Positions 1 through 64,000 of a DNA stretch of 64,000 nucleotides are shown piece after piece. Within the stretch, counting starts at the first letter, position 1. Every line of letters begins with the position of its first letter. Source of the DNA: Eledone cirrhosa (lineage: Eukaryota). The stretch lies in NCBI GenBank assembly GCA_964016885.1, contig OZ024744.1, positions 104,594,001-104,658,000 of the forward strand, read 5' to 3'. The notes beneath the pieces were generated by a model. The model did no database searches. It was not told the DNA's origin and saw only the letters and a list, made by a program, of their open reading frames with translations. A program made the position numbers and the translations under genes.

Positions 1-827
1 ACAAATCTATGCAGTGATTCTTTCCTGAGACATTCTAACCACACGCCTGTAGTATCGGAGCTGTGATCTCTCAATTCAGAGAAGTAGTGGCTCTACATGG
101 AGTGACTCTCTGATCACCGAGCTACAAATCTATGCAGTGATTCTTTCCTGAGACATTCTAACCACATGCCTGTAGTATCGGAGCTGTGATCTCTCAATTC
201 AGAGAAGTAGTGGCTCTACATGGAGTGACTCTCTGATCACCGAGCTACAAATCTATGCAGTGATTCTTTCCTGAGACATTCTAACCACATGCCTGTAGTA
301 TCGGAGCTGTGATCTCTCAATTCAGAGAAGTAGTGGCTCTACATGGAGTGACTCTCTGATCACCGAGCTACAAATCTATGCAGTGATTCTTTCCTGAGAC
401 ATTCTAACCACATGCCTGTAGTATCGGAGCTGTGATCTCTCAATTCAGAGAAGTAGTGGCTCTACATGGAGTGACTCTCTGATCACCGAGCTACAAATCT
501 ATGCAGTGATTCTTTCCTGAGACATTCTAACCACATGCCTGTAGTATCGGAGCTGTGATCTCTCAATTCAGAGAAGTAGTGGCTCTACATGGAGTGACTC
601 TCTGATCACCGAGCTACAAATCTATGCAGTGATTCTTTCCTGAGACATTCTAACCACATGCCTGTAGTATCGGAGCTGTGATCTCTCAATTCAGAGAAGT
701 AGTGGCTCTACATGGAGTGACTCTCTGATCACCGAGCTACAAATCTATGCAGTGATTTTTTTCCTGGGACATTCTAACCACATGCCCATAGTATCAGAGC
801 TGTGATCTCTCAATTCAGAAAAGTAGC
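1..827 (-). repeat. 123-bp tandem repeat (about 6.7 units, runs off the window start) derived from an RTE/Rex3-Expander-like LINE C-terminus
   Basis: Unit start acaaatctatg recurs at 1, 124, 247. The minus strand reads SSVIRESLHVEPLLL*IERSQLRYYRHVVRMSQERI, resembling the RTE/Rex3 motif EPLLLHIERSQLRWLGH. Confidence 0.8.
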
Positions 828-1054
828 CAGCTGTTAAATGCTGCAGGTGAAAGAGACTTGGTATAAACCTTTTTCTTGAAATCTACTTATGTAGCATCAG
901 GTGGTAGATTTGCAAGAGCTTGACAAAATGATGCACCTATTGCAGGGACATGGAATTGGGCAACATTGAAATATTTTGGAGTCTTCAAGTTATTTGTTGT
1001 GAATTTCTTTCTAACAACCAGCTTCAGCTTTACTTATACAAGGTAGTGATCTGT

Positions 1055-1502
1055 CCAACATGTAGTTCCATGTAGCACTACAACTAACTGTAACTTCATA
1101 TAACACCCCAACAACCAACGTGTAGCCCCATGTAACATTACAACAACCAACATGTAGTCCCATGTAAACCTTAGCACTACAACAACCAACATGTAGCTCC
1201 ATGTAACACTACAACAACCATGTAGCTCCATGTAACACTACAACAGCCAACATGTAGTCTCATGTAAACCTTAGCACTACAACAACCAACATGTAGCTCC
1301 ATGTAACACTACAACAACCATGTAGCTCCATGTAACACTACAACAGCCAACATGTAGTCTCATGTAACACCTTAGCACTACACCAACCAACATGTAGCTC
1401 CATGTAACACTACAACAACCATGTAACACTACAACAGCCAACATGTAGTCTCATGTAACACCTTAGCACTACACCAACCAACATGTAGCTCCATGTAACA
1501 TG
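1055..1502. repeat. Degenerate ~30-bp minisatellite (catgtagctccatgtaacactacaacaacc)
   Basis: Visible tandem units of variable length. Confidence 0.85.
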
Positions 1503-1975
1503 TCCCAGTTTTGTTCTTGTGATTAAGTTTTTGACATAACATAGTGTTCCCTATCAGAGCACAGCTGCATAGATGAAGACCAGCCAAGTTACCTGATCTG
1601 ACTTGTCTAACCCATGCTAGCATGGAAAATTGGACATTAAATGGTGATGGTGAAGATGATGATGATATATACATGATGGCTGCCCTCTCATTATCGAGTA
1701 TGGCCATTACACAATATAACATTATTAATAATTATCAATTAATGTTATCGTGCAATGCCTGTGCGTGAACATTTTTGTTAAAGTGAGGAAAGACTGTGCA
1801 CTGAGCCAATCCCACTCTCTGAGCGACAGTAGCTATAACCCCAAAAGAAGAAAAGATCAACATCATCGGTAACTACTGAGCCACAGGTTTTATGTCAGAG
1901 TTATCCCAGTTTCCTGAGTTGCCTTCTCCTAGAAGAATGCCCTGACAAAGGCTAGGAGTCCTTCACTCCCAGTAA

Positions 1976-2063
<88 letters not shown>

Positions 2064-2550
2064 GAATAATCGAGTATCGAAAAATCGGCGCACGAGTTCA
2101 CGATAAACAAAATTCGACATGAGTGGCAGAGGGCTCAATAATTCAGAGAAATCAGAGCTATAACTATCGTTAAAATACCAACACACATAGATTATGTCTA
2201 AAATCAACCATACGACCGAAAAATTACGATCAGGAAGATTCGGGTCACTCAGATAAAATATCAATAAATCAATAAATCATGTGAATGTAAAAAGCTTACA
2301 CGGACCCACTAGAAAGATGGTAAATCTAGCTTCTTGGGTTTCTGTAAATCCTTAAACCGCCCACTATCAGCCCACATAAAAATATATAAGACTTCTAGAG
2401 AGCGGCGGACAGGAAATACTTTATCAACGAGCTTTGTCCAGACGAATAAAAAAGCCAACCCTAGCTGAAAACGCACATGGAATCCAGCAAGGGAGATAAC
2501 CTCTATATCCGCGAAAAATATATATATATATATAGAGTGGCAGAGATATA

Positions 2551-2591
2551 CAGTCCTGATGACAGGTAATGACCCAGAAACATGTTGATTG
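2551..2591 (+). ncRNA. Minimal hammerhead-ribozyme-like motif (degenerate)
   Basis: cagtc-CTGATGA-ca(ggt aatg acc)ca-GAA-ACATGT-T-gattg. Helix I is cagtc/gattg, helix III is palindromic, and the base of helix II is mismatched. Confidence 0.55.
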
Positions 2592-2748
2592 TTCCTCAAA
2601 GCCAGTGTTGAACAAACAGTGATGATCGGTCACTGGCATGGCACAGCTTCAAATTGGGCCGTTTGTTTACAAATGGATCAAACATTATTATTAGTGTTCG
2701 ATATAACCCATACGTACACATGTATATGTATATATGTATGTGTGTATG

Positions 2749-2789
<41 letters not shown>

Positions 2790-3543
2790 GTGTTATATCA
2801 GAGTTTTCCTTCTCCTAGAATTCTGCCTTGACAAAGGCTAAGGGGTCATCTCTCCAGGTGATTTTGGATGGCTATTGACTCTTAAGAGCCCCTTTGCCCT
2901 TTGCCATTTGACAGGTTTTGTTTTTAGTCCTGCGGGATGTCCAAAGCCACCCTCCTCACCAAGAAACCTGCAACCCTGATGGTATCCAATGATGTTGAAT
3001 TGTTCTTCTTTTTGGTAAATATCATCTTGGTTAAGAGAGTGGGACTGGCTTTGTGCAGTGCCTTTGCTCACTATAAAAGCTTCACGGCACAGGCATTGCT
3101 TTATATCTGGAGATCTCTCTGCACTTGTCGTCACATGGTACCATGGGCCCAGCACTATGTGTCAATAATTGTCACAAGAGTAGTGTTTGTACCAGAGTTT
3201 TCAAGTCGCTGGCTGGACTAAAAAGTCACACTCGTTCAGCGCATTGGTAGGGGTTCTCCTACATGGATATAAAGTAGTGGCTGTACTCGAAAACGAATTG
3301 GCAGCCACCATATAAAATTGTAAAAGTGGAGAATAACATGGTCAACAGTACAAAAAAGGGTATTTATTTGCAGTCTAACAATTGTTTCACTGATAGAGTT
3401 GTCTAAAAATTGCTGAACACTAAAAACAGTGCCACTCAATTTTAAATACGATGTTAACTCTACTAGATCATCGGGAACTGTTCAAAATATATATATATAC
3501 AACCGGCAAATTTACAAATTCAAATTACATCATCAATAATAAT

Positions 3544-3642
3544 TGTTTCTTTTTTTGGCACAAGGCCAGCAATTACTCAGTGCATTACTGGTACTTTATT
3601 TTATCGACCCCGTAAGGATGAAAGGCAAAGTCAACCTCGGCG
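3544..3642 (-). mobile_element. 5'-truncated Meta-domain SINE with 15-bp TSD
   Basis: Core ctggtactttattttatcgaccccgtaaggatgaaaggc. TSD atcatcaataataat at 3529-3543 and 3643-3657. The insertion is absent from the partner arm. Confidence 0.85.
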
Positions 3643-4292
3643 ATCATCAATAATAATATTAATAATAAAGATATAGAGAGAAAAGGAGGAAGAAAGAACA
3701 TCAAAAAGAACAACATCAAAACCTCTTATATATACATTGTTATTTTATATATCTCTATTTTTTCACTCTTTATCTTAATATCCCTCTCCTTAAATTTATT
3801 TCATCTCTGTCATTTTATTTTATCATATAATATAACTTAAAACTAATTAATTTATTTATTTATTAAAATAACCAATACACACATAAATATATTTAACATT
3901 ATCATATTTTCACCATTTTTTCATATTATTTTTCATATATTTTTTATATATCTATTTTTATTTTTATTTACATTTATTCATGCATTAACGTTTATTCATC
4001 TATTTGTCCTCTATTCTTCTCTCTATCCTACGTTATTCTTACTTGTTTGTCTTTTATCTATCTACCATTATCTTCTATATATATTCCTCTCTTTATATTT
4101 CTATCTATAATAATGTTTCCTTTTCTTCTTCTTTCTCTTTTTCCTTCTTCTTTCTCCTTCCTTTCCTTTCTTTCTTTACTGTATCTATCTCCCTTTCTTT
4201 CTCCTTTTATTTCTATATCTTTATTATTAATAGTATTATTGATGATGTAATTTGAATTTGTAAATTTGCCGGTGGCATATATATTTTTTTAA

Positions 4293-4402
4293 CAGTTTCC
4301 GATGATCTAGTAGAGTTAACATCGTATTTACAATTGAGTGGCACTGTTTTTAGTGTTCAGCAATTTTTAGACAACTCTATCAGTGAAACAATTGTTAGAC
4401 TG
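4293..4402 (+). ncRNA. Hammerhead-ribozyme-like motif with long helix II (CCGATGA core variant)
   Basis: cagttt-CCGATGA-..tagagtt..aactcta..-GAA-ACAATTGT-T-agactg. A mirror copy lies on the minus strand at about 3371-3480. Confidence 0.5.
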
Positions 4403-4608
4403 CAAATAAATACCCTTTTTTGTACTGTTGACCATGTTTTCAATTTTATTACTCCAAGATAAACTTACATAGGAATACAAGTGAAATCATAAACTCGTCA
4501 TCTACGTAAACCTCTTGTTGAGTCAAGCAACGCCGTACGCTAAAACTATCCATAATAAGAAGTATTTACAACCTCTAATTTGATTACCTATAACAATATT
4601 TTGTTATC

Positions 4609-4651
<43 letters not shown>

Positions 4652-4783
4652 GTATATGCTGGTTGTTTACCGACACCTCAGTATGCAGACTGGAGCACTC
4701 GACGAAGTGCGCAGGTTGGTTTGGTTACTCCGGAGTAATGTAAAATAAATAAGTCAAATATTTAAAATTTGGCTTCGTTTATT

Positions 4784-4838
4784 ACTGCTATATATATTTC
4801 GGTGACAGCCATCTTTGGCTGTGACCTCTTCAGGTAGT
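4784..4838 (-). ncRNA. Minimal hammerhead ribozyme motif
   Basis: Minus strand: actac-CTGAAGA-ggtcacagcca aaga tggctgtcacc-GAA-ATATATAT-A-gcagt. Strong helix II, palindromic helix III, AUA cleavage triplet. Confidence 0.7.
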
Positions 4839-5126
4839 CCGAATTAGTGTGGTAGAGACGAGTACACATGTTGTTGAGGTGTTTAACTTTGTCAATACTC
4901 TGATATGCCCAGTTCCTGGTTGGGTTGTTGTTTCTATGAGTAACTGGAATCATATGTAGTTTCATTATATCTAGTTTAATACTTCACTATTTCAAAATAT
5001 ACTTAGTAGTTTCATTGGTTTAGTACTTCACTATTTCAAAATATACTTAGTAGTTTCATTGGTTTAGTACTTCACTATTTCAAATTTCTCCACAGTTGGC
5101 TTTATTTCTTATTTTTCTCTGAAGAC

Positions 5127-5946
5127 CAATAAATTGACTGCTTAATAAAATAATAAAATAAATTGACTGCTTAATAAAATAATAAAATAAATTGACTGCT
5201 TAATAAAATAATAAAATAAATTGACTGCTTAATAAAATAATAAAATAAATTGACTGCTTAATAAAATAATAAAATAAATTGACTGCTTAATAAAATAATA
5301 AAATAAATTGACTGCTTAATAAAATAATAAAATAAATTGACTGCTTAATAAAATAATAAAATAAATTGACTGCTTAATAAAATAATAAAATAAATTGACT
5401 GCTTAGTAAAATAATAAAATAAATTGACTGCTTAATAAAATAATAAAATAAATTGACTGCTTAATAAAATAATAAAATAAATTGACTGCTTAGTAAAATA
5501 ATAAAATAAATTGACTGCTTAATAAAATAATAAAATAAATTGACTGCTTAATAAAATAATAAAATAAATTGACTGCTTAATAAAATAATAAAATAAATTG
5601 ACTGCTTAATAAAATAAAATAAATTGACTGCTTAATAAAATAATAAAATAAATTGACTGCTTAATAAAATAATAAAATAAATTGACTGCTTAATAAAATA
5701 ATAAAATAAATTGACTGCTTAGTAAAATAATAAAATAAATTGACTGCTTAATAAAATAATAAAATAAATTGACTGCTTAATAAAATAATAAAATAAATTG
5801 ACTGCTTAATAAAATAATAAAATAAATTGACTGCTTAATAAAATAATAAAATAAATTGACTGCTTAATAAAATAATAAAATAAATTGACTGCTTAATAAA
5901 ATAATAAAATAAATTGACTGCTTAGTAAAAAAAATAAAATAAATTG
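5127..5946. repeat. 29-bp AT-rich minisatellite (aattgactgcttaataaaataataaaata)
   Basis: About 28 near-identical tandem units. Confidence 0.95.
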
Positions 5947-5960
5947 CTGTGTGTCTGCTT

Positions 5961-6693
5961 AATAATGGTTTCAGATTTATACACAGTCGATTAGGAAAAG
6001 TCAATTAAATCAACCTCAGTGTATTACCTCGTAAGGATGAATGGCAAAGCTAACCGCAGCAGGATTGGAACTCAAAACGTCAATGGATGTAACCATATGC
6101 CACAGACCATGTTGTCTGACACTCTACCAATACTGCCACTCTACTGACCGTGCTTTTTATAATAAAATCTTTAATATATCATAATAATGGTTTCTGATTT
6201 AGGCACAAGGCCAGCAAATACCCAGTGTATTACTAGTACTTTATTTTATCGACCCCGTAAGGCTGAAAGGCAAAGTTAACCTTGGCGGGATTTAAACTCA
6301 GAATGGCAAGGGCCGTAACTCTATGCTGCAGAGCATGGCGTCCGACCCTCTACCAATACTGCCAATCTAATCATAATAATGGTTTCTGATTTAGGCACAA
6401 GGCCAGCAATTTTTTGGGGAAAGGGAAAGTTGATTAAATCGACTGCAATGCGTTACTGGTACTTTAATGTATTGACCCCATAAGGATGATGGCAAAGCTA
6501 ACCTCAGCTGGATTTGAACACAAAATGTAAAGGGTGTAACTCTATGCTGCAACGCATGTCCTATACTCTACCGATACTGCCACTCTACTGCCAAGCGAAC
6601 CTTGGCAGGATTTGAACTCAGGATGTAAAAGGCCATAACTCTATACTGCAAAGCATGTTGTTCGCCACTCCAGCGATACTGCCAATCTACTGC
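5961..6693 (-). mobile_element. Head-to-tail cluster of about 4 tRNA-derived Meta-domain SINE copies
   Basis: Repeated gaccccgtaaggatgaaaggc core, ggatttgaactc B-box-like motif and (att)n tails. Copies at about 5961-6150, 6181-6370, 6373-6592 and a partial at 6596-6693. Confidence 0.8.
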
Positions 6694-6773
6694 CCTTTAT
6701 GTCAGTTTAATAATAAAAGTAATTAATTTTTCTCTTCAGTTAATGTTATAGTAGATGTTACTGTTCGCATTAA

Positions 6774-6903
6774 CCCTTTAGCATTTAAACCGGCCATATC
6801 CGGCCAGAATTCACTCACCTCTTTCTGTTCAAACCAGCCATAACCAGCTGCTCATACTTATGTTAAGGTATTCTTCTCAAAATAAATATCAAAATCTCAC
6901 AGA
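6774..6903 (+). mobile_element. Partial piggyBac-like TTAA MITE
   Basis: ttaa|ccctttagcatttaaaccggcc; same family as 10894-11114. Confidence 0.75.
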
Positions 6904-7077
6904 TTAATCCTAACCCCAGAGGAAAATTATCTCCGCCAGTCAATAATCAGAACTCCTGTATATGAGATCTCAAAGAAGTGTATAAATTATACTAATTTAA
7001 AGTAGTAAATAAACAAAAGTATCATAAAAAATGAAAAAATATATATATACATACTCACAAAAATTAATTCCTGTATG

Positions 7078-10000
7078 GGCAGAGTCAGGTAGACGAGGTA
7101 ACAGTGATATTGTCACATGTGGTGCAATGGTAGAGTCTGGTAGATGAGGTAACAGTGATATTGTCACATGTGGTGTAATGGCAGAGTTTGGTAGACGAGG
7201 TAACAGTGATATTGTCACATGTGGTGTAATGGTAGAGTCTGGTAGACGAGGTAACAGTGATATTGTCACATGTGGTGTAATGGTAGAGTCTGGTAGACGA
7301 GGTAACAGTGATATTGTCACATGTGGTGTAATGGCAGAGTTTGGTAGACGAGGTAACAGTGATATTGTCACATGTGGTGTAATGGCAGAGTCTGGTAGAC
7401 GAGGTAACAGTGATATTGTCACATGTGGTGTAATGGCAGAGTCTGGTAGACGAGGTAACAGTGATATTGTCACATGTGGTGTAATGGTAGAGTCTGGTAG
7501 ACGAGGTAACAGTGATATTGTCACATGTGGTGTAATGGCAGAGTTTGGTAGACGAGGTAACAGTGATATTGTCGCATGTGGTGTAATGGTAGAGTCTGGT
7601 GTAGACGAGGTAACAGTGATATTGTCACATGTGGTGTAATGGTAGAGACTGGTAGACGAGGTAACAGTGATATTGTCACATGTGGTGTAATGGCAGAGTC
7701 TGGTAGACAAGGTAACAGTGATATTGTCACATGTGGTGTAATGGTAGAGTCTGGTAGACGAGGTAACAGTGATATTGTCACATGTGGTGTAATGGCAGAG
7801 TCTGGTAGACGAGGTAACAGTGATATTGTCACATGTGGTGTAATGGCAGAGTTTGGTAGACGAGGTAACAGTGATATTGTCACATGTGGTGTAATGGCAG
7901 AGTCTGGTAGACGAGGTAACAGTGATATTGTCACATGTGGTGTAATGGCAGAGTCTGGTAGACGAGGTAACAGTGATATTGTCACATGTGGTGTAATGGT
8001 AGAGTCTGGTAGACGAGGTAACAGTGATATTGTCACATGTGGTGTAATGGCAGAGTTTGGTAGACGAGGTAACAGTGATATTGTCGCATGTGGTGTAATG
8101 GTAGAGTCTGGTAGACGAGGTAACAGTGATATTGTCACATGTGGTGTAATGGTAGAGTCTGGTAGACGAGGTAACAGTGATATTGTCACATGTGGTATAA
8201 TGGCAGAGTCTGGTAGACGAGGTAACAGTGATATTGTCACATGTGGTGTAATGGTAGAGTCTGGTAGACGAGGTAACAATGATATTGTCACATGTGGTGT
8301 AATGGCAGAGTCTGGTAGACGAGGTAACAGTGATATTGTCACATGTGGTGTAATGGTAGAGTCTGGTAGACGAGGTAACAGTGATATTGTCACATGTGGT
8401 ATAATGGCAGAGTCTGGTAGACGAGGTAACAGTGATATTGTTACATGTGGTGTAATGGCAGAGTTTGGTAGACGAGGTAACAGTGATATTGTCACATGTG
8501 GTGTAATGGCAGAGTCTGGTAGACGAGGTAACAGTGATATTGTCACATGTGGTGTAATGGTAGAGTCTGGTGTAGACGAGGTAACAGTGATATTGTCACA
8601 TGTGGTGTAATGGTAGAGTCTGGTAGACGAGGTAACAGTGATATTGTCACATGTGGTGTAATGGCAGAGTCTGGTAGACAAGGTAACAGTGATATTGTCA
8701 CATGTGGTGTAATGGTAGAGTCTGGTAGACGAGGTAACAGTGATATTGTCACATGTGGTGTAATGGCAGAGTCTGGTAGACGAGGTAACAGTGATATTGT
8801 CACATGTGGTGTAATGGCAGAGTTTGGTAGACGAGGTAACAGTGATATTGTCACATGTGGTGTAATGGCAGAGTCTGGTAGACGAGGTAACAGTGATATT
8901 GTCACATGTGGTATAATGACAGAGTCTGGTAGACGAGGTAACAGTGATATTGTCACATGTGGTGTAATGGTAGAGTCTGGTAGACGAGGTAACAGTGATA
9001 TTGTCACATGTGGTGTAATGGCAGAGTCTGGTAGACGAGGTAACAGTGATATTGTCACATGTGGTGTAATGGTAGAGTCTGGTAGACGAGGTAACAGTGA
9101 TATTGTCACATGTGGTGTAATGGCAGAATTTGGTAGACGAGGTAACAGTGATATTGTCGCATGTGGTGTAATGGTAGAGTCTGGTAGACGAGGTAACAGT
9201 GATATTGTCACATGTGGTGTAATGGTAGAGTCTGGTAGACGAGGTAACAATGATATTGTCACATGTGGTATAATGGCAGAGTCTGGTAGACGAGGTAACA
9301 GTGATATTGTCACATGTGGTGTAATGGTAGAGTCTGGTAGACGAGGTAACAGTGATATTGTCACATGTGGTGTAATGGCAGAGTCTGGTAGACGAGGTAA
9401 CAGTGATATTGTCACATGTGGTGTAATGGTAGAGTCTGGTAGACGAGGTAACAGTGATATTGTCACATGTGGTGTAATGGTAGAGTCTGGTAGACGAGGT
9501 AACAGTGATATTGTTACATGTGGTGTAATGGCAGAGTTTGGTAGACGAGGTAACAGTGATATTGTCACATGTGGTGTAATGGTAGAGTCTGGTAGACGAG
9601 GTAACTGTGATATTGTCACATGTGGTGTAATGGTAGAGTCTGGTAGACGAGGTAACAGTGATATTGTCACATGTGGTGTAATGGCAGAGTCTGGTAGACG
9701 AGGTAACAGTGATATTGTCACATGTGGTATAATGGTAGAGTCTGGTAGACGAGGTAACAGTGATATTGTCACATGTGGTGTAATGGCAGAGTCTGGTAGA
9801 CGAGGTAACAGTGATATTGTCACACGTGGTGTAATGGCAGAGTCTGGTAGACGAGGTAACAGTGATATTGTCACATGTGGTATAATGGTAGAGTCTGGTA
9901 GACGAGGTAACAGTGATATTGTCACATGTGGTGTAATGGCAGAGTTTGGTAGATGAGGTAACAGTGATATTGTCACATGTGGTGTAATGGTAGAGTCTAC

Positions 10001-10845
10001 CAGACTCTGCCATTACACCAATGGCAGAGTTTGGTATACGAGGTAACTGTGATATTGTCACATGTGGTGTAATGGTAGAGTCTGGTAGACGAGGTAACAG
10101 TGATATTGTCACATGTGGTGTAATGGCAGAGTCTGGTAGACGAGGTAACAGTGATATTGTCACATGTGGTATAATGGTTGAGTCTGGTAGCATGTGTTGT
10201 AGAGGCAGAGTTTGGTAGATGAGGTAACAGTGATATTGTCACATGTGGTGTAATGGTAGAGTCTACCAGACTCTGCCATTACACCAATGGCAGAGTTTGG
10301 TATACGAGGTAACTGTGATATTGTCACATGTGGTGTAATGGTAGAGTCTGGTAGACGAGGTAACAGTGATATTGTCACATGTGGTGTAATGGCAGAGTCT
10401 GGTAGACGAGGTAACAGTGATATTGTCACATGTGGTATAATGGTAGAGTCTGGTAGACGAGGTAACAGTGATATTGTCACATGTGGTGTAATGGCAGAGT
10501 CTGGTAGACGAGGTAACAGTGATATTGTCACATGTGGTGTAATGGCAGAGTCTGGTAGACGAGGTAACAGTGATATTGTCACATGTGGTGTAATGGCAGA
10601 GTCTGGTAGACGAGGTAACAGTGATATTGTCACATGTGGTATAATGGTAGAGTCTGGTAGACGAGGTAACAGTGATATTGTCACATGTGGTGTAATGGCA
10701 GAGTTTGGTAGATGAGGTAACAGTGATATTGTCACATGTGGTGTAATGGTAGAGTCTGGTAGACGAGGTAACAGTGATATTGCCACATGTGGCGTAATGG
10801 TAGAGTCTGGTAGACGAGGTAACTGTGATATAGTTACATGTTGTG
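7078..10845. repeat. 51-bp minisatellite (about 73 units)
   Basis: Unit ggtagacgaggtaacagtgatattgtcacatgtggtgtaatggcagagtct. It accounts for the 17-aa-repeat ORFs. Confidence 0.97.
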
Positions 10846-10893
10846 TATCAATATTGCCTGTATTTTCACTCTCTTCAAACAACCTGATTTTAA

Positions 10894-11114
10894 CCCTTTA
10901 GCATTTAAACTGGTCGTATCCGGCTAGAATTCTCTCACTTCTTTCTGTTCAAACTGGCTGTAACTAGCCACTTATACTGATGTTAAGGTATTGTTCTCAA
11001 AATAGATAATATCAAAATCTCATAGATGCAATATTATGTGAGATAATTATGTGAGATAAAGTGTTTACTGTGAAAATACAATAATATATATAGAGCAATG
11101 TAAATGCTTAAGGG
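10894..11114 (+). mobile_element. piggyBac-like MITE with TTAA TSD
   Basis: TTAA|ccctttagcattta...taaatgcttaaggg|TTAA, with TTAA at 10890-10893 and 11115-11118. Confidence 0.9.
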
Positions 11115-12579
11115 TTAAGGTAACCTTATTGTCAAAAGAAGTAAAACTGTGGTATGTTAAAATGGTTTACCAGCAAATATTAAGACTTGTTTTTATGTTT
11201 ATTATTTTTTTCAAATTTTTGGTTGTCAAAATTGGGGTGCGTCCTCGAGAGTGAAGGGTCTTTGATGATGGGAAATATGGTAGTTTTTGCTGTGTAAAGC
11301 AAGACTTTCATGAGAGAGTAAGGAGGCCGACAGGCCAAAGTAAAGATCTCACCATTACATGATAATGTCCTTTTTCTTTCAAAGTCCAAGAAGCAAGAGA
11401 GAGTATATCAAAAGAAGCTGGAAAATCTTTGTTTAGGCGGAAGTTGGTAATATATATTCGTGCGCAGCTCACGATTGGCCTTACTTAGCCAAATCACGCA
11501 CTAATAGTTTATAAATGCACCAAAGGAAAGTAGCTTGCTACACCTGCCTGGGATTGGAAAAGTTTTATATTATATATTTTATTATTATTGTCACTCTTAC
11601 TATCAATTGACCCTGAACATCTACATACAAAGTCTTCCTTTCCTCTTTGTCTTCCTGTTATCCCACTACATCTCTTGTGTACCTAATATTTACAATGTTT
11701 ATATCGTATAGAGTAACTACCTACTCCTTTTCTACATAGAGCAGGACTTTCCTACTGACCAACATTGTTTTTTTTTTTCAAGTTTATTCTTAGTTCTGAT
11801 TCCAAAGCTGGAATTTCTTCTCTAACTTTTCCACTGATTTGGCTATTAGAACCAGGTTGTCAGCATACAGAAGTTCCCATGGGCATCTAGTCCTAAACTC
11901 CTCTGTTATGACAATAGTGGGCTGAGGACTCAGCCCTGATAAACACCACCTGCACTTTGAATTCCTCACTTAACTCATTACCTACACTCACCTCACTAAT
12001 GGCTCCTCAGTACATGGCTTGCACTACTCTTACAAGCCATTCTTCTACACATAGTTTTCTTAAGGACCACTAGATGACTGATTGGAGTACACTGTCAAAA
12101 GCTTTCTCTAGATCAAAGGTTCTCAACGGGGGGCATATGCACCCCCAGGGGGCGTTCTCGGACTCCAGGGGGGCGTTTGGAGCTTGAGGGGGGGGGGGGG
12201 CGGGCGCTGGAAGACTCTTTACTTTGGTAAGTTTTATAAGCCATATTTGTATGTCTTTGAGACAGCCAGTGTGAATGCATTTGAATGAGCTTGCAGACAG
12301 CATAACTATAGTCTGACTCAGCTGTGAGCAGGTGTGTAGGCGTGTCTAGACATTAACCGGTAATTGAGATCCTAAAAATGAAAAAACTCACAGTCATCTG
12401 GGTCAAGGACACTTTGAGCGCAGCCAGTTAGAATCTTATCTTTCCTTCACCGATAACAATGTATTTCATGTCTGAAATTATTGACTCAACCATAACGAGT
12501 TAACACTATGTAGATCTATTTTATTCCCTATTGTATAAATAATATTACAAATAAAAAAAGAATAAAAACAGAAGCGGGT

Positions 12580-12848
12580 AGCACATACATCTAGGACCAC
12601 ATACAACACATAAGCAGGTAATACAAACATCTAGGATCACATACAACACAATCAGGTAATACATACATCTAGGACCACATTCAACACATAAGGAGGTAAT
12701 ACACACATCTAGGACCACATACAACACACAAGCAGGTAATACATACAGCTGGGACCACATGCAATACATAAGCAGGTAATACATACATCTAGGACTACAT
12801 ACAACACACAGGCAGGTAATACATACATCTAGGACCAAATACAACACA
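12580..12848. repeat. 40-bp minisatellite inside the hAT
   Basis: Unit acatacatctaggaccacatacaacacataagcaggtaat, about 6.5 copies. Confidence 0.9.
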
Positions 12849-13903
12849 TTGTATCATGTGCTACGGACGACGCAAGAGCAATGGTCGGCCAACATAAGAG
12901 CTTCGGCACTCTTCTGAAGAGAGAAAATCTATCTGTATTTGTTGTTCATTGTGTCATTCATCGACAACACTTGGCTGCAAAGAAATTCAGCAAGCCTCTG
13001 AGCAAGTCCTTGCAGGTGGCCATTGATGTCATCAATTTTATCAAACGGCATTCCCTCAATGAACGAATTTTCAAGCAACTATGCCAAGATAATGACGAAG
13101 AATTCGTCAAGTTGCTCCTTCATACTGAAGTGAGGTGGCTTTCAAAGGGCAAGTGCTTTACTCACTTCTTTCAACTCTTCGACTCTATCATTGAGTTTCT
13201 GCGAGGACGCAACACAGAACTGTACAAGAAAACCCTCGATGTGAGGCAAGATTGCGCCTACCTCACCAACATCTTCGACAAATGCAATAGTGTCATTTTG
13301 GCTTTGCAGGGGAAGAAGATCACCTTGCTTAAAGCAAGGAATGCTGTGAAAACATTCCTGGCCAAATTGAATGTCATCGAAAGGAATCTTTGTTGACGGG
13401 AATTCTATAATTTTCCTAGTGTCGCCAATGTTCAAAACATTGTAAGCGATGACCAACTCCAAATTTATACCACTCACCTCCATGCGCTACAAGACAACAT
13501 GAGAGAACGGTTTGTCAACCCTTTGCCGATGGACATCCTAATGTAAATAGCAAATGCTTTCATAGCTAATGTCGACGATTTGGACGTTAAATTTCAGGAA
13601 GAATTAATTGAACTTCAAGCAGATGAAATTAGATTTCCCAAAATAGGTGAACTCCTTTTTGGGATGCAAGAGGAAATTCAGCGTTGATTTCCACACCTAC
13701 ATGCAGAGGCTAAGAGATTTGCTCTGCCTTTTCCAAGCTCATACTTAGTCGAGAGGAGGTTTGGTGTTGTTTCCAGACTGCACAGTAAGGCTCGCAACCG
13801 CTACAATATAATTACACATGGAGATCTCTGGCTACATCTTAGGAAAATCCAGCCTCACGTCAAAGAGTTAGCTAGACTCCATAAAGTTCAAGGGTCCCAT
13901 TGA
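12848..13903 (+). pseudogene. hAT transposase pseudogene, C-terminal half (ZBED/SCAND3/Buster-like)
   Basis: Motifs CATDDARAM, HCVIHRQHL, LLHTEVRWLSKG, FPSSYLVER and terminal GSH*. In-frame stop at 13394-13396; N-terminus missing. Confidence 0.9.
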
Positions 13904-15113
13904 AATGAGTCAAAGTTAAAGTAAGTTGATTTATCCGAAAACTTAGATATGCTATTGTTACAAAGCAAACTAACAATTTTTTTATTTGTAGTTGCAGTCT
14001 GACTGGACTGGAAACCATCTACTACAATTCACTTACTCATTTGTTGTATATATTTTACCATTTATTAATAAATATACCCTCCCGCGTGGTCATGAAAACC
14101 CTCTTCCGTGGTCTCTAAGCTCACAAAGCAGGGGGACATCAAGTTTGATATTAACATTTATTCTGTCCGTTTCATTAAAGGGAAAATTGGAAAGCTTTGA
14201 AATGATATAATTGCCACTTTCTTCCAGATAAGAGCACTCTTTGGATAGACAGAGTTGCTCTTGTATAAATGTTCAAAATAGCTGGTATCGCCTGGTGGGA
14301 ATATAACAAATTCAACTGGTCCTTATTCATAAAAAAGAACATTTATGTTCCTTTTTTTGAAATTTATATATTTCCTTTCAAGGAATGTATTTATACTCTC
14401 AGCTGCCTGAATATTGTTAATCAATCTTTTAGTAATCTACTGATAGTAAAATCAGTAGTATATTGAAAAATGGATAAATAGGGTAGGGGGAGGGGCGTTT
14501 CATGATTTCAAGGGACAAAAGGGGGCGTTTGGCCTAAATGGGTTGAGAACCTGTGCTCTAGATCAACAAAAGTTAGATATAGAGACTTACTCTTAACCAA
14601 AAAGATGGCATCCATAGTGCTACTGCCTGGCATACAACTAAACTACATCTCATCTATTTTGATTCTTTCCCTAATTAGTTGTGCCATAACTCGATCCATT
14701 ACTTTCATTACCTAGTCCATTAGTTTTATGCCCCTGTAGTTGGTCCTTTCTTGTACATCACCTTTCTCCTTGTAACAATTAATGAGTATACTACTACACC
14801 AGTTATTAGGTATGACACCATCTTGTACTACCTGACTAGTTCAACTCCTATTTCCCCAGATTTCAACATCTCAGTGACTATCTCAGGTGACTCAACAGCT
14901 ATACCCTTCTTCAGCTCCTTCATTGCTTCCTTAACCCTATAACTGTCAATTTCAAAAGCTGGCATGGAAAATAAACGTTAAACAATGATGATGATATATA
15001 TATTTATATATATCAGTAATATTTTGTTACATTTTTAAAGTAACAAATATTAAAAGATTTATTTTATCAGGAACATCCAGCATCAGATGAAATATTTATG
15101 TTATGGATTAAAT

Positions 15114-15185
15114 ATTTCATCTGATGAGCGTGCTGGACGTTTCTGTTAAGATTGTCTAGTTTTCTGAAACCTTTGGTAATGTAAT
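15114..15185 (+). ncRNA. Hammerhead-ribozyme-like motif (first of a tandem pair)
   Basis: atttcat-CTGATGA-..gctggac..gtctagt..-GAA-ACC ttt GGT-A-atgtaat. Preceded by an inverted copy of its own 5' part at 15070-15097. Confidence 0.6.
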
Positions 15186-15223
15186 AAATATATTGTGTTG
15201 TTTATTGTGTAATTAAATTTAAA

Positions 15224-15261
<38 letters not shown>

Positions 15262-15302
15262 GCCTTATTTTTTGAATTTTTATGTTTAATTTTTTTTCTT
15301 TT

Positions 15303-15426
15303 TGGCTCTGATGAGGAGTCCATATCAAACATTTCTTTTTATTGTACAATTATCGATTTTAGGATCGATAATTACCTCCTCTATGTACAAATTACTGATT
15401 TGGTTTCTGAAACAATTTGTCAGCCA
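15303..15426 (+). ncRNA. Hammerhead ribozyme motif with ~95-nt helix II
   Basis: tggct-CTGATGA-ggagtccatatca...tgatttggtttct-GAA-ACA att TGT-C-agcca. Inner stems ttgtaca/tgtacaa and aattatcgat/atcgataatt; GUC triplet. Confidence 0.7.
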
Positions 15427-15544
15427 GTAAATATATTTATTCAAAATTCTCATGCTGTTTTCTCTGATATTTAATATTTCTATATATATGTATATACACA
15501 TATATATGTATATATACAAATATATGTATATATATATGTATATA

Positions 15545-15880
15545 CCCCAACTCCCTCACCCCCATCAACATCACCCCTACCTCTGTAAAGTTATGTTGGT
15601 ACCACAACATCCAGTCCTAAATAAATGAGGTCGTGTAGGTGTCACGACAAAAAAAAAAACACAGTCCACACTGTAATGTGGCCGTGTAGGTAACATGGTA
15701 AAAACCTCCCAGTCCACACTGTAAACGTGGTTGGTGTTAGGAAGGGCATCCAGCCGTAGAAAACCTGCCAGACAGTCCTATACGAGCGAGACGACCAATC
15801 TTGCCTCAAGTGGGACAATTCCCGTCTAAAACTATGCTAGCGTGAAAGATAGACGTTAAACGATGATGGTGATGATGATG
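15545..15880 (+). mobile_element. RTE-LINE 3' UTR / SINE-like fragment with (gat)n tail
   Basis: Core ggttggtgttaggaagggcatccagcc and tail aaacgatgatg. Confidence 0.8.
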
Positions 15881-15979
15881 ATATATATATATATATATAT
15901 GTGTGTGTGCGTGTGTGTATTCATATATATACAAATATATATACACACACACGCATATATATATATATATATATATATA

Positions 15980-16165
15980 CAAATCCGCGACGTAAACACA
16001 AGAAAATTCCCCTTAAGTAGCCACATTGCCGATTGTGCAGGAATTACTCTACCCAACTTTAAAATCTTCCCCCTTTACAAGTGCTCCGATTCTTTCACTC
16101 AACAACAAAGAATAAATAAATAAAAACTATTTATTAACAGATTTAAACCAAAATTAAATATGTAA
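15980..16165 (+). mobile_element. Penelope-like element GIY-YIG endonuclease C-terminal remnant
   Basis: Reads QIRDVNTRKFPLSSHIADCAG...FKIFPLYKC...RINK*KLFINRFKPKLNM*, a typical PLE endonuclease ending (H-x3-C ... FI-x3-KP-x-LN). Confidence 0.75.
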
Positions 16166-17698
16166 TCACCCCCATTAGATTCTACCCCCCCCCCCCTCAC
16201 ACACACATACATCATGAAATAAGAGAGAAAAAATTGCTCATACACATATTTTCCAAATATTCATGATTGAAAGTCACCACTGATGCTTTGCTCTGTTTTT
16301 TTTTTAATTTCTCATCACAAAGGGACCTGTGACAGACAGGCTGAAGCACCCCCCCCCCCCCACACACACACGTGTGCATTTTTATATATACACTCTCACA
16401 CTACACACACACTCTCTAAAATCATATTCCAAAAAGAGAATTTATTTTACAACCCTGCTGTTGTCAATCCCATAGAATTTGTCTCTAGCTTACAATTCCC
16501 ACCCCGCCTCGCCACCCCCATCTGAACTCTTGACCAGTCCATTAACACAATTGAGGTACACACACATATTTACAGGATATTTCCATTGTCCCAATAAACA
16601 ATTTTGTTCTGTGAAGAAACACAACTACCACCACTGCTGCTGCTGTTACTACCATGACTACCTCTCTCTATATACATGAGAGTTCATTTTCCAGTCTCCT
16701 TCTCAACAAGGAAGATGAAAAAAAACTTACCCCTTAATTTTAAATCTTTAATTTTTAGTTTTTAATTCTTATTAATTCTTTTTAATTGTAATACTCAACA
16801 TTTGATAAGATGAATTTTAATAATACATCGAAACCAGTAATACTTTATATACTTTATATACATTATAAAACTCTTTTTTAAAAGAATTGTCCCTCTCATT
16901 TTTACAATAATGTCACTTTGACGAATCAAAGAAAGGAAAAAAAAAGAAAAACAGATCCTAAAATATATTTTCCGTGCTATTTCCAACTTCATCTTTTCTC
17001 TATAATCACTGTTTTGTATAGAACCTTTTCTAATATATATATATATGGGTGATATCCAATTTTAGCGGCCTAAATGCTGCTTACTTGCTGTAGTTGCTGC
17101 TTACTTCAATGTATGAGGCTATTCCAACAAATTTACATTCCCCTTTTTTTAGCCGTTAAAAGAAATATAGATTTATTTATTGTTTTTTTTTTTGCGATTT
17201 ATTTGCCACTGGCGCATAGATTTCTTTATTTGCCCCTTTTTTGTTTGTTTGTTTGTTTGTTTTTTTGCGATTTATTAGCCTTTTGGGGTCACACACACCC
17301 CCGTAGAAAGTGTGCGACCTTTCTGCCAGGGAGCACAGAGAGAGGGGGGTACTCCCTTCTTCTCTTACCTGTACAAGCCGATATAGAGAGATGGCCCACT
17401 TATACGGGCCATTATTGCTACTTTCACCCATCTTTCATGGAATTGGCTGGGACTGAGTGCCTTTTTCTCCACCGTGATCCTTCTTTTGAAGTGGTATCGG
17501 AAGAAGAGGACCATTTGTTGGCCGGCGACATATCCCCACAGTTTCCTCGTTGCAAACGCATCTGGGACATTTCTTTTCCAAGGGGTTTCCGTCCCGGAAT
17601 CCGTGTCTGTAGAGCCTTTCCCAAACGGGCAGGGCCCCTCGGTATAATAGTAAGTATTAGTGGTTGTAATAAAAATGCAATCAAAATGTAATAAATAC

Positions 17699-17834
17699 CT
17701 TCACTGATTTCTTTCCTTATATTATCAACAGAAGTTGGTATGTCACCCAAAGTTCGCTTTGTATGTTCCCGAATAGCAGTGAATTTTGATAAAACTGTTT
17801 CTAATTCCTTCTCCACAGTAAGATAAATATCCAT
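17699..17834 (-). pseudogene. RMND5: Captured RMND5/GID2 first coding exon (left-arm copy)
   Basis: MDIYLTVEKELETVLSKFTAIREHTKRTLGDI resembles the RMND5A/B N-terminus (MDxCVTVERELEKVLHKF). It is followed by a GT donor, with no later exons seen. Confidence 0.75.
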
Positions 17835-18007
17835 GTGTAGTTGAAGAGGATAAGTATGAAAGAACAGTCATTTAAATTTACAGATGGACAGATGTGGTGT
17901 TTGGCAGGGTTTGAGATATATAGAAAAATAATTATTTACAGAAAAAGAAAATAATAATAAAGAATTATTATAATTTTTTTAAAGATTTATATCTTTTTGG
18001 ACTACAC

Positions 18008-18143
18008 ATGGATATTTATCTTACTGTGGAGAAGGAATTAGAAACAGTTTTATCAAAATTCACTGCTATTCGGGAACATACAAAGCGAACTTTGGGTGAC
18101 ATACCAACTTCTGTTGATAATATAAGGAAAGAAATCAGTGAAG
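18008..18143 (+). pseudogene. RMND5: Captured RMND5/GID2 first coding exon (right-arm copy)
   Basis: 45 codons plus 1 nt, then donor GAAG|gtattt at 18144. Same peptide as the left copy. Confidence 0.75.
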
Positions 18144-18197
18144 GTATTTATTACATTTTGATTGCATTTTTATTACAACCACTAATACTTACTATTA

Positions 18198-18600
18198 TAC
18201 CGAGGGGCCCTGCCCGTTTGGGAAAGGCTCTACAGACACGGATTCCGGGACGGAAACCCCTTGGAAAAGAAATGTCCCAGATGCGTTTGCAACGAGGAAA
18301 CTGTGGGGAGATGTTGCCGGCCAACAAATGGTCCTCTTCTTCCGATACCACTTCAAAAGAAGGATCACGGTGGAGAAAAAGGCACTCAGTCCCAGCCAAT
18401 TCCATGAAAGATGGGTGAAAGTAGCAATAATGGCCCGTGTAAGCGGGCCATCTCTCTATATCGGCTTGTACAGGTAAGAGAAGAAGGGAGTACCCCCCTC
18501 TCTCTGTGCTCCCTGGCAGAAAGGTCGCACACTTTCTACAGGGGTGTGTGTGACCCCAAAAGGCTAATAAATCGCAAAAAAACAAACAAACAAACAAAAA
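18198..18600 (+). mobile_element. L1/Tx1 LINE 3' end, internally deleted (mirror copy at about 17235-17644 on minus)
   Basis: YRGALPVWERLYRHG...CPRCVCNEETV (zf-RVT-like), then FFRYHFKRRITVEKKALSPSQFHERWVKVA, then aataaa and an A-rich tail. Confidence 0.75.
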
Positions 18601-18764
18601 AGGGGCAAATAAAGAAATCTATATTTCTTTTAACGGCTAAAAAAAGGGGAATGTAAATTTGTTGGAATAGCCTCATACATTGAAGTAAGCAGCAACTACA
18701 GCAAATAAGCGGCATTTAGGCCGCTAAAATTGGATATCACCCATATATGTGTATGTGTGTGTGT

Positions 18765-20562
18765 AGTTGATAGTTGACAGTTTCTGTTATCTGGGTGACC
18801 AAATTAGAAGTGGAGGTGGGTGTTCTGAAAATACAACAGCCCAAGTGAGAACAGGATGGGAAAAGTTCAGGGAGCTACCACTACTAGCTACAAAGAGTTT
18901 TTTCCTCAAAATAAAAGGCAGATTCTATGAAGCCTGTGTACAAACAGCAATGTTACATGGAAGTGAGACCCGGGAACTGTTAGAAAGAAATGAAGCTTGC
19001 ATGCTCCAATGGATGTGTAATGGTAATGTGTATGAACAACAAAGCAACAAAGAACTGAGAAAGAAACTGGACATAAGAGGGGTCAGATGCAGTGTGTAGG
19101 AGAGGAGATTGCAGTGGTATGAATGTGTGATGTGTATGAAGGATGACAATTGTATAGAAAGATGCAGGGGGTTTGAAGTTGAAGGAAATTATGGAAGTGG
19201 AAGACCTAGGATGGAGTAATAATTACTGACATTGCACAATTACACCTCACAAAGTAGATGACACAGGATTGAGATCTCTGTCATTATTCTGTACTGCAGA
19301 AGACCTACCTTTCCCTGTACACAGGATGAAACACCAATCGTCTAGCCCTCCCCTATTCACTTTCCCTAGTCTTAAAACCCCACCCTCACCAACTAAATAT
19401 ACCACTCACCTTATCCATGTCCAACATACATACTCATTCCCCTCCCCACCTTCCACATTCCTCAGATACCCTTCCTGTCCTGTTCAAACCATACATACAA
19501 GAATGGAAAGCTGGACATGCTCCAAATCTGCTCTCCCTTCTCCCATAATGCTGCTGCTTTGACAAAAAAGTACTTAATCCACCCTGCATAGCGATCTGGT
19601 GCCATAACAATAAAAGTACCCAGTCCATCCTGTAAAGTGATCGCACTGGTAACATGACAAAAGGCAGCACCCAATCCACCCTATAAGGTGGTTGTGTTTG
19701 TAACATGACAGGAGACCCCCAGTCCACCCTGTATTGAGGTCATGCTGGTGACGCAAGAGAAAGTACCCAGTCCATCCTGTAAAGTGATCGCACTGGTAAC
19801 ATGACAAAAGGCAGCACCCAATCCACCCTATAAGGTGGTTGTGTTTGTAACATGACAGGAGACCCCCAGTCCACCCTGTATTGAGGTCATGCTGGTGACG
19901 CAAGAGAAAGTACCCAGTCCATCCTGTAAAGTGATCGCATTGGTAACATGACAAAAGGCAGCACCCAATCCACCCTGTAAGGTGGTTGTGTTTGTAACAT
20001 GACAGGAGACCCCCAGTCCACCCTGTATTGAGGTCATGCTGGTGATGCAAGAGAAAGTACCCAGTACATCCTGTAAAGTGATCGCATTGGTAACATGACA
20101 AAAGGGAGCACCCAATCCACCCTGTAAGGTGGTTGTGTTTGTAACATGACAGGAGACCCCCAGTCCACCCTGTATTGAGGTCATGCTGGTGACGCAAGAG
20201 AAAGTACCCAGTCCATCCTGTAAAGTGATCGCACTGGTAACATGACAAAAGGCAGCACCCAATCCCCCCCTGTAAGGTGGTTGTGTTTGTAACATGACAG
20301 GAGACCCCCAGTCCAGCCTATAAAGTGTTCAAGCTGGTGACATGAAAAAAACCCCAGTCCACAATATAAAGCACCCAGTCCACACTATAAGGTGGTTAGT
20401 GTTAGGAAGGGCATCCAGCCATAGAGACCAAGCCAGAAACAGTTCTGTATGAGCAAGACAGTCACCTAACCTGACTTGTCTCACAATGGGACAACTTGTC
20501 TATCCCATGCCAGTGTGGAAACATGGAAATTAAACAGTGATGATGATAATGATGATGATGAT
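18765..20562 (+). mobile_element. RTE LINE 3' fragment (RT C-terminus, 3' UTR with expanded repeat, (gat)n tail)
   Basis: VDSFCYLGD...GWEKFREL...AMLHGSET; the 3' UTR ends aggaagggcatccagcc...gatgatgat. Confidence 0.85.
19610..20390. repeat. 147-bp tandem repeat made of three ~49-bp subunits within the RTE 3' UTR
   Basis: cagtccatcc recurs at 19621, 19768, 19915. Confidence 0.9.
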
Positions 20563-20691
20563 GAATATATAATAAATTATATATATAATATTAAACTATA
20601 TTAATATTAACCACCCACCCTGACAGACTATATAATACGAAGCAAACAAAACTGATTCCACAGAAATGTGACAGATGACATCTTCAACTTA

Positions 20692-21030
20692 AGTCTTCTT
20701 CTTCGCTCGATAGGACTGGGGGTAATCCTAGGTCAGTGATCCCAGAGGCATCATTGTGTGTGTAGAGTCAACCAGGTCCACTAATGCCCTCCATCACTGG
20801 CAGTCCTGTGTCAGCCCCTCTGCATCCTCCAAGGTGACATTGAGCCTCTGGAGATCTTTGTTAATTGCATCTGGTCATCTAGTGCATGGCCTAGTGTGGT
20901 GCCTCTTCCAGCCCACAGTTGCTGTGTCAAATGAGAGTAAGTCTCTGATATGATGATCCGGCGGGAGGTGGAAGACATGTCCGTACCAGCACACGAGGGA
21001 GGCTGCAGGCTGATGCACACAGATCTTTAG
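20692..21030 (-). mobile_element. RTE-clade LINE 3' end with (gaa)n tail
   Basis: Minus strand reads WYGHVFHLPPDH...GWKR..RPCTR*PDAINKDL...WRALV. Confidence 0.75.
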
Positions 21031-21460
21031 TAGTATGAAATATTTCATTATTCAGAAATGTCATCTACAGTCAACAGCACACATTTAACATATACTCAAC
21101 AGAAAATTTAGATAAAAAATCATATATTTTTAAAGGTTATTTTTATTCATCAACAACCACAATTAATTCACATTAAATACTTAATAAATGATCCACTAAA
21201 ACATTTTGAATTATAAACAAACAATATTTTCAATGTATTAATTTAAAAATAAAATGAAAAAAATTATGAAAAATATGAGATAAACATGACTTGCGTTTCA
21301 TGTAAATTCTGGACATAACTGAAATTTATATTGGTTTGACATTCATCTTCCATACTGACTCATAATGTTTTGGTAAGGCACTTGAAATCTCACTAAACTA
21401 CTATACCTCAACATTACTTCCATTAGTCAGCAAATATCCCTTTTACTATTTAGTTGTATA

Positions 21461-21677
21461 TGAGGGGATGTTGAAAAGTTCCTGGCTTTAAGGGTATCAC
21501 AGGAGCCTGGTTGGAGGCCCAACCATCTGAGTTCTTTTTACAGGGCTTAGAAAAACTGAAGGACCACTGCAATAAGTGTGTGAATCTGAGAGAAGAATAT
21601 GTTGAATAAAATCATAATTAACTGATCCTCCTGTGTTTTCTTTTACCTAAAGCCAGGAACTTTTCAGCATCCTCACA
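21461..21677. mobile_element. Tc1/mariner-derived MITE with TA TSD
   Basis: TA|tgaggggatgttgaaaagttcctggcttt...aaagccaggaacttttcagcatcctcaca|TA. Confidence 0.85.
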
Positions 21678-21689
21678 TATATTCTAAGT

Positions 21690-21972
21690 CTGTCTTGAGC
21701 CTGGAGGCTCATCAAGCCAGTGCTTATCCCAGTTTCCATGGCGTTAAGCAACTGAGAGTACAAGACTCACCCCTGGATAGGATGCCAGTCCATCACAGGG
21801 TTAAACCCCCAGTTATTGCTGGTACTTATTTTCAGCTGAGTATAATGGAGCAACTTGAAATGAAGTGTTTTGCTCAAGAACAAAACACAATATGCCACCC
21901 AGTCCAGGAATCAAACCTACGACATTATGATCGTATGTCCAACACCCTTACCACCAGGCCACGTGCCTCCAC
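21690..21972 (-). mobile_element. tRNA-derived SINE (related head at 24085-24227)
   Basis: Minus-strand A-box tggcctggtggt, B-box-like ggtttgattcc, and a CORE-like cttgagcaaaacactt segment. Confidence 0.75.
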
Positions 21973-22384
21973 TACAGTCGTATATATTACTTTAATATAA
22001 TCTACCATAATTTACCTTCTTTCACATAACTAAATTGACACATAAATATTTTCATTACAGATTTGAACTTTCAATTTCACCTCCCCCCTGCTGTTGTGAC
22101 TATATTTCTAATGAGTTGACTATGTACTTCAAATACAATGAAGAGGGAGACGGTGGTGTAGCCAATTATCTGTAGCTTTATATATTAAATTACTGCTCAG
22201 ACTAATTAGAAGTCTCACAATATTATTATTCATAATAGGAGATTTTAGTAAGAATTTAAATTTAAATATGAATAGTTTAGCATGTACAATCTTGGCTGGG
22301 TTAATATTGAAATGGTTAAGACACATAATATTAGTTACTAATATGTTGAAGAAGTATTTCAGTTGTCTGTTCTCATCACATTTA

Positions 22385-22570
22385 TCGGTAGAGGGTCGGA
22401 CGCCATGCTTTCCAGCATAGTTACGTCCCTTTACGGTCTGAGTTCAAATCCCGCCGAGGTTAACTTTGCCTTTCAACCTTACGGGGGGTCGATAAAATAA
22501 AAAAAAGTACCAGTAATGTACTGCGTAATTTGCTGGCCTTGTGCCAAAAGTAGAAACAATTATTATTACT
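22385..22570 (+). mobile_element. Meta-domain SINE (another copy at 53270-53455)
   Basis: gagttcaaatcc B box, gcctttca..ggggtcgataaaataa..gtaccag core, (att)n tail. Confidence 0.85.
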
Positions 22571-22624
22571 GTTAATATGAACTCTGAGTTTCAGTCTTTC
22601 CCCCTCCCCTCTCTTTCTCTTGGC

Positions 22625-22647
22625 ATATATACATATATATATATGTG

Positions 22648-22696
<49 letters not shown>

Positions 22697-22769
22697 ATAT
22701 ATATGTATGTATATATATGTATATATATATGTGTATATATATATATATGTATATATATATATGTATATA

Positions 22770-22818
<49 letters not shown>

Positions 22819-22994
22819 GTATGTATATATATGTATATATATGTATATATATATATATATGTATGTATATATATGTATATATATGTATATATATATATAT
22901 ACATATATATATATACATATATATATATATATGTATGTATATATATGTATATATATATATGTATGTATATATATGTATATATATATATATACAC

Positions 22995-23047
<53 letters not shown>

Positions 23048-23074
23048 TATACATACATATATATATACATATAT

Positions 23075-23107
<33 letters not shown>

Positions 23108-23133
23108 CATACATATATACATATATATACATA

Positions 23134-23203
<70 letters not shown>

Positions 23204-23264
23204 CATATATATATAATATTGTCTGGGATCCAGAAACCTTTAAATATATATATATATATAATTA

Positions 23265-23296
<32 letters not shown>

Positions 23297-23352
23297 TATA
23301 TATATATATTTATATATATATAAATATATGTATTTATATATATATATATATC
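22625..23352. repeat. Compound (TA)n/(TG)/(CA) microsatellite
   Basis: About 700 bp of alternating purine-pyrimidine sequence. Confidence 0.97.
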
Positions 23353-24388
23353 CACAATAACACAACACTATACTATAGTATAAACATACATAGACTTCTA
23401 CAGTGGTCACACGACCGGTTAGAAATAGCAGCTAAATCTCTATTATCAAATCATGCCCTGCTATTTTCAGAAAGGAATTGGCATGTTGGATAATAGTGTC
23501 CCACATATCCCTAACTGCTTCACTCGATCACTGCTGACTTTGGGCAGTCGGGGTGGGAGCAAACAACACCAAGAAATATACTTCTGTGGGTAGTTGTGAA
23601 CTGTTATATTTATTCCATCAGCTTTAAACATTAAGTACCTTCTCTTCCTTTCAACTTAGCAACCACCCTCCCCACTATGTCCATTAGTTATCAAGGGTCT
23701 GTCACATCTGACATTCTGTAACTCTTAACATAGGAGAGTAACTTTGGAGAACAATTCAATTTCAAATGATTTATGTGCAAACTTTTGATAAACACATGCC
23801 TGTATTGAACACATATACGCAAATATTGTATATGTATTACAAATTAAACTTTTCATTTTATACATTCATTTTGTACAATATCATCATCATCATCATCATT
23901 TCATTTTACGTCCACTTTTTCCCTGCTTGCAAGGGTGGGACGGGAACTGATTCTGGCTTGATTTCTACAGCTGGATGCCCTTCCTAACACCAACCTCATT
24001 TACAGTGAGTGCTGAGTGCTTTTTTGCCGTGGCAACTCCACGACCACTTTGCAGTGGAATGATAGGGAGCCAGTCCTATCATCTCATTTCTACAGCTGAG
24101 TAAACTGGAGCAATGTGAAATAAAGTGTCTTGCTCAAGGAAACAACATATCACCTGGTCTGAGAATTGAACTCACAACCTTTTGATTGCAAGGCCAATGC
24201 TCTAACCACTAAGCCATGTGCCTCCATATATATATATATATATATAAGTATTAAACAATACAATGTATTAAACTATATATATATATAAGTTTATCCCGGG
24301 TTCAATTGGGGGTAACCACAGTAAGTAAGGGACTCAATACAAAGCAGAGTATAAATATTTAATATAGAAATGGAATCAGCAGGAAGCC

Positions 24389-24437
24389 GCTTCCTGATGA
24401 TTTCTCCTGAATGAAAAAATTCTAGTCTTGTAGAAGC
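24389..24437 (+). ncRNA. Degenerate hammerhead-like motif inside an inverted repeat
   Basis: gcttc-CTGATGA-tttc tcct gaat-GAA-aaaattctagtcttgt-A-gaagc. Helix I is perfect; helix III is 3 changes from the palindrome acaagactagtcttgt. Confidence 0.5.
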
Positions 24438-24599
24438 CATTTTTATATTAAATATATATATACATACATATATATATATATATATATTGTACACACTCTG
24501 TTTATACATTTGCCAACAGTTTTATCTTTAAACTAAACCCATGCAATATCATCATCATCAGCACCACCACCAACACTACCACCACCACAATGATCAATT

Positions 24600-25048
24600 T
24601 TTATTGTGACAATCACTACCACTTTACAGAGTGTACTGGGTGTATTTTATCATGGCACCACCACTACCACTTTACAGAGTGTACTGGGTGTATTATATTG
24701 TGACACCAACACTACCATTTTATAGAGTGTAGTGAGTGTATTTTATCATGACACCAACACTACCACTTTACAGAGTGTACTGGGTGTATTTTATCATGAC
24801 ACCAACACTACCATTTTATAGAGTGTAGTGAGTGTATTTTATCATGACACCAACACTACCACTTTACAGAGTGTACTGGGTGTACTTTATCATGACACCG
24901 ACACTACCACTTTACAGAGTGTACTGGGTGTATTTTATCATGACACCAACACTACCACTTTACAGAGTGTACTGGGTGTATTTTATCATGACACCAACAC
25001 TACCACTTTACAGAGTGTACTGGGTGTATTTTATCATGACACCAACAT
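24600..25048. repeat. 48-bp minisatellite derived from the RTE 3'-UTR module
   Basis: Unit acactaccactttacagagtgtactgggtgtattttatcatgacacca. Confidence 0.92.
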
Positions 25049-26129
25049 ATAGAGGTTGTGAGATACTTGACAGGGACAGGAGGTAATCTCTACTTAGTTT
25101 ACCGACCACTTTATGAGGGTAGTGAGGAAGTGTCTCGTCCACAGCAATCTAAGGAAACCTCCCCCATTCCATGTAGTCTCTGGACTCTCACCATATTTAT
25201 TTTCAGACAGGTATTAGTAGCCAGGTATTTTCAAGTACGGCAAATCACCAGTCAACTCAATCCCGTGTCATCTCTCTGGTGAGGTTTACTCCTAAAATAC
25301 TGCATTTACATAATCAACACATTACACTGACACTTTATAAACCATGAAAGCCCATAAGCCAACAGTGGAGTTCCTATATGGTTACTCAACATGCTAGAAA
25401 TAGCAGCCAAATCTCAAATCCCACCTTATTGCCTTTAAAATGGAAGGTCAAGGCTGTAATGCCTTTCATCCTTGATCTGCTCACTCAGGGTTAATGTGGG
25501 ACCAAACACTAAATACTAAATCCAGTAAAAAGTATATGTTATTACATACTGTCATGAAATTGACCATATCCATAAAATACTGAAATGAAAAACAGCCAAG
25601 GCTGGTTAACAGAAGTGGACCAAACACTTCCCAAATCATTCTTTAACTCTGAAAATAAACAAAGCTGCATGAAATGAAATGTTTAAGTAGCCACATTACA
25701 TTCCACCATATATAATAAAAGGTAGCAAGTACTTTTTATTCACAGTTGTATAAATAACATTACAAATATTGATGGAAATATGAAAAACAAAAGATAAAAA
25801 CAAAACCAAGCAAAGGACAGAATGGGGAAGGGGGTAAAGAAGGGAAGATCCGGCTGTATAGGTAAGTAGAGAAAAGGGCTATAAATGCCATAAATGAGAG
25901 GAAAAGGCAAGGACTTTTAGGCCACTGAAGAAAGAAGCCATAGTTGAATTATTTGAGCAGTTTATAGGAGCTAAAATGAGAGTTATTTTTTACAATAAGG
26001 TTATCTAACTTAATATCGTAACAAACATAAACAATTGTAAATGATAGAGAGGATATTTTATTTAAAGAACTTTCATTTCATTTATAATGTATTTACATTT
26101 TCATTCTAAAATTTGTATTTCATGTGGTA

Positions 26130-27185
26130 CGTGGAACTTCTAGTGAAGGAATTAACAACTGGCAAGGTACAAAACTCAGAACTGCTACTCTCAATGTTGG
26201 CAACCTGAAAGGTAGATCAGGTCAAATTGCGGATTTTCTAGAGAGGAGAGAAGTGGACATTTGCTGCGTTCAAGAGGTGATATAGAGGAGTGTCTTAACA
26301 AGACTACTAACTGGCAAACAGTTTAGATATATACTTTACTGGGTAAGAAATGACAATGGGGTAGGAGGTGTAGGTATCTTACTAGGTGAGAAATAGATAG
26401 AGTGATAGAAGTAGTTAGAGTAAATGACAGAATCATCAAGCTTAGAATATCTGTAGGAAATAGAATGGTGACAATTACATCTACCTATGCCCCACAGGTA
26501 GGACTGAGTAAAGAACAAAAGGACAGGTTGTATGAGGAACTTTTATAGACAACCTCAGTTACTGATGAAAGAGACCTCATCATCCTGGCAGGTGACTTCA
26601 ATGGACATGTGGGGCAGTACCAGGACGGATTCAATGGAGGTCACGGTGGCTATGGTTATGGCTCAAGAAAGGAAGAGGGATAGCAGCTTCTGGAAGTCTG
26701 TGATGCAAATGAACACACTTTTTGCAACACAAATTTCAGGAAACCAGCCAGCCACCTGATTTCATATCAATCAGGTGAACAGAGAATTAATTATTTACTT
26801 ATAAGGAAAACATGTAAACAGAGGGTTTGCAAGCTAAAGGACCTTTCAGATAGATATAGGTTTAGATAGGCCCTATGGGATGCATTTGATGAGAGGGATG
26901 ACCAGCTAGATACATATAATGAAGAGGACAACTGGAAATTCTTACATGACAACTTTTTGCTAACTACTGATAAGACTTATGGCTGGAGTAAAGCACCAGA
27001 CAGCCAGAGGGTGACACCTGGTGGTGGAACAGCACAGTAGATAGAACCATTAAAGCCAAGAGACAGGTATGGAAAGACTGGAAAAATGGGAGTAGCAGAG
27101 GCCAGTACCAGGTAGCTAAGAGAGAAGCTAGGTGACAGGTATACACAGCTTGGAGAGAGGCTAAAAAAAGAAAGTTTGCCAAACT
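26130..27185 (+). mobile_element. RTE LINE 5' part, AP-endonuclease remnant
   Basis: TLNVGNLKGRSG...DICCVQEV, YAPQVG and AGDFNGHVG motifs, with stops and frameshifts. Confidence 0.85.
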
Positions 27186-29239
27186 AACTCTGGAGGGATT
27201 TGAACATAAATAGATGTGACTATATACTGCAAAGCATGATGTCTAATACTCTACCGATATTGCCAATCCAACACCCTGTAGATGAAAACAATAATGCAAT
27301 GTAGTGTAGATGAAAACAATAATGAAATGTAGTGTAGATGAAAACAATAATGAAATGTAGTGTAGATGAAAACAAAAAAATCCTCATCTTTAAATATGAG
27401 GTTAATTGTGTGTAAAAGTATGATCTCATAAATTGTTAACAATTTAGCAGACAATATCTAAAAACAGCTTTGTTTATCTAAATGTTTATAGTATCTATGA
27501 TAATGGACACATTAGCAGTAGAGGGTTAAAGATTTCAATATTTAATGTAATGTAGTCATGGTTTTGTACTTGTCACCATTGTCTTGCTAATGTAGTTTCA
27601 TGTGGTTTGTTAATTCAAATGTTTATATTATCTTTAAGACTGGACACATTGTTGTGAAAATTTGCCTGTATTAGATATAGAAAATATAGTCAACACAAAG
27701 CAGATAACTATAACAGTAAAAGACCTCTGCAGACAGAAAAAAGGGGACAATGACGTTTTTTTGTTGAGAAAAAATATCCTCTGCAGTTAAGGTTCATAAC
27801 AAAAGATTAATGAATTTAACTTCTTTTTCCATCCTCCTCTTGCTCATCACAATCATCACCACCATCATTATTAACATCTTCTATGTTTTACCTGTTAGGA
27901 AGGGCTGGACTTATATAATAAACACTGAACTGTGAAATATATCATCCAACAAATAATATTTCTTGTCCCATAAAAGGGTGATATCCACAGCTAATGAGTC
28001 TTAAGCTCAACATTCCATCCATCCCTAATCAATGGATCAATTAATATTGAGTATAGTTTAACTTAAGGAGTTTAGTATGTGACAGTAAAGAGTATCCATT
28101 TCCAGAGATTTATCTATGATTTTTTTTTATAAATAGTTGCAGACTCAAAAAATTTAGTTTTAAGAGCTAATGCAATGCTAGGAATGTTTGTAAACACACA
28201 CACACAAGATACAACCAGACATGAATCATTTAAGATGTCATCATTAATCACATCCCCATTGTCATACAGCATATATATACCTATATTTATAAATCCCAGC
28301 TGTGAGGCACAATATCACAAGATCTGATCACACCACTTCCCCCACCCATCCTCTTCTATCAATGATCCCAGTGAGAACACGAAACAAATTTTCTAACCCT
28401 TTACACTTTCCCCCAGACCAATGCAGCCATCTCTCCAGGACACTTTGGGTGATACACAAACTATTGTTTCACTCTATTTGTGCTCTGCCTTAGCTACAGG
28501 TAAATATTACATATCCAATGAACCATGCATGCCTCATTTCTTTCAATCATCTACAGATATTCACATTCAATTCTCACTACCATATAGCACCACACTTCTG
28601 TTCCATGCTATATATTCAGCCTCTGTTTTGTTAATAATAGTGATATATTTCTTTATTAGCCACAGGGGCACAAAAGAAGGGGACAAATACAAAGGGGGAA
28701 GTTTACATACAATAAAAACGTGTAAAATGTTATCACAGATGGAATTTAAAAGTTAGTCGATTTTCCCCAATAGAGGGAGACAGTTTATATGGTTAACACA
28801 GACCCCCAATAATAGTGATAGTTATCTAAACTATCTTTTCTAATTCTATGATATTGTTGTTGTACGTTAGAGCCATATCCATCACTAATTAAATTACCTA
28901 GGTAACGGAAAATACCAAATATGTCTAGTGAGCCATTTAAGCAGTTCCTTGACTTAATTTTAAGGGGGTTCTTACTACCAATCATCCATTTATCACATTA
29001 AAGTCATCATTTTCTAACAAAATTCCAGAGAATCCACTTTATCTGTTATGCAGCCATTGCTTTTACTTTCTATTTACTAAACAGAGACTTTCATGCCATG
29101 TTACTTCCCAGGAATTATAACTATTTTCCCAGAATTAAAACAGTTGCTCTATCTACTTAGCTACACAATAAAAACCAGGTTATCATCATACACATTTTTT
29201 CAATAACATTCTGCCCTGAACTCTTGCATTATCCACTCA

Positions 29240-29470
29240 ATAGAATGGGAAAACACCAGAGGGCAAATAAAGAGAGGAAGAGATTACAAAGAAAAGCCAG
29301 AGCTTTCTGTCCCCTGAACCCTCCTAACCTACCATGTGGTTGCTGTGGACATCTCTTCAGATCCAACATAGAACTAATTTCGCACAGAATCAAAATCAAT
29401 GAGAACCCCAATACTTGGCAACAAGTTCCACCAATGACAAGAATGGAGCCAAGGACAGAGACCTAGTGCA
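29240..29470 (+). mobile_element. RTE-BovB-like LINE C-terminal zinc-finger fragment
   Basis: KRLQRKAR...CGCCGHLFRSNIELISHR. Confidence 0.65.
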
Positions 29471-29974
29471 GCATCACTATTTAATGTCCACTTTCCCTGC
29501 TAGCAAGGGTTGGACATGTCTTCACAGACCAAGTCAGAATGGAAATAGGGATATTGACCTTCCATGCAGGTCGGGGCGTCAGTACCTATAATTTGAACAC
29601 TCGCCATACTCCTGTATGGTGAGTACTCTATAATATTATGCGCAGGGCATATTTTAAGGACATTTTAGAACTGCACAAATCTTTGAAGATGTCATGACCA
29701 AGTGTTTGCTATTCCTCTAAGTCTGTGAAGAATTTGTAATGGCTATTGTTAACATTTTAGCTCCCAAAAGGCATACATTTCACAGATTTGTTGAAAACAT
29801 AAACAGCAAGATGAAAAGGATATGAAATAAATAGCTTTGAAAAATACATATTATATCAAGGGAGACTATAACAAGATGCATATTATTATTTCAATGGCAA
29901 CATCTGTGGTAGCATCAACATCTATCACACTTTTTAAATATAGTAACTCATAGCACATAAATAAGGAAAAGAAG

Positions 29975-30745
29975 GAAGCTGATCATCAGACCAAACCAAA
30001 GAAACAATGTTTCCATTGCTGATACTATCTGTTAGTCACAATTCCTGGCAGTAGCAAGGAGCTGATTATCAGATCAGACCAAAGAAACAATGTTTCTATT
30101 GGTCTTTCCATTGCTGATACTATCTGTTAGTCACAATTCCTGGCAGTAGCAAGGAGCTGATTATCAGATCAGACCAAAGAAACAATGTTTCTATTGGTCT
30201 TTCCATTACTGATACTATCTGTCAGTCACAACTCCTGGCAGAAGAAAGGAGCTGATCATCAGATCAGACCAAAGAAACAATGTTTACATTGGTCTTTCCA
30301 TTGCTGATACTATCTGTCAGGTACAACTCCTGGCAGTAGAATGGAGCTGATAATCAGATCAGACCAAAGAAACAATGTTTCTATTGGTTTTTCCATTGCT
30401 GATACTATCTGCAGTAGAAAGGAGCTGATCTTTAGATCAGACCAAAGAAACAATGTTTCCATTAGTCTTTCCATTACTGATACTATCTGTCAGTCACAAC
30501 TCCTGGCAGTAGAAAGGAGCTGATCATCAGATCAGACCAAAGAAATAATGTTTCTATTGCTGATACTATCTGCTGTCAGTTTCAACTTCTAGCAGTAGAA
30601 AGGTGTTGATCAACAGATCAGACCAAGGAAACGATGTTTCCATTGGTCTTTCCATTACTGATACTATCTGTCAGTCACAACTCCTGGCAGTAAAAAGGAA
30701 CTGATCATCAGATCAGACGAAAGAAACAATGTTTCTATTGGTCTT
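29975..30745. repeat. 95-bp tandem repeat (about 8 units)
   Basis: gctgat recurs at 30061, 30156, 30251, 30346. Confidence 0.92.
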
Positions 30746-32409
30746 TTTTGAAACCTAAAACAAGCATTTATGAAATTATATTGATAACATGCTAGAAGAA
30801 ACTAGAGTGGATAGTGTAGGAGAGCTCAGTATGCTGATGGTAGATAGAGAGCTCTAGAGAACACATGTAAAAACAGGAAACCTGGCGGCAGTTGTAGATA
30901 GATAAGTTATATGTGATCACATCCTAGTGCTTGTACAGCTAAGCAAAGGTTTACGCACACGCACACTTTTATATCATAGATATCTTATAATTTTGGGTTT
31001 ATTTAACTGAAAGATGTTTTTGTATTACTTTATGACTTGAAATATGTATTTTATTTACATAAATTATCAAAAGATTAACAATTTGCAGTAAGAAAATAAT
31101 CAGAGAAAATAAAATAAAATGGAGAAGACATGAATATCAGTGTTGTGCTACAAGGGCGCGCTAGCGTTTCCCTGTAATAATGTTGGAGGCAAGCCAACAC
31201 ACAGTATTGCTGTAGGTGATATGCTTTTATGGTAAACAACCAACAGTGACAAGAGCCTCACTGTCGGTGGCTCAGCTCCCCGAGATGTCACAAACATCAC
31301 AGTTTGTAAAAATAGCTTGACAATAGCTTCTGATATTTTAGAATTTTATTCTGTTTGGCTGTGGATATAGTGACACTCACCTATACCACAATATCCAGCA
31401 TGTGGGAAGGAACAAACGGGTCACTGAGGTGTCCCAAATGAGACATCTACCTCTTACCCTGAGACAAACGGTAAAATTGTCTGTTCTCTTCCCATCAACC
31501 CAGGACAATGAGGGGATATTGACTGCTTAAAGAGTTGAAAACAAAGCAATGGAAACAAATGTTTTAGGTGGGAGGGGGAGTTGATTATATTGACTGGTAC
31601 TTTATTTTATTGACCCCGAAAGGATGAAAGACAAAGCTGATTTTGTTCAATGCTCTACTGATACTGCCAACCCACTACCCTAATAAATGTAAATATTATA
31701 ATTATAATATTGCTGATGAAGAATTTATCACGGGACTTGATTGATATAACTAAAGAGAAATTAAGGTAAAAGCACACTATTTTTTTAACTTGGGTTGCTT
31801 TCCAATACTTTTGGGATTACTTAAACCTACTTTATTTTGTTTTAAAATTTATATTAATGATTTTGGGGGTACCAATCAATAAAATTTATAGACAAATTAA
31901 GATTGTAAGGGTGTAAATTGAGGAATATTTGATTCCTATTTCTAGGATGTTGAGCGACCACTTAAAGGTTCCCTGCTATAATAAAGTGAACCAAAACTTG
32001 TTGGCAACATAGGTCTTGGTGATTCTCAAGTATAAGGTACCCCTTTCTATTTGACAAAAAGAAAAGGATACCTTATACTTAAGAATACCCAAAGGCAGAT
32101 CAAGCTAAGTATTTAAAAAAAATTAAATCTTGATTATTCCAAAACATAAAATAAGCAAGAAATCAAAATACAAAAAAAAGTTTTAAAATATCTCATCTAC
32201 AGGATAACAAAAATAAAGAATGTGCAATGTTGGATACGAGCTGATGAAATTGATTTAACAGAGCAGCTTTCTTCATGTAATCACTGTAAATTTGTAACAA
32301 ACTATCAAATGTAACAAAATAAGAACTAGTGTTTGTAGCATTTGTTGTTTATGTTACTAGTGTTTGTAGCATAGATCATTAAGGGGAACCTATTAACAAA
32401 GAAATTCCT

Positions 32410-33215
32410 TCACCATAAACTGTTGTGAACAAATATTTGGCACTTATAAACATAGTTACTGCTGGCACCATGATAAAATGCACCCAGTACACTCTGTAAA
32501 CTGTTGTGAACCAAATATTTGGCACTTATAAACATAGATACTGCTGGGATCATGATAAAATGCACCCAGTACACTCTGTAAACTACAGTGAACCAAATAT
32601 TTGGCACTTATAAACATAGTTACTGCTGGTACCATGATAAAATGCACCCAGTACACTCTGTAAACTACAGTGAACCAAATATTTGACACCTATAAACATA
32701 GTTTCTGCTGGTACCATGATAAAATGCACCCAGTACACTCTGTAAACTACAGTGAACCAAATATTTGACACCTATAAATATAGTTTCTGCTGGTACCATA
32801 ATAAAATGCACCCAGTACACTCTGTAAACTACAGTGAACCAAATATTTGGCACTTATACTGCTGGTACCATGATAAAAGTTGCTGAAGCATGGAACAAAC
32901 TACCTGCATCAGTTATTAGCTGTTGAGACACTGCATCCTTTAAAACCTTCATGCTTTCTGAGATTCGCCAACATCATCATCATCATCATCACCACTACAC
33001 CTGATATACCCCCTCCATACACACATGTATATCATGACTCATACACTATCCACTTCCCTGACATTTGTATATTATTCTATGTACTATACATGCACCTTTG
33101 ATGAGTTGTAGTGCACTTAAGCACTGTACAAAATACATTTCATTATTATTATTAAAATGCACCTTGTACACTCTGTAAACTACAGTGAACCAAATATTTG
33201 GCATGTATAAATATT
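32410..33215. repeat. 82-bp minisatellite containing the RTE 3'-UTR module, interrupted by a CR1 fragment
   Basis: Unit includes aaaatgcacccagtacactctgtaaac; the array resumes at about 33153. Confidence 0.9.
32879..33152 (+). mobile_element. 5'-truncated CR1-like LINE 3' end
   Basis: VAEAWNKLPASVISC*DTASFKT followed by a 3' UTR and (att)n tail. Confidence 0.75.
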
Positions 33216-33255
33216 GTTGCTGCTCTATATTTATTGAAAGAACAAATTGAAGTCA

Positions 33256-33257
<2 letters not shown>

Positions 33258-33293
<36 letters not shown>

Positions 33294-33306
33294 TGTGTGT
33301 TTGTGT

Positions 33307-33390
<84 letters not shown>

Positions 33391-33412
33391 GCGTGCGTGT
33401 ATGTGTGTGTGC
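33258..33412. repeat. (GT)n microsatellite
   Basis: Directly visible. Confidence 0.97.
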
Positions 33413-34071
33413 GCACAAACGCGCGTGTGTATTTATAAAGGTTATCAGTGGTTAAAATTCCATCTCATTTGAATGATAGGCTTGTCAATCACCTGCAGAT
33501 ATTCAGTTAATTATTTGAGTTGAAGAACACATACCAGTCTGCCATCAGATATTGAATGATATAATTACCAAGTGTATTTATTTCAATTTATAGAAAGTCT
33601 AGCAATGCTTTAAGTGGTCTAACATTTCAATTCATTTTTCTTAATGTTTAAAGATGTGTTTCCAAGTTTGGTTTTTTGATTTCTATTTTAGCAATCGGTT
33701 TTATTTGCCATGTCTTTTAATAAAATTTTAGAAAATCAAGAAAAACAAGTGAAAACAAAATTTAATTATGATTGAACTATTTCGAGAAAAGAATATATAA
33801 AATTTCAATTAAATATTTTATAGAATAATACAAGCCAATTGTATGTTAGATAGTATTTATTGCTGAACATTTCTGAATTTTTAAAAAGAAATACTCATTT
33901 TAAATAATTAAGAAAATATATTGATGTTTTCAAAGAAAGAAAAATTACATATATATGACTATTCTTTAAGTATTCAAGAAATATAAGAAAAAATGTTGCA
34001 GGTTAATTTCTGTAAAATGTTTGGCAAATATTTTAAAAACTCATTTATAAAAGTGTGTGTATGTGTGTTTA

Positions 34072-34109
<38 letters not shown>

Positions 34110-34934
34110 CATTAATAAATTCCTTACCAGTAACTAAAGCAAAATGCTATAAAGAGCTCAAACTTCATAGTTTGAGTATCATGTTTAGATGTTTAGATAT
34201 ATGTATGGTATAGATGTGTATGTTTAGATATATGTATGGTATAGATGTGTATGTTTAGATGTGTATGTATTTGTATGTATATGTATGTATAGATGAGTAT
34301 GTATTTGTATATATGTATGTATAATATAAACTATAAGTATGCCCATTCCCAACAAATTATTAGTAACCACAATAAATCCTTTCAATGAAATATTTATTCA
34401 TAATCAATTGATTCATTAAAAAATTTAGCTGTGGTCAAAGAAGTTGTGCTCAATAAAAGAAAGAAAGGCTGCTCTCTGAGAAATGCTCAGCCAATTTCAA
34501 TACTGAATTGAAGCAGTCAACCAATTTACAACAGTATAGGATTAGACAGCTATGTTAGATCTTTACATACAATCACAAATATAGCTAGCTATACATCGGT
34601 TCAATGGTCTAAAACTGTAAATCAATTCATTTAATTGATGATGAATAAAAACATTGTTATAACTAAAAGAAAGTTTAATAGATTAAAAAAATTAAAATAA
34701 ACTTTTAAAATTTATACCATACCAGTATTATTTAGGGGGAGGAGAGAGGGAGGTAAACAAACAGAAGGGAGAGAAAATGATTGTGAAGAGATAAAAAAAG
34801 TTTAACAAATATTTTTTAAAAATTAACAAAATTAACTGGAAAAATACGTTCCAATTAACTTTTGTTGTTTTTATATAAAAACATAAGCTCAATGGACAGC
34901 TTCAATTGTTACATCAATTAATGGTAGGTCTCGT

Positions 34935-34971
34935 TTAAAATTGAACCCAATTACTGGCAGAACTGTGTGAA
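34935..34971 (-). CDS. NECAP: NECAP last coding exon, (S)SHSSASNWVQF*
   Basis: Acceptor atttttcag at 34972-34980. Its phase-2 start matches the upstream donor. It ends in WVQF-stop, the NECAP WXXF-acidic AP-2 alpha-ear-binding motif. Confidence 0.9.
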
Positions 34972-35055
34972 CTGAAAAATATAAATGGAATATATTTCAT
35001 TATTTAGAGTGCCAAATATGTACAATATACATGGAATATCTATAATTATTTAAAC

Positions 35056-35396
35056 CAGGGATTCTCAACCTCTTTTTGCTTCCTTGGCCACTTCCACAGG
35101 GAAATATTTTCCACTACCCACCTGTATAGTAAATATTCAAAAGTATACCAAAAATATTTGGTAAAAGTTTGTTACTGGTTTATTATTCCCATTTAGCCTC
35201 TTGTTTTGTGTTTTTTTATACAGGTTCTCTACATATCTCCTTTGAATTTATTTTTTGGGGGATAATGTATGTTGAAATACCTTCTTAATACACAAAATCC
35301 TATATCGTCCTCCAAAATTTCCAATTGCTCACCATTTTCTGTTCAGCTGCTTGTCGTCCACCCAAAAGTTGAAATCGCCCAGGTTAGGAAACCCTG
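35056..35396. mobile_element. hAT-like MITE in the last NECAP intron
   Basis: TIRs cagggattctcaacc / ggttaggaaaccctg. Imperfect 8-bp TSD atttaaac/atttatag. Confidence 0.7.
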
Positions 35397-35589
35397 ATTT
35401 ATAGTGTCAAATATGTACAATTTTTCTAATGATTAATTTATCTGGAATAAGTAAAATGTATACTATTTACTCCAGCCACGCTTGCTCCCCTTTAGTAGGT
35501 AACATCTTCACTCGCTACACCTAGCTAAATCTGATCATTGTGGGCCCCAACTCGGGTAAATATCCCCTCAATTCTGAAGCTGGCTGGAT

Positions 35590-35920
35590 TGCCCAGAGTT
35601 GGTAGGAAGAGACCAGATGGTTTACTCTTTGTCCCTGGAAAAGAGATAGATGGTCACACCTAGGATGCCACAGTCAGTGATTCTTTTGCTCCCTGGATAT
35701 TGCAGTAGATGTGAGGGCCACTGCTTCCATAGCGAAACAGAATAAAATTCTAAAATACCAGGACTTATTGGTAAACTTTTTTTTTCCTTTCGAGACATTC
35801 GGAGGAGCTGGGCTGCTGACAATAAAGTTCTTGTCATCATTAGCGGCTCATCAATGAGGTTGCTTGGTTGTTCCAGTGTCTTAGCCTTGCCATCACCCGT
35901 GGTAATGCTGCCAGTCTGTT
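35590..35920 (+). mobile_element. CRE-clade non-LTR retrotransposon restriction-like endonuclease remnant
   Basis: KRPDG...VP...DATVSDSFAP...WLFQCLSLAITRGNAAS. Confidence 0.65.
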
Positions 35921-36086
35921 GGCTTGCCTCAAAAAGTTATTAGAGGGAAGATTCAGTGCCTCTTGTGGTGTGTGACCAATTGACACTGTGTTAAATAGAT
36001 TTTTTTTTTGCTTATATTTTTGAGTATTATATTTTTAAGGTTCCATAAATTCTATTTTTATGTGAAACATCATACTTATAATATGT

Positions 36087-39000
36087 ACTAGCTGCAGTAC
36101 CCGGTAATACCCAGGAAAGGTGGGGTTATTCCTAGTTCCCAGAGTGCACCTGAAAATGCCCATACTGGATTTTCAATAGCAACCTTTGCTAGGTATGTTT
36201 ATGGCAGATCAATTTTTTGTGTTGAACTATCAATAGTTGTTTAAGTCACAAGTCCTTCTTCCATCCAGCTTTCTTCATTCAGAGTGAATAAGTTAGGGAA
36301 GTTTGAGCTCAAAGAGTATCAAACTTAATCAACAAACTTATGTATAAGAATAGCAAACTTACTGCCTTAGCACTCAAGAACAAACACAGAACAATTGAGG
36401 AAGTCATCGCAATTATTAAAGAAATTATAACCGAGTGAACATATTCAGGTACTGTTCTAGCACCCTGTATATCACCGTTTGTAAAGCCCTTCGAATGACT
36501 GAAGCAATTCAATAAAACCATCCCATTTTCCCCTATAGTAGACATAACCCGAGAAAACACACCATAATAAGTCGAATAAACAATCAGAAGTGTTGGCCCT
36601 AAAGAGGGCCTTGTAACATTCACTGTTGCAAAGTGTCAATAATGGCGGAGAAGTTACATCTGCTTAATTCGTGGTAAGGTTAACACGATCCAACACCTCG
36701 AAATATCGACAAAATAAACTCTACTATCAAAGACAGCATGTCGGGAGTAAGAATATTCGTCAACATACAATTTAGGTTTTATTCTTTGGACTAATCTCAT
36801 GGTAAGCCAACTTCCAGGTCATTGATCATCTCACTTTGTTGTAACTTATCACTGATTCCTGCAGTTGACCTTAATGTCATCTATGCGTGTGCATGTGTTC
36901 AGAATTCACATCAGTGGATGTGATATATTTATCATCATCATCGTTTAATGTCTATCATCCACGCTAGCATGGGTTAGGCGGGAATTGTCCCACTTGAGGC
37001 AAGATTGGTTGGGTGACCGTGTCTCGCTCGTATAGGACTATCTGGCAGGTTTTCTACAGCTGGATGCCCTTCCTAACACAAGCCACATTTACAGTGTGGG
37101 ACTGGGAGGTTTTTTACAGCGTGGACTGTGTGTTTTTTTGTTGTGACACTTACACGACCTCATTAGTTTGGACTGGATGTTGTGGTACCAACATAACTTT
37201 ATAGAGAAAGGGTAGTGTTGGTGGGAGTGGAAGGATGGAGTAGGGGCAGTGGGTTGGGGTGTGTATTTGGTTTGGAGGGGCCTCTGACTGTAGGTTAACT
37301 TTGCACGTAGGGAAGGCAGGTCTTCTGTATTATTGTGTGGCGCCAAAGATCCCGATCCAGTAACATTGTCTTAGAAAGGTGTAAGTGTGCAAGGTCGGAA
37401 TTTATCATGTCATCCCAGGTTTTTCTGGGTCTACCTACTCCGTAATTTCCATCAATTTTGATCGCCTTACACTTTTTTATACAGCTGTCGTCTTTCATGC
37501 GCATCACATGGCCATACCAACGTAGTCTTCTCTTGAGTAAACAGCATCTGATCCCTCTTATTCCTAATTTCTCACTTAGTTTATTTATGCTTTGCCGTTC
37601 ACGTATATTACTATTACACATCCAATGGAACATACATGCTTCGTTCCTTTCCAGTCTGCGCAGGTCCTCTGCACACAATGCCCATGTCTCAGTGCCATGT
37701 AACATTGCTGTTCGTATACAGGCATCATACAATCTGCCTTTCATTTTCAGAGAGAAACCTTTTGTGGCCAACAGAGGTATTAGCTCTCTGAACTTTTTCC
37801 ATCCCGTTCTGACTCTAGCTACTGTACTTTCAGAGCACCCTCCACCACTGCTGATTTTGTCACCCAGGTAACGGAAAGTGTCCACTATCTCTATGGAACC
37901 ATCTGGGCAGTAGAAGGAGCTAGTTTCCTGTGGGCACTTGATACTTATTGCACCTGAACATCGGCCACATATAAAATCTATGTTCTTAGATAGCTTGCCT
38001 GTGATCCCACTACATCTTTTATTACCCATAGTTAGCATTTGGGGTATAGAATGGAATTTCTACCTACTCCTTTCCTACTCACTGAGCATGGCCATTTTCC
38101 AGAGGGCACCTGTGCTCTATTTTCATCTCTACATACCAGAACTTTAGTCTTAGACAAGTTAATTTTAAGGCCTTTTGATTCTAGGCCATGCTTCCATGTT
38201 TGGAATTTCTTCTCTAGTTCAGCCATAGATTCAGATATGAGAGTTAGATCATCTGCATATAGAAGTTCCCATGGGCAGCCAGTCTTAAACTCCTCTGTTA
38301 TAGCCTGTAGGACAATAATAAACAGGAGGGGGATAAGGACGGAGTCTTGATGAACACCTACTTTTACACTAAATTCTTCACTATATTCCATTGTTAATTC
38401 TAACCTTGCTGACTGTTTCTTTATACGTGGCTTGTATAGCTCTCAAAAGCCATTCATCTACTCCTAGTTTTCTAAGGGCCCACCAGATAATGGAGTGCAG
38501 GACTCTGTCAAAGGCTTTCTCCAAGTCAACAAAAGCTAAGTAGAGGGGTTTTAGCTAGGTACTTCTCCTGTAATTGTCATACAAGGAAAAGAGCATCTGT
38601 AGTACTTTTACCTGATACAAACCCAAACTGCATTTCATCTAGATCAATTCGATCTCTGATTAGTTGTGCTATAACTATTTCTGTGACTTTCATGACCTGG
38701 TCAACTAACTTAATGCCTCTATAGTTACCCCTATCTAGAGCATCTCCTTTATACTTGTAGCAGTTAACAATGATGCTGCTATGCCAGTCCTTTGGTATGA
38801 CCCCATTCTGTATCACTTGGTTTACTATCTGAGTGAGCATTGTATGTCCTATCATTCCAGATGTTTTCAACATCTCAGAAGGCCCAGCTGCCTTGCCTGT
38901 CTTCATATCTTTGATTGCCTTACTTATTATACTACCTTTAACTTGCACCGCTGGTCCCACTATTGGATCGATTTGGGGCAGACTATCTTTTTCACATTTA

Positions 39001-39689
39001 TTCTCCTCATTTAATAGTCTCTCGAAGTGACACTGCCAAGCTACCTTCTTATCAGTATCAGTGAGGGCAAGTATGCCATCATCGTTAAGTACACACTTCT
39101 CCCCGACAATATCACGGTTTTCCTTGACACATTGTCTTGCGATCCTGAACACCTCACGTTTTTGGTCTTCGCATTGTAGAATGTGCTTGAACTTTCTATC
39201 CTCTGCTTCCCTTCTTGCAAAGTACACTTGTCTCCTAGCTTCTCGCCTGGCCACTTGATAGTGTTCTCTATTTCCCTCATCAGGCCATTCTTTCCAAGCC
39301 TGCTTTTTTACCTTAATTGTCTCCTCCACCTTACTGTTCCACCACCAAGTTACTCTCCCCCTGCCAATAGGTCTGCTCCAGCCACAGATTTCATCCGTTG
39401 CTTTCAGCAGGTTCACTTTCAAGAATTGCCACTGTTCCTCTATATTGCACGTCTCTAATTGCTCTTCCTTACTGTCAAAAGCATCAAGTAATAAGCTTTT
39501 AAATTTGTTACTGACTGTGGGGTCCTTCAACTTCCATATTCTTCTCCTCAAAGTTGTCCTCCTCTGTTGTCGAGTATGTCTAGTCCCGACTATAAGGTCA
39601 CTAACTATTAGGCTATGTTGGGAGGTGCATTCTTCACGGGGGGAGAGACTTAGTGTTTACAACAGACACTCTGTCACATCTTCTAGTAA

Positions 39690-39743
<54 letters not shown>

Positions 39744-40129
39744 AAACATCTGTTCAGTCGTCAACTAAATTACTTGTCGTCTGCTTTGTTTGAAATTTCT
39801 TTACGTATATTTCTATTAAATTGTTGCCTCGTTTTGGAGGACTGAATTGTGGGAGGAGGAAGAGGAGTAGTGGGAGGGAGGGTTTAACATACAGTTTTAT
39901 CTCCTCTTCCCCCTCTCTGACTGAAACGTCTTCTCTTTCCTACTCCATTGTAAAGATGTCCCCCAGGGGTTCCATTATTGATATTTATTGATATCCAATT
40001 AGCCAGTTCTGTTTCTGACTATTAGCTTAATATGTATGTAAAGTTTCATCAAGATCAGATCACCAGTGAAGGCGCCAACTGGTTACACACACAGGCAGGC
40101 AGACAGAAATTGTCATTTATGTAGTAGAT
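36087..40129. mobile_element. Helitron/Helentron-like relic split by an RTE insertion
   Basis: One end is actagc..cccgg..cccagg (hairpin); the other is aagtttcatcaagatc..cagacaga..tttatgtagtagat. Weak Pif1-like EIIT..GTVL.P.I..PFE..KQF at about 36420-36510. Confidence 0.45.
36932..39648 (-). mobile_element. 5'-truncated RTE LINE (RT domain in three frameshifted ORFs, 3' UTR, (gat)n tail)
   Basis: ORFs 38577-39551, 38032-38391 (LYADD) and 37295-38038 (FRYLG, RRLRWYGHV, GRPRKTW). Confidence 0.93.
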
Positions 40130-40242
40130 TATTTGTGCATATATCTATATTTTAATGTGGAATATTTATGTAATTAATTATTGGATATATTATTTGTGCA
40201 TATATTTTCATTCTATAAGAATTATAAATAATTTGTAATGTT

Positions 40243-40640
40243 CATCATCATCATCGTTGATTAACGCCTATCTTCCACACTAGCATGGGTTAGACGGGTT
40301 TGTCCCATTTAGAGGCAAGTTGGGTCGGGTGACTGTGTCTCGCTCATATAGGAGAATTCTGGCTGGATGCCCTTCCTAACGCCAACCACATTTACAGTGC
40401 GGGCTGGGTGCTTTTTGTTGTGACACCTACACAATCACTTTACAGTGTGGACTGGGCACCTTTGTTGTGTCACCGACACAACACAGCGGGACTAGGGAGG
40501 GTGGAGGGACTTAGGGGAACGAAATGTGGTCAGGGTAGTAGGGGAGGTATGGTTACTGCTGAGGGAGGTGAGTGAGAGGGGATAGACGGTTGAGGATGGT
40601 GCTGCCTACTAGGTATAAGCCTCATCCCGAGAATAATAGA
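40243..40640 (-). mobile_element. RTE 3'-UTR/SINE-like fragment
   Basis: gctggatgcccttcctaacgccaacc core and (cat)n tail. Confidence 0.75.
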
Positions 40641-40738
40641 GGGCGGGTATTCCGTAAAACTACACAGTTATTTATACAATTGTAAATAATATATGATAAT
40701 GTCTTAAATAAAATACACTTGATGTAATCCTTTCTTAC

Positions 40739-41115
40739 CTTGTAAAGTCACCCCAGCCAGAATCTACTAATGTATTATTAGCTGCACCAGATGCATTATT
40801 TAAAGGAGATAGAATTTTGCTAGATGAATCAGTTCTGCTAGCAGTTGTGTCTGCTGCAAATTTGGTGTTTGTGCTCAAATCACACAACAAATCGTCAATG
40901 GAAGAGACAGGTGATGTCATATTATTTGGAATGTTTTCATGACTTCCTTGATTGGCTGTTACTTTTGTATGATTTACTGAGCTTGATGTTTGATGATTAC
41001 CACCACCAGGTGGAGGCATTATTTTCATATTAGGACCTGGGGGTGGTGGCAGCAATCCTCCTGCAGTACCTTGTCCTTTTGAGCGTTGTTTAGACCCACT
41101 TTCGTTGCGTTTTAC
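40739..41115 (-). CDS. NECAP: NECAP penultimate coding exon (VKRNESGSKQRSKGQGTAGGLLPPPPG...IDDLLCDL...SGWGDFT)
   Basis: Acceptor tattttag at 41116-41123 and donor AG|gtaaga at 40738. The GLLPPPPG, DLL and WGDF (gamma-ear-binding) motifs appear in NECAP order. Confidence 0.9.
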
Positions 41116-42166
41116 CTAAAATAAAAGAGTAAAAATGTTTTATCAACACATTTTCTTCACCTTGAAAAAAACCGTTTTTGCATGAAGAATATTAAAATAA
41201 ACAGTCATGTCATTTTCAATGGTTGCATATCCAAAATAATATATAAGATAAAGAAGGTTTTAAAACATTGCATTAATCATATGTCAATAATATTAGCTGA
41301 GTATGGGGGTTGTATGTGTTCCTCTTAGCTATTTCAAAACTGTATTTCTAATGAGATACACTCTATTTCAATTAATTAAAGAATATTGAGCAAATTACCA
41401 AAATGATTAACCTTAACTATAATAAAGAAATGAGTGTGGGATTGCGTCCAGAATATATTTTTTTACCTCGTTTGTAAAATAAATTGGATTACTTTGGATA
41501 AATAATGAATGAATATTACATAATTTATCTGCTAAATTTCATGGCTGTTGATTAAATATATTTTATAGCTTATTTAAAGATCTTTAAAATTTTCAAATGT
41601 CAACACTTCCGGTTAGCGGCCGTTATATTATATAAATATCGCATATATTTCCATCGCTAATTTTCTCCTAATGCAGTTTATATATAATATCATCTTTTTT
41701 AATGTCTCATGGATTATGTTACTGATTACATAAGACAGTGTAACACAGTCTTCATTCATTTTTCGGTTTATATTGTCAATTACGATTTTATTTGATGTAT
41801 CATATCTACATGCATATATATTTGTGTATAATATCAATATACACACTACACATGCTAGCAGAAAAACCACCCATGGGGTGCTTTTTCTGCTAGTTATTAT
41901 AATACAAAGTTTTTGCTATCAAGCAAAGAATTTTAACTATAAAATAGTTGAAATAGATTGGGGCATAGTCCTGGGGGTAGAAAAAGGTGGATAAGAGTGG
42001 TTTTGATTAAGTTGGTATCAAAAGAAGGTTTAAAATGGGTGGTTTGAACCAAGGTGGTATAGAAAATGTTAAGAGAAAGGAGTAGCTGGAGCTGAAAGTG
42101 AGAGAGTTGCAGTGGATTAAAATACAGAGAGGAAACCAGAAAGGAGATGTTACTATTAATCATTTC

Positions 42167-45100
42167 AATACTAAACTGTCTGAAACTGCCCCTGGTACTA
42201 AACTGTCTAAAACTGACCCTGGTACTAAACTGTCTGAAACTGCCCCTGGTACTAAACTGTCTAAAACTGACCCTGGTACTAAACTGTCTGAAACTGCCCC
42301 TGGTACTAAACTGTCTAAAACTGCCCCTGATACTAAACTGTCTGAAACTGCCCCTGGTACTAAACTGTCTAAAACTGCCCCTGGTACTAAACTGTCTGAA
42401 ACTGCCCCTGGTACTAAACTGTCTGAAACTGCCCCTGGTACTAAACTGTCTGAAACTGCCCCTGGTAGTAAACTGTCTGAAACTGCCCCTGGTACTAAAC
42501 TGTCTGAAACTGCCCCTGGTACTAAACTGTCTGAAACTGCCCCTGGTACTAAACTGTCTAAAACTGCCCCTGGTACTAAACTGTCTAAAACTGCCCCTGG
42601 TACTAAACTGTCTAAAACTGCCCCTGGTACTAAACTGTCTGAAACTGCCCCTGGTACTAAACTGTCTAAAACTGCCCCTGGTACTAAACTGTCTGAAACT
42701 GCCCCTGGTACTAAACTGTCTGAAACTGCCCCTGGTACTAAACTGTCTAAAACTGCCCCTGATACTAAACTGTCTGAAACTGCCCCTGGTACTAAACTGT
42801 CTGAAACTGCCCCTGGTACTTAACTGTCTGAAACTGCCCCGGTACTAAACTGTCTAAAACTGCCCCTGGTACTAAACTGTCTAAAACTGCCCCTGGTACT
42901 AAACTGTCTAAAACTGCCCCTGGTACTAAACTGTCTGAAACTGCCCCTGGTACTAAACTGTCTGAAACTGCCCCTGGTACTAAACTGTCTAAAACTGCCC
43001 CTGGTACTAAACTGTCTAAAACTGACCCTGGTACTAAACTGTCTGAAACTGCCCCTGGTACTAAACTGTCTAAAACTGCCCCTGATACTAAACTGTCTGA
43101 AACTGCCCCTGGTACTAAACTGTCTAAAACTGCCCCTGGTACTAAACTGTCTGAAACTGCCCCTGGTACTAAACTGTCTGAAACTGCCCCTGGTACTAAA
43201 CTGTCTAAAACTGCCCCTGGTACTAAACTGTCTGAAACTGCCCCTGGTACTAAACTGTCTGAAACTGCCCCTGGTACTAAACTGTCTGAAACTGCCCCTG
43301 GTACTAAACTGTCTGAAACTGACCCTGGTACTAAACTGTCTGAAACTGCCCCTGGTACTAAACTGTCTGAAACTGCCCCTGGTACTAAACTGTCTAAAAC
43401 TGCCCCTGGTACTAAACTGTCTAAAACTGACCCTGGTACTAAACTGTCTAAAACTGCCCCTGGTACTAAACTGTCTGAAACTGCCCCTGGTACTAAACTG
43501 TCTAAAACTGCCCCTGGTACTAAACTGTCTAAAACTGCCCCTGGTACTAAACTGTCTGAAACTGCCCCTGGTACTAAACTGTCTGAAACTGCCCCTGGTA
43601 CTAAACTGTCTAAAACTGCCCCTGGTACTAAACTGTCTAAAACTGCCCCTGGTACTAAACTGTCTAAAACTGCCCCTGGTACTAAACTGTCTGAAACTGC
43701 CCCTGGTACTAAACTGTCTGAAACTGCCCCTGGTACTAAACTGTCTAAAACTGCCCCTGGTACTAAACTGTCTGAAACTGCCCCTGGTACTAAACTGTCT
43801 AAAACTGCCCCTGGTACTAAACTGTCTGAAACTGCCCCTGGTACTAAACTGTCTAAAACTGCCCCTGGTACTAAACTGTCTAAAACTGCCCCTGGTACTT
43901 AACTGTCTAAAACTGACCCTGGTACTAAACTGTCTAAAACTGCCCCTGGTACTAAACTGTCTAAAACTGACCCTGGTACTAAACTGTCTAAAACTGCCCC
44001 TGGTACTAAACTGTCTGAAACTGCCCCTGGTACTTAACTGTCTAAAACTGACCCTGGTACTAAACTGTCTGAAACTGCCCCTGGTACTAAACTGTCTAAA
44101 ACTGACCCTGGTACTAAACTGTCTAAAACTGACCCTGGTACTAAACTGTCTAAAACTGACCCTGGTACTAAACTGTCTAAAACTGCCCCTGGTACTAAAC
44201 TGTCTGAAACTGACCCTGGTACTAAACTGTCTAAAACTGACCCTGGTACTAAACTGTCTGAAACTGCCCCTGGTACTAAACTGTCTAAAACTGACCCTGG
44301 TACTAAACTGTCTAAAACTGACCCTGGTACTAAACTGTCTAAAGCTGCCCCTGGTACTAAACTGTCTGAAACTGCCCCTGGTACTAAACTGTCTGAAACT
44401 GCCCCTGGTACTAAACTGTCTGAAACTGCCCCTGATACTAAACTGTCTAAAACTGCCCCTGGTACTAAACTGTCTAAAACTGCCCCTGGTACTAAACTGT
44501 CTGAAACTGCCCCTGGTACTAAACTGTCTGAAACTGCCCCTGGTACTAAACTGTCTGAAACTGCCCCTGGTACTAAACTGTCTAAAACTGCCCCTGGTAC
44601 TAAACTGTCTAAAACTGCCCCTGGTACTAAACTGTCTGAAACTGCCCCTGGTACTAAACTGTCTGAAACTGCCCCTGGTACTAAACTGTCTGAAACTGCC
44701 CCTGGTACTAAACTGTCTAAAACTGCCCCTGGTACTAAACTGTCTAAAACTGCCCCTGGTACTAAACTGTCTGAAACTGCTCCTGGTACTAAACTGTCTG
44801 AAACTGCCCCTGGTACTAAACTGTCTAAAACTGCCCCTGGTACTAAACTGTCTAAAACTGCCCCTGGTACTAAACTGTCTAAAACTGCCCCTGGTACTAA
44901 ACTGTCTGAAACTGCCCCTGGTACTAAACTGTCTGAAACTGCCCCTGGTACTAAACTGTCTAAAACTGCCCCTGGTACTAAACTGTCTGAAACTGCCCCT
45001 GGTACTAAACTGTCTAAAACTGCCCCTGGTACTAAACTGTCTGAAACTGCCCCTGGTACTAAACTGTCTAAAACTGCCCCTGGTACTAAACTTTCTAAAA

Positions 45101-47600
45101 CTGCCCCTGGTACTAAACTGTCTGAAACTGCCCCTGGTACTAAACTGTCTAAAACTGACCCTGGTACTAAACTGTCTAAAACTGACCCTGGTACTAAACT
45201 GTCTAAAGCTGCCCCTGGTACTAAACTGTCTGAAACTGCCCCTGGTACTAAACTGTCTGAAACTGCCCCTGGTACTAAACTGTCTGAAACTGCCCCTGAT
45301 ACTAAACTGTCTAAAACTGCCCCTGGTACTAAACTGTCTAAAACTGCCCCTGGTACTAAACTGTCTGAAACTGCCCCTGGTACTAAACTGTCTGAAACTG
45401 CCCCTGGTACTAAACTGTCTGAAACTGCCCCTGGTACTAAACTGTCTAAAACTGCCCCTGGTACTAAACTGTCTAAAACTGCCCCTGGTACTAAACTGTC
45501 TGAAACTGCCCCTGGTACTAAACTGTCTGAAACTGCCCCTGGTACTAAACTGTCTGAAACTGCCCCTGGTACTAAACTGTCTAAAACTGCCCCTGGTACT
45601 AAACTGTCTAAAACTGCCCCTGGTACTAAACTGTCTGAAACTGCTCCTGGTACTAAACTGTCTGAAACTGCCCCTGGTACTAAACTGTCTAAAACTGCCC
45701 CTGGTACTAAACTGTCTAAAACTGCCCCTGGTACTAAACTGTCTAAAACTGCCCCTGGTACTAAACTGTCTGAAACTGCCCCTGGTACTAAACTGTCTGA
45801 AACTGCCCCTGGTACTAAACTGTCTAAAACTGCCCCTGGTACTAAACTGTCTGAAACTGCCCCTGGTACTAAACTGTCTAAAACTGCCCCTGGTACTAAA
45901 CTGTCTGAAACTGCCCCTGGTACTAAACTGTCTAAAACTGCCCCTGGTACTAAACTTTCTAAAACTGCCCCTGGTACTAAACTTTCTAAAACTGCCCCTG
46001 GTACTTAACTCTCTAAAACTGACCCTGGTACTAAACTGTCTAAAACTGCCCCTGGTACTAAACTGTCTAAAACTGACCCTGGTACTAAACTGTCTAAAAC
46101 TGCCCCTGGTACTAAACTGTCTGAAACTGCCCCTGGTACTTAACTGTCTAAAACTGACCCTGGTACTAAACTGTCTGAAACTGCCCCTGGTACTAAACTG
46201 TCTAAAACTGACCCTGGTACTAAACTGTCTAAAACTGACCCTGGTACTAAACTGTCTAAAACTGACCCTGGTACTAAACTGTCTAAAACTGCCCCTGGTA
46301 CTAAACTGTCTGAAACTGACCCTGGTACTAAACTGTCTAAAACTGACCCTGGTACTAAACTGTCTGAAACTGCCCCTGGTACTAAATTGTCTAAAACTGA
46401 CCCTGGTACTAAACTGTCTAAAACTGACCCTGGTACTAAACTGTCTAAAACTGCCCCTGGTACTAAACTGTCTGAAACTGCCCCTGGTACTAAACTGTCT
46501 AAAACTGCCCCTGGTACTTAACTGTCTAAAACTGACCCTGGTACTAAACTGTCTAAAACTGCCCCTGGTACTAAACTGTCTAAAACTGCCCCTGGTACTA
46601 AACTGTCTAAAACTGCCCCTGGTACTAAACTGTCTAAAACTGCCCCTGGTACTAAACTGTCTGAAACTGCCCCTGATACTAAACTGTCTAAAACTGCCCC
46701 TGGTACTAAACTGTCTAAAACTGCCCCTGGTACTAAACTGTCTAAAACTGCCCCTGGTACTAAACTGTCTGAAACTGCCCCTGGTACTAAACTGTCTGAA
46801 ACTGCCCCTGGTACTAAACTGTCTAAAACTGCCCCTGGTACTAAACTGTCTGAAACTGACCCTGGTACTAAACTGTCTAAAACTGCCCCTGGTACTAAAC
46901 TGTCTAAAACTGCCCCTGGTACTAAACTGTCTAAAACTGCCCCTGGTACTAAACTGTCTGAAACTGTCTAAAACTGCCCCTGGTACTAAACTGTCTAAAA
47001 CTGACCCTGGTACTAAACTGTCTAAAACTGCCCCTGGTACTAAACTGTCTGAAACTGCCCCTGGTACTAAACTGTCTGAAACTGCCCCTGGTACTAAACT
47101 GTCTGAAACTGCCCCTGGTACTAAACTGTCTGAAACTGCCCCTGGTACTAAACTGTCTGAAACTGCCCCTGGTACTAAACTGTCTAAAACTGCCCCTGGT
47201 ACTAAACTGTATGAAACTGTCTAAAACTGACCCTGGTACTAAACTGTCTAAAACTGACCCTGGTACTAAATTGTCTAAATCTGCCCCTGGTACTAAATTG
47301 TCTAAAACTGCCCCTGATACTAAACTGTCTGAACTGTCTCTGGTACTAAGCTGTCTGAAACTGTCTTTGGTACTAAACTGTCTGAAACTATCCCTGGTAC
47401 TAAACTGTCTGAAACTATCCCTGGTACTAAACTGTCTGAAACTATCCCTGGTACTAAACTGTCTGAAACTATCCCTGGTACTAAACTGTCTCTGGTACTA
47501 AACTGTCTGAAACTGTCTCTGGTACTAAACTGTCTGAAACTGTCTGTGGTACTAAACTGTCTGAAACTGCCCCTGGTACTAAACTATCTAAAACTGTCTC
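42167..47600. repeat. 27-bp minisatellite (about 200 units) in a NECAP intron
   Basis: Unit ggtactaaactgtctgaaactgcccct. Confidence 0.97.
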
Positions 47601-48044
47601 TTATCGACCCCGTAAAGGTGAAAGGTAAAATAATAATAATAATTATCACTGTCTACATTTTATGTCAACGTTCCAAGTTGGAATATGTTGGATGAGCTGT
47701 CAATGTCTGAGACCAGATGGGTAGGAGCAACTTCATTTTGCTCATACATTCCATATTTGGCAGGGTTACTACATCTGGACGCCCTAAACATTAGGACAAC
47801 ACAGGACAAAAACAGAGTGTGGAGTGGGGTGTATGTACACAGGTATAACTATAATAAAAGAAAAGTAATGATAAAAAAAAAAAAAAATGGGAATTCCTCA
47901 ATAGGGAGGAGAAATTCAAGTGCTGGAAAACCCCCATAAAACCATTGGTGCCCTGATCTCTAGGGCAAGTGGTGATAAAGGAACATCCACAACTAATCTC
48001 AGCAGATATTATTATTTTTTAAAATTTTATTATTATTATTATAT

Positions 48045-48535
48045 GAATTTGACCAGAAATGTGCCTTAATCAACACCAAGCCGCTACCTGCAGCCCCAGA
48101 CATTCAGCACGTATCGTAGGGTCCCGGCTGTTCCCAGTAGGCATGCCTTTTGGAGTGTTCCAAAAAAGGGGGCTGGACTAATGTTCTTTAACCATCCTTG
48201 GAAACTCTTTGAGATAGTACCTAGTGCTCCTATGACAATCGGAACGACCTTGATCTCATGACAGTCCCAAATCCTTTTCAGTTCCGACTTTAAATCCTGG
48301 TACCAGTTAACTTTCTCCTTCTCCTTTTTCTTGCACTCTTGTGTCAAAGGGTCAGGCTACATCTACAATCAAGCAAGATTTTTTTTCTTGTCAAAAACCA
48401 CCAGGTCAGGTCTATTGAGTTCTAATTCTTTGTTCATTTGTATCCTGAAATCCCACAGCACCTTCACCTGATCTTTTTCTATCATCAACTCTGGCTTATA
48501 CTCATACCACTTCTCAGAGTGGGGTAAATCATTCA
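48045..48535 (-). mobile_element. R4/Dong-clade non-LTR retrotransposon 3' end
   Basis: WDFRIQ, RPDLVV, VVPIVIGALG and LQKACLLGTA motifs. Flanked by (att)n-like tracts. Confidence 0.85.
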
Positions 48536-49252
48536 GTTATCGCTGTTGTTATTTTTATTGTTATCATTATTAAATAGGTCATAATAACCTCATTATTATT
48601 TTATGTCCTCCACACAAGAAATTGACAATACACACAGAGGCAATTGTCTCGAGATGGTATTGGAGTTGGAAAGGAGAGTACAGTGATGATACAAGAACTG
48701 GAGAGGAAACGAAGATATGGCAAAAGTATTTTACTGGAAGACCAGCGTTGAGAAGTTTGAGGAGGAAGTGGGTGAATTTCAAACTCATGAAGGCACACAC
48801 ATACATACAATTGTAAAAAGGCATATTTATATAGAGATATAAGCTAATCAAATAGGTAAAAGTATAGATATAAAGCAGAAAAATCTATATTGTGCAAAAG
48901 TAACATATTGTTGGTAAATTTTTACTTTCCTTCAACAGTTTTCTTTTATAAATAACTTTTTACCAACAATTAAAAAAAACAACTATTTGTTTCTGAATAT
49001 TATTTTTTCTACAAAAGAAAAGGAAGAAATTGACGACACACAGACAGAGAGGTAATTGTCTCCAGGATCAACTGGGATGTTGTAGATTTGTGGTTAGATC
49101 CACAATACCATGCCAAGATGGTATGGGACTTGGAACAGAGAATAAAGGGATGATACAAGAACTGAAGGGGAAAATATTAGTTACACCTTTCTAAATATTT
49201 ATATTAATTTTTTCTACAAAAGAAAAGAAATGGATTAATTATTTGCTGTTAA

Positions 49253-49462
49253 CCCTTTAGCATTCACATTACTCTATATATACTATTGTGTTTCATGGTA
49301 AAGGTTTTACCTCACATAACATTGAATCTATGAGATTTTGATGATGGTATTTATTTTGAGAACAATACTTTAACATCAGTATGAGCAGCCAGTTACAGCC
49401 AATTTGAATAGAAAGAGGTGAGAGAATTCTGGCCGGATAAGGCCGGTTTAAATGCTAAAGGA
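49253..49462 (-). mobile_element. piggyBac-like TTAA MITE
   Basis: TTAA|ccctttagcatt...aatgctaaagga|TTAA. Confidence 0.85.
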
Positions 49463-50321
49463 TTAAGAAGTTGTTGATAAACAGTTTTGTTTACTTCTCG
49501 ACCACATCACATTGAAAAGAAACAATCAATTAAATGTTTGAAACAGTCAATTAAATGTTAAATTAACTTATTTCAAATACATAACATTTATTATTTTATA
49601 CAAAAGGGGAGACACTGTACAGATTTCCAACAAAAATCTTCTTCCTTGCATAAAATTACCAACAAGAAAAGATTATTCTTTTATTCTTTTACTGGTTTCA
49701 TTCACTGGATTAGGGGCCATACTGGGACAATGCTTATATATGTGTGTGTGTGTGTGTATATATATATACCAATAAGTTTACAAAGATTTAGAGCAAGTCT
49801 GAAAATTTGAAATATATTTGAGCTTACAATGAAAAATTGTCACAATTGATATAATTAATGACTATAAAATAGCAGATGTCAGAAAATTATTTGACCACCA
49901 ATATCATAGATCAAGTTAACTGGAGATATGCCATAATACAAACTGCTTGATCACCGGTACAAACACTGTGACACTGAGAGTAATGGGGGTAAGTGACTAG
50001 AGGCTACAGTGTTTGGTAACCAGAGACAATATAGGATTTAACAAAATCTGGACGATCATGAGACAACCTTGTTAGGCTCCACAATAAAACGCACCCCATC
50101 CAGTTAATTGGAAGTGGTTGTGCGACTAAAATGCACCCAGCATGCCCCGTAAGGTGGTTGGTTTTAACAAGGGCATCCTACTGCAAAACCCATGCCAAAT
50201 ATGGAACGCATAAGTAACATGTGGTCATCTGAGCAGACTTGGTTCAGACCATGACAACACATCTAACCCAGCATGGAAAACAGATGTAAAAATGATGATG
50301 ATGATGATGATACTACCTACC

Positions 50322-50375
<54 letters not shown>

Positions 50376-50554
50376 GGTAGGTGTGTAACAATAGTTACAG
50401 GTTGTTCACCAGTTAGAGCACTCAATGCAGGTCTGTCACATGTAGGGTTTCTACCTCCATGTAGCTAAGGGGACCAAGGGCAGCTGTAACCTGCAGCGTA
50501 TAAATAAGTCAGCAGGAACAAAGTCTCAAGGTTGTATCATATACAAACTTCATT

Positions 50555-50646
50555 CACATGTAACAATTGTTTCAATATTGATCAGCTGAAGGTGTGATCA
50601 TGATGACCAGAGCCCAACTCTGCATCGACAGCTCATCAGATATGTG
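50555..50646 (-). ncRNA. Hammerhead-like motif within inverted repeat 50511-50779
   Basis: Minus strand: cacatat-CTGATGA-...-GAA-ACAATTGT-T-acatgtg. The partner arm retains acaattgtC. Confidence 0.55.
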
Positions 50647-50783
50647 GGTCTATATGTGCAGAATACATTCAACTTCAATGCGGTCATTATGATCACATCT
50701 TGAGCTGGTCTATATCAAAACAATTGTCATAAGTGAATCAAGCTTGTATATGACACAACCTTGAGACTTTGTTCCTGCTTATT

Positions 50784-50827
<44 letters not shown>

Positions 50828-51521
50828 TGAATAAAAAATATGGGTGAAGACATGAAAATGAACCAATACAGACATTAGTCCCATCTCATCAGTTGACTGC
50901 TAGAGATATGTTGTTTTGATGCTTTAAGGTCAATACAACTGGCTTGAGAGCACATGGGGCAACATATACATTAAAGGGATATTTTGGTCAATGGCTCAGC
51001 TTAAACTGAATGCTACTGAAATAGTTTAAGCTTAGCCGCTAAGGTAAAAATACTGTGAAAATGGTGCTGTACATGAAATCCAAATCATCGCTTTGCTACG
51101 CATTTCCAATATTTTTAATGCTTATATTATTTCTCCACGCACAGGCTATAACATTCATATAAAGGATTCATTACCAGTTCAACCCCCTTAACACTCTTGA
51201 TCACCCGTTTAAGTGCTTCTATTACATGTAACACTCTGCCGCACTATAGCATTATATAAACAAGACGCACGTGCTTGCCACACGTGTAACTATTGCACTC
51301 AATAACTGTTTATGACTATCCTATCGCATTAATTTCATGTTGTATTTTAACCTGTATTTTTGATTTTGTCCTCTTTTAATATGAATGTAATCTCTAAATG
51401 TACACTGCCACACTAAATGCTGTAATGGATGTCGACCCACCAAGCAACAATGTTTGCATATGTATCTGTATGTCTCTTGGGTTGAAAAGGAGGTCATATA
51501 AGTGTTCATTCATTAATAAAT

Positions 51522-51568
51522 TGCTCCGAAGAATCCAAACCTTGGTTTGGAGGAAACAATTGTAAGCG
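51522..51568 (+). ncRNA. Minimal hammerhead motif (CCGAAGA core variant)
   Basis: tgct-CCGAAGA-a tccaaac cttg gtttgga g-GAA-ACAATTGT-A-agcg. Confidence 0.6.
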
Positions 51569-51882
51569 TATAAATGTTTTGAACAGATCTTTGATTCTTA
51601 TAACTTATATATAACTGCTCTGTAAAACATCTGATGTTATTACATTGAGCTATTTAACTTACTGGTAATAAGGTAGTAATATATTACTGCCTATCACTAT
51701 TTAGGGTTTGTAAAAATATATATAACTACAAAAGGTTTTTGTATTTGCATAACCATAAATAGTGTCCTTAATACTATCATAAAATATCTACATTCTACTT
51801 TTTTTAAGTATAGAACACTAACTTGAATAATGGTCTTATAGGTCATAACTAGTAATATCTCCCCTCCCCTTTCTCTGTGTAA

Positions 51883-51914
<32 letters not shown>

Positions 51915-53150
51915 CATCATCATCATCGTTTAACATCTATCTTCGACACTAGCATGGGTTAGATAGGAATTGTCCCACTTGAGGCAAGATTGGTCGGGTT
52001 ACCATGTCTCGTTTGTATAGAATTGTTTCTGCCAGGTTTTCTACGGTTGGATGCCCTTCCTAACACCAACCACATTTACAGTGTGGACTGGGAGCTTTTT
52101 ACCGTGTCTCCTGCATGACCACTTTACTGTGTGTTTTTTTGTGGTGAGCAGTTTTTGCCGTGTGACCATCACAACCACTTTACAGTGTGTGCTCGGGGCT
52201 TCGCTGGATGTATACTTCAGCTTGTCCTCATGGGAGATGTATGGAAATGGGTGGGGTGGCACATACTATATATATATATATATATGCTTCAGTTTCGGCC
52301 TGTGCCCGTGGGAATTCGGGTCTTCTGCATTACTGCATAATGCCAGAGATCTCGTCTTGAAAGGTGCAATAGGGTAAGGTCAGATTTTATTCCTGGGACT
52401 CCCCACTCCATGGCTTTCCCCGACTGGGCACCCTGCACCTTTTTATAAATCTGCCATCCCTCATACGCATTACATGTCCATACCAACGTAATCTCCTCTC
52501 CTGCACACTGCATTTGATTCCTCTTATGTCCAGTTTCTCTCTCAATTAATTTATGCTTTGCTGTTCACATACATTACTATTACACATCCATCGGAGCATG
52601 CAAGCTTCATTCATTTCTAATCTACGCAAGTCTTCTGCACACAACGCTCAGGTTTCACTACAATGCAACATTGCTGTTCGTATGCACACATCATACAGTC
52701 TGCTTTTTATTTTGAGGGAAAAGCCTTTCAGAGCTAGCAGTGGTAGTAGCTCCCTGAACTTCTTCCATCCCGTTCTTATCCTGGTTACCGTACTTTCAGA
52801 ACACCCACCTCCACTGCTAATTTGGTCACCTAGGGAGCAGAAGCTGTCTCCTGTTTCTACCAAACCATCTCAGAATTTGGTAGTACTTGTTTCCTATGGC
52901 TGTTTGCTGCTTACTGTTTCGGTGCAACTGCTACATGTAAAACCTACATTCTTAAGACCCCTTCTTTCTAGGCCCTGCTTCCATGTTTAGAATTTCTTCT
53001 CTAGTTTCACCATAGATTCCGCTATGAGTGTAAGATCATCAGCATCAGAGGTTTCCATGGGTAGCCAGTCTTAAACTCCTCTGTTATAGCCTGTAGTATG
53101 ATAATAAACAGGAGAGGGCTAAGAATAGAGCCCTGGTGGACACCGACCTG
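51915..53150 (-). mobile_element. RTE LINE 3' fragment with 3' UTR and tail
   Basis: GDSFCSLGDQISSGGG...GWKKFRELLPLL...AMLHCSET; same 3' UTR as the other copies. Confidence 0.85.
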
Positions 53151-53859
53151 TATGCTGAATTCCTTATTATAGACATTGTACCCTTTATATATTTCTACCG
53201 CATTATACTGGCTTTTTGGAACTTATTGATCCTTTATTACACACATTATATTATTTATTATATTTATTTATGTGGTGGATTGGCAGTATTGGTAGAGGGT
53301 CGGACGCCATGCTTTGCAACATAGAGTTACGGCCCTTTATGATCTGAGTTCAAATCCCGCCGAGGTTAACTTTGCCTTTCATCCTTACGGAGTCGATAAA
53401 ATAAAGTACCAGTAATGCACCGGGTAATTGTGCCAAAAGTAGAAACAATTATATTTATTTATGTTCATATCCAAGGCTTCAAGACCCAATATTGACCACA
53501 TCTCTAGAGTGTAAAAGGGATCAAAATTGTGACCCATCTTCAGGTACTTATACAAGTTTGGGTCAACATTTTGATCCTTCTTACAATCTGGTGATGTGGT
53601 CAATATTGAGCCTTGAAACCTTGAGTAGCTCTTTTGTTCAGTGCATGAACATCAATAAATAATATAATATTTCTGCTCTCTTCTACACAAAAACAAGATG
53701 GTGTAGAACAGAACAAAGGAGAGACACAAAATAAGAAATCAGTCACTGAGGCGGTCACAGAATGTGTGACAAAAGATCTTTGACAATATATAAACAACCA
53801 TCCGATTATTGAACCAACTAACTGGAAATTTATAATAAATTGAAGTGAAAACCAACAGG

Positions 53860-54600
53860 TGCGTGTTGGTCATGAAAGTTGCTGAAAGGGTTACAACTCA
53901 ACTAATTAGTGACAAAATATAATTAAATGAGATGCAGTTTAGATTTATGCCAGGTAGAGGTACTACTGATGCCATTTTCTACAAAAGTACTTAGCTACTG
54001 TATCTGACATTTGTAGAACTGCAGAAGGCCTTTGACAGGGTCACACACACTGTAATCTGGTGGGCACTTAGGAAGGTAGGTGTAGATGAATGACTTGTGA
54101 GGGCTGTGCAACCAGCAATGTGAGAGTTGGCAATGAATACAGAGTTGAGTTTGGAATGCATGTGGGTGTCCTCCAGGGCTCCGTCCTCAGTCCACACCTG
54201 TTTACCATTGTCCTGGATATCACTGAGGAGTTTAAAACTGGTGCTCCATGGGGGCTCATAGGTGAATTCATAAGAGAGTTACAAGCAAAATTTCAAGATC
54301 TTAGAGTTGAAAGGCCTAAAAATCAACTTAGCAAAGATGAAAGTGTTGATAAATGGCCAAGAAGACCAGAGGCTGATACCATTAGGGAAATGGCCTTGTT
54401 TGATATGTCAGAAAGAGGTGAACAGTAATTCCATAAGTTGCACACAGTGGACACACAAGAGATGTAGTGGGGTTGCAGGTAAGTTATCAGAAAGATAAGA
54501 CTTTAAATGTGGCAGATGCACAGAAGTAAGCACTAAGAGCACACATGAAATTGATTCCTTCAGTTACCAGGGAAGCTCCTTAGAAGTTGTTGACAAATTA
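53860..54600 (+). mobile_element. Degenerate RTE RT fragment
   Basis: QFRFMPGRGTTDAIF, GVLQGSVLSPHLF, GKWPCLIC. Confidence 0.85.
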
Positions 54601-55138
54601 TAACTGGTATGGCCAACATATTTATACCTATTATTTTATTTTTAACATTGAGTTCAGTTTTTACTATTAGTCTTATTAGTTGATAAAGTTGGTGAATTGG
54701 CTGAGTCATTAGAATGTCAGTGTTAATAAGTATTTGTCCAGTTCTCTGCTGAGATCAACTTTACCTTTCATCCATTTGAGGTTGATAAAAAGAAGTACCA
54801 GTCTAGTACTAGGACCAATTCTTCCTCTATCTAACTTTCTATCTTTCTCTAGAAGAAATCTGCTGAGTTCAGACCTGGAGAGGAGATGGGTTCCACCAAG
54901 TTTTAAAAATTCCCAATAAACACCTTATGTCAATACAGTGCCCCTACAACACCATAAGGAGTTACAGGACCATAGTATAATAAGCAGCTGTTCCTTTAAG
55001 CTATACACCCCTTTCCAGCATCTTTATTTTTCTGGTAACACGTTGCTTTTCAGATAAATAGCCAACCAGTTGTACATTATCAAAGAGATAGTTTTATATA
55101 TTGATGGTAGACATGTTATAATATTGTATTTTGTTTAA

Positions 55139-55359
55139 ACCTTTAGCATTTAAACCGGCCATATCTGGCCAGAGTTCTCTGACCTCTTTCTGTTCAAACC
55201 AGCCATAACTGGCCATTCATACTTATGTTACGGTATTGTTCTCAAAATAAATAATATCAAAATCTCGTAGATTCGATATTATGTGAGATAATTATGTGGA
55301 ATAAAGTGTCTACTGTGAAAATACAATAGTAAATATAGAGTAATGTAAATGGTAAAGGA
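55139..55359 (+). mobile_element. piggyBac-like TTAA MITE
   Basis: Same family as 10894-11114, TTAA on both sides. Confidence 0.85.
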
Positions 55360-55626
55360 TTAAGAGGATTAGAGTAGATTTTTTTCCCCTCCAACAGACA
55401 ATCAGCATTGTTGATTCAGGTTTACATAGCATTACATTAAATGTTGTAGCCATGTATCCATGGCTACTGGTCTGGTATCTCCACCAGAAGTTGGAGGCCA
55501 TCTTTATTCCTGGTGTTTTCCAGTTCATAACAGTTCTCACGTGTCAGTGATTTCCTCACTGGTCATGGTGGGGCTTTGTTTGTGCTGTTAGCATTCTCCC
55601 TTGACCCCTCATCCCTCATTAGCTAC

Positions 55627-58492
55627 TGTATTGTTGTAATAATGAGGCTATATTTCTATTGTACCTGTGTATTGTTGTAATAATGAAGCTATATTTCTAT
55701 TGTACCTGTGTATTGTTGTGATGATGAAGCTATATTTCTATTGTACCTGTGTATTGTGTGTTGTAATAATGAGGCTATATTTCTATTGTACCTGTGTATT
55801 GTTTGTTGTAATAATGAAGCTATATTTCTATTGTACCTGTGTATTGTTGTAATAATGAAGCTATATTTCTATTGTACCTGTGTATTGTGTGTTGTAATAA
55901 TGAAGCTATATTTCTATTGTACCTGTGTATTGTTGTGATGATGAAGCTATATTTCTATTGTACCTGTGTATTGTTTGTTGTAATAATGAAGCTATATTTC
56001 TATTGTACCTGTGTATTGTGTGTTGTAATAATGAAGCTATATTTCTATTGTACCTGTGTATTGTTTGTTGTAATAATGAAGCTATATTTCTATTGTACCT
56101 GTGTATTGTTGTGATGATGAAGCTATATTTCTATTGTACCTGTGTATTGTTGTAATAATGAAGCTATATTTCTATTGTACATGTGTATTGTGTGTTGTAA
56201 TAATGAAGCTATATTTCTATTGTACCTGTGTATTGTTTGTTGTAATAATGAGACTATATTTCTATTGTACCTGTGTATTGTTGTAATAATGAAGCTATAT
56301 TTCTATTGTACCTGTGTATTGTTGTAATAATGAAGCTATATTTCTATTGTACCTGTGTATTGTTGTAATAATGAAGCTATATTTCTATTGTACCTGTGTA
56401 TTGTTTGTTGTAATAATGAAGCTATATTTCTATTGTACCTGTGTATTGTTGTAATAATGAGGCTATATTTCTATTGTACCTGTGTATTGTTTGTTGTGAT
56501 AATGAGGCTATATTTCTATTGTACCAGTGTATTGTTTGTTGTAATAATGAGGCTATATTTCTATTGTACCTGTGTATTGTTTGTTGTAATAATGAGGCTA
56601 TATTTCTATTGTACCTGTGTATTGTTGTAATAATGAAGCTATATTTCTATTGTACCTGTGTATTGTTTGTTGTAATAATGAAGCTATATTTCTATTGTAC
56701 CTGTGTATTGTTTGTTGTAATAATGAGGCTATATTTCTATTGTACCTGTGTATTGTTTGTTGTGATAATGAGGCTATATTTCTATTGTACCTGTGTATTG
56801 TAATAATGAAGCTATATTTCTATTGTACCTGTGTATTGTTTGTTGTAATAATGAAGCTATATTTCTATTGTACCTGTGTATTGTTTGTTGTAATAATGAA
56901 GCTATATTTCTATTGTACCTGTGTATTGTTTGTTGTAATAATGAGGCTATATTTCTATTGTACCTGTGTATTGTTTGTTGTAATAATGAGGCTATATTTC
57001 TATTGTAACTGTGTATTGTTGTAATAATGAGGCAATATTTCTATTGTACCTGTGTATTGTTGTAATAATGAGGCTATATTTCTATTGTACCTGTGTATTG
57101 TTGTGATAATGAGGCTATATTTCTATTGTACCTGTGTATTGTTGTAATAATGAGGCTATATTTCTATTGTACCTGTGTATTGTTGTAATAATGAGGCAAT
57201 ATTTCTATTGTACCTGTGTATTGTTTGTTGTAATAATGAGGCTATATTTCTATTGTACCTGTGTATTGTTGTAATAATGAGGCTATATTTCTATTGTACC
57301 TGTGTATTGTTTGTTGTAATAATGAGGCTATATTTCTATTGTACCTGTGTATTGTGTGTTGTAATAATGAAGCTATATTTCTATTGTACCTGTGTAGTTT
57401 GTTGTAATAATGAAGCTATATTTCTATTGTACCTGTGTATTGTTTGTTGTAATAATGAAGCTATATTTCTATTGTACCTGTGTATTGTTTGTTGTAATAA
57501 TGAAGCTATATTTCTATTGTACCTGTGTATTGTTGTAATAATGAAGCTATATTTCTATTGTACCTGTGTATTGTTTGTTGTGATGATGAAGCTATATTTC
57601 TATTGTACCTGTGTATTGTTGTAATAATGAGGCTATATTTCTATTGTACCTGTGTATTGTTTGTTGTAATAATGAAGCTATATTTCTATTGTACCTGTGT
57701 ATTGTTTGTTGTAATAATGAGGCTATATTTCTATTGTACCTGTGTATTGTTTGTTGTGATGATGAAGCTATATTTCTATTGTACCTGTGTATTGTTTGTT
57801 GTGATAATGAGGCTATATTTCTATTGTACCTGTGTATTGTTTGTTGTGATAATGAGGCTATATTTCTATTGTACCTGTGTATTGTTTGTTGTAATAATGA
57901 AGCTATATTTCTATTGTACCTGTGTATTGTTTGTTGTGATGATGAAGCTATATTTCTATTGTACCTGTGTATTGTTTGTTGTAATAATGAAGCTATATTT
58001 CTATTGTACCTGTGTATTGTGTGTTGTAATAATGAAGCTATATTTCTATTGTACCTGTGTATTGTTTGTTGTAATAATGAAGCTATATTTCTATTGTACC
58101 TGTGTATTGTTTGTTGTAATAATGAGGCTATATTTCTATTGTACCTGTGTATTGTTTGTTGTGATGATGAAGCTATATTTCTATTGTACCTGTGTATTGT
58201 TTGTTGTGATAATGAGGCTATATTTCTATTGTACCTGTGTATTGTTTGTTGTGATAATGAGGCTATATTTCTATTGTACCTGTGTATTGTTTGTTGTAAT
58301 AATGAAGCTATATTTCTATTGTACCTGTGTATTGTTTGTTGTGATGATGAAGCTATATTTCTATTGTACCTGTGTATTGTTGTAATAATGAGGCTATATT
58401 TCTATTGTACCTGTGTATTGTTGTAATAATGAGGCTATATTTCTATTGTACCTGTGTATTGTTTGTTGTGATGATGAAGCTATATTTCTATT
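55627..58492. repeat. 45/41-bp minisatellite
   Basis: Unit tattgt(ttgt)tgtaataatgaagctatatttctattgtacctgtg, with a 4-bp indel variant. Confidence 0.96.
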
Positions 58493-58773
58493 CACCCCAA
58501 CCCACACCCCCTACTCCATCCTCCCACTTCCAGCCACTGTAAAGTGGCTGTGTAGGAGACACGACAAAAAACACACAGTCCACACTGTAAAGTGGTCATG
58601 TAAGAGCCACTGTAAAGAAGGCTCTCAGTTCTGTAAATGTGGGTGGTATTAGGAAGGGCATCCAGCTGTAGAAAACCTGCCAGATATGAGCGAGACACGG
58701 TCACCCGACCAACCTTGCCTCAAGTGGGACAAAACCGTCCAACTCATGCTAGCATGGAAGATAGACGTTAAAC

Positions 58774-58813
<40 letters not shown>
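58493..58813 (+). mobile_element. RTE 3'-UTR fragment with long (gat)n tail
   Basis: Directly abuts the array end; aggaagggcatccagctg core. Confidence 0.8.
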
Positions 58814-58816
<3 letters not shown>

Positions 58817-59029
58817 ATAATGTCCTCTCATAGGACTGATCTTAATGACTGGTTTAGTCACGATAGCAGACAACATTCAATGGTCTTAGGTATCATGATG
58901 TTGTTTCTCTCTTTTCAATTTATATCCAATACCTTTCACATTATCTCAGCTGTTCCAAGTAAACAAGGTTTCTGTAACATTTCTAAGGTAAAGATTCAAT
59001 GTTTAGTTTTTCCATCAATTCATCAAAAT

Positions 59030-59600
59030 TCTTTGTGATCGTCCCTAAGGCACCAATAACCATTGTTATCACTTCATACTTCAGGTGGCCGTAATCTGTG
59101 TACGTTTATTCTTCTTTTCCTCCTATGTGAGTATCAAATAGACAAGGCAGGATCTATCAACCGACACGTTTTCTTTTTCTTTTCAATTGCGATGATGTAT
59201 AGTCTATTATGATCTGTTTATTAGTTTCTATGGTTCAATCCCATAAAATCTAGCAGTCTTCCGGCTCCAATACTTACTCCGTTTGGTGCATCAACCATTT
59301 GTCAGTTCCCCACTTCTCGCACAGTTTCCAATGGATTACTTTGGCCACATTATCATACCCTACTTTCTTATATTCATTTTGAGCAAATATCCGACACTCT
59401 GATACAATGTGTGCCACTGTTTTAACTGCACCACCACAAAATAGACAAATAGGAGATACATCATCTCCATACAATGCTTTTCTGATATTATTTGTACAAA
59501 CTGCTTTATCTTGAGATGCAATTATTGTGCACTCTCTTTCCTTTGTCAAATACCACTTCTTTAGTTGATACCATTCCTCTCACTTCCTGTTGGTTTATGA
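59030..59600 (-). mobile_element. R4/Dong-clade retrotransposon CCHC/endonuclease remnant
   Basis: IIASQD...CLFCGGAVKTVAHIVSEC...EYKK..DNVAKVIHWKLC. Confidence 0.85.
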
Positions 59601-59604
59601 CCAG

Positions 59605-62600
59605 CTAGTATAGTGTCTAGCCCTTATTCTGCAAGTACAGTATGTAATCTTTTTGTGCCACTGTAGTATCTAGCCCTTGTTCTACCACTATAGTATCTAG
59701 CCCTTGTTCTACCACTATAGTATCTAGCCCTTGTTCTGCCACTATAGTATCTAGCCCTTGTTCAGCCACTATAGTATCTATCCATTGTTCTGCCACTATA
59801 GTATCTAGCCATTGTTCTGCCAGTATAGTATCTACCCTTTGTTCTGCCACTATAGGATCTAGCCCTTGTTCTGCCACTATAGTATCTAGCCATTGTTCTG
59901 CCAGTATAGTATCTACCCTTTGTTCTGCCACTATAGGATCTAGCCCTTGTTCTGCCACTATAGTATCTAGCCCTTGTTCTGCCACTATAGTATCTAGCCC
60001 TTGTTCTGCCACTATAGTATCTAGCCATTGTTCTGCCAGTATAGTATCTACCCTTTGTTCTGCCACTATAGTATCTAGCCCTTGTTCTGCCACTATAGTA
60101 TCTAGCCCTTGTTCTGCCACTATAGTATCTAGCCATTGTTCGGCCACTATAGTATCTACCCCTTGTTCTTGTTCTGCCACTATAGTATGTAGCCCTTGTT
60201 CTGCCAGTATAGTATCTAGCCCTTCTTGTGCCACTATAGTATCTAGCCCTTGTTCAGCCACTATAGTATCTACCCATTGTTCTGTCACTATAGTATCTAG
60301 CTCTTTTCTGCCAATATAGTATATACCCCTTGTTCTGTCAGTATAGTATCTAGCCCTTGTTCTGCCACTATATTATCTAGTCCTTGTTCTGCAACTATAA
60401 GTATCTAGCCCTTGTTCTGCCACTATAGTATCTAGCCCTTGTTCTGCCACTATAGTATCTAGCCCTTGTTCTGCCACCATAGCACCTAGCCCATGTTCTG
60501 CCAGTATAGTATCTAGCCCTTGTTCTGTCACTATAGTATCTAGCCTTTGTTCTGTCAGTGTAGTTTCTAGACCTTGTTCTGCTACTATAGTATCTAGCCT
60601 TGTTCTGCCAGTATAGTATCTAGCCCTTGTTTTCCAACTATAGCATCTAGCCCTTGTTCTGCCACTATAGTGTCTAGCGCATGCTCTGTCAGTATAGTAT
60701 CTACTCCTTGTTCTGAAATATAGTATCTAACACTTGATCTGCCACTATAGTATCTAGCCCTTGTTCTGTCACTATAGTATCTAGCCCTTGTTCTGCCAGT
60801 ATAGTAGCAAGCAATTCTTCTACCACTATAGTATCTAGGCCTTGTTCTGTCAGTATAGTATCTAGCCCTTGTTCTACCACTATTGTATCTAGCCCTTGAT
60901 CTGCCACTATAGTATCTAGCCTTTCTTCTGTCAGTATAGTATCTAGACCTTGTTGGCCACTATAGTATCTACATCTTGTTTTACCACTATAGTACCTAGC
61001 CCTTGTTCTCCCACTATAGTATCTATCCCTTGTTCTGTCAGTGTAGTTTCTAGACCTTGTTCTGGCACTATAGTATCTAGACATTGTCCTGCCACTATAG
61101 TATCTAGCGCTTGTTCTGCCAGTATAGTATCTAGCCCTTGTTTTCCCACTATTGTATCTAACTCCTGTTCTGCCACTATAGTATCTAGCCTTTGTTCTGC
61201 CACTATAGTATCTAGCCCCTGTTCTGCCACTATAGTATATACCCCTTGTTCTGCCCCAATAGTATCCACCCCTTGTTCTGCTGCTATAGTATCTAGCACT
61301 TGTTCTGTCAGTATAGTAGCTAGCCCTTGTTCTGCCACTATAGTATCTAGCCCTTGTTCTGCCACTATATTGTCTAGACCTTGTTCTGCCACTATAGTAT
61401 CTAGCCTTTGTTGTGCCACTATAGTATCTAGCCCTTGTTCTGCCAGTATAGTATCTAGCCCTTGTTCTGCCACTATAGTATCTAGCCCTTGATCTGTCAG
61501 TGTAGTTTCTAGAGCTTGTTCTGCCAGTATAGTATCTAGCCCTTGTCCTGCCACTATAGTATCTAGCCCTTGTTCTGCTAGTATAGTATCTAGCCCTTGT
61601 TCTGCCACTATAGTATCTAGCCTTTGTTCTGCCACTATAGTATCTAGCCCTTGTTCTGCCAGTATAGTATCTAGCCCTTGTCCTGCCACTATAGTATCTA
61701 GCACTTGTTCTGCTAGTATAGTATCTAGCCCTTGTTCTGCCACTATAGTATCTAGCCTTTGTTCTGCCACTATAGTATCTAGCCCTTGTTCTGCCACTAT
61801 AGTATCTAGCCTTTGTTGTGCCTCTATAGTATCTAGCCCTTGTTCTGCCAGTATAGTATCTAGCCCTTGTTCTGCCAGTATAGTATCTAGTCCTTGTCCT
61901 GCCACTATAGTATCTAGCCCTTGTTCTGTGAGTATAGTATCTAGACCTTGTTCTGCCACTATAGTATCTAGCCTTTGTTCTGCCACTATAGTATCTAGCC
62001 CTTGTTCTGCCAGTATAGTATCTAGCCCTTGTCCTGCCACTATAGTATCTAGCCCTTGTTCTGCTAGTATAGTATCTAGCCCTTGTTCTGCCACTATAGT
62101 ATCTAGCCTTTGTTCTGCCACTATAGTATCTAGCCCTTGTTCTGCCATTATAGTATCTAGCCCTTGTTCTGCCACTATAGTATCTAGCCCTTGTTCTGCC
62201 AGTATAGTATCTAGCCCTTGTCCTGCCACTATAGTATTTAGCCCTTGTTCTTCTAGTATAGTATCTAGCCCTTGTTCTGCCACTATAGTATCTAGCCTTT
62301 GTTCTGCCACTATAGTATCTAGCCCTTGTTCGGCCACTATAGTATCTAGCCCTTGTTCTGACACTATATTGTCTAGCCCTTGTCCTGCCACTATAGTATC
62401 TAGCCCTTGTTCTGCCACAATAGTATCTAGCCTTTGTTCTGCGACAATAGTATCTTGCCCTTCTTCTGCCACTATAGTAGCTGGCCTTATTCTGCCACTA
62501 TAGTATCTAGCCCTTGTTCTGCCACTGTAGTGTCTAGCCCTTGTTCTGCCACTATATTATCTAAGCCTTGTTCTACAAGTATAGTATATACCCCTTGTTC

Positions 62601-64000
62601 TGTCAGTATAGTATCTAGCCCTTGTTCTGCCACAATAGTATCTAGCCTTTGTTCTGCGACAATAGTATCTTGCCCTTCTTCTGCCACTATAGTAGCTGGC
62701 CTTATTCTGCCACTATAGTATCTAGCCTTTGTTGTGCCACTATAGTATCTAGTCCTTGTTCTGCCACTATAGTATCTAGTCCTTGTTCTGCCAGTATAGT
62801 ATCTAACCCTTGTTTTCCCACTATAGTGTCTAGCGCATGCTCTGTCAGTATATTGTCTACCCCTTGTTCTGCAATATAGTATCTAACACTTGATCTGCCA
62901 CTATAGTATCAGGCCCTTGTTCTGTCACTATAGTATCTAGCCCTTGTTCTGCCAGTATAGTAGGTAGCAATTGTTCTACCACTATATTATCTAGCCTATG
63001 TTCTGCCACTATAATATCTAGCCCTTGTTCAGCTCCTAAAGTATCTAGCCCTAGTTCTGCCACTACAGTATCTAGCCCTTTTTCTGTCACTATAGTATCT
63101 AGCCATGGTTCTCTGAGTGTAGTTTCTAGACCTTCATTCTGCCACTATAGTATCTACCCCTTGTTCTGCCACTATAGTATCTACCTCTTGTTCTGCCACT
63201 ATATTGTCTAGCCCTTGTTCTGCCACTATGTTGTCTGGCCCTTGTTCTGCCACTATAGTATCTAGCCCTTGTTCTGCCACTATAGTATCTACCCCTTGTT
63301 CTGCCACTATTGTATCTAGCCCTTGTTCTGCCACTATAGTATCTAGCCTTTGTTCTGTCAGTATAGTAGCTAGCCCTTGTTCGGGCAGTATAGTATCTAG
63401 CCCTTGTTCTGCCACTATAGTATCTAGCGCATTCTCTGCCAGTATAGTATCTAGCCTTTGTTCTGCCACAATAGTATCTAGCCCTTGTTCTACCACTATA
63501 GTATCTAGCCCTTGTTCTGCCACTATAGTATCTACCCCTTGTTCTACCACTATAGCAACTAGCTCTTGTTCTCAGACTATAGTATCTAGCCTTTGTTCTG
63601 TCAGTGTAGTTTCTAGCCCTTGTTCTGCCAGTATAGTAGCTAGCCCTTGTTTTACCTCTATAGTATCTAGCCTTGTTCTGCCAGTATAATATCTAACCCT
63701 TGTTCAGCCAATATAGTATCTAGCCTTTGTTTTGCCACTATAGTATCTACCCCTTGTTCTGCCACAATAGTATCTAGTCCTTGTTCTGCCACAATAGTAT
63801 CTAGTCCTTGTTCTGCCAGTATAGTATCTACCGCTTGTTCTCCCACTATAGTATGTAGCCCTTGTTCTGCCACTATAGTATCTACCCCTTGTTCTGACAG
63901 TATAGTATCTAGCCCTTGTTCTGCCACTATAGTATCTAACCCTTGTACTGCCACTATAATATCTAGCTCTTGTTCTGCCACTATAGTATCTAGCCCATGT
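59605..64000. repeat. Diverged 27-bp minisatellite (runs off the window end)
   Basis: Unit tatctagcccttgttctgccactatag. It accounts for the EQGLDTIVA-repeat ORFs. Confidence 0.96.

Follow-up and report, generated by a model that had tools for sequence, protein, structure and literature searches.

Do the two hammerhead motifs at this locus form one retrozyme-like unit, from which double cleavage would release a small RNA, or do they belong to unrelated sequences that came to lie side by side? Within the 64,000-nucleotide stretch analysed here (the window; G000:C28:104594001-104658000, in an animal genome of 3.0 Gb), a first-pass annotation had described two same-strand hammerheads about 190 bp apart, and this arrangement was confirmed. 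The motifs, here called motif 1 and motif 2, lie on the same strand, 187 nt apart from core to core and 243 nt from cut to cut. The window contained two matches to a loose hammerhead pattern, compared with 0.08 per shuffle in 60 dinucleotide-preserving shuffles of the window, and one match to a strict pattern, compared with none in 60 such shuffles. A same-strand pair within 400 nt was absent from all 60 shuffled windows. Since the shuffled windows were nearly empty of hammerhead matches, the motifs are not due to chance. In the Rfam search, no family reached its gathering score anywhere in the window, and the 34 weak matches below that score between 13000 and 19000 were only miRNA matches driven by microsatellites, with no hammerhead. 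The features of the locus were as follows.

15066-15108, minus strand: inverted partial end of family A, antisense to the motif 1 core (seen as a hairpin; other loci also have upstream inverted copies)
15109-15218, plus strand: 5'-truncated 3' end of family A with motif 1 (family alignments)
15219-15257, no strand: A-run and (TA)n run (15232-15257), the A/B junction, where family A homology ends and family B homology begins
15257-15479, plus strand: 5'-truncated 3' end of family B, a Hydra-clade Penelope-like element (PLE), with motif 2 (longer copies have RT and GIY-YIG remnants)
15480-15545, no strand: TA-rich microsatellite beyond the family B end (sequence)
15629-15978, plus strand: abundant short interspersed repeat (about 15629-15880), then a TA/TG/CA microsatellite (15881-15978), between families B and C
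15980-16165, plus strand: 5'-truncated GIY-YIG C-terminus of family C (Neptune-like), with one internal stop (translation; longer copies)
16166-17000, plus strand: 3' untranslated part of family C with motif 3 (one piece with the ORF end in 14 of 14 loci)

The short repeat at about 15629-15880, which gave up to 76 alignments among the fetched loci, is presumably a SINE.

Motifs 1 and 2 fall into two repeat families that do not overlap. With the DNA from 15060 to 15450 (391 nt) as the query, the 40 scored of 1302 candidates gave 69 matches, which split into those covering query positions 2-232 and those covering 206-391; among these 40, only the match of the locus to itself spanned both motifs. 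The alignments placed the switch between the two families, which we denoted A and B, at the A-run and (TA)n run of 15219-15257. In 257 fetched loci, a set that includes overlapping loci and was not de-duplicated, family A was found in 89, family B in 78 and both in four, all four being this locus; a smaller comparison of 91 loci likewise gave no second A+B copy. Co-occurrence of both motifs in other genomic copies, the check proposed in the first-pass annotation, was found nowhere outside this locus among the loci examined. It should be noted that only part of each family was sampled (40 of 189 candidates scored for family B, and 30 loci of 392 matches for family A), so rare A+B pairs may exist elsewhere.

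The two motifs resemble each other only over a 34-nt stretch around GAAA (76%). Pairing between the helix III strands of motif 1 and motif 2 was predicted at -0.8 kcal/mol, compared with -5.1 and -4.1 kcal/mol for the self-pairs; the strands are thus predicted not to cross-pair, and motifs 1 and 2 would not assist one another in the way that retrozyme repeats do. The nearest fetched relatives were 93-95% identical for family A, 88-90% for family B and 86-87% for family C, a rough measure that suggests different insertion ages for the three families. Within the (TA)n run a target-site duplication is unreadable, and the order of insertion rests on these rough identities. As for expression, three small-share contig sets compared with 14900-17100 matched it only in pieces of 18-38 bases.

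We consider it highly probable that the locus is a stack of three truncated 3' ends of repeat families, each with its own hammerhead motif, brought together at TA microsatellites when Penelope-type elements inserted separately into one TA target. The first-pass annotation had mentioned separate insertions as a caveat to its own proposal, and that caveat is supported by the family boundaries, the (TA)n junctions and the lack of an A+B pair elsewhere among the loci examined, all of which are observed, as are a Hydra-type ORF for family B and a Neptune-like ORF for family C. In the proposed course of events, the element endonuclease would nick (TA)n, reverse transcription would begin close to the hammerhead, from the 3' end of the RNA, and mostly halt early, and each insertion would leave (TA)n alongside. 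Because such early-stopping copying is directed into (TA)n, short hammerhead-bearing ends would accumulate side by side. Penelope-like elements are reported to tend to insert beside existing copies (PMC6765202). In the parent elements, the hammerhead would cleave the transcript during replication, and the short-helix-III hammerheads of these elements are described as likely to cut as dimers (PMC6765202). The copies in the window are aged and probably cut poorly or not at all.

Motif 1 is a putative type I hammerhead with a canonical core (CUGAUGA at 15121-15127 and GAAA at 15166-15169), helix III at 15169-15177 and a GUA site at 15176-15178, with the cut predicted after 15178. Its core halves are separated by 38 nt, one G.U pair lies at the base of helix II, and helix I has three contiguous pairs. 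Across family A, helix I is 8 bp long with 95.6% of cells paired, and the change at 15182 breaks it in the window copy alone (1 of 42 copies). Counts of the family A core are biased, as 27 loci were chosen by a pattern containing the core.

An antisense copy ahead of motif 1 had been noticed before and was borne out, with 15066-15097 pairing with 15110-15145 (minimum free energy -44.7 kcal/mol, z -6.69, none of 200 shuffles as stable). Folding of motif 1 was predicted to cost about 30 kcal/mol with this antisense arm, 6.8 kcal/mol without it and 5.9 kcal/mol in an intact copy, and motif 1 at this locus is predicted to be blocked by the arm. The fold-back would be the usual inverted 5'-truncated copy. 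An inverted partial copy upstream is the form described as usual for Penelope-like insertions (PMC8557442), and an inverted copy was found upstream in 10 of 30 family A loci chosen by their 3' tail, two locus pairs among these 10 being the two arms of one insertion each.

Family A is abundant, with at least 392 exact genome matches to a 35-nt tail pattern. Its 5' truncation, inverted upstream copy, 3' hammerhead and microsatellite flanks are the architecture of a Penelope-like element, and the 9-nt helix III of motif 1 and the U at 11.1 resemble entries in the published Hydra table. No parent RT/GIY-YIG ORF was found upstream of the examined family A loci, so it is the architecture that points to a Penelope origin. 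PLE ORFs lie upstream in 5 of 20 long family A loci and belong to other families with their own 3' ends. Several of these were considered as the parent and rejected. The family of the ORF upstream in L099 ends right after the ORF and has family A in 3 of 25 loci, one of them the query locus. The Neptune-like ORF of L102 belongs to a young family in which family A was absent from 25 of 25 loci at 1.5 kb flank. The Hydra-like ORFs of L101, L184 and L189 differ from one another, and each is followed by its own 3' end.

Judging from the ORF remnants of longer copies, family B is a Hydra-clade Penelope-like element, and motif 2 belongs to its 3' end. Remnants of RT and endonuclease end 0.6-1.1 kb upstream of the motif in L092-L095 and L200, and a further family B copy, L203, is linked to these ORF remnants. 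RT is followed by a C-terminal GIY-YIG in L092-L095, which is the Hydra-clade order, and the remnants carry the YRDD motif of RT and follow the published Hydra alignment (PMC8557442) in a by-eye comparison. The translation of L092 has a CxCX5C linker, with CxxC and CxH flanking the conserved E and N, and these three motifs are described for Hydra elements (PMC8557442). The RWK and DKT motifs of the Hydra clade would lie in the N-terminal part, and the fetched family B copies are cut off before it. TA runs flank the family B copy of the window and TA also lies 3' of most aligned copies, consistent with the (TA)n insertion reported for almost all Hydra families (PMC8557442). Pfam gave nothing significant for five ORF pieces, and one protein search among longer proteins only found no homologue.

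The first-pass annotation had also reported a Penelope GIY-YIG remnant next to the tandem hammerheads. The remnant is present: translation of 15980-16165 gives the C-terminus of a GIY-YIG endonuclease, interrupted by one stop, and longer copies in the genome have ORF ends that are 85-87% identical to it. However, it is part of the family of a third motif, family C, and of neither upstream motif. The stretch 15978-16880 was matched as a single piece, at 79-87% identity, in 14 of 14 other top loci, and in none of those 14 did family A or B lie upstream of family C. Longer family C copies have a C-x4-C-x2-C linker upstream of the GIY-YIG motif, and a CX2-5CxxC linker precedes a C-terminal GIY-YIG in L023, L025, L026, L028 and L029, as in the Neptune-clade elements, whose C-terminal GIY-YIG is described with a cysteine-rich CX2-5CxxC linker (PMC8557442). 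On these features family C appears Neptune-like; Nematis shares the linker.

Motif 3 lies at 16802-16839, with a U3-A8 core at 16802-16808, a 4-bp helix II and a predicted cut after 16839. It had been flagged earlier as a possibly decayed hammerhead. The motif is indeed there, but decay is the wrong reading of its core, since TTGATAA is the state of the family (11 of 14 copies, with CUGANGA in 0 of 14), and U3-A8 is a published natural hammerhead variant (PMC4209133; PMC3088659). A palindromic helix III was found in 10 of 14 family C copies and is broken in the window copy. Helix I is only 2 bp family-wide, so the activity of motif 3 is doubtful. The motif fits variants described among animal PLE hammerheads, which include a short palindromic helix III, the U3-A8 core and a 2-bp helix I (PMC4209133).

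Separate insertions have to be weighed against the possibility that the A/B pair arose in one event, in which the RT copied the end of a family B RNA, switched to a family A RNA and so made a chimeric cDNA. Such an origin would fit the two same-strand ends, with family B truncated at its 5' side exactly where the complete 3' end of family A stops. That template switching occurs in these insertions is shown by the fold-back before motif 1. However, a 26-nt (TA)n run lies at the junction, as for a genomic target, and the nearest-copy identities (93-95% for A compared with 88-90% for B) point to unlike ages, and we regard this origin as very improbable.

It is also very improbable that, after separate insertions, read-through transcripts are cut at both motifs to give the 243-nt RNA as an accidental by-product without a role. 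Motif 2 would be suited to this, being near its lowest-energy fold with a canonical core and a GUC site, but the hairpin upstream of motif 1 is transcribed first and would hold the motif back by about 30 kcal/mol, and animal Penelope hammerheads are described as weak in vitro, with mainly dimer cleavage (PMC4209133).

The composite retrozyme-like unit that the first-pass annotation had proposed, in which both motifs cut, the 243-nt RNA forms a circle and a Penelope-type RT copies it as one unit, is extremely improbable: the motifs share a strand, 243 nt fits the range of 51-972 bp given for animal retrozymes (10.64898/2026.07.22.740005) and both cores are canonical in the window copy, but the families are disjoint with (TA)n between them, no second A+B copy was present among the loci examined, the 243 nt do not form a repeat unit, unlike the single, tandemly repeated unit of a retrozyme, the two motifs have helix III strands that are predicted not to cross-pair, and motif 1 carries a helix I lesion of its own and is predicted to be trapped by the antisense arm. 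The likeness that invites such a reading is real, as animal non-LTR retrozymes (Cervera and de la Pena 2020, PMC7229834; Li, Clavereau and Pollet 2026, 10.64898/2026.07.22.740005) are likewise reported with a same-strand type I pair a few hundred bases apart in non-coding, AT-rich DNA. However, retrozymes are described as tandem copies of one unit with the same ribozyme, whereas the motifs in the window come from unrelated families, and the A+B combination is single-copy among the loci examined, unlike the genome-spread retrozyme units.

Under separate insertions, the feature of wider use is the structure of motif 2. Its core (CUGAUGA at 15308-15314 and GAAA at 15409-15412) follows the CUGANGA...GAAA...NUH pattern of a type I hammerhead, with a GUC site at 15419-15421 and a predicted cut after 15421, and its helix I has five Watson-Crick pairs and one U.G. 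The GUC site and a multi-stem helix II of about 95 nt had been pointed out earlier, and both are present: helix II spans 94 nt (15315-15408), with three predicted stacked stems. In the window copy the closing pair is G.U and the basal stem contains two U.U mismatches; its hammerhead fold lies 4.8 kcal/mol above the ensemble, compared with 4.5-4.6 kcal/mol in intact family copies. The long helix II is shared generally by the 37 family B copies examined, with a closing pair that is mostly G-C; 29 of them have a GUC site, and core positions 3-5 read CCG in 18 copies, CTG in 12 and something else in 7. For motif 2, both the canonical U4 and the G.U closing pair may plausibly derive from CpG decay, given the dinucleotide counts in these 37 copies at U4 (CG 22, TG 12, CA 2) and at the closing pair (CG 21, TG 11, CA 3), with the limitation that the copies were chosen by likeness to the window copy.

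The long arm extends beyond family B. An abundant sister family, found by protein search, has an endonuclease 60% identical to that of family B; of 14 motifs read in its loci, 13 have the CCG core and all 14 the long helix II. Helix II measures 94-99 nt across family B and the sister family, usually with a CCGAUGA core. The three-helix fold of motif 2 had 84% of cells paired, compared with 32-43% in slid controls, the 84% being biased in that the structure was derived from the same sequences. Compensatory change comes from one comparison between family B and the sister family, anchored at the core (L042 with L209): 7 of the first 11 helix II pairs are changed on both sides yet paired, 3 are identical, and the remaining one is mismatched in L042. 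A counter-example, in a single copy, is L184, a Hydra-like long-arm motif with the base of helix II unpaired.

Within families, covariation was no better than in shuffles, so the folds are read from family-majority base-pairing: the family B score was equalled or beaten by 285 of 500 shuffles, and the named structure of family A showed no excess over shuffles. Decaying copies are not expected to covary. With RNAalifold, family B yielded no consensus fold, and family A yielded only a hairpin of 5 pairs. The structure alignments left out copies with large indels (2 of 37 in family B and 5 of 42 in family A).

We tentatively suggest, as a possibility that falls somewhat short of probable, that the Hydra-clade elements here carry an active hammerhead of a new build, which combines a CCGAUGA (C4) core with a branched helix II of 94-99 nt. 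The long arm would provide tertiary contacts or dock a protein and in this way rescue or gate the weak core; U4C is reported to lower in vitro activity considerably and yet to be sufficient in a viroid (PMC3088659). The length of helix II and its basal stem appear to be kept between families that are 60% identical in endonuclease, and such motifs would be invisible to standard hammerhead descriptors. In the mainly open-access literature, a helix II of 94-99 nt with a C4 core was not found in print.

The Hydra-clade hammerheads of Craig et al. 2021 (PMC8557442) are similarly described as type I motifs that follow a C-terminal GIY-YIG and lie close to the 3' end, with a 9-nt helix III and (TA)n targets, and U at 11.1 is common in the published table. 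However, in the published Hydra rows (n = 26, File S2) the core halves lie no more than about 26 nt apart and the core always starts with CUGA, whereas this span is 94-99 nt in family B and the sister family, where CCGA prevails. In the same file, two Selaginella rows reach about 50 nt and are flagged there as deviating (PMC8557442). Among the animal PLE hammerheads of Cervera and de la Pena 2014 (PMC4209133), many are single motifs from truncated elements, and opposite-strand pairs 100-700 bp apart are described, with which the fold-back before motif 1 fits. Helix II in that set is given as 6-8 bp with a conserved G10.1-C11.1 pair, whereas motif 1 spans 38 nt with a G.U or A-U base pair, and motif 2 spans 94 nt. 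The components of the locus are Penelope-type hammerheads of known kinds, and the arm of about 95 bases in motif 2 is the sole unusual detail.

The reusable result is therefore the family-level long-arm motif and not the tandem arrangement. Should a hammerhead with a C4 core and a 95-nt helix II prove to cleave, the known hammerhead architecture would be widened; this would also account for Rfam and published descriptors missing these elements, and would offer a way to test the role of the ribozyme for Penelope-like elements, a role described as unclear in the cited papers. The locus itself is ordinary repeat debris, and it carries a caution, as (TA)n-targeting Penelope-like elements put unrelated hammerheads adjacent to each other and thereby mimic retrozymes.

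Same-strand hammerhead pairs within 600 nt were also found elsewhere in the fetched loci, five in all, by a scan that demanded four helix I pairs and hence listed neither the window pair nor motif 3. One of the five is a true repeat (L009, 469 nt). In the other four, the motifs are dissimilar or only distantly related and are separated by TA runs of 24-76 nt: L019 (226 nt), L255 (357 nt), L218 (478 nt, related motifs) and L253 (569 nt). The family B motif comes first in L019, the order opposite to that of the window, and L180 has family B with family C after it.

Copies of the long-arm hammerhead also occur outside the window, in an abundant and younger Hydra-like family at loci L208-L225 of the same genome (e.g., the motif at L214:2320-2430). 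Its motifs have a CCGAUGA core, a helix II of 94-96 nt and an 8-nt palindromic helix III, and they are better material for assay than the window copy, the 3' end of a Hydra-clade Penelope-like element that carries motif 2. In another abundant Penelope-like family (L104-L128), the 3' end comes soon after the ORF, and a hammerhead scan of these loci found no type I hammerhead belonging to the family itself.

A Neptune-like family at L129-L153 is young, with copies that are 97-98% identical. The motif at its 3' end has the U3-A8 core variant with GCA in place of GAA, and therefore the ribozyme of this family may be dispensable or altered. A compact U3-A8 hammerhead, identical at L137 and L216, has a 4-bp helix I, a 4-bp helix II and a palindromic helix III.

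Across all loci, 85 distinct hammerhead-like motifs, a sample skewed toward the families that were searched for, had A-U (34/85), G.U (28/85), G-C (18/85) or U-A (5/85) as the closing pair of helix II.

On the minus strand of L009, two short and identical type I hammerheads are spaced 469 nt apart. This pair is a true repeat, and it looks like a retrozyme unit.

Three further features of the window lie outside the stack of truncated Penelope-type 3' ends:
14500-14960, minus strand: decayed reverse-transcriptase fragment, presumably of the LINE type, immediately upstream of the stack
15023-15052: a short, AT-rich inverted repeat, preceded by the upstream TA run and followed by the antisense arm (an inverted partial copy of the family A end)
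42792-47501, both strands: long open frames whose boundaries coincide; this is probably an array of tandem or satellite repeats

Follow-up and report, generated by a model that had tools for sequence, protein, structure and literature searches.

In plants, cut-and-paste transposons frequently capture genes; in animals such captures are mostly single-copy. Merlin transposons (IS1016/IS1595-related) have 5'-GG ends, target site duplications of 8 or 9 bp and terminal inverted repeats (TIRs) of 24-462 bp, and the available part of the describing paper mentions neither gene capture nor head-to-head dimers for them (PMC8101967). In Octopus vulgaris two recently active Merlin families were annotated, with capture and foldbacks unmentioned in the accessible portion of that repeat annotation (PMC13282606). 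Intron-retaining capture is the pattern reported for Pack-TIRs (PMC8277862); that study does not mention Merlin in its main text, and in 12 supplementary files the name serves solely as a column heading. Multicopy Pack-TIRs, TIR extension and inverted-duplication silencers are each known already, and tandem TIRs as well as inverted-duplication origins of plant MIR genes have been covered (PMC3310237, PMC10004981). In the openly accessible literature we found no publication on a gene-carrying Merlin or on RMND5 capture.

Here we describe a foldback element at positions 17048-18741 of the window, i.e. the whole analysed stretch of 64,000 nucleotides (C28:104,594,001-104,658,000). All genome-wide counts refer to the 3.0-Gb assembly. 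The element belongs to a young multicopy Pack-Merlin foldback family with its cargo mirrored in both arms. With a probability of roughly 80% we consider it a transposase-less, centrally deleted Merlin with RMND5 exon 1 plus a LINE tail in each arm, an arrangement that probably goes back to head-to-head duplication. The following features were annotated:

17040-17047, plus strand: target site duplication, left copy, TATATATG (flank reading; family census)
17048-17841, minus strand: left arm (794 bp), the right half of a cargo-carrying Merlin in inverted orientation (arm alignment)
17048-17167, minus strand: Merlin end with 5'-GG and short subterminal repeats; family form GGCGATATCCAATTTTAG
17168-17276, minus strand: tandem LINE terminal AATAAA units and A-runs; five AATAAA pointing outward
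17277-17644, minus strand: 3' end of an L1-type (presumably Tx1) LINE, internally deleted (ORF2 C-terminus, 3' UTR)
17645-17698, minus strand: start of RMND5 intron 1 with GT donor; parent match 48 nt
17699-17834, minus strand: RMND5 exon 1 coding part, left copy, 45 codons plus 1 nt
17842-18000, minus strand: unpaired spacer, 159 bp
17998-18003, no strand: central deletion junction 18000/18001 with 3-bp ACT microhomology, common to 43 genome places
18001-18741, plus strand: right arm, 741 bp (arm alignment)
18008-18143, plus strand: right copy of the coding part of RMND5 exon 1, differing from the parent at 7 sites
18144-18197, plus strand: GT donor (18144) and intron-derived sequence, 54 nt
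18198-18565, plus strand: LINE ORF2 C-terminal remnant, stop 18475-18477, and 3' UTR
18566-18622, plus strand: repeats of the terminal AATAAA unit of the LINE, with the hexamer at 18566 and 18608; 49 + 4 bp shorter than on the left
18623-18741, plus strand: Merlin end, right
18742-18749, plus strand: target site duplication, right copy, CATATATG, 7/8 match

The foldback was recovered by an inverted-repeat search (612 nt at 98% and 160 nt at 93%) and by arm alignment, which gave 734 matches, 7 substitutions and 53 gap bases, with a longest perfect run of 309 bp and every gap in the right arm. An earlier note on this DNA was right about the palindrome, the few substitutions and the inside-out order of the parts: outwards, each arm has the ATG exon, the GT donor, 54 intron-derived nucleotides, the LINE ORF2 C-terminus with 3' UTR, A-rich repeats and a terminus carrying AAGTAAGCAGCA-like short subterminal repeats. 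What had been read as an extra tail of ~46 bp in the left arm is a loss of 49 + 4 bp from the right arm (49 bp between two ATAGATTT repeats and one 4-bp unit), since the longer left-arm state is present in less-deleted family copies. The unpaired spacer extends the left arm and corresponds to RMND5 sequence upstream of the ATG (in the parent from about C5:79,536,170), with its last ~15 bp being Merlin sequence downstream of the transposase.

Such a foldback is not a product of chance, and a one-off assembly error is unlikely. Contigs of the sequencing runs X1, X4, X5 and X6 cover parts of the element. The lack of a listed read or contig piece spanning the whole window copy would fit a fold-back read chimera, and the one X5 contig that crosses the central junction has only 30 letters on one side, 1 below the rule, and was left uncounted. 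Nevertheless, we regard this kind of artefact as highly improbable: the arms differ at 7 sites and by the 53 gap bases, the spacer is unpaired, the central junction has 43 genome matches (reversed control 0) and the copies have distinct 8-bp duplications. Moreover, 16 of 56 elements with an 8-bp duplication (at most one mismatch) contain this junction, each with a duplication of its own.

The termini are multicopy as had been supposed, with 566 candidate matches genome-wide for the terminal 134 bp and 208 + 216 = 424 exact matches for the terminus motif GGYGATATCCAATTTTAG (reversed control 0). By flank reading, the family ends begin with GG(C/T)G, with a variable base just outside. The window copy starts with GGTG at 17048 and stops with CACC at 18741, and at 17050 it has a C>T change relative to the family form in both ends. 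While the ~130-bp terminus with subterminal repeats proposed in the earlier note stands, its GGG/CCC ends in an AT site do not, as the outer G and C belong to the 8-bp duplication, which in this copy is 7/8 identical (TATATATG and CATATATG). For the family census, 143 merged regions yielded 67 left ends with a facing right end, the best-matching right end being used in nested cases. The 8-bp duplication was exact in 47/67 pairs and had one mismatch in 9/67; the 11/67 pairs with two or more mismatches include some nested or mispaired ends. Exact matches at other lengths were found in 5/67 pairs (2 bp, none AT) and in 1, 1 and 1 pair, respectively.

At least 150 PF12762 matches occur genome-wide, several of them between the same ends as those of the window element. 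Frames in the copies L117, L120 and L123 lie above the Pfam cut-off (E 6e-8 to 2e-13), and besides PF12762 the frames between these ends contain only a weak IS1595 zinc ribbon. An intact transposase with these exact ends was not found among the frames, which comprise 70-283 aa; the longest one (L120, 283 aa) has the D, D and E motifs and an early stop. Because 8-bp duplications occur together with IS1595-type DDE transposase genes flanked by the same ends, the element is a Merlin derivative and not a member of ISL2EU/PIF-Harbinger, as the earlier note had assumed from an AT duplication. ISL2EU is defined by AT duplications and by THAP/HTH/DDE plus YqaJ frames in the available description (PMC4482050). 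A Pack element of this kind would share the GG at its ends, and the insertion site of the window copy is AT-rich; yet the family duplications are 8 bp long, the AT dinucleotide is never duplicated, the partner transposase is DDE_Tnp_IS1595, and no THAP/HTH/DDE and YqaJ frames were found between these ends, which leaves ISL2EU with a practically negligible probability. The 5'-GG start of the TIR, the 8-bp duplication (8 or 9 bp in Merlin), the PF12762 frames between the same ends (all broken), DDE_Tnp_IS1595 in partner copies and internal tandem repeats all agree with the Merlins described so far, whereas the arms of 741-794 bp (up to ~1.8 kb in L117), which contain a host exon and a LINE, exceed the quoted TIR range of 24-462 bp, a descriptive rather than defining range (PMC8101967). 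The duplication of the right half explains why the arms go beyond it: instead of old TIRs into which cargo came separately, they are most likely two head-to-head copies of this half.

The peptide encoded in the arms had been suspected to be the N-terminus of RMND5/GID2. Direct protein searches with the window peptides against Pfam and a 5.8-billion set (for longer proteins) were blank or weak, and in the PDB RMND5A was matched at E 1.5; the identity was therefore settled via the parent gene. The parent of the window exon was found at C5:79,536,336, with 85% amino-acid identity, 9 kb upstream of CTLH exons at C5:79,545,771 and C5:79,547,095, the first of which matches human RMND5A (E 6e-16). 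The parent exon aligns to RMND5A residues 1-43 (E 5e-4) and matches the N-terminus of P0001, a full-length 401-aa CTLH/RING protein, and it is thus the N-terminus of a protein with CTLH and RING, as expected for RMND5/GID2. The closest named RMND5 protein among the matches is from a gastropod. A mixed loose-end motif search for RMND5 exon 2 returned nothing. Run X6, whose kind is not on record, contains element-type contigs and also a 1435-nt contig which is identical to parent exon 1 and departs at the donor; it was not counted as expression.

The captured piece comprises ~390 bp in total, namely ~160-170 bp upstream of the ATG, exon 1, the donor and the beginning of intron 1, with 48 nt of the intron matching the parent in the window copy and 85 nt in less-deleted copies. 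Accordingly, donor, intron start and the RMND5 part of the spacer could all be assigned to the parental locus, a comparison that the earlier note had proposed. Within 180 kb of the parent (C5:79,536,166-79,536,556) no match to the terminus or the LINE tail was found. The 24-nt exon motif has 111 genome matches, the parent included. Compared with the parent, the window exon has 7 nonsynonymous and 0 synonymous changes, six of which are near-fixed in the 86 exon matches of the examined loci. Among 69 gap-free copies, the exon variants comprise 37 nonsynonymous and 11 synonymous ones, about the neutral ratio. Judged by these changes, the captured exon is most likely a passenger that drifts neutrally in a selfish element.

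The second part of the cargo is the 3' end of an L1-type LINE, as had been claimed. The LINE piece of L123 has lost less sequence, matches zf-RVT with E 2.5e-7 and has 2549 candidate matches in the genome. Over their first 308 bp, the 22 free LINE copies examined show 82-87% similarity, and one free-copy frame contains RVT_1 and zf-RVT, with LINE-1 ORF2 as the nearest PDB structure. The reverse transcriptase nearest to L1 ORF2 and the C-terminal zf-RVT/CCHC place the LINE in the L1 clade; the further label Tx1 is presumed from resemblance and the microsatellite tail. The A-rich stretch, described earlier as an A-rich tail, is no poly(A) tail: free copies of the LINE mostly end in GGCAAATAAAGAAAT plus (TCTA)n, and the stretch consists of tandem copies of this AATAAA-bearing end. 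The left arm has five outward AATAAA, the right arm two.

The start of RMND5 intron 1 and its GT donor are retained, as the earlier note had stressed, which is compatible with intron-retaining capture as in Pack-TIRs, and the RMND5 piece was probably captured at the DNA level. This falls short of proof because RNA chimeras made by LINEs likewise consist of a first exon followed in the same sense by a LINE. Structurally, ~390 bp of RMND5 lie ~70 bp past the transposase frame of a Merlin and are followed by a 5'-truncated LINE in the same sense; the RMND5 piece was probably gained by DNA template switching in gap repair or replication. Alternatively, the cargo could be an RNA chimera made by the LINE reverse transcriptase, which would have started on LINE RNA and then switched to, or been joined with, the unspliced RMND5 transcript at its 5' end; insertion of this cassette into a Merlin would leave the later steps unchanged. 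We regard this route as possible but clearly less probable. It would explain the direct join with ~2 bp of shared AT, the beginning of the RMND5 piece about 160 nt upstream of the ATG and the sense fusion of a gene's 5' end with a 5'-truncated LINE, as in the first-exon chimeras of mRNA and LINE-1. However, the available account of these chimeras describes flanking duplications and joins mostly at splice sites (PMC11838501), whereas here the join lies 85 nt inside intron 1 and not at the donor, and there is no clear target duplication around the cassette, the flanks of which are only loosely alike. Moreover, Merlin and RMND5 match imperfectly across AT-rich sequence at the 5' join, as DNA template switching would give, and no free chimera with LINE tail and duplication was found. 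Two loci considered as free RMND5-LINE retrocopies (L137 and L222) have neither the LINE tail nor a duplication.

How the cargo reached both arms can be followed in related copies. In L123 the unit has the order centre, transposase, ~70 bp, RMND5 piece, LINE piece, tail repeats and end. L117 is a full dimer of 3828 bp with two divergent transposases, two cargo arms, a short spacer and an 8-bp duplication, and L105, L119, L120, L121, L129, L134, L135 and L196 show the same layout with one or both arms partly deleted. The palindrome centre is present at 16 genome places, all within this Merlin family. Where the end upstream of the transposase was seen, it is a copy of the right end joined at differing points (mono 70, 122, 124, 127, 153 and others). 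Independent deletions of a dimer would give such left ends, which points to a dimer that was subsequently deleted, and one inverted duplication followed by many deletions would be the simplest reading of these sequences. Because no distinct original left end was found in the family copies and no cargo-free copy of the exact family among the 40 scored of 192 candidates, the order RMND5, LINE and duplication is tentative. L123 itself was rejected as an ancestral monomer with an original left end, because the 69 bp at its left end are copied from the right end and the joins of other copies lie elsewhere. The central ~115-bp inverted repeat was likewise rejected as an independent MITE, its long matches being all in the family (about a dozen 40-bp matches elsewhere aside).

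According to our model of head-to-head duplication, the unit would have become a palindrome around a ~90-bp spacer upstream of the transposase and thereby obtained two right ends, a structure represented by the dimers, while the mechanism we propose is conditional. Dimers and deletion derivatives have since moved, each with an 8-bp duplication, presumably by cut-and-paste with transposase from elsewhere. A single deletion, which begins in the Merlin 3' sequence of one arm, ends 7 bp short of the RMND5 ATG in the opposite arm and is joined at ACT, removed both transposase copies, and the product spread to ~43 places including the window. Shorter forms of 430-1000 bp that are exon-less are common. 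The earlier idea of a Pack-like element with variable cargo holds for the multicopy host cargo but not for its variability, as the cargo is mostly fixed and stems from one capture with many deletion derivatives.

The long arms could also have been built up in steps, the left TIR taking in more and more right-end sequence, instead of by one inversion of the whole element. Recruitment of internal sequence by TIRs is known for Galileo, and in a sister family the left end mirrors ~115 bp of the transposase 3' end, which would suit this mode of growth. The extended-TIR copies of Galileo resemble our family in that internal sequence joins the arms, deletion derivatives occur and conversion has been proposed, although Galileo belongs to the P superfamily and recruits its own sequence, not a host exon, in the available part of the report (PMC3573991). 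A single centre is common to all centre-bearing copies, however, and L117, L119, L135 and L196 hold the transposase in both orientations, which needs an inversion past the transposase start, so that we find stepwise extension doubtful and prefer one head-to-head inversion. Both routes have a strand-switch mechanism in common and are hard to tell apart. The sister family is 73% alike, has GGCGATCC ends and 8-bp duplications, is without cargo and includes a single frame of 316 aa that contains D, D and E. Since divergent transposase pairs (L125-L127) also occur in another, unrelated Merlin family, such inversions probably arise repeatedly among the Merlins of this genome.

Compared with other gene-capturing transposons, the family resembles multicopy Pack-TIRs and Ssk-FB4 in carrying a host gene piece with an intron, in its spread to other chromosomes and in its long arms. 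Host sequence lies inside TIR ends, the parent locus is not flanked by this element and unlinked copies have distinct duplications, as in Pack-TIRs. In the accessible part of the Pack-TIR study, however, the cargo is present once between the TIRs, multicopy cases have 3-5 copies in frogs and Ssk-FB4 is coding and selected (PMC8277862), whereas here the cargo forms an inverted pair in both arms, ~110 exon copies exist and the RMND5 exon is neutral. The family extends gene capture to Merlin. It preserves the intermediates, i.e. a full head-to-head dimer, one-arm deletions, transposase-free foldbacks and end-only forms, which show how foldbacks can arise and how cargo reaches both arms.

Any RNA reading through the element would likely fold into a hairpin of ~740 bases; folding predicted 740 long-range pairs, in line with the ~750-bp hairpin anticipated in the earlier note. 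The element is almost identical to its reverse complement, and a transcript entering it from left or right would therefore form nearly the same hairpin, with AATAAA in the far arm; it is predicted to end at the LINE poly(A) signals. Frame inspection found no gene spanning the element in the window. The nearest gene end in the window, at ~34,940 and 16 kb from the element, belongs to a minus-strand gene; this gene has no Pfam match, and from its WGDF and WVQF motifs we take it to be NECAP-like. The repeat content here resembles that of octopus genomes, and cephalopods are known for heavy A-to-I editing. By analogy with Mu killer, an inverted duplication of a DNA transposon end which gives a long hairpin on read-through, a mobile hairpin family with dozens of inverted copies of an E3-ligase first exon, a LINE 3' end and, in its longer members, the transposase might supply double-stranded RNA, ended by LINE poly(A) signals, to siRNA/piRNA pathways or ADAR and dampen RMND5, the LINE and Merlin in trans, an idea we hold to be improbable. 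If true, it would be a self-amplifying, transposable counterpart of Mu killer in an animal genome. The maize original is a single locus with silencing shown in the available text (PMC3440606), whereas our family is dispersed and mobile, has host and LINE cargo and its hairpin is only predicted. Improbable, too, is that the family owes its persistence to hairpins which control RMND5 or silence both the LINE and Merlin itself. The predicted long-range pairs and dimers such as L117, which invert their own transposase gene in a layout like that of Mu killer (PMC3440606, available text), would agree with such a role. On the other hand, exact matches of the paired exon part to the parent are limited to 9/123 21-mers and 0/116 28-mers, exon copies drift neutrally, many derivatives are without the exon and the nearest window gene end is that far off, which favours a selfish element with a neutral passenger. 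In any case, ~40 near-identical loci with a predicted 740-bp hairpin that match a conserved host gene form a testable set, and if there is no RNA effect, the family is a clean case of transposon anatomy.

Finally, we compared the arms of 14/16 window-type elements with the tail region masked; L225 and L004 were dropped due to half-deleted, poorly aligned arms. The distance between the two arms within a copy was 1.30% compared with 1.83% between left and right arms of different copies (permutation p 5e-5, 14 elements), and between-copy distances were 1.78% for left-left and 1.86% for right-right. The two arms of a copy are thus homogenised in part, probably through repair that now and then draws on the other arm, although read polishing of palindromes could mimic some of this effect. 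Homogenisation appears to be only occasional, as 92/108 copy-private variants occur in one arm only and 16/108 (3 at CpG) in both. The arms depart ~1% from the column majority, and the burst is therefore young. In the window copy the six departures from the column majority, at 17050, 17351, 17474, 17487, 17623 and 17824, are each present in both arms.

Head-to-head transposase pairs with long arms also occur in a second Merlin family, whose ends differ from those of the RMND5-carrying family and for which an 8-bp duplication was found at the locus L127. At a further locus, L128, the transposase pair is convergent. In a sister Merlin family that lacks cargo, the left TIR is a mirror of the family's own transposase 3' end, and one of its copies (L185) holds an open frame of 316 aa with D, D and E. 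The loci, on contigs of the same assembly, are as follows.

C28:102,763,000-102,765,600, second Merlin family (L125)
C1:45,540,000-45,543,000, second Merlin family (L126)
C4:282,846,971-282,849,807, second Merlin family (L127)
C6:10.315 Mb, cargo-free sister family (L183)
C1:230.557 Mb, cargo-free sister family (L185)

Several copies of the RMND5-carrying family contain extra sequence. The spacer of a copy with the same central deletion junction as the main element is interrupted by a 3-kb insert (L130:2215-5175), a Helitron-like sequence which includes a PIF1 helicase frame and has CTAG at its end. At L133:1860-3311 and L219:1214-2763 the family ends, with good duplications, enclose 1.4-1.5 kb that may represent second cargos or later insertions. 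Another copy, L131:1249-2340, consists only of the family ends and about ten tandem units of about 72 bp derived from the terminal AATAAA region of the LINE, and is possibly a proto-satellite. Members of the family were moreover found nested within other members, several with 8-bp duplications of their own:

L121:2063-2680, nested insertion
L220:1054-2597 and 1464-2240, nested insertions
L134:1529, nested insertion
L047:2742, nested insertion

Four RMND5 exon copies each carry the parent-type base at one diagnostic site, namely exon position 38 in L010, L116 and L121 and position 97 in L232. Either the parental base may have been regained by recurrent mutation, or a short tract may have been converted by the parent. 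Exon 1 of the RMND5 gene itself is preceded, at a distance of 6-10 kb, by minus-strand frames that presumably belong to a Ty3-like LTR retrotransposon (G000:C5:79,526,600-79,530,800; L078-L079).

The window holds further features, listed below; Pfam gave no match for the NECAP-like last exons and none at E 0.01 for the 187-aa frame.

12833-13396, plus strand, 187-aa frame, by resemblance presumably a hAT-type transposase fragment
40735-41115 and about 34940-34975, minus strand, the final exons of a gene that we take to be NECAP-like from its WGDF and terminal WVQF motifs
37295-39656, minus strand, broken LINE reverse transcriptase frames, assumed to be RTE-like
19466-20347, 7000-10900, 42000-47500, 56400-58400 and 59600-63700, a 147-bp five-copy array (subunits of 48-51 bp) and several long minisatellites
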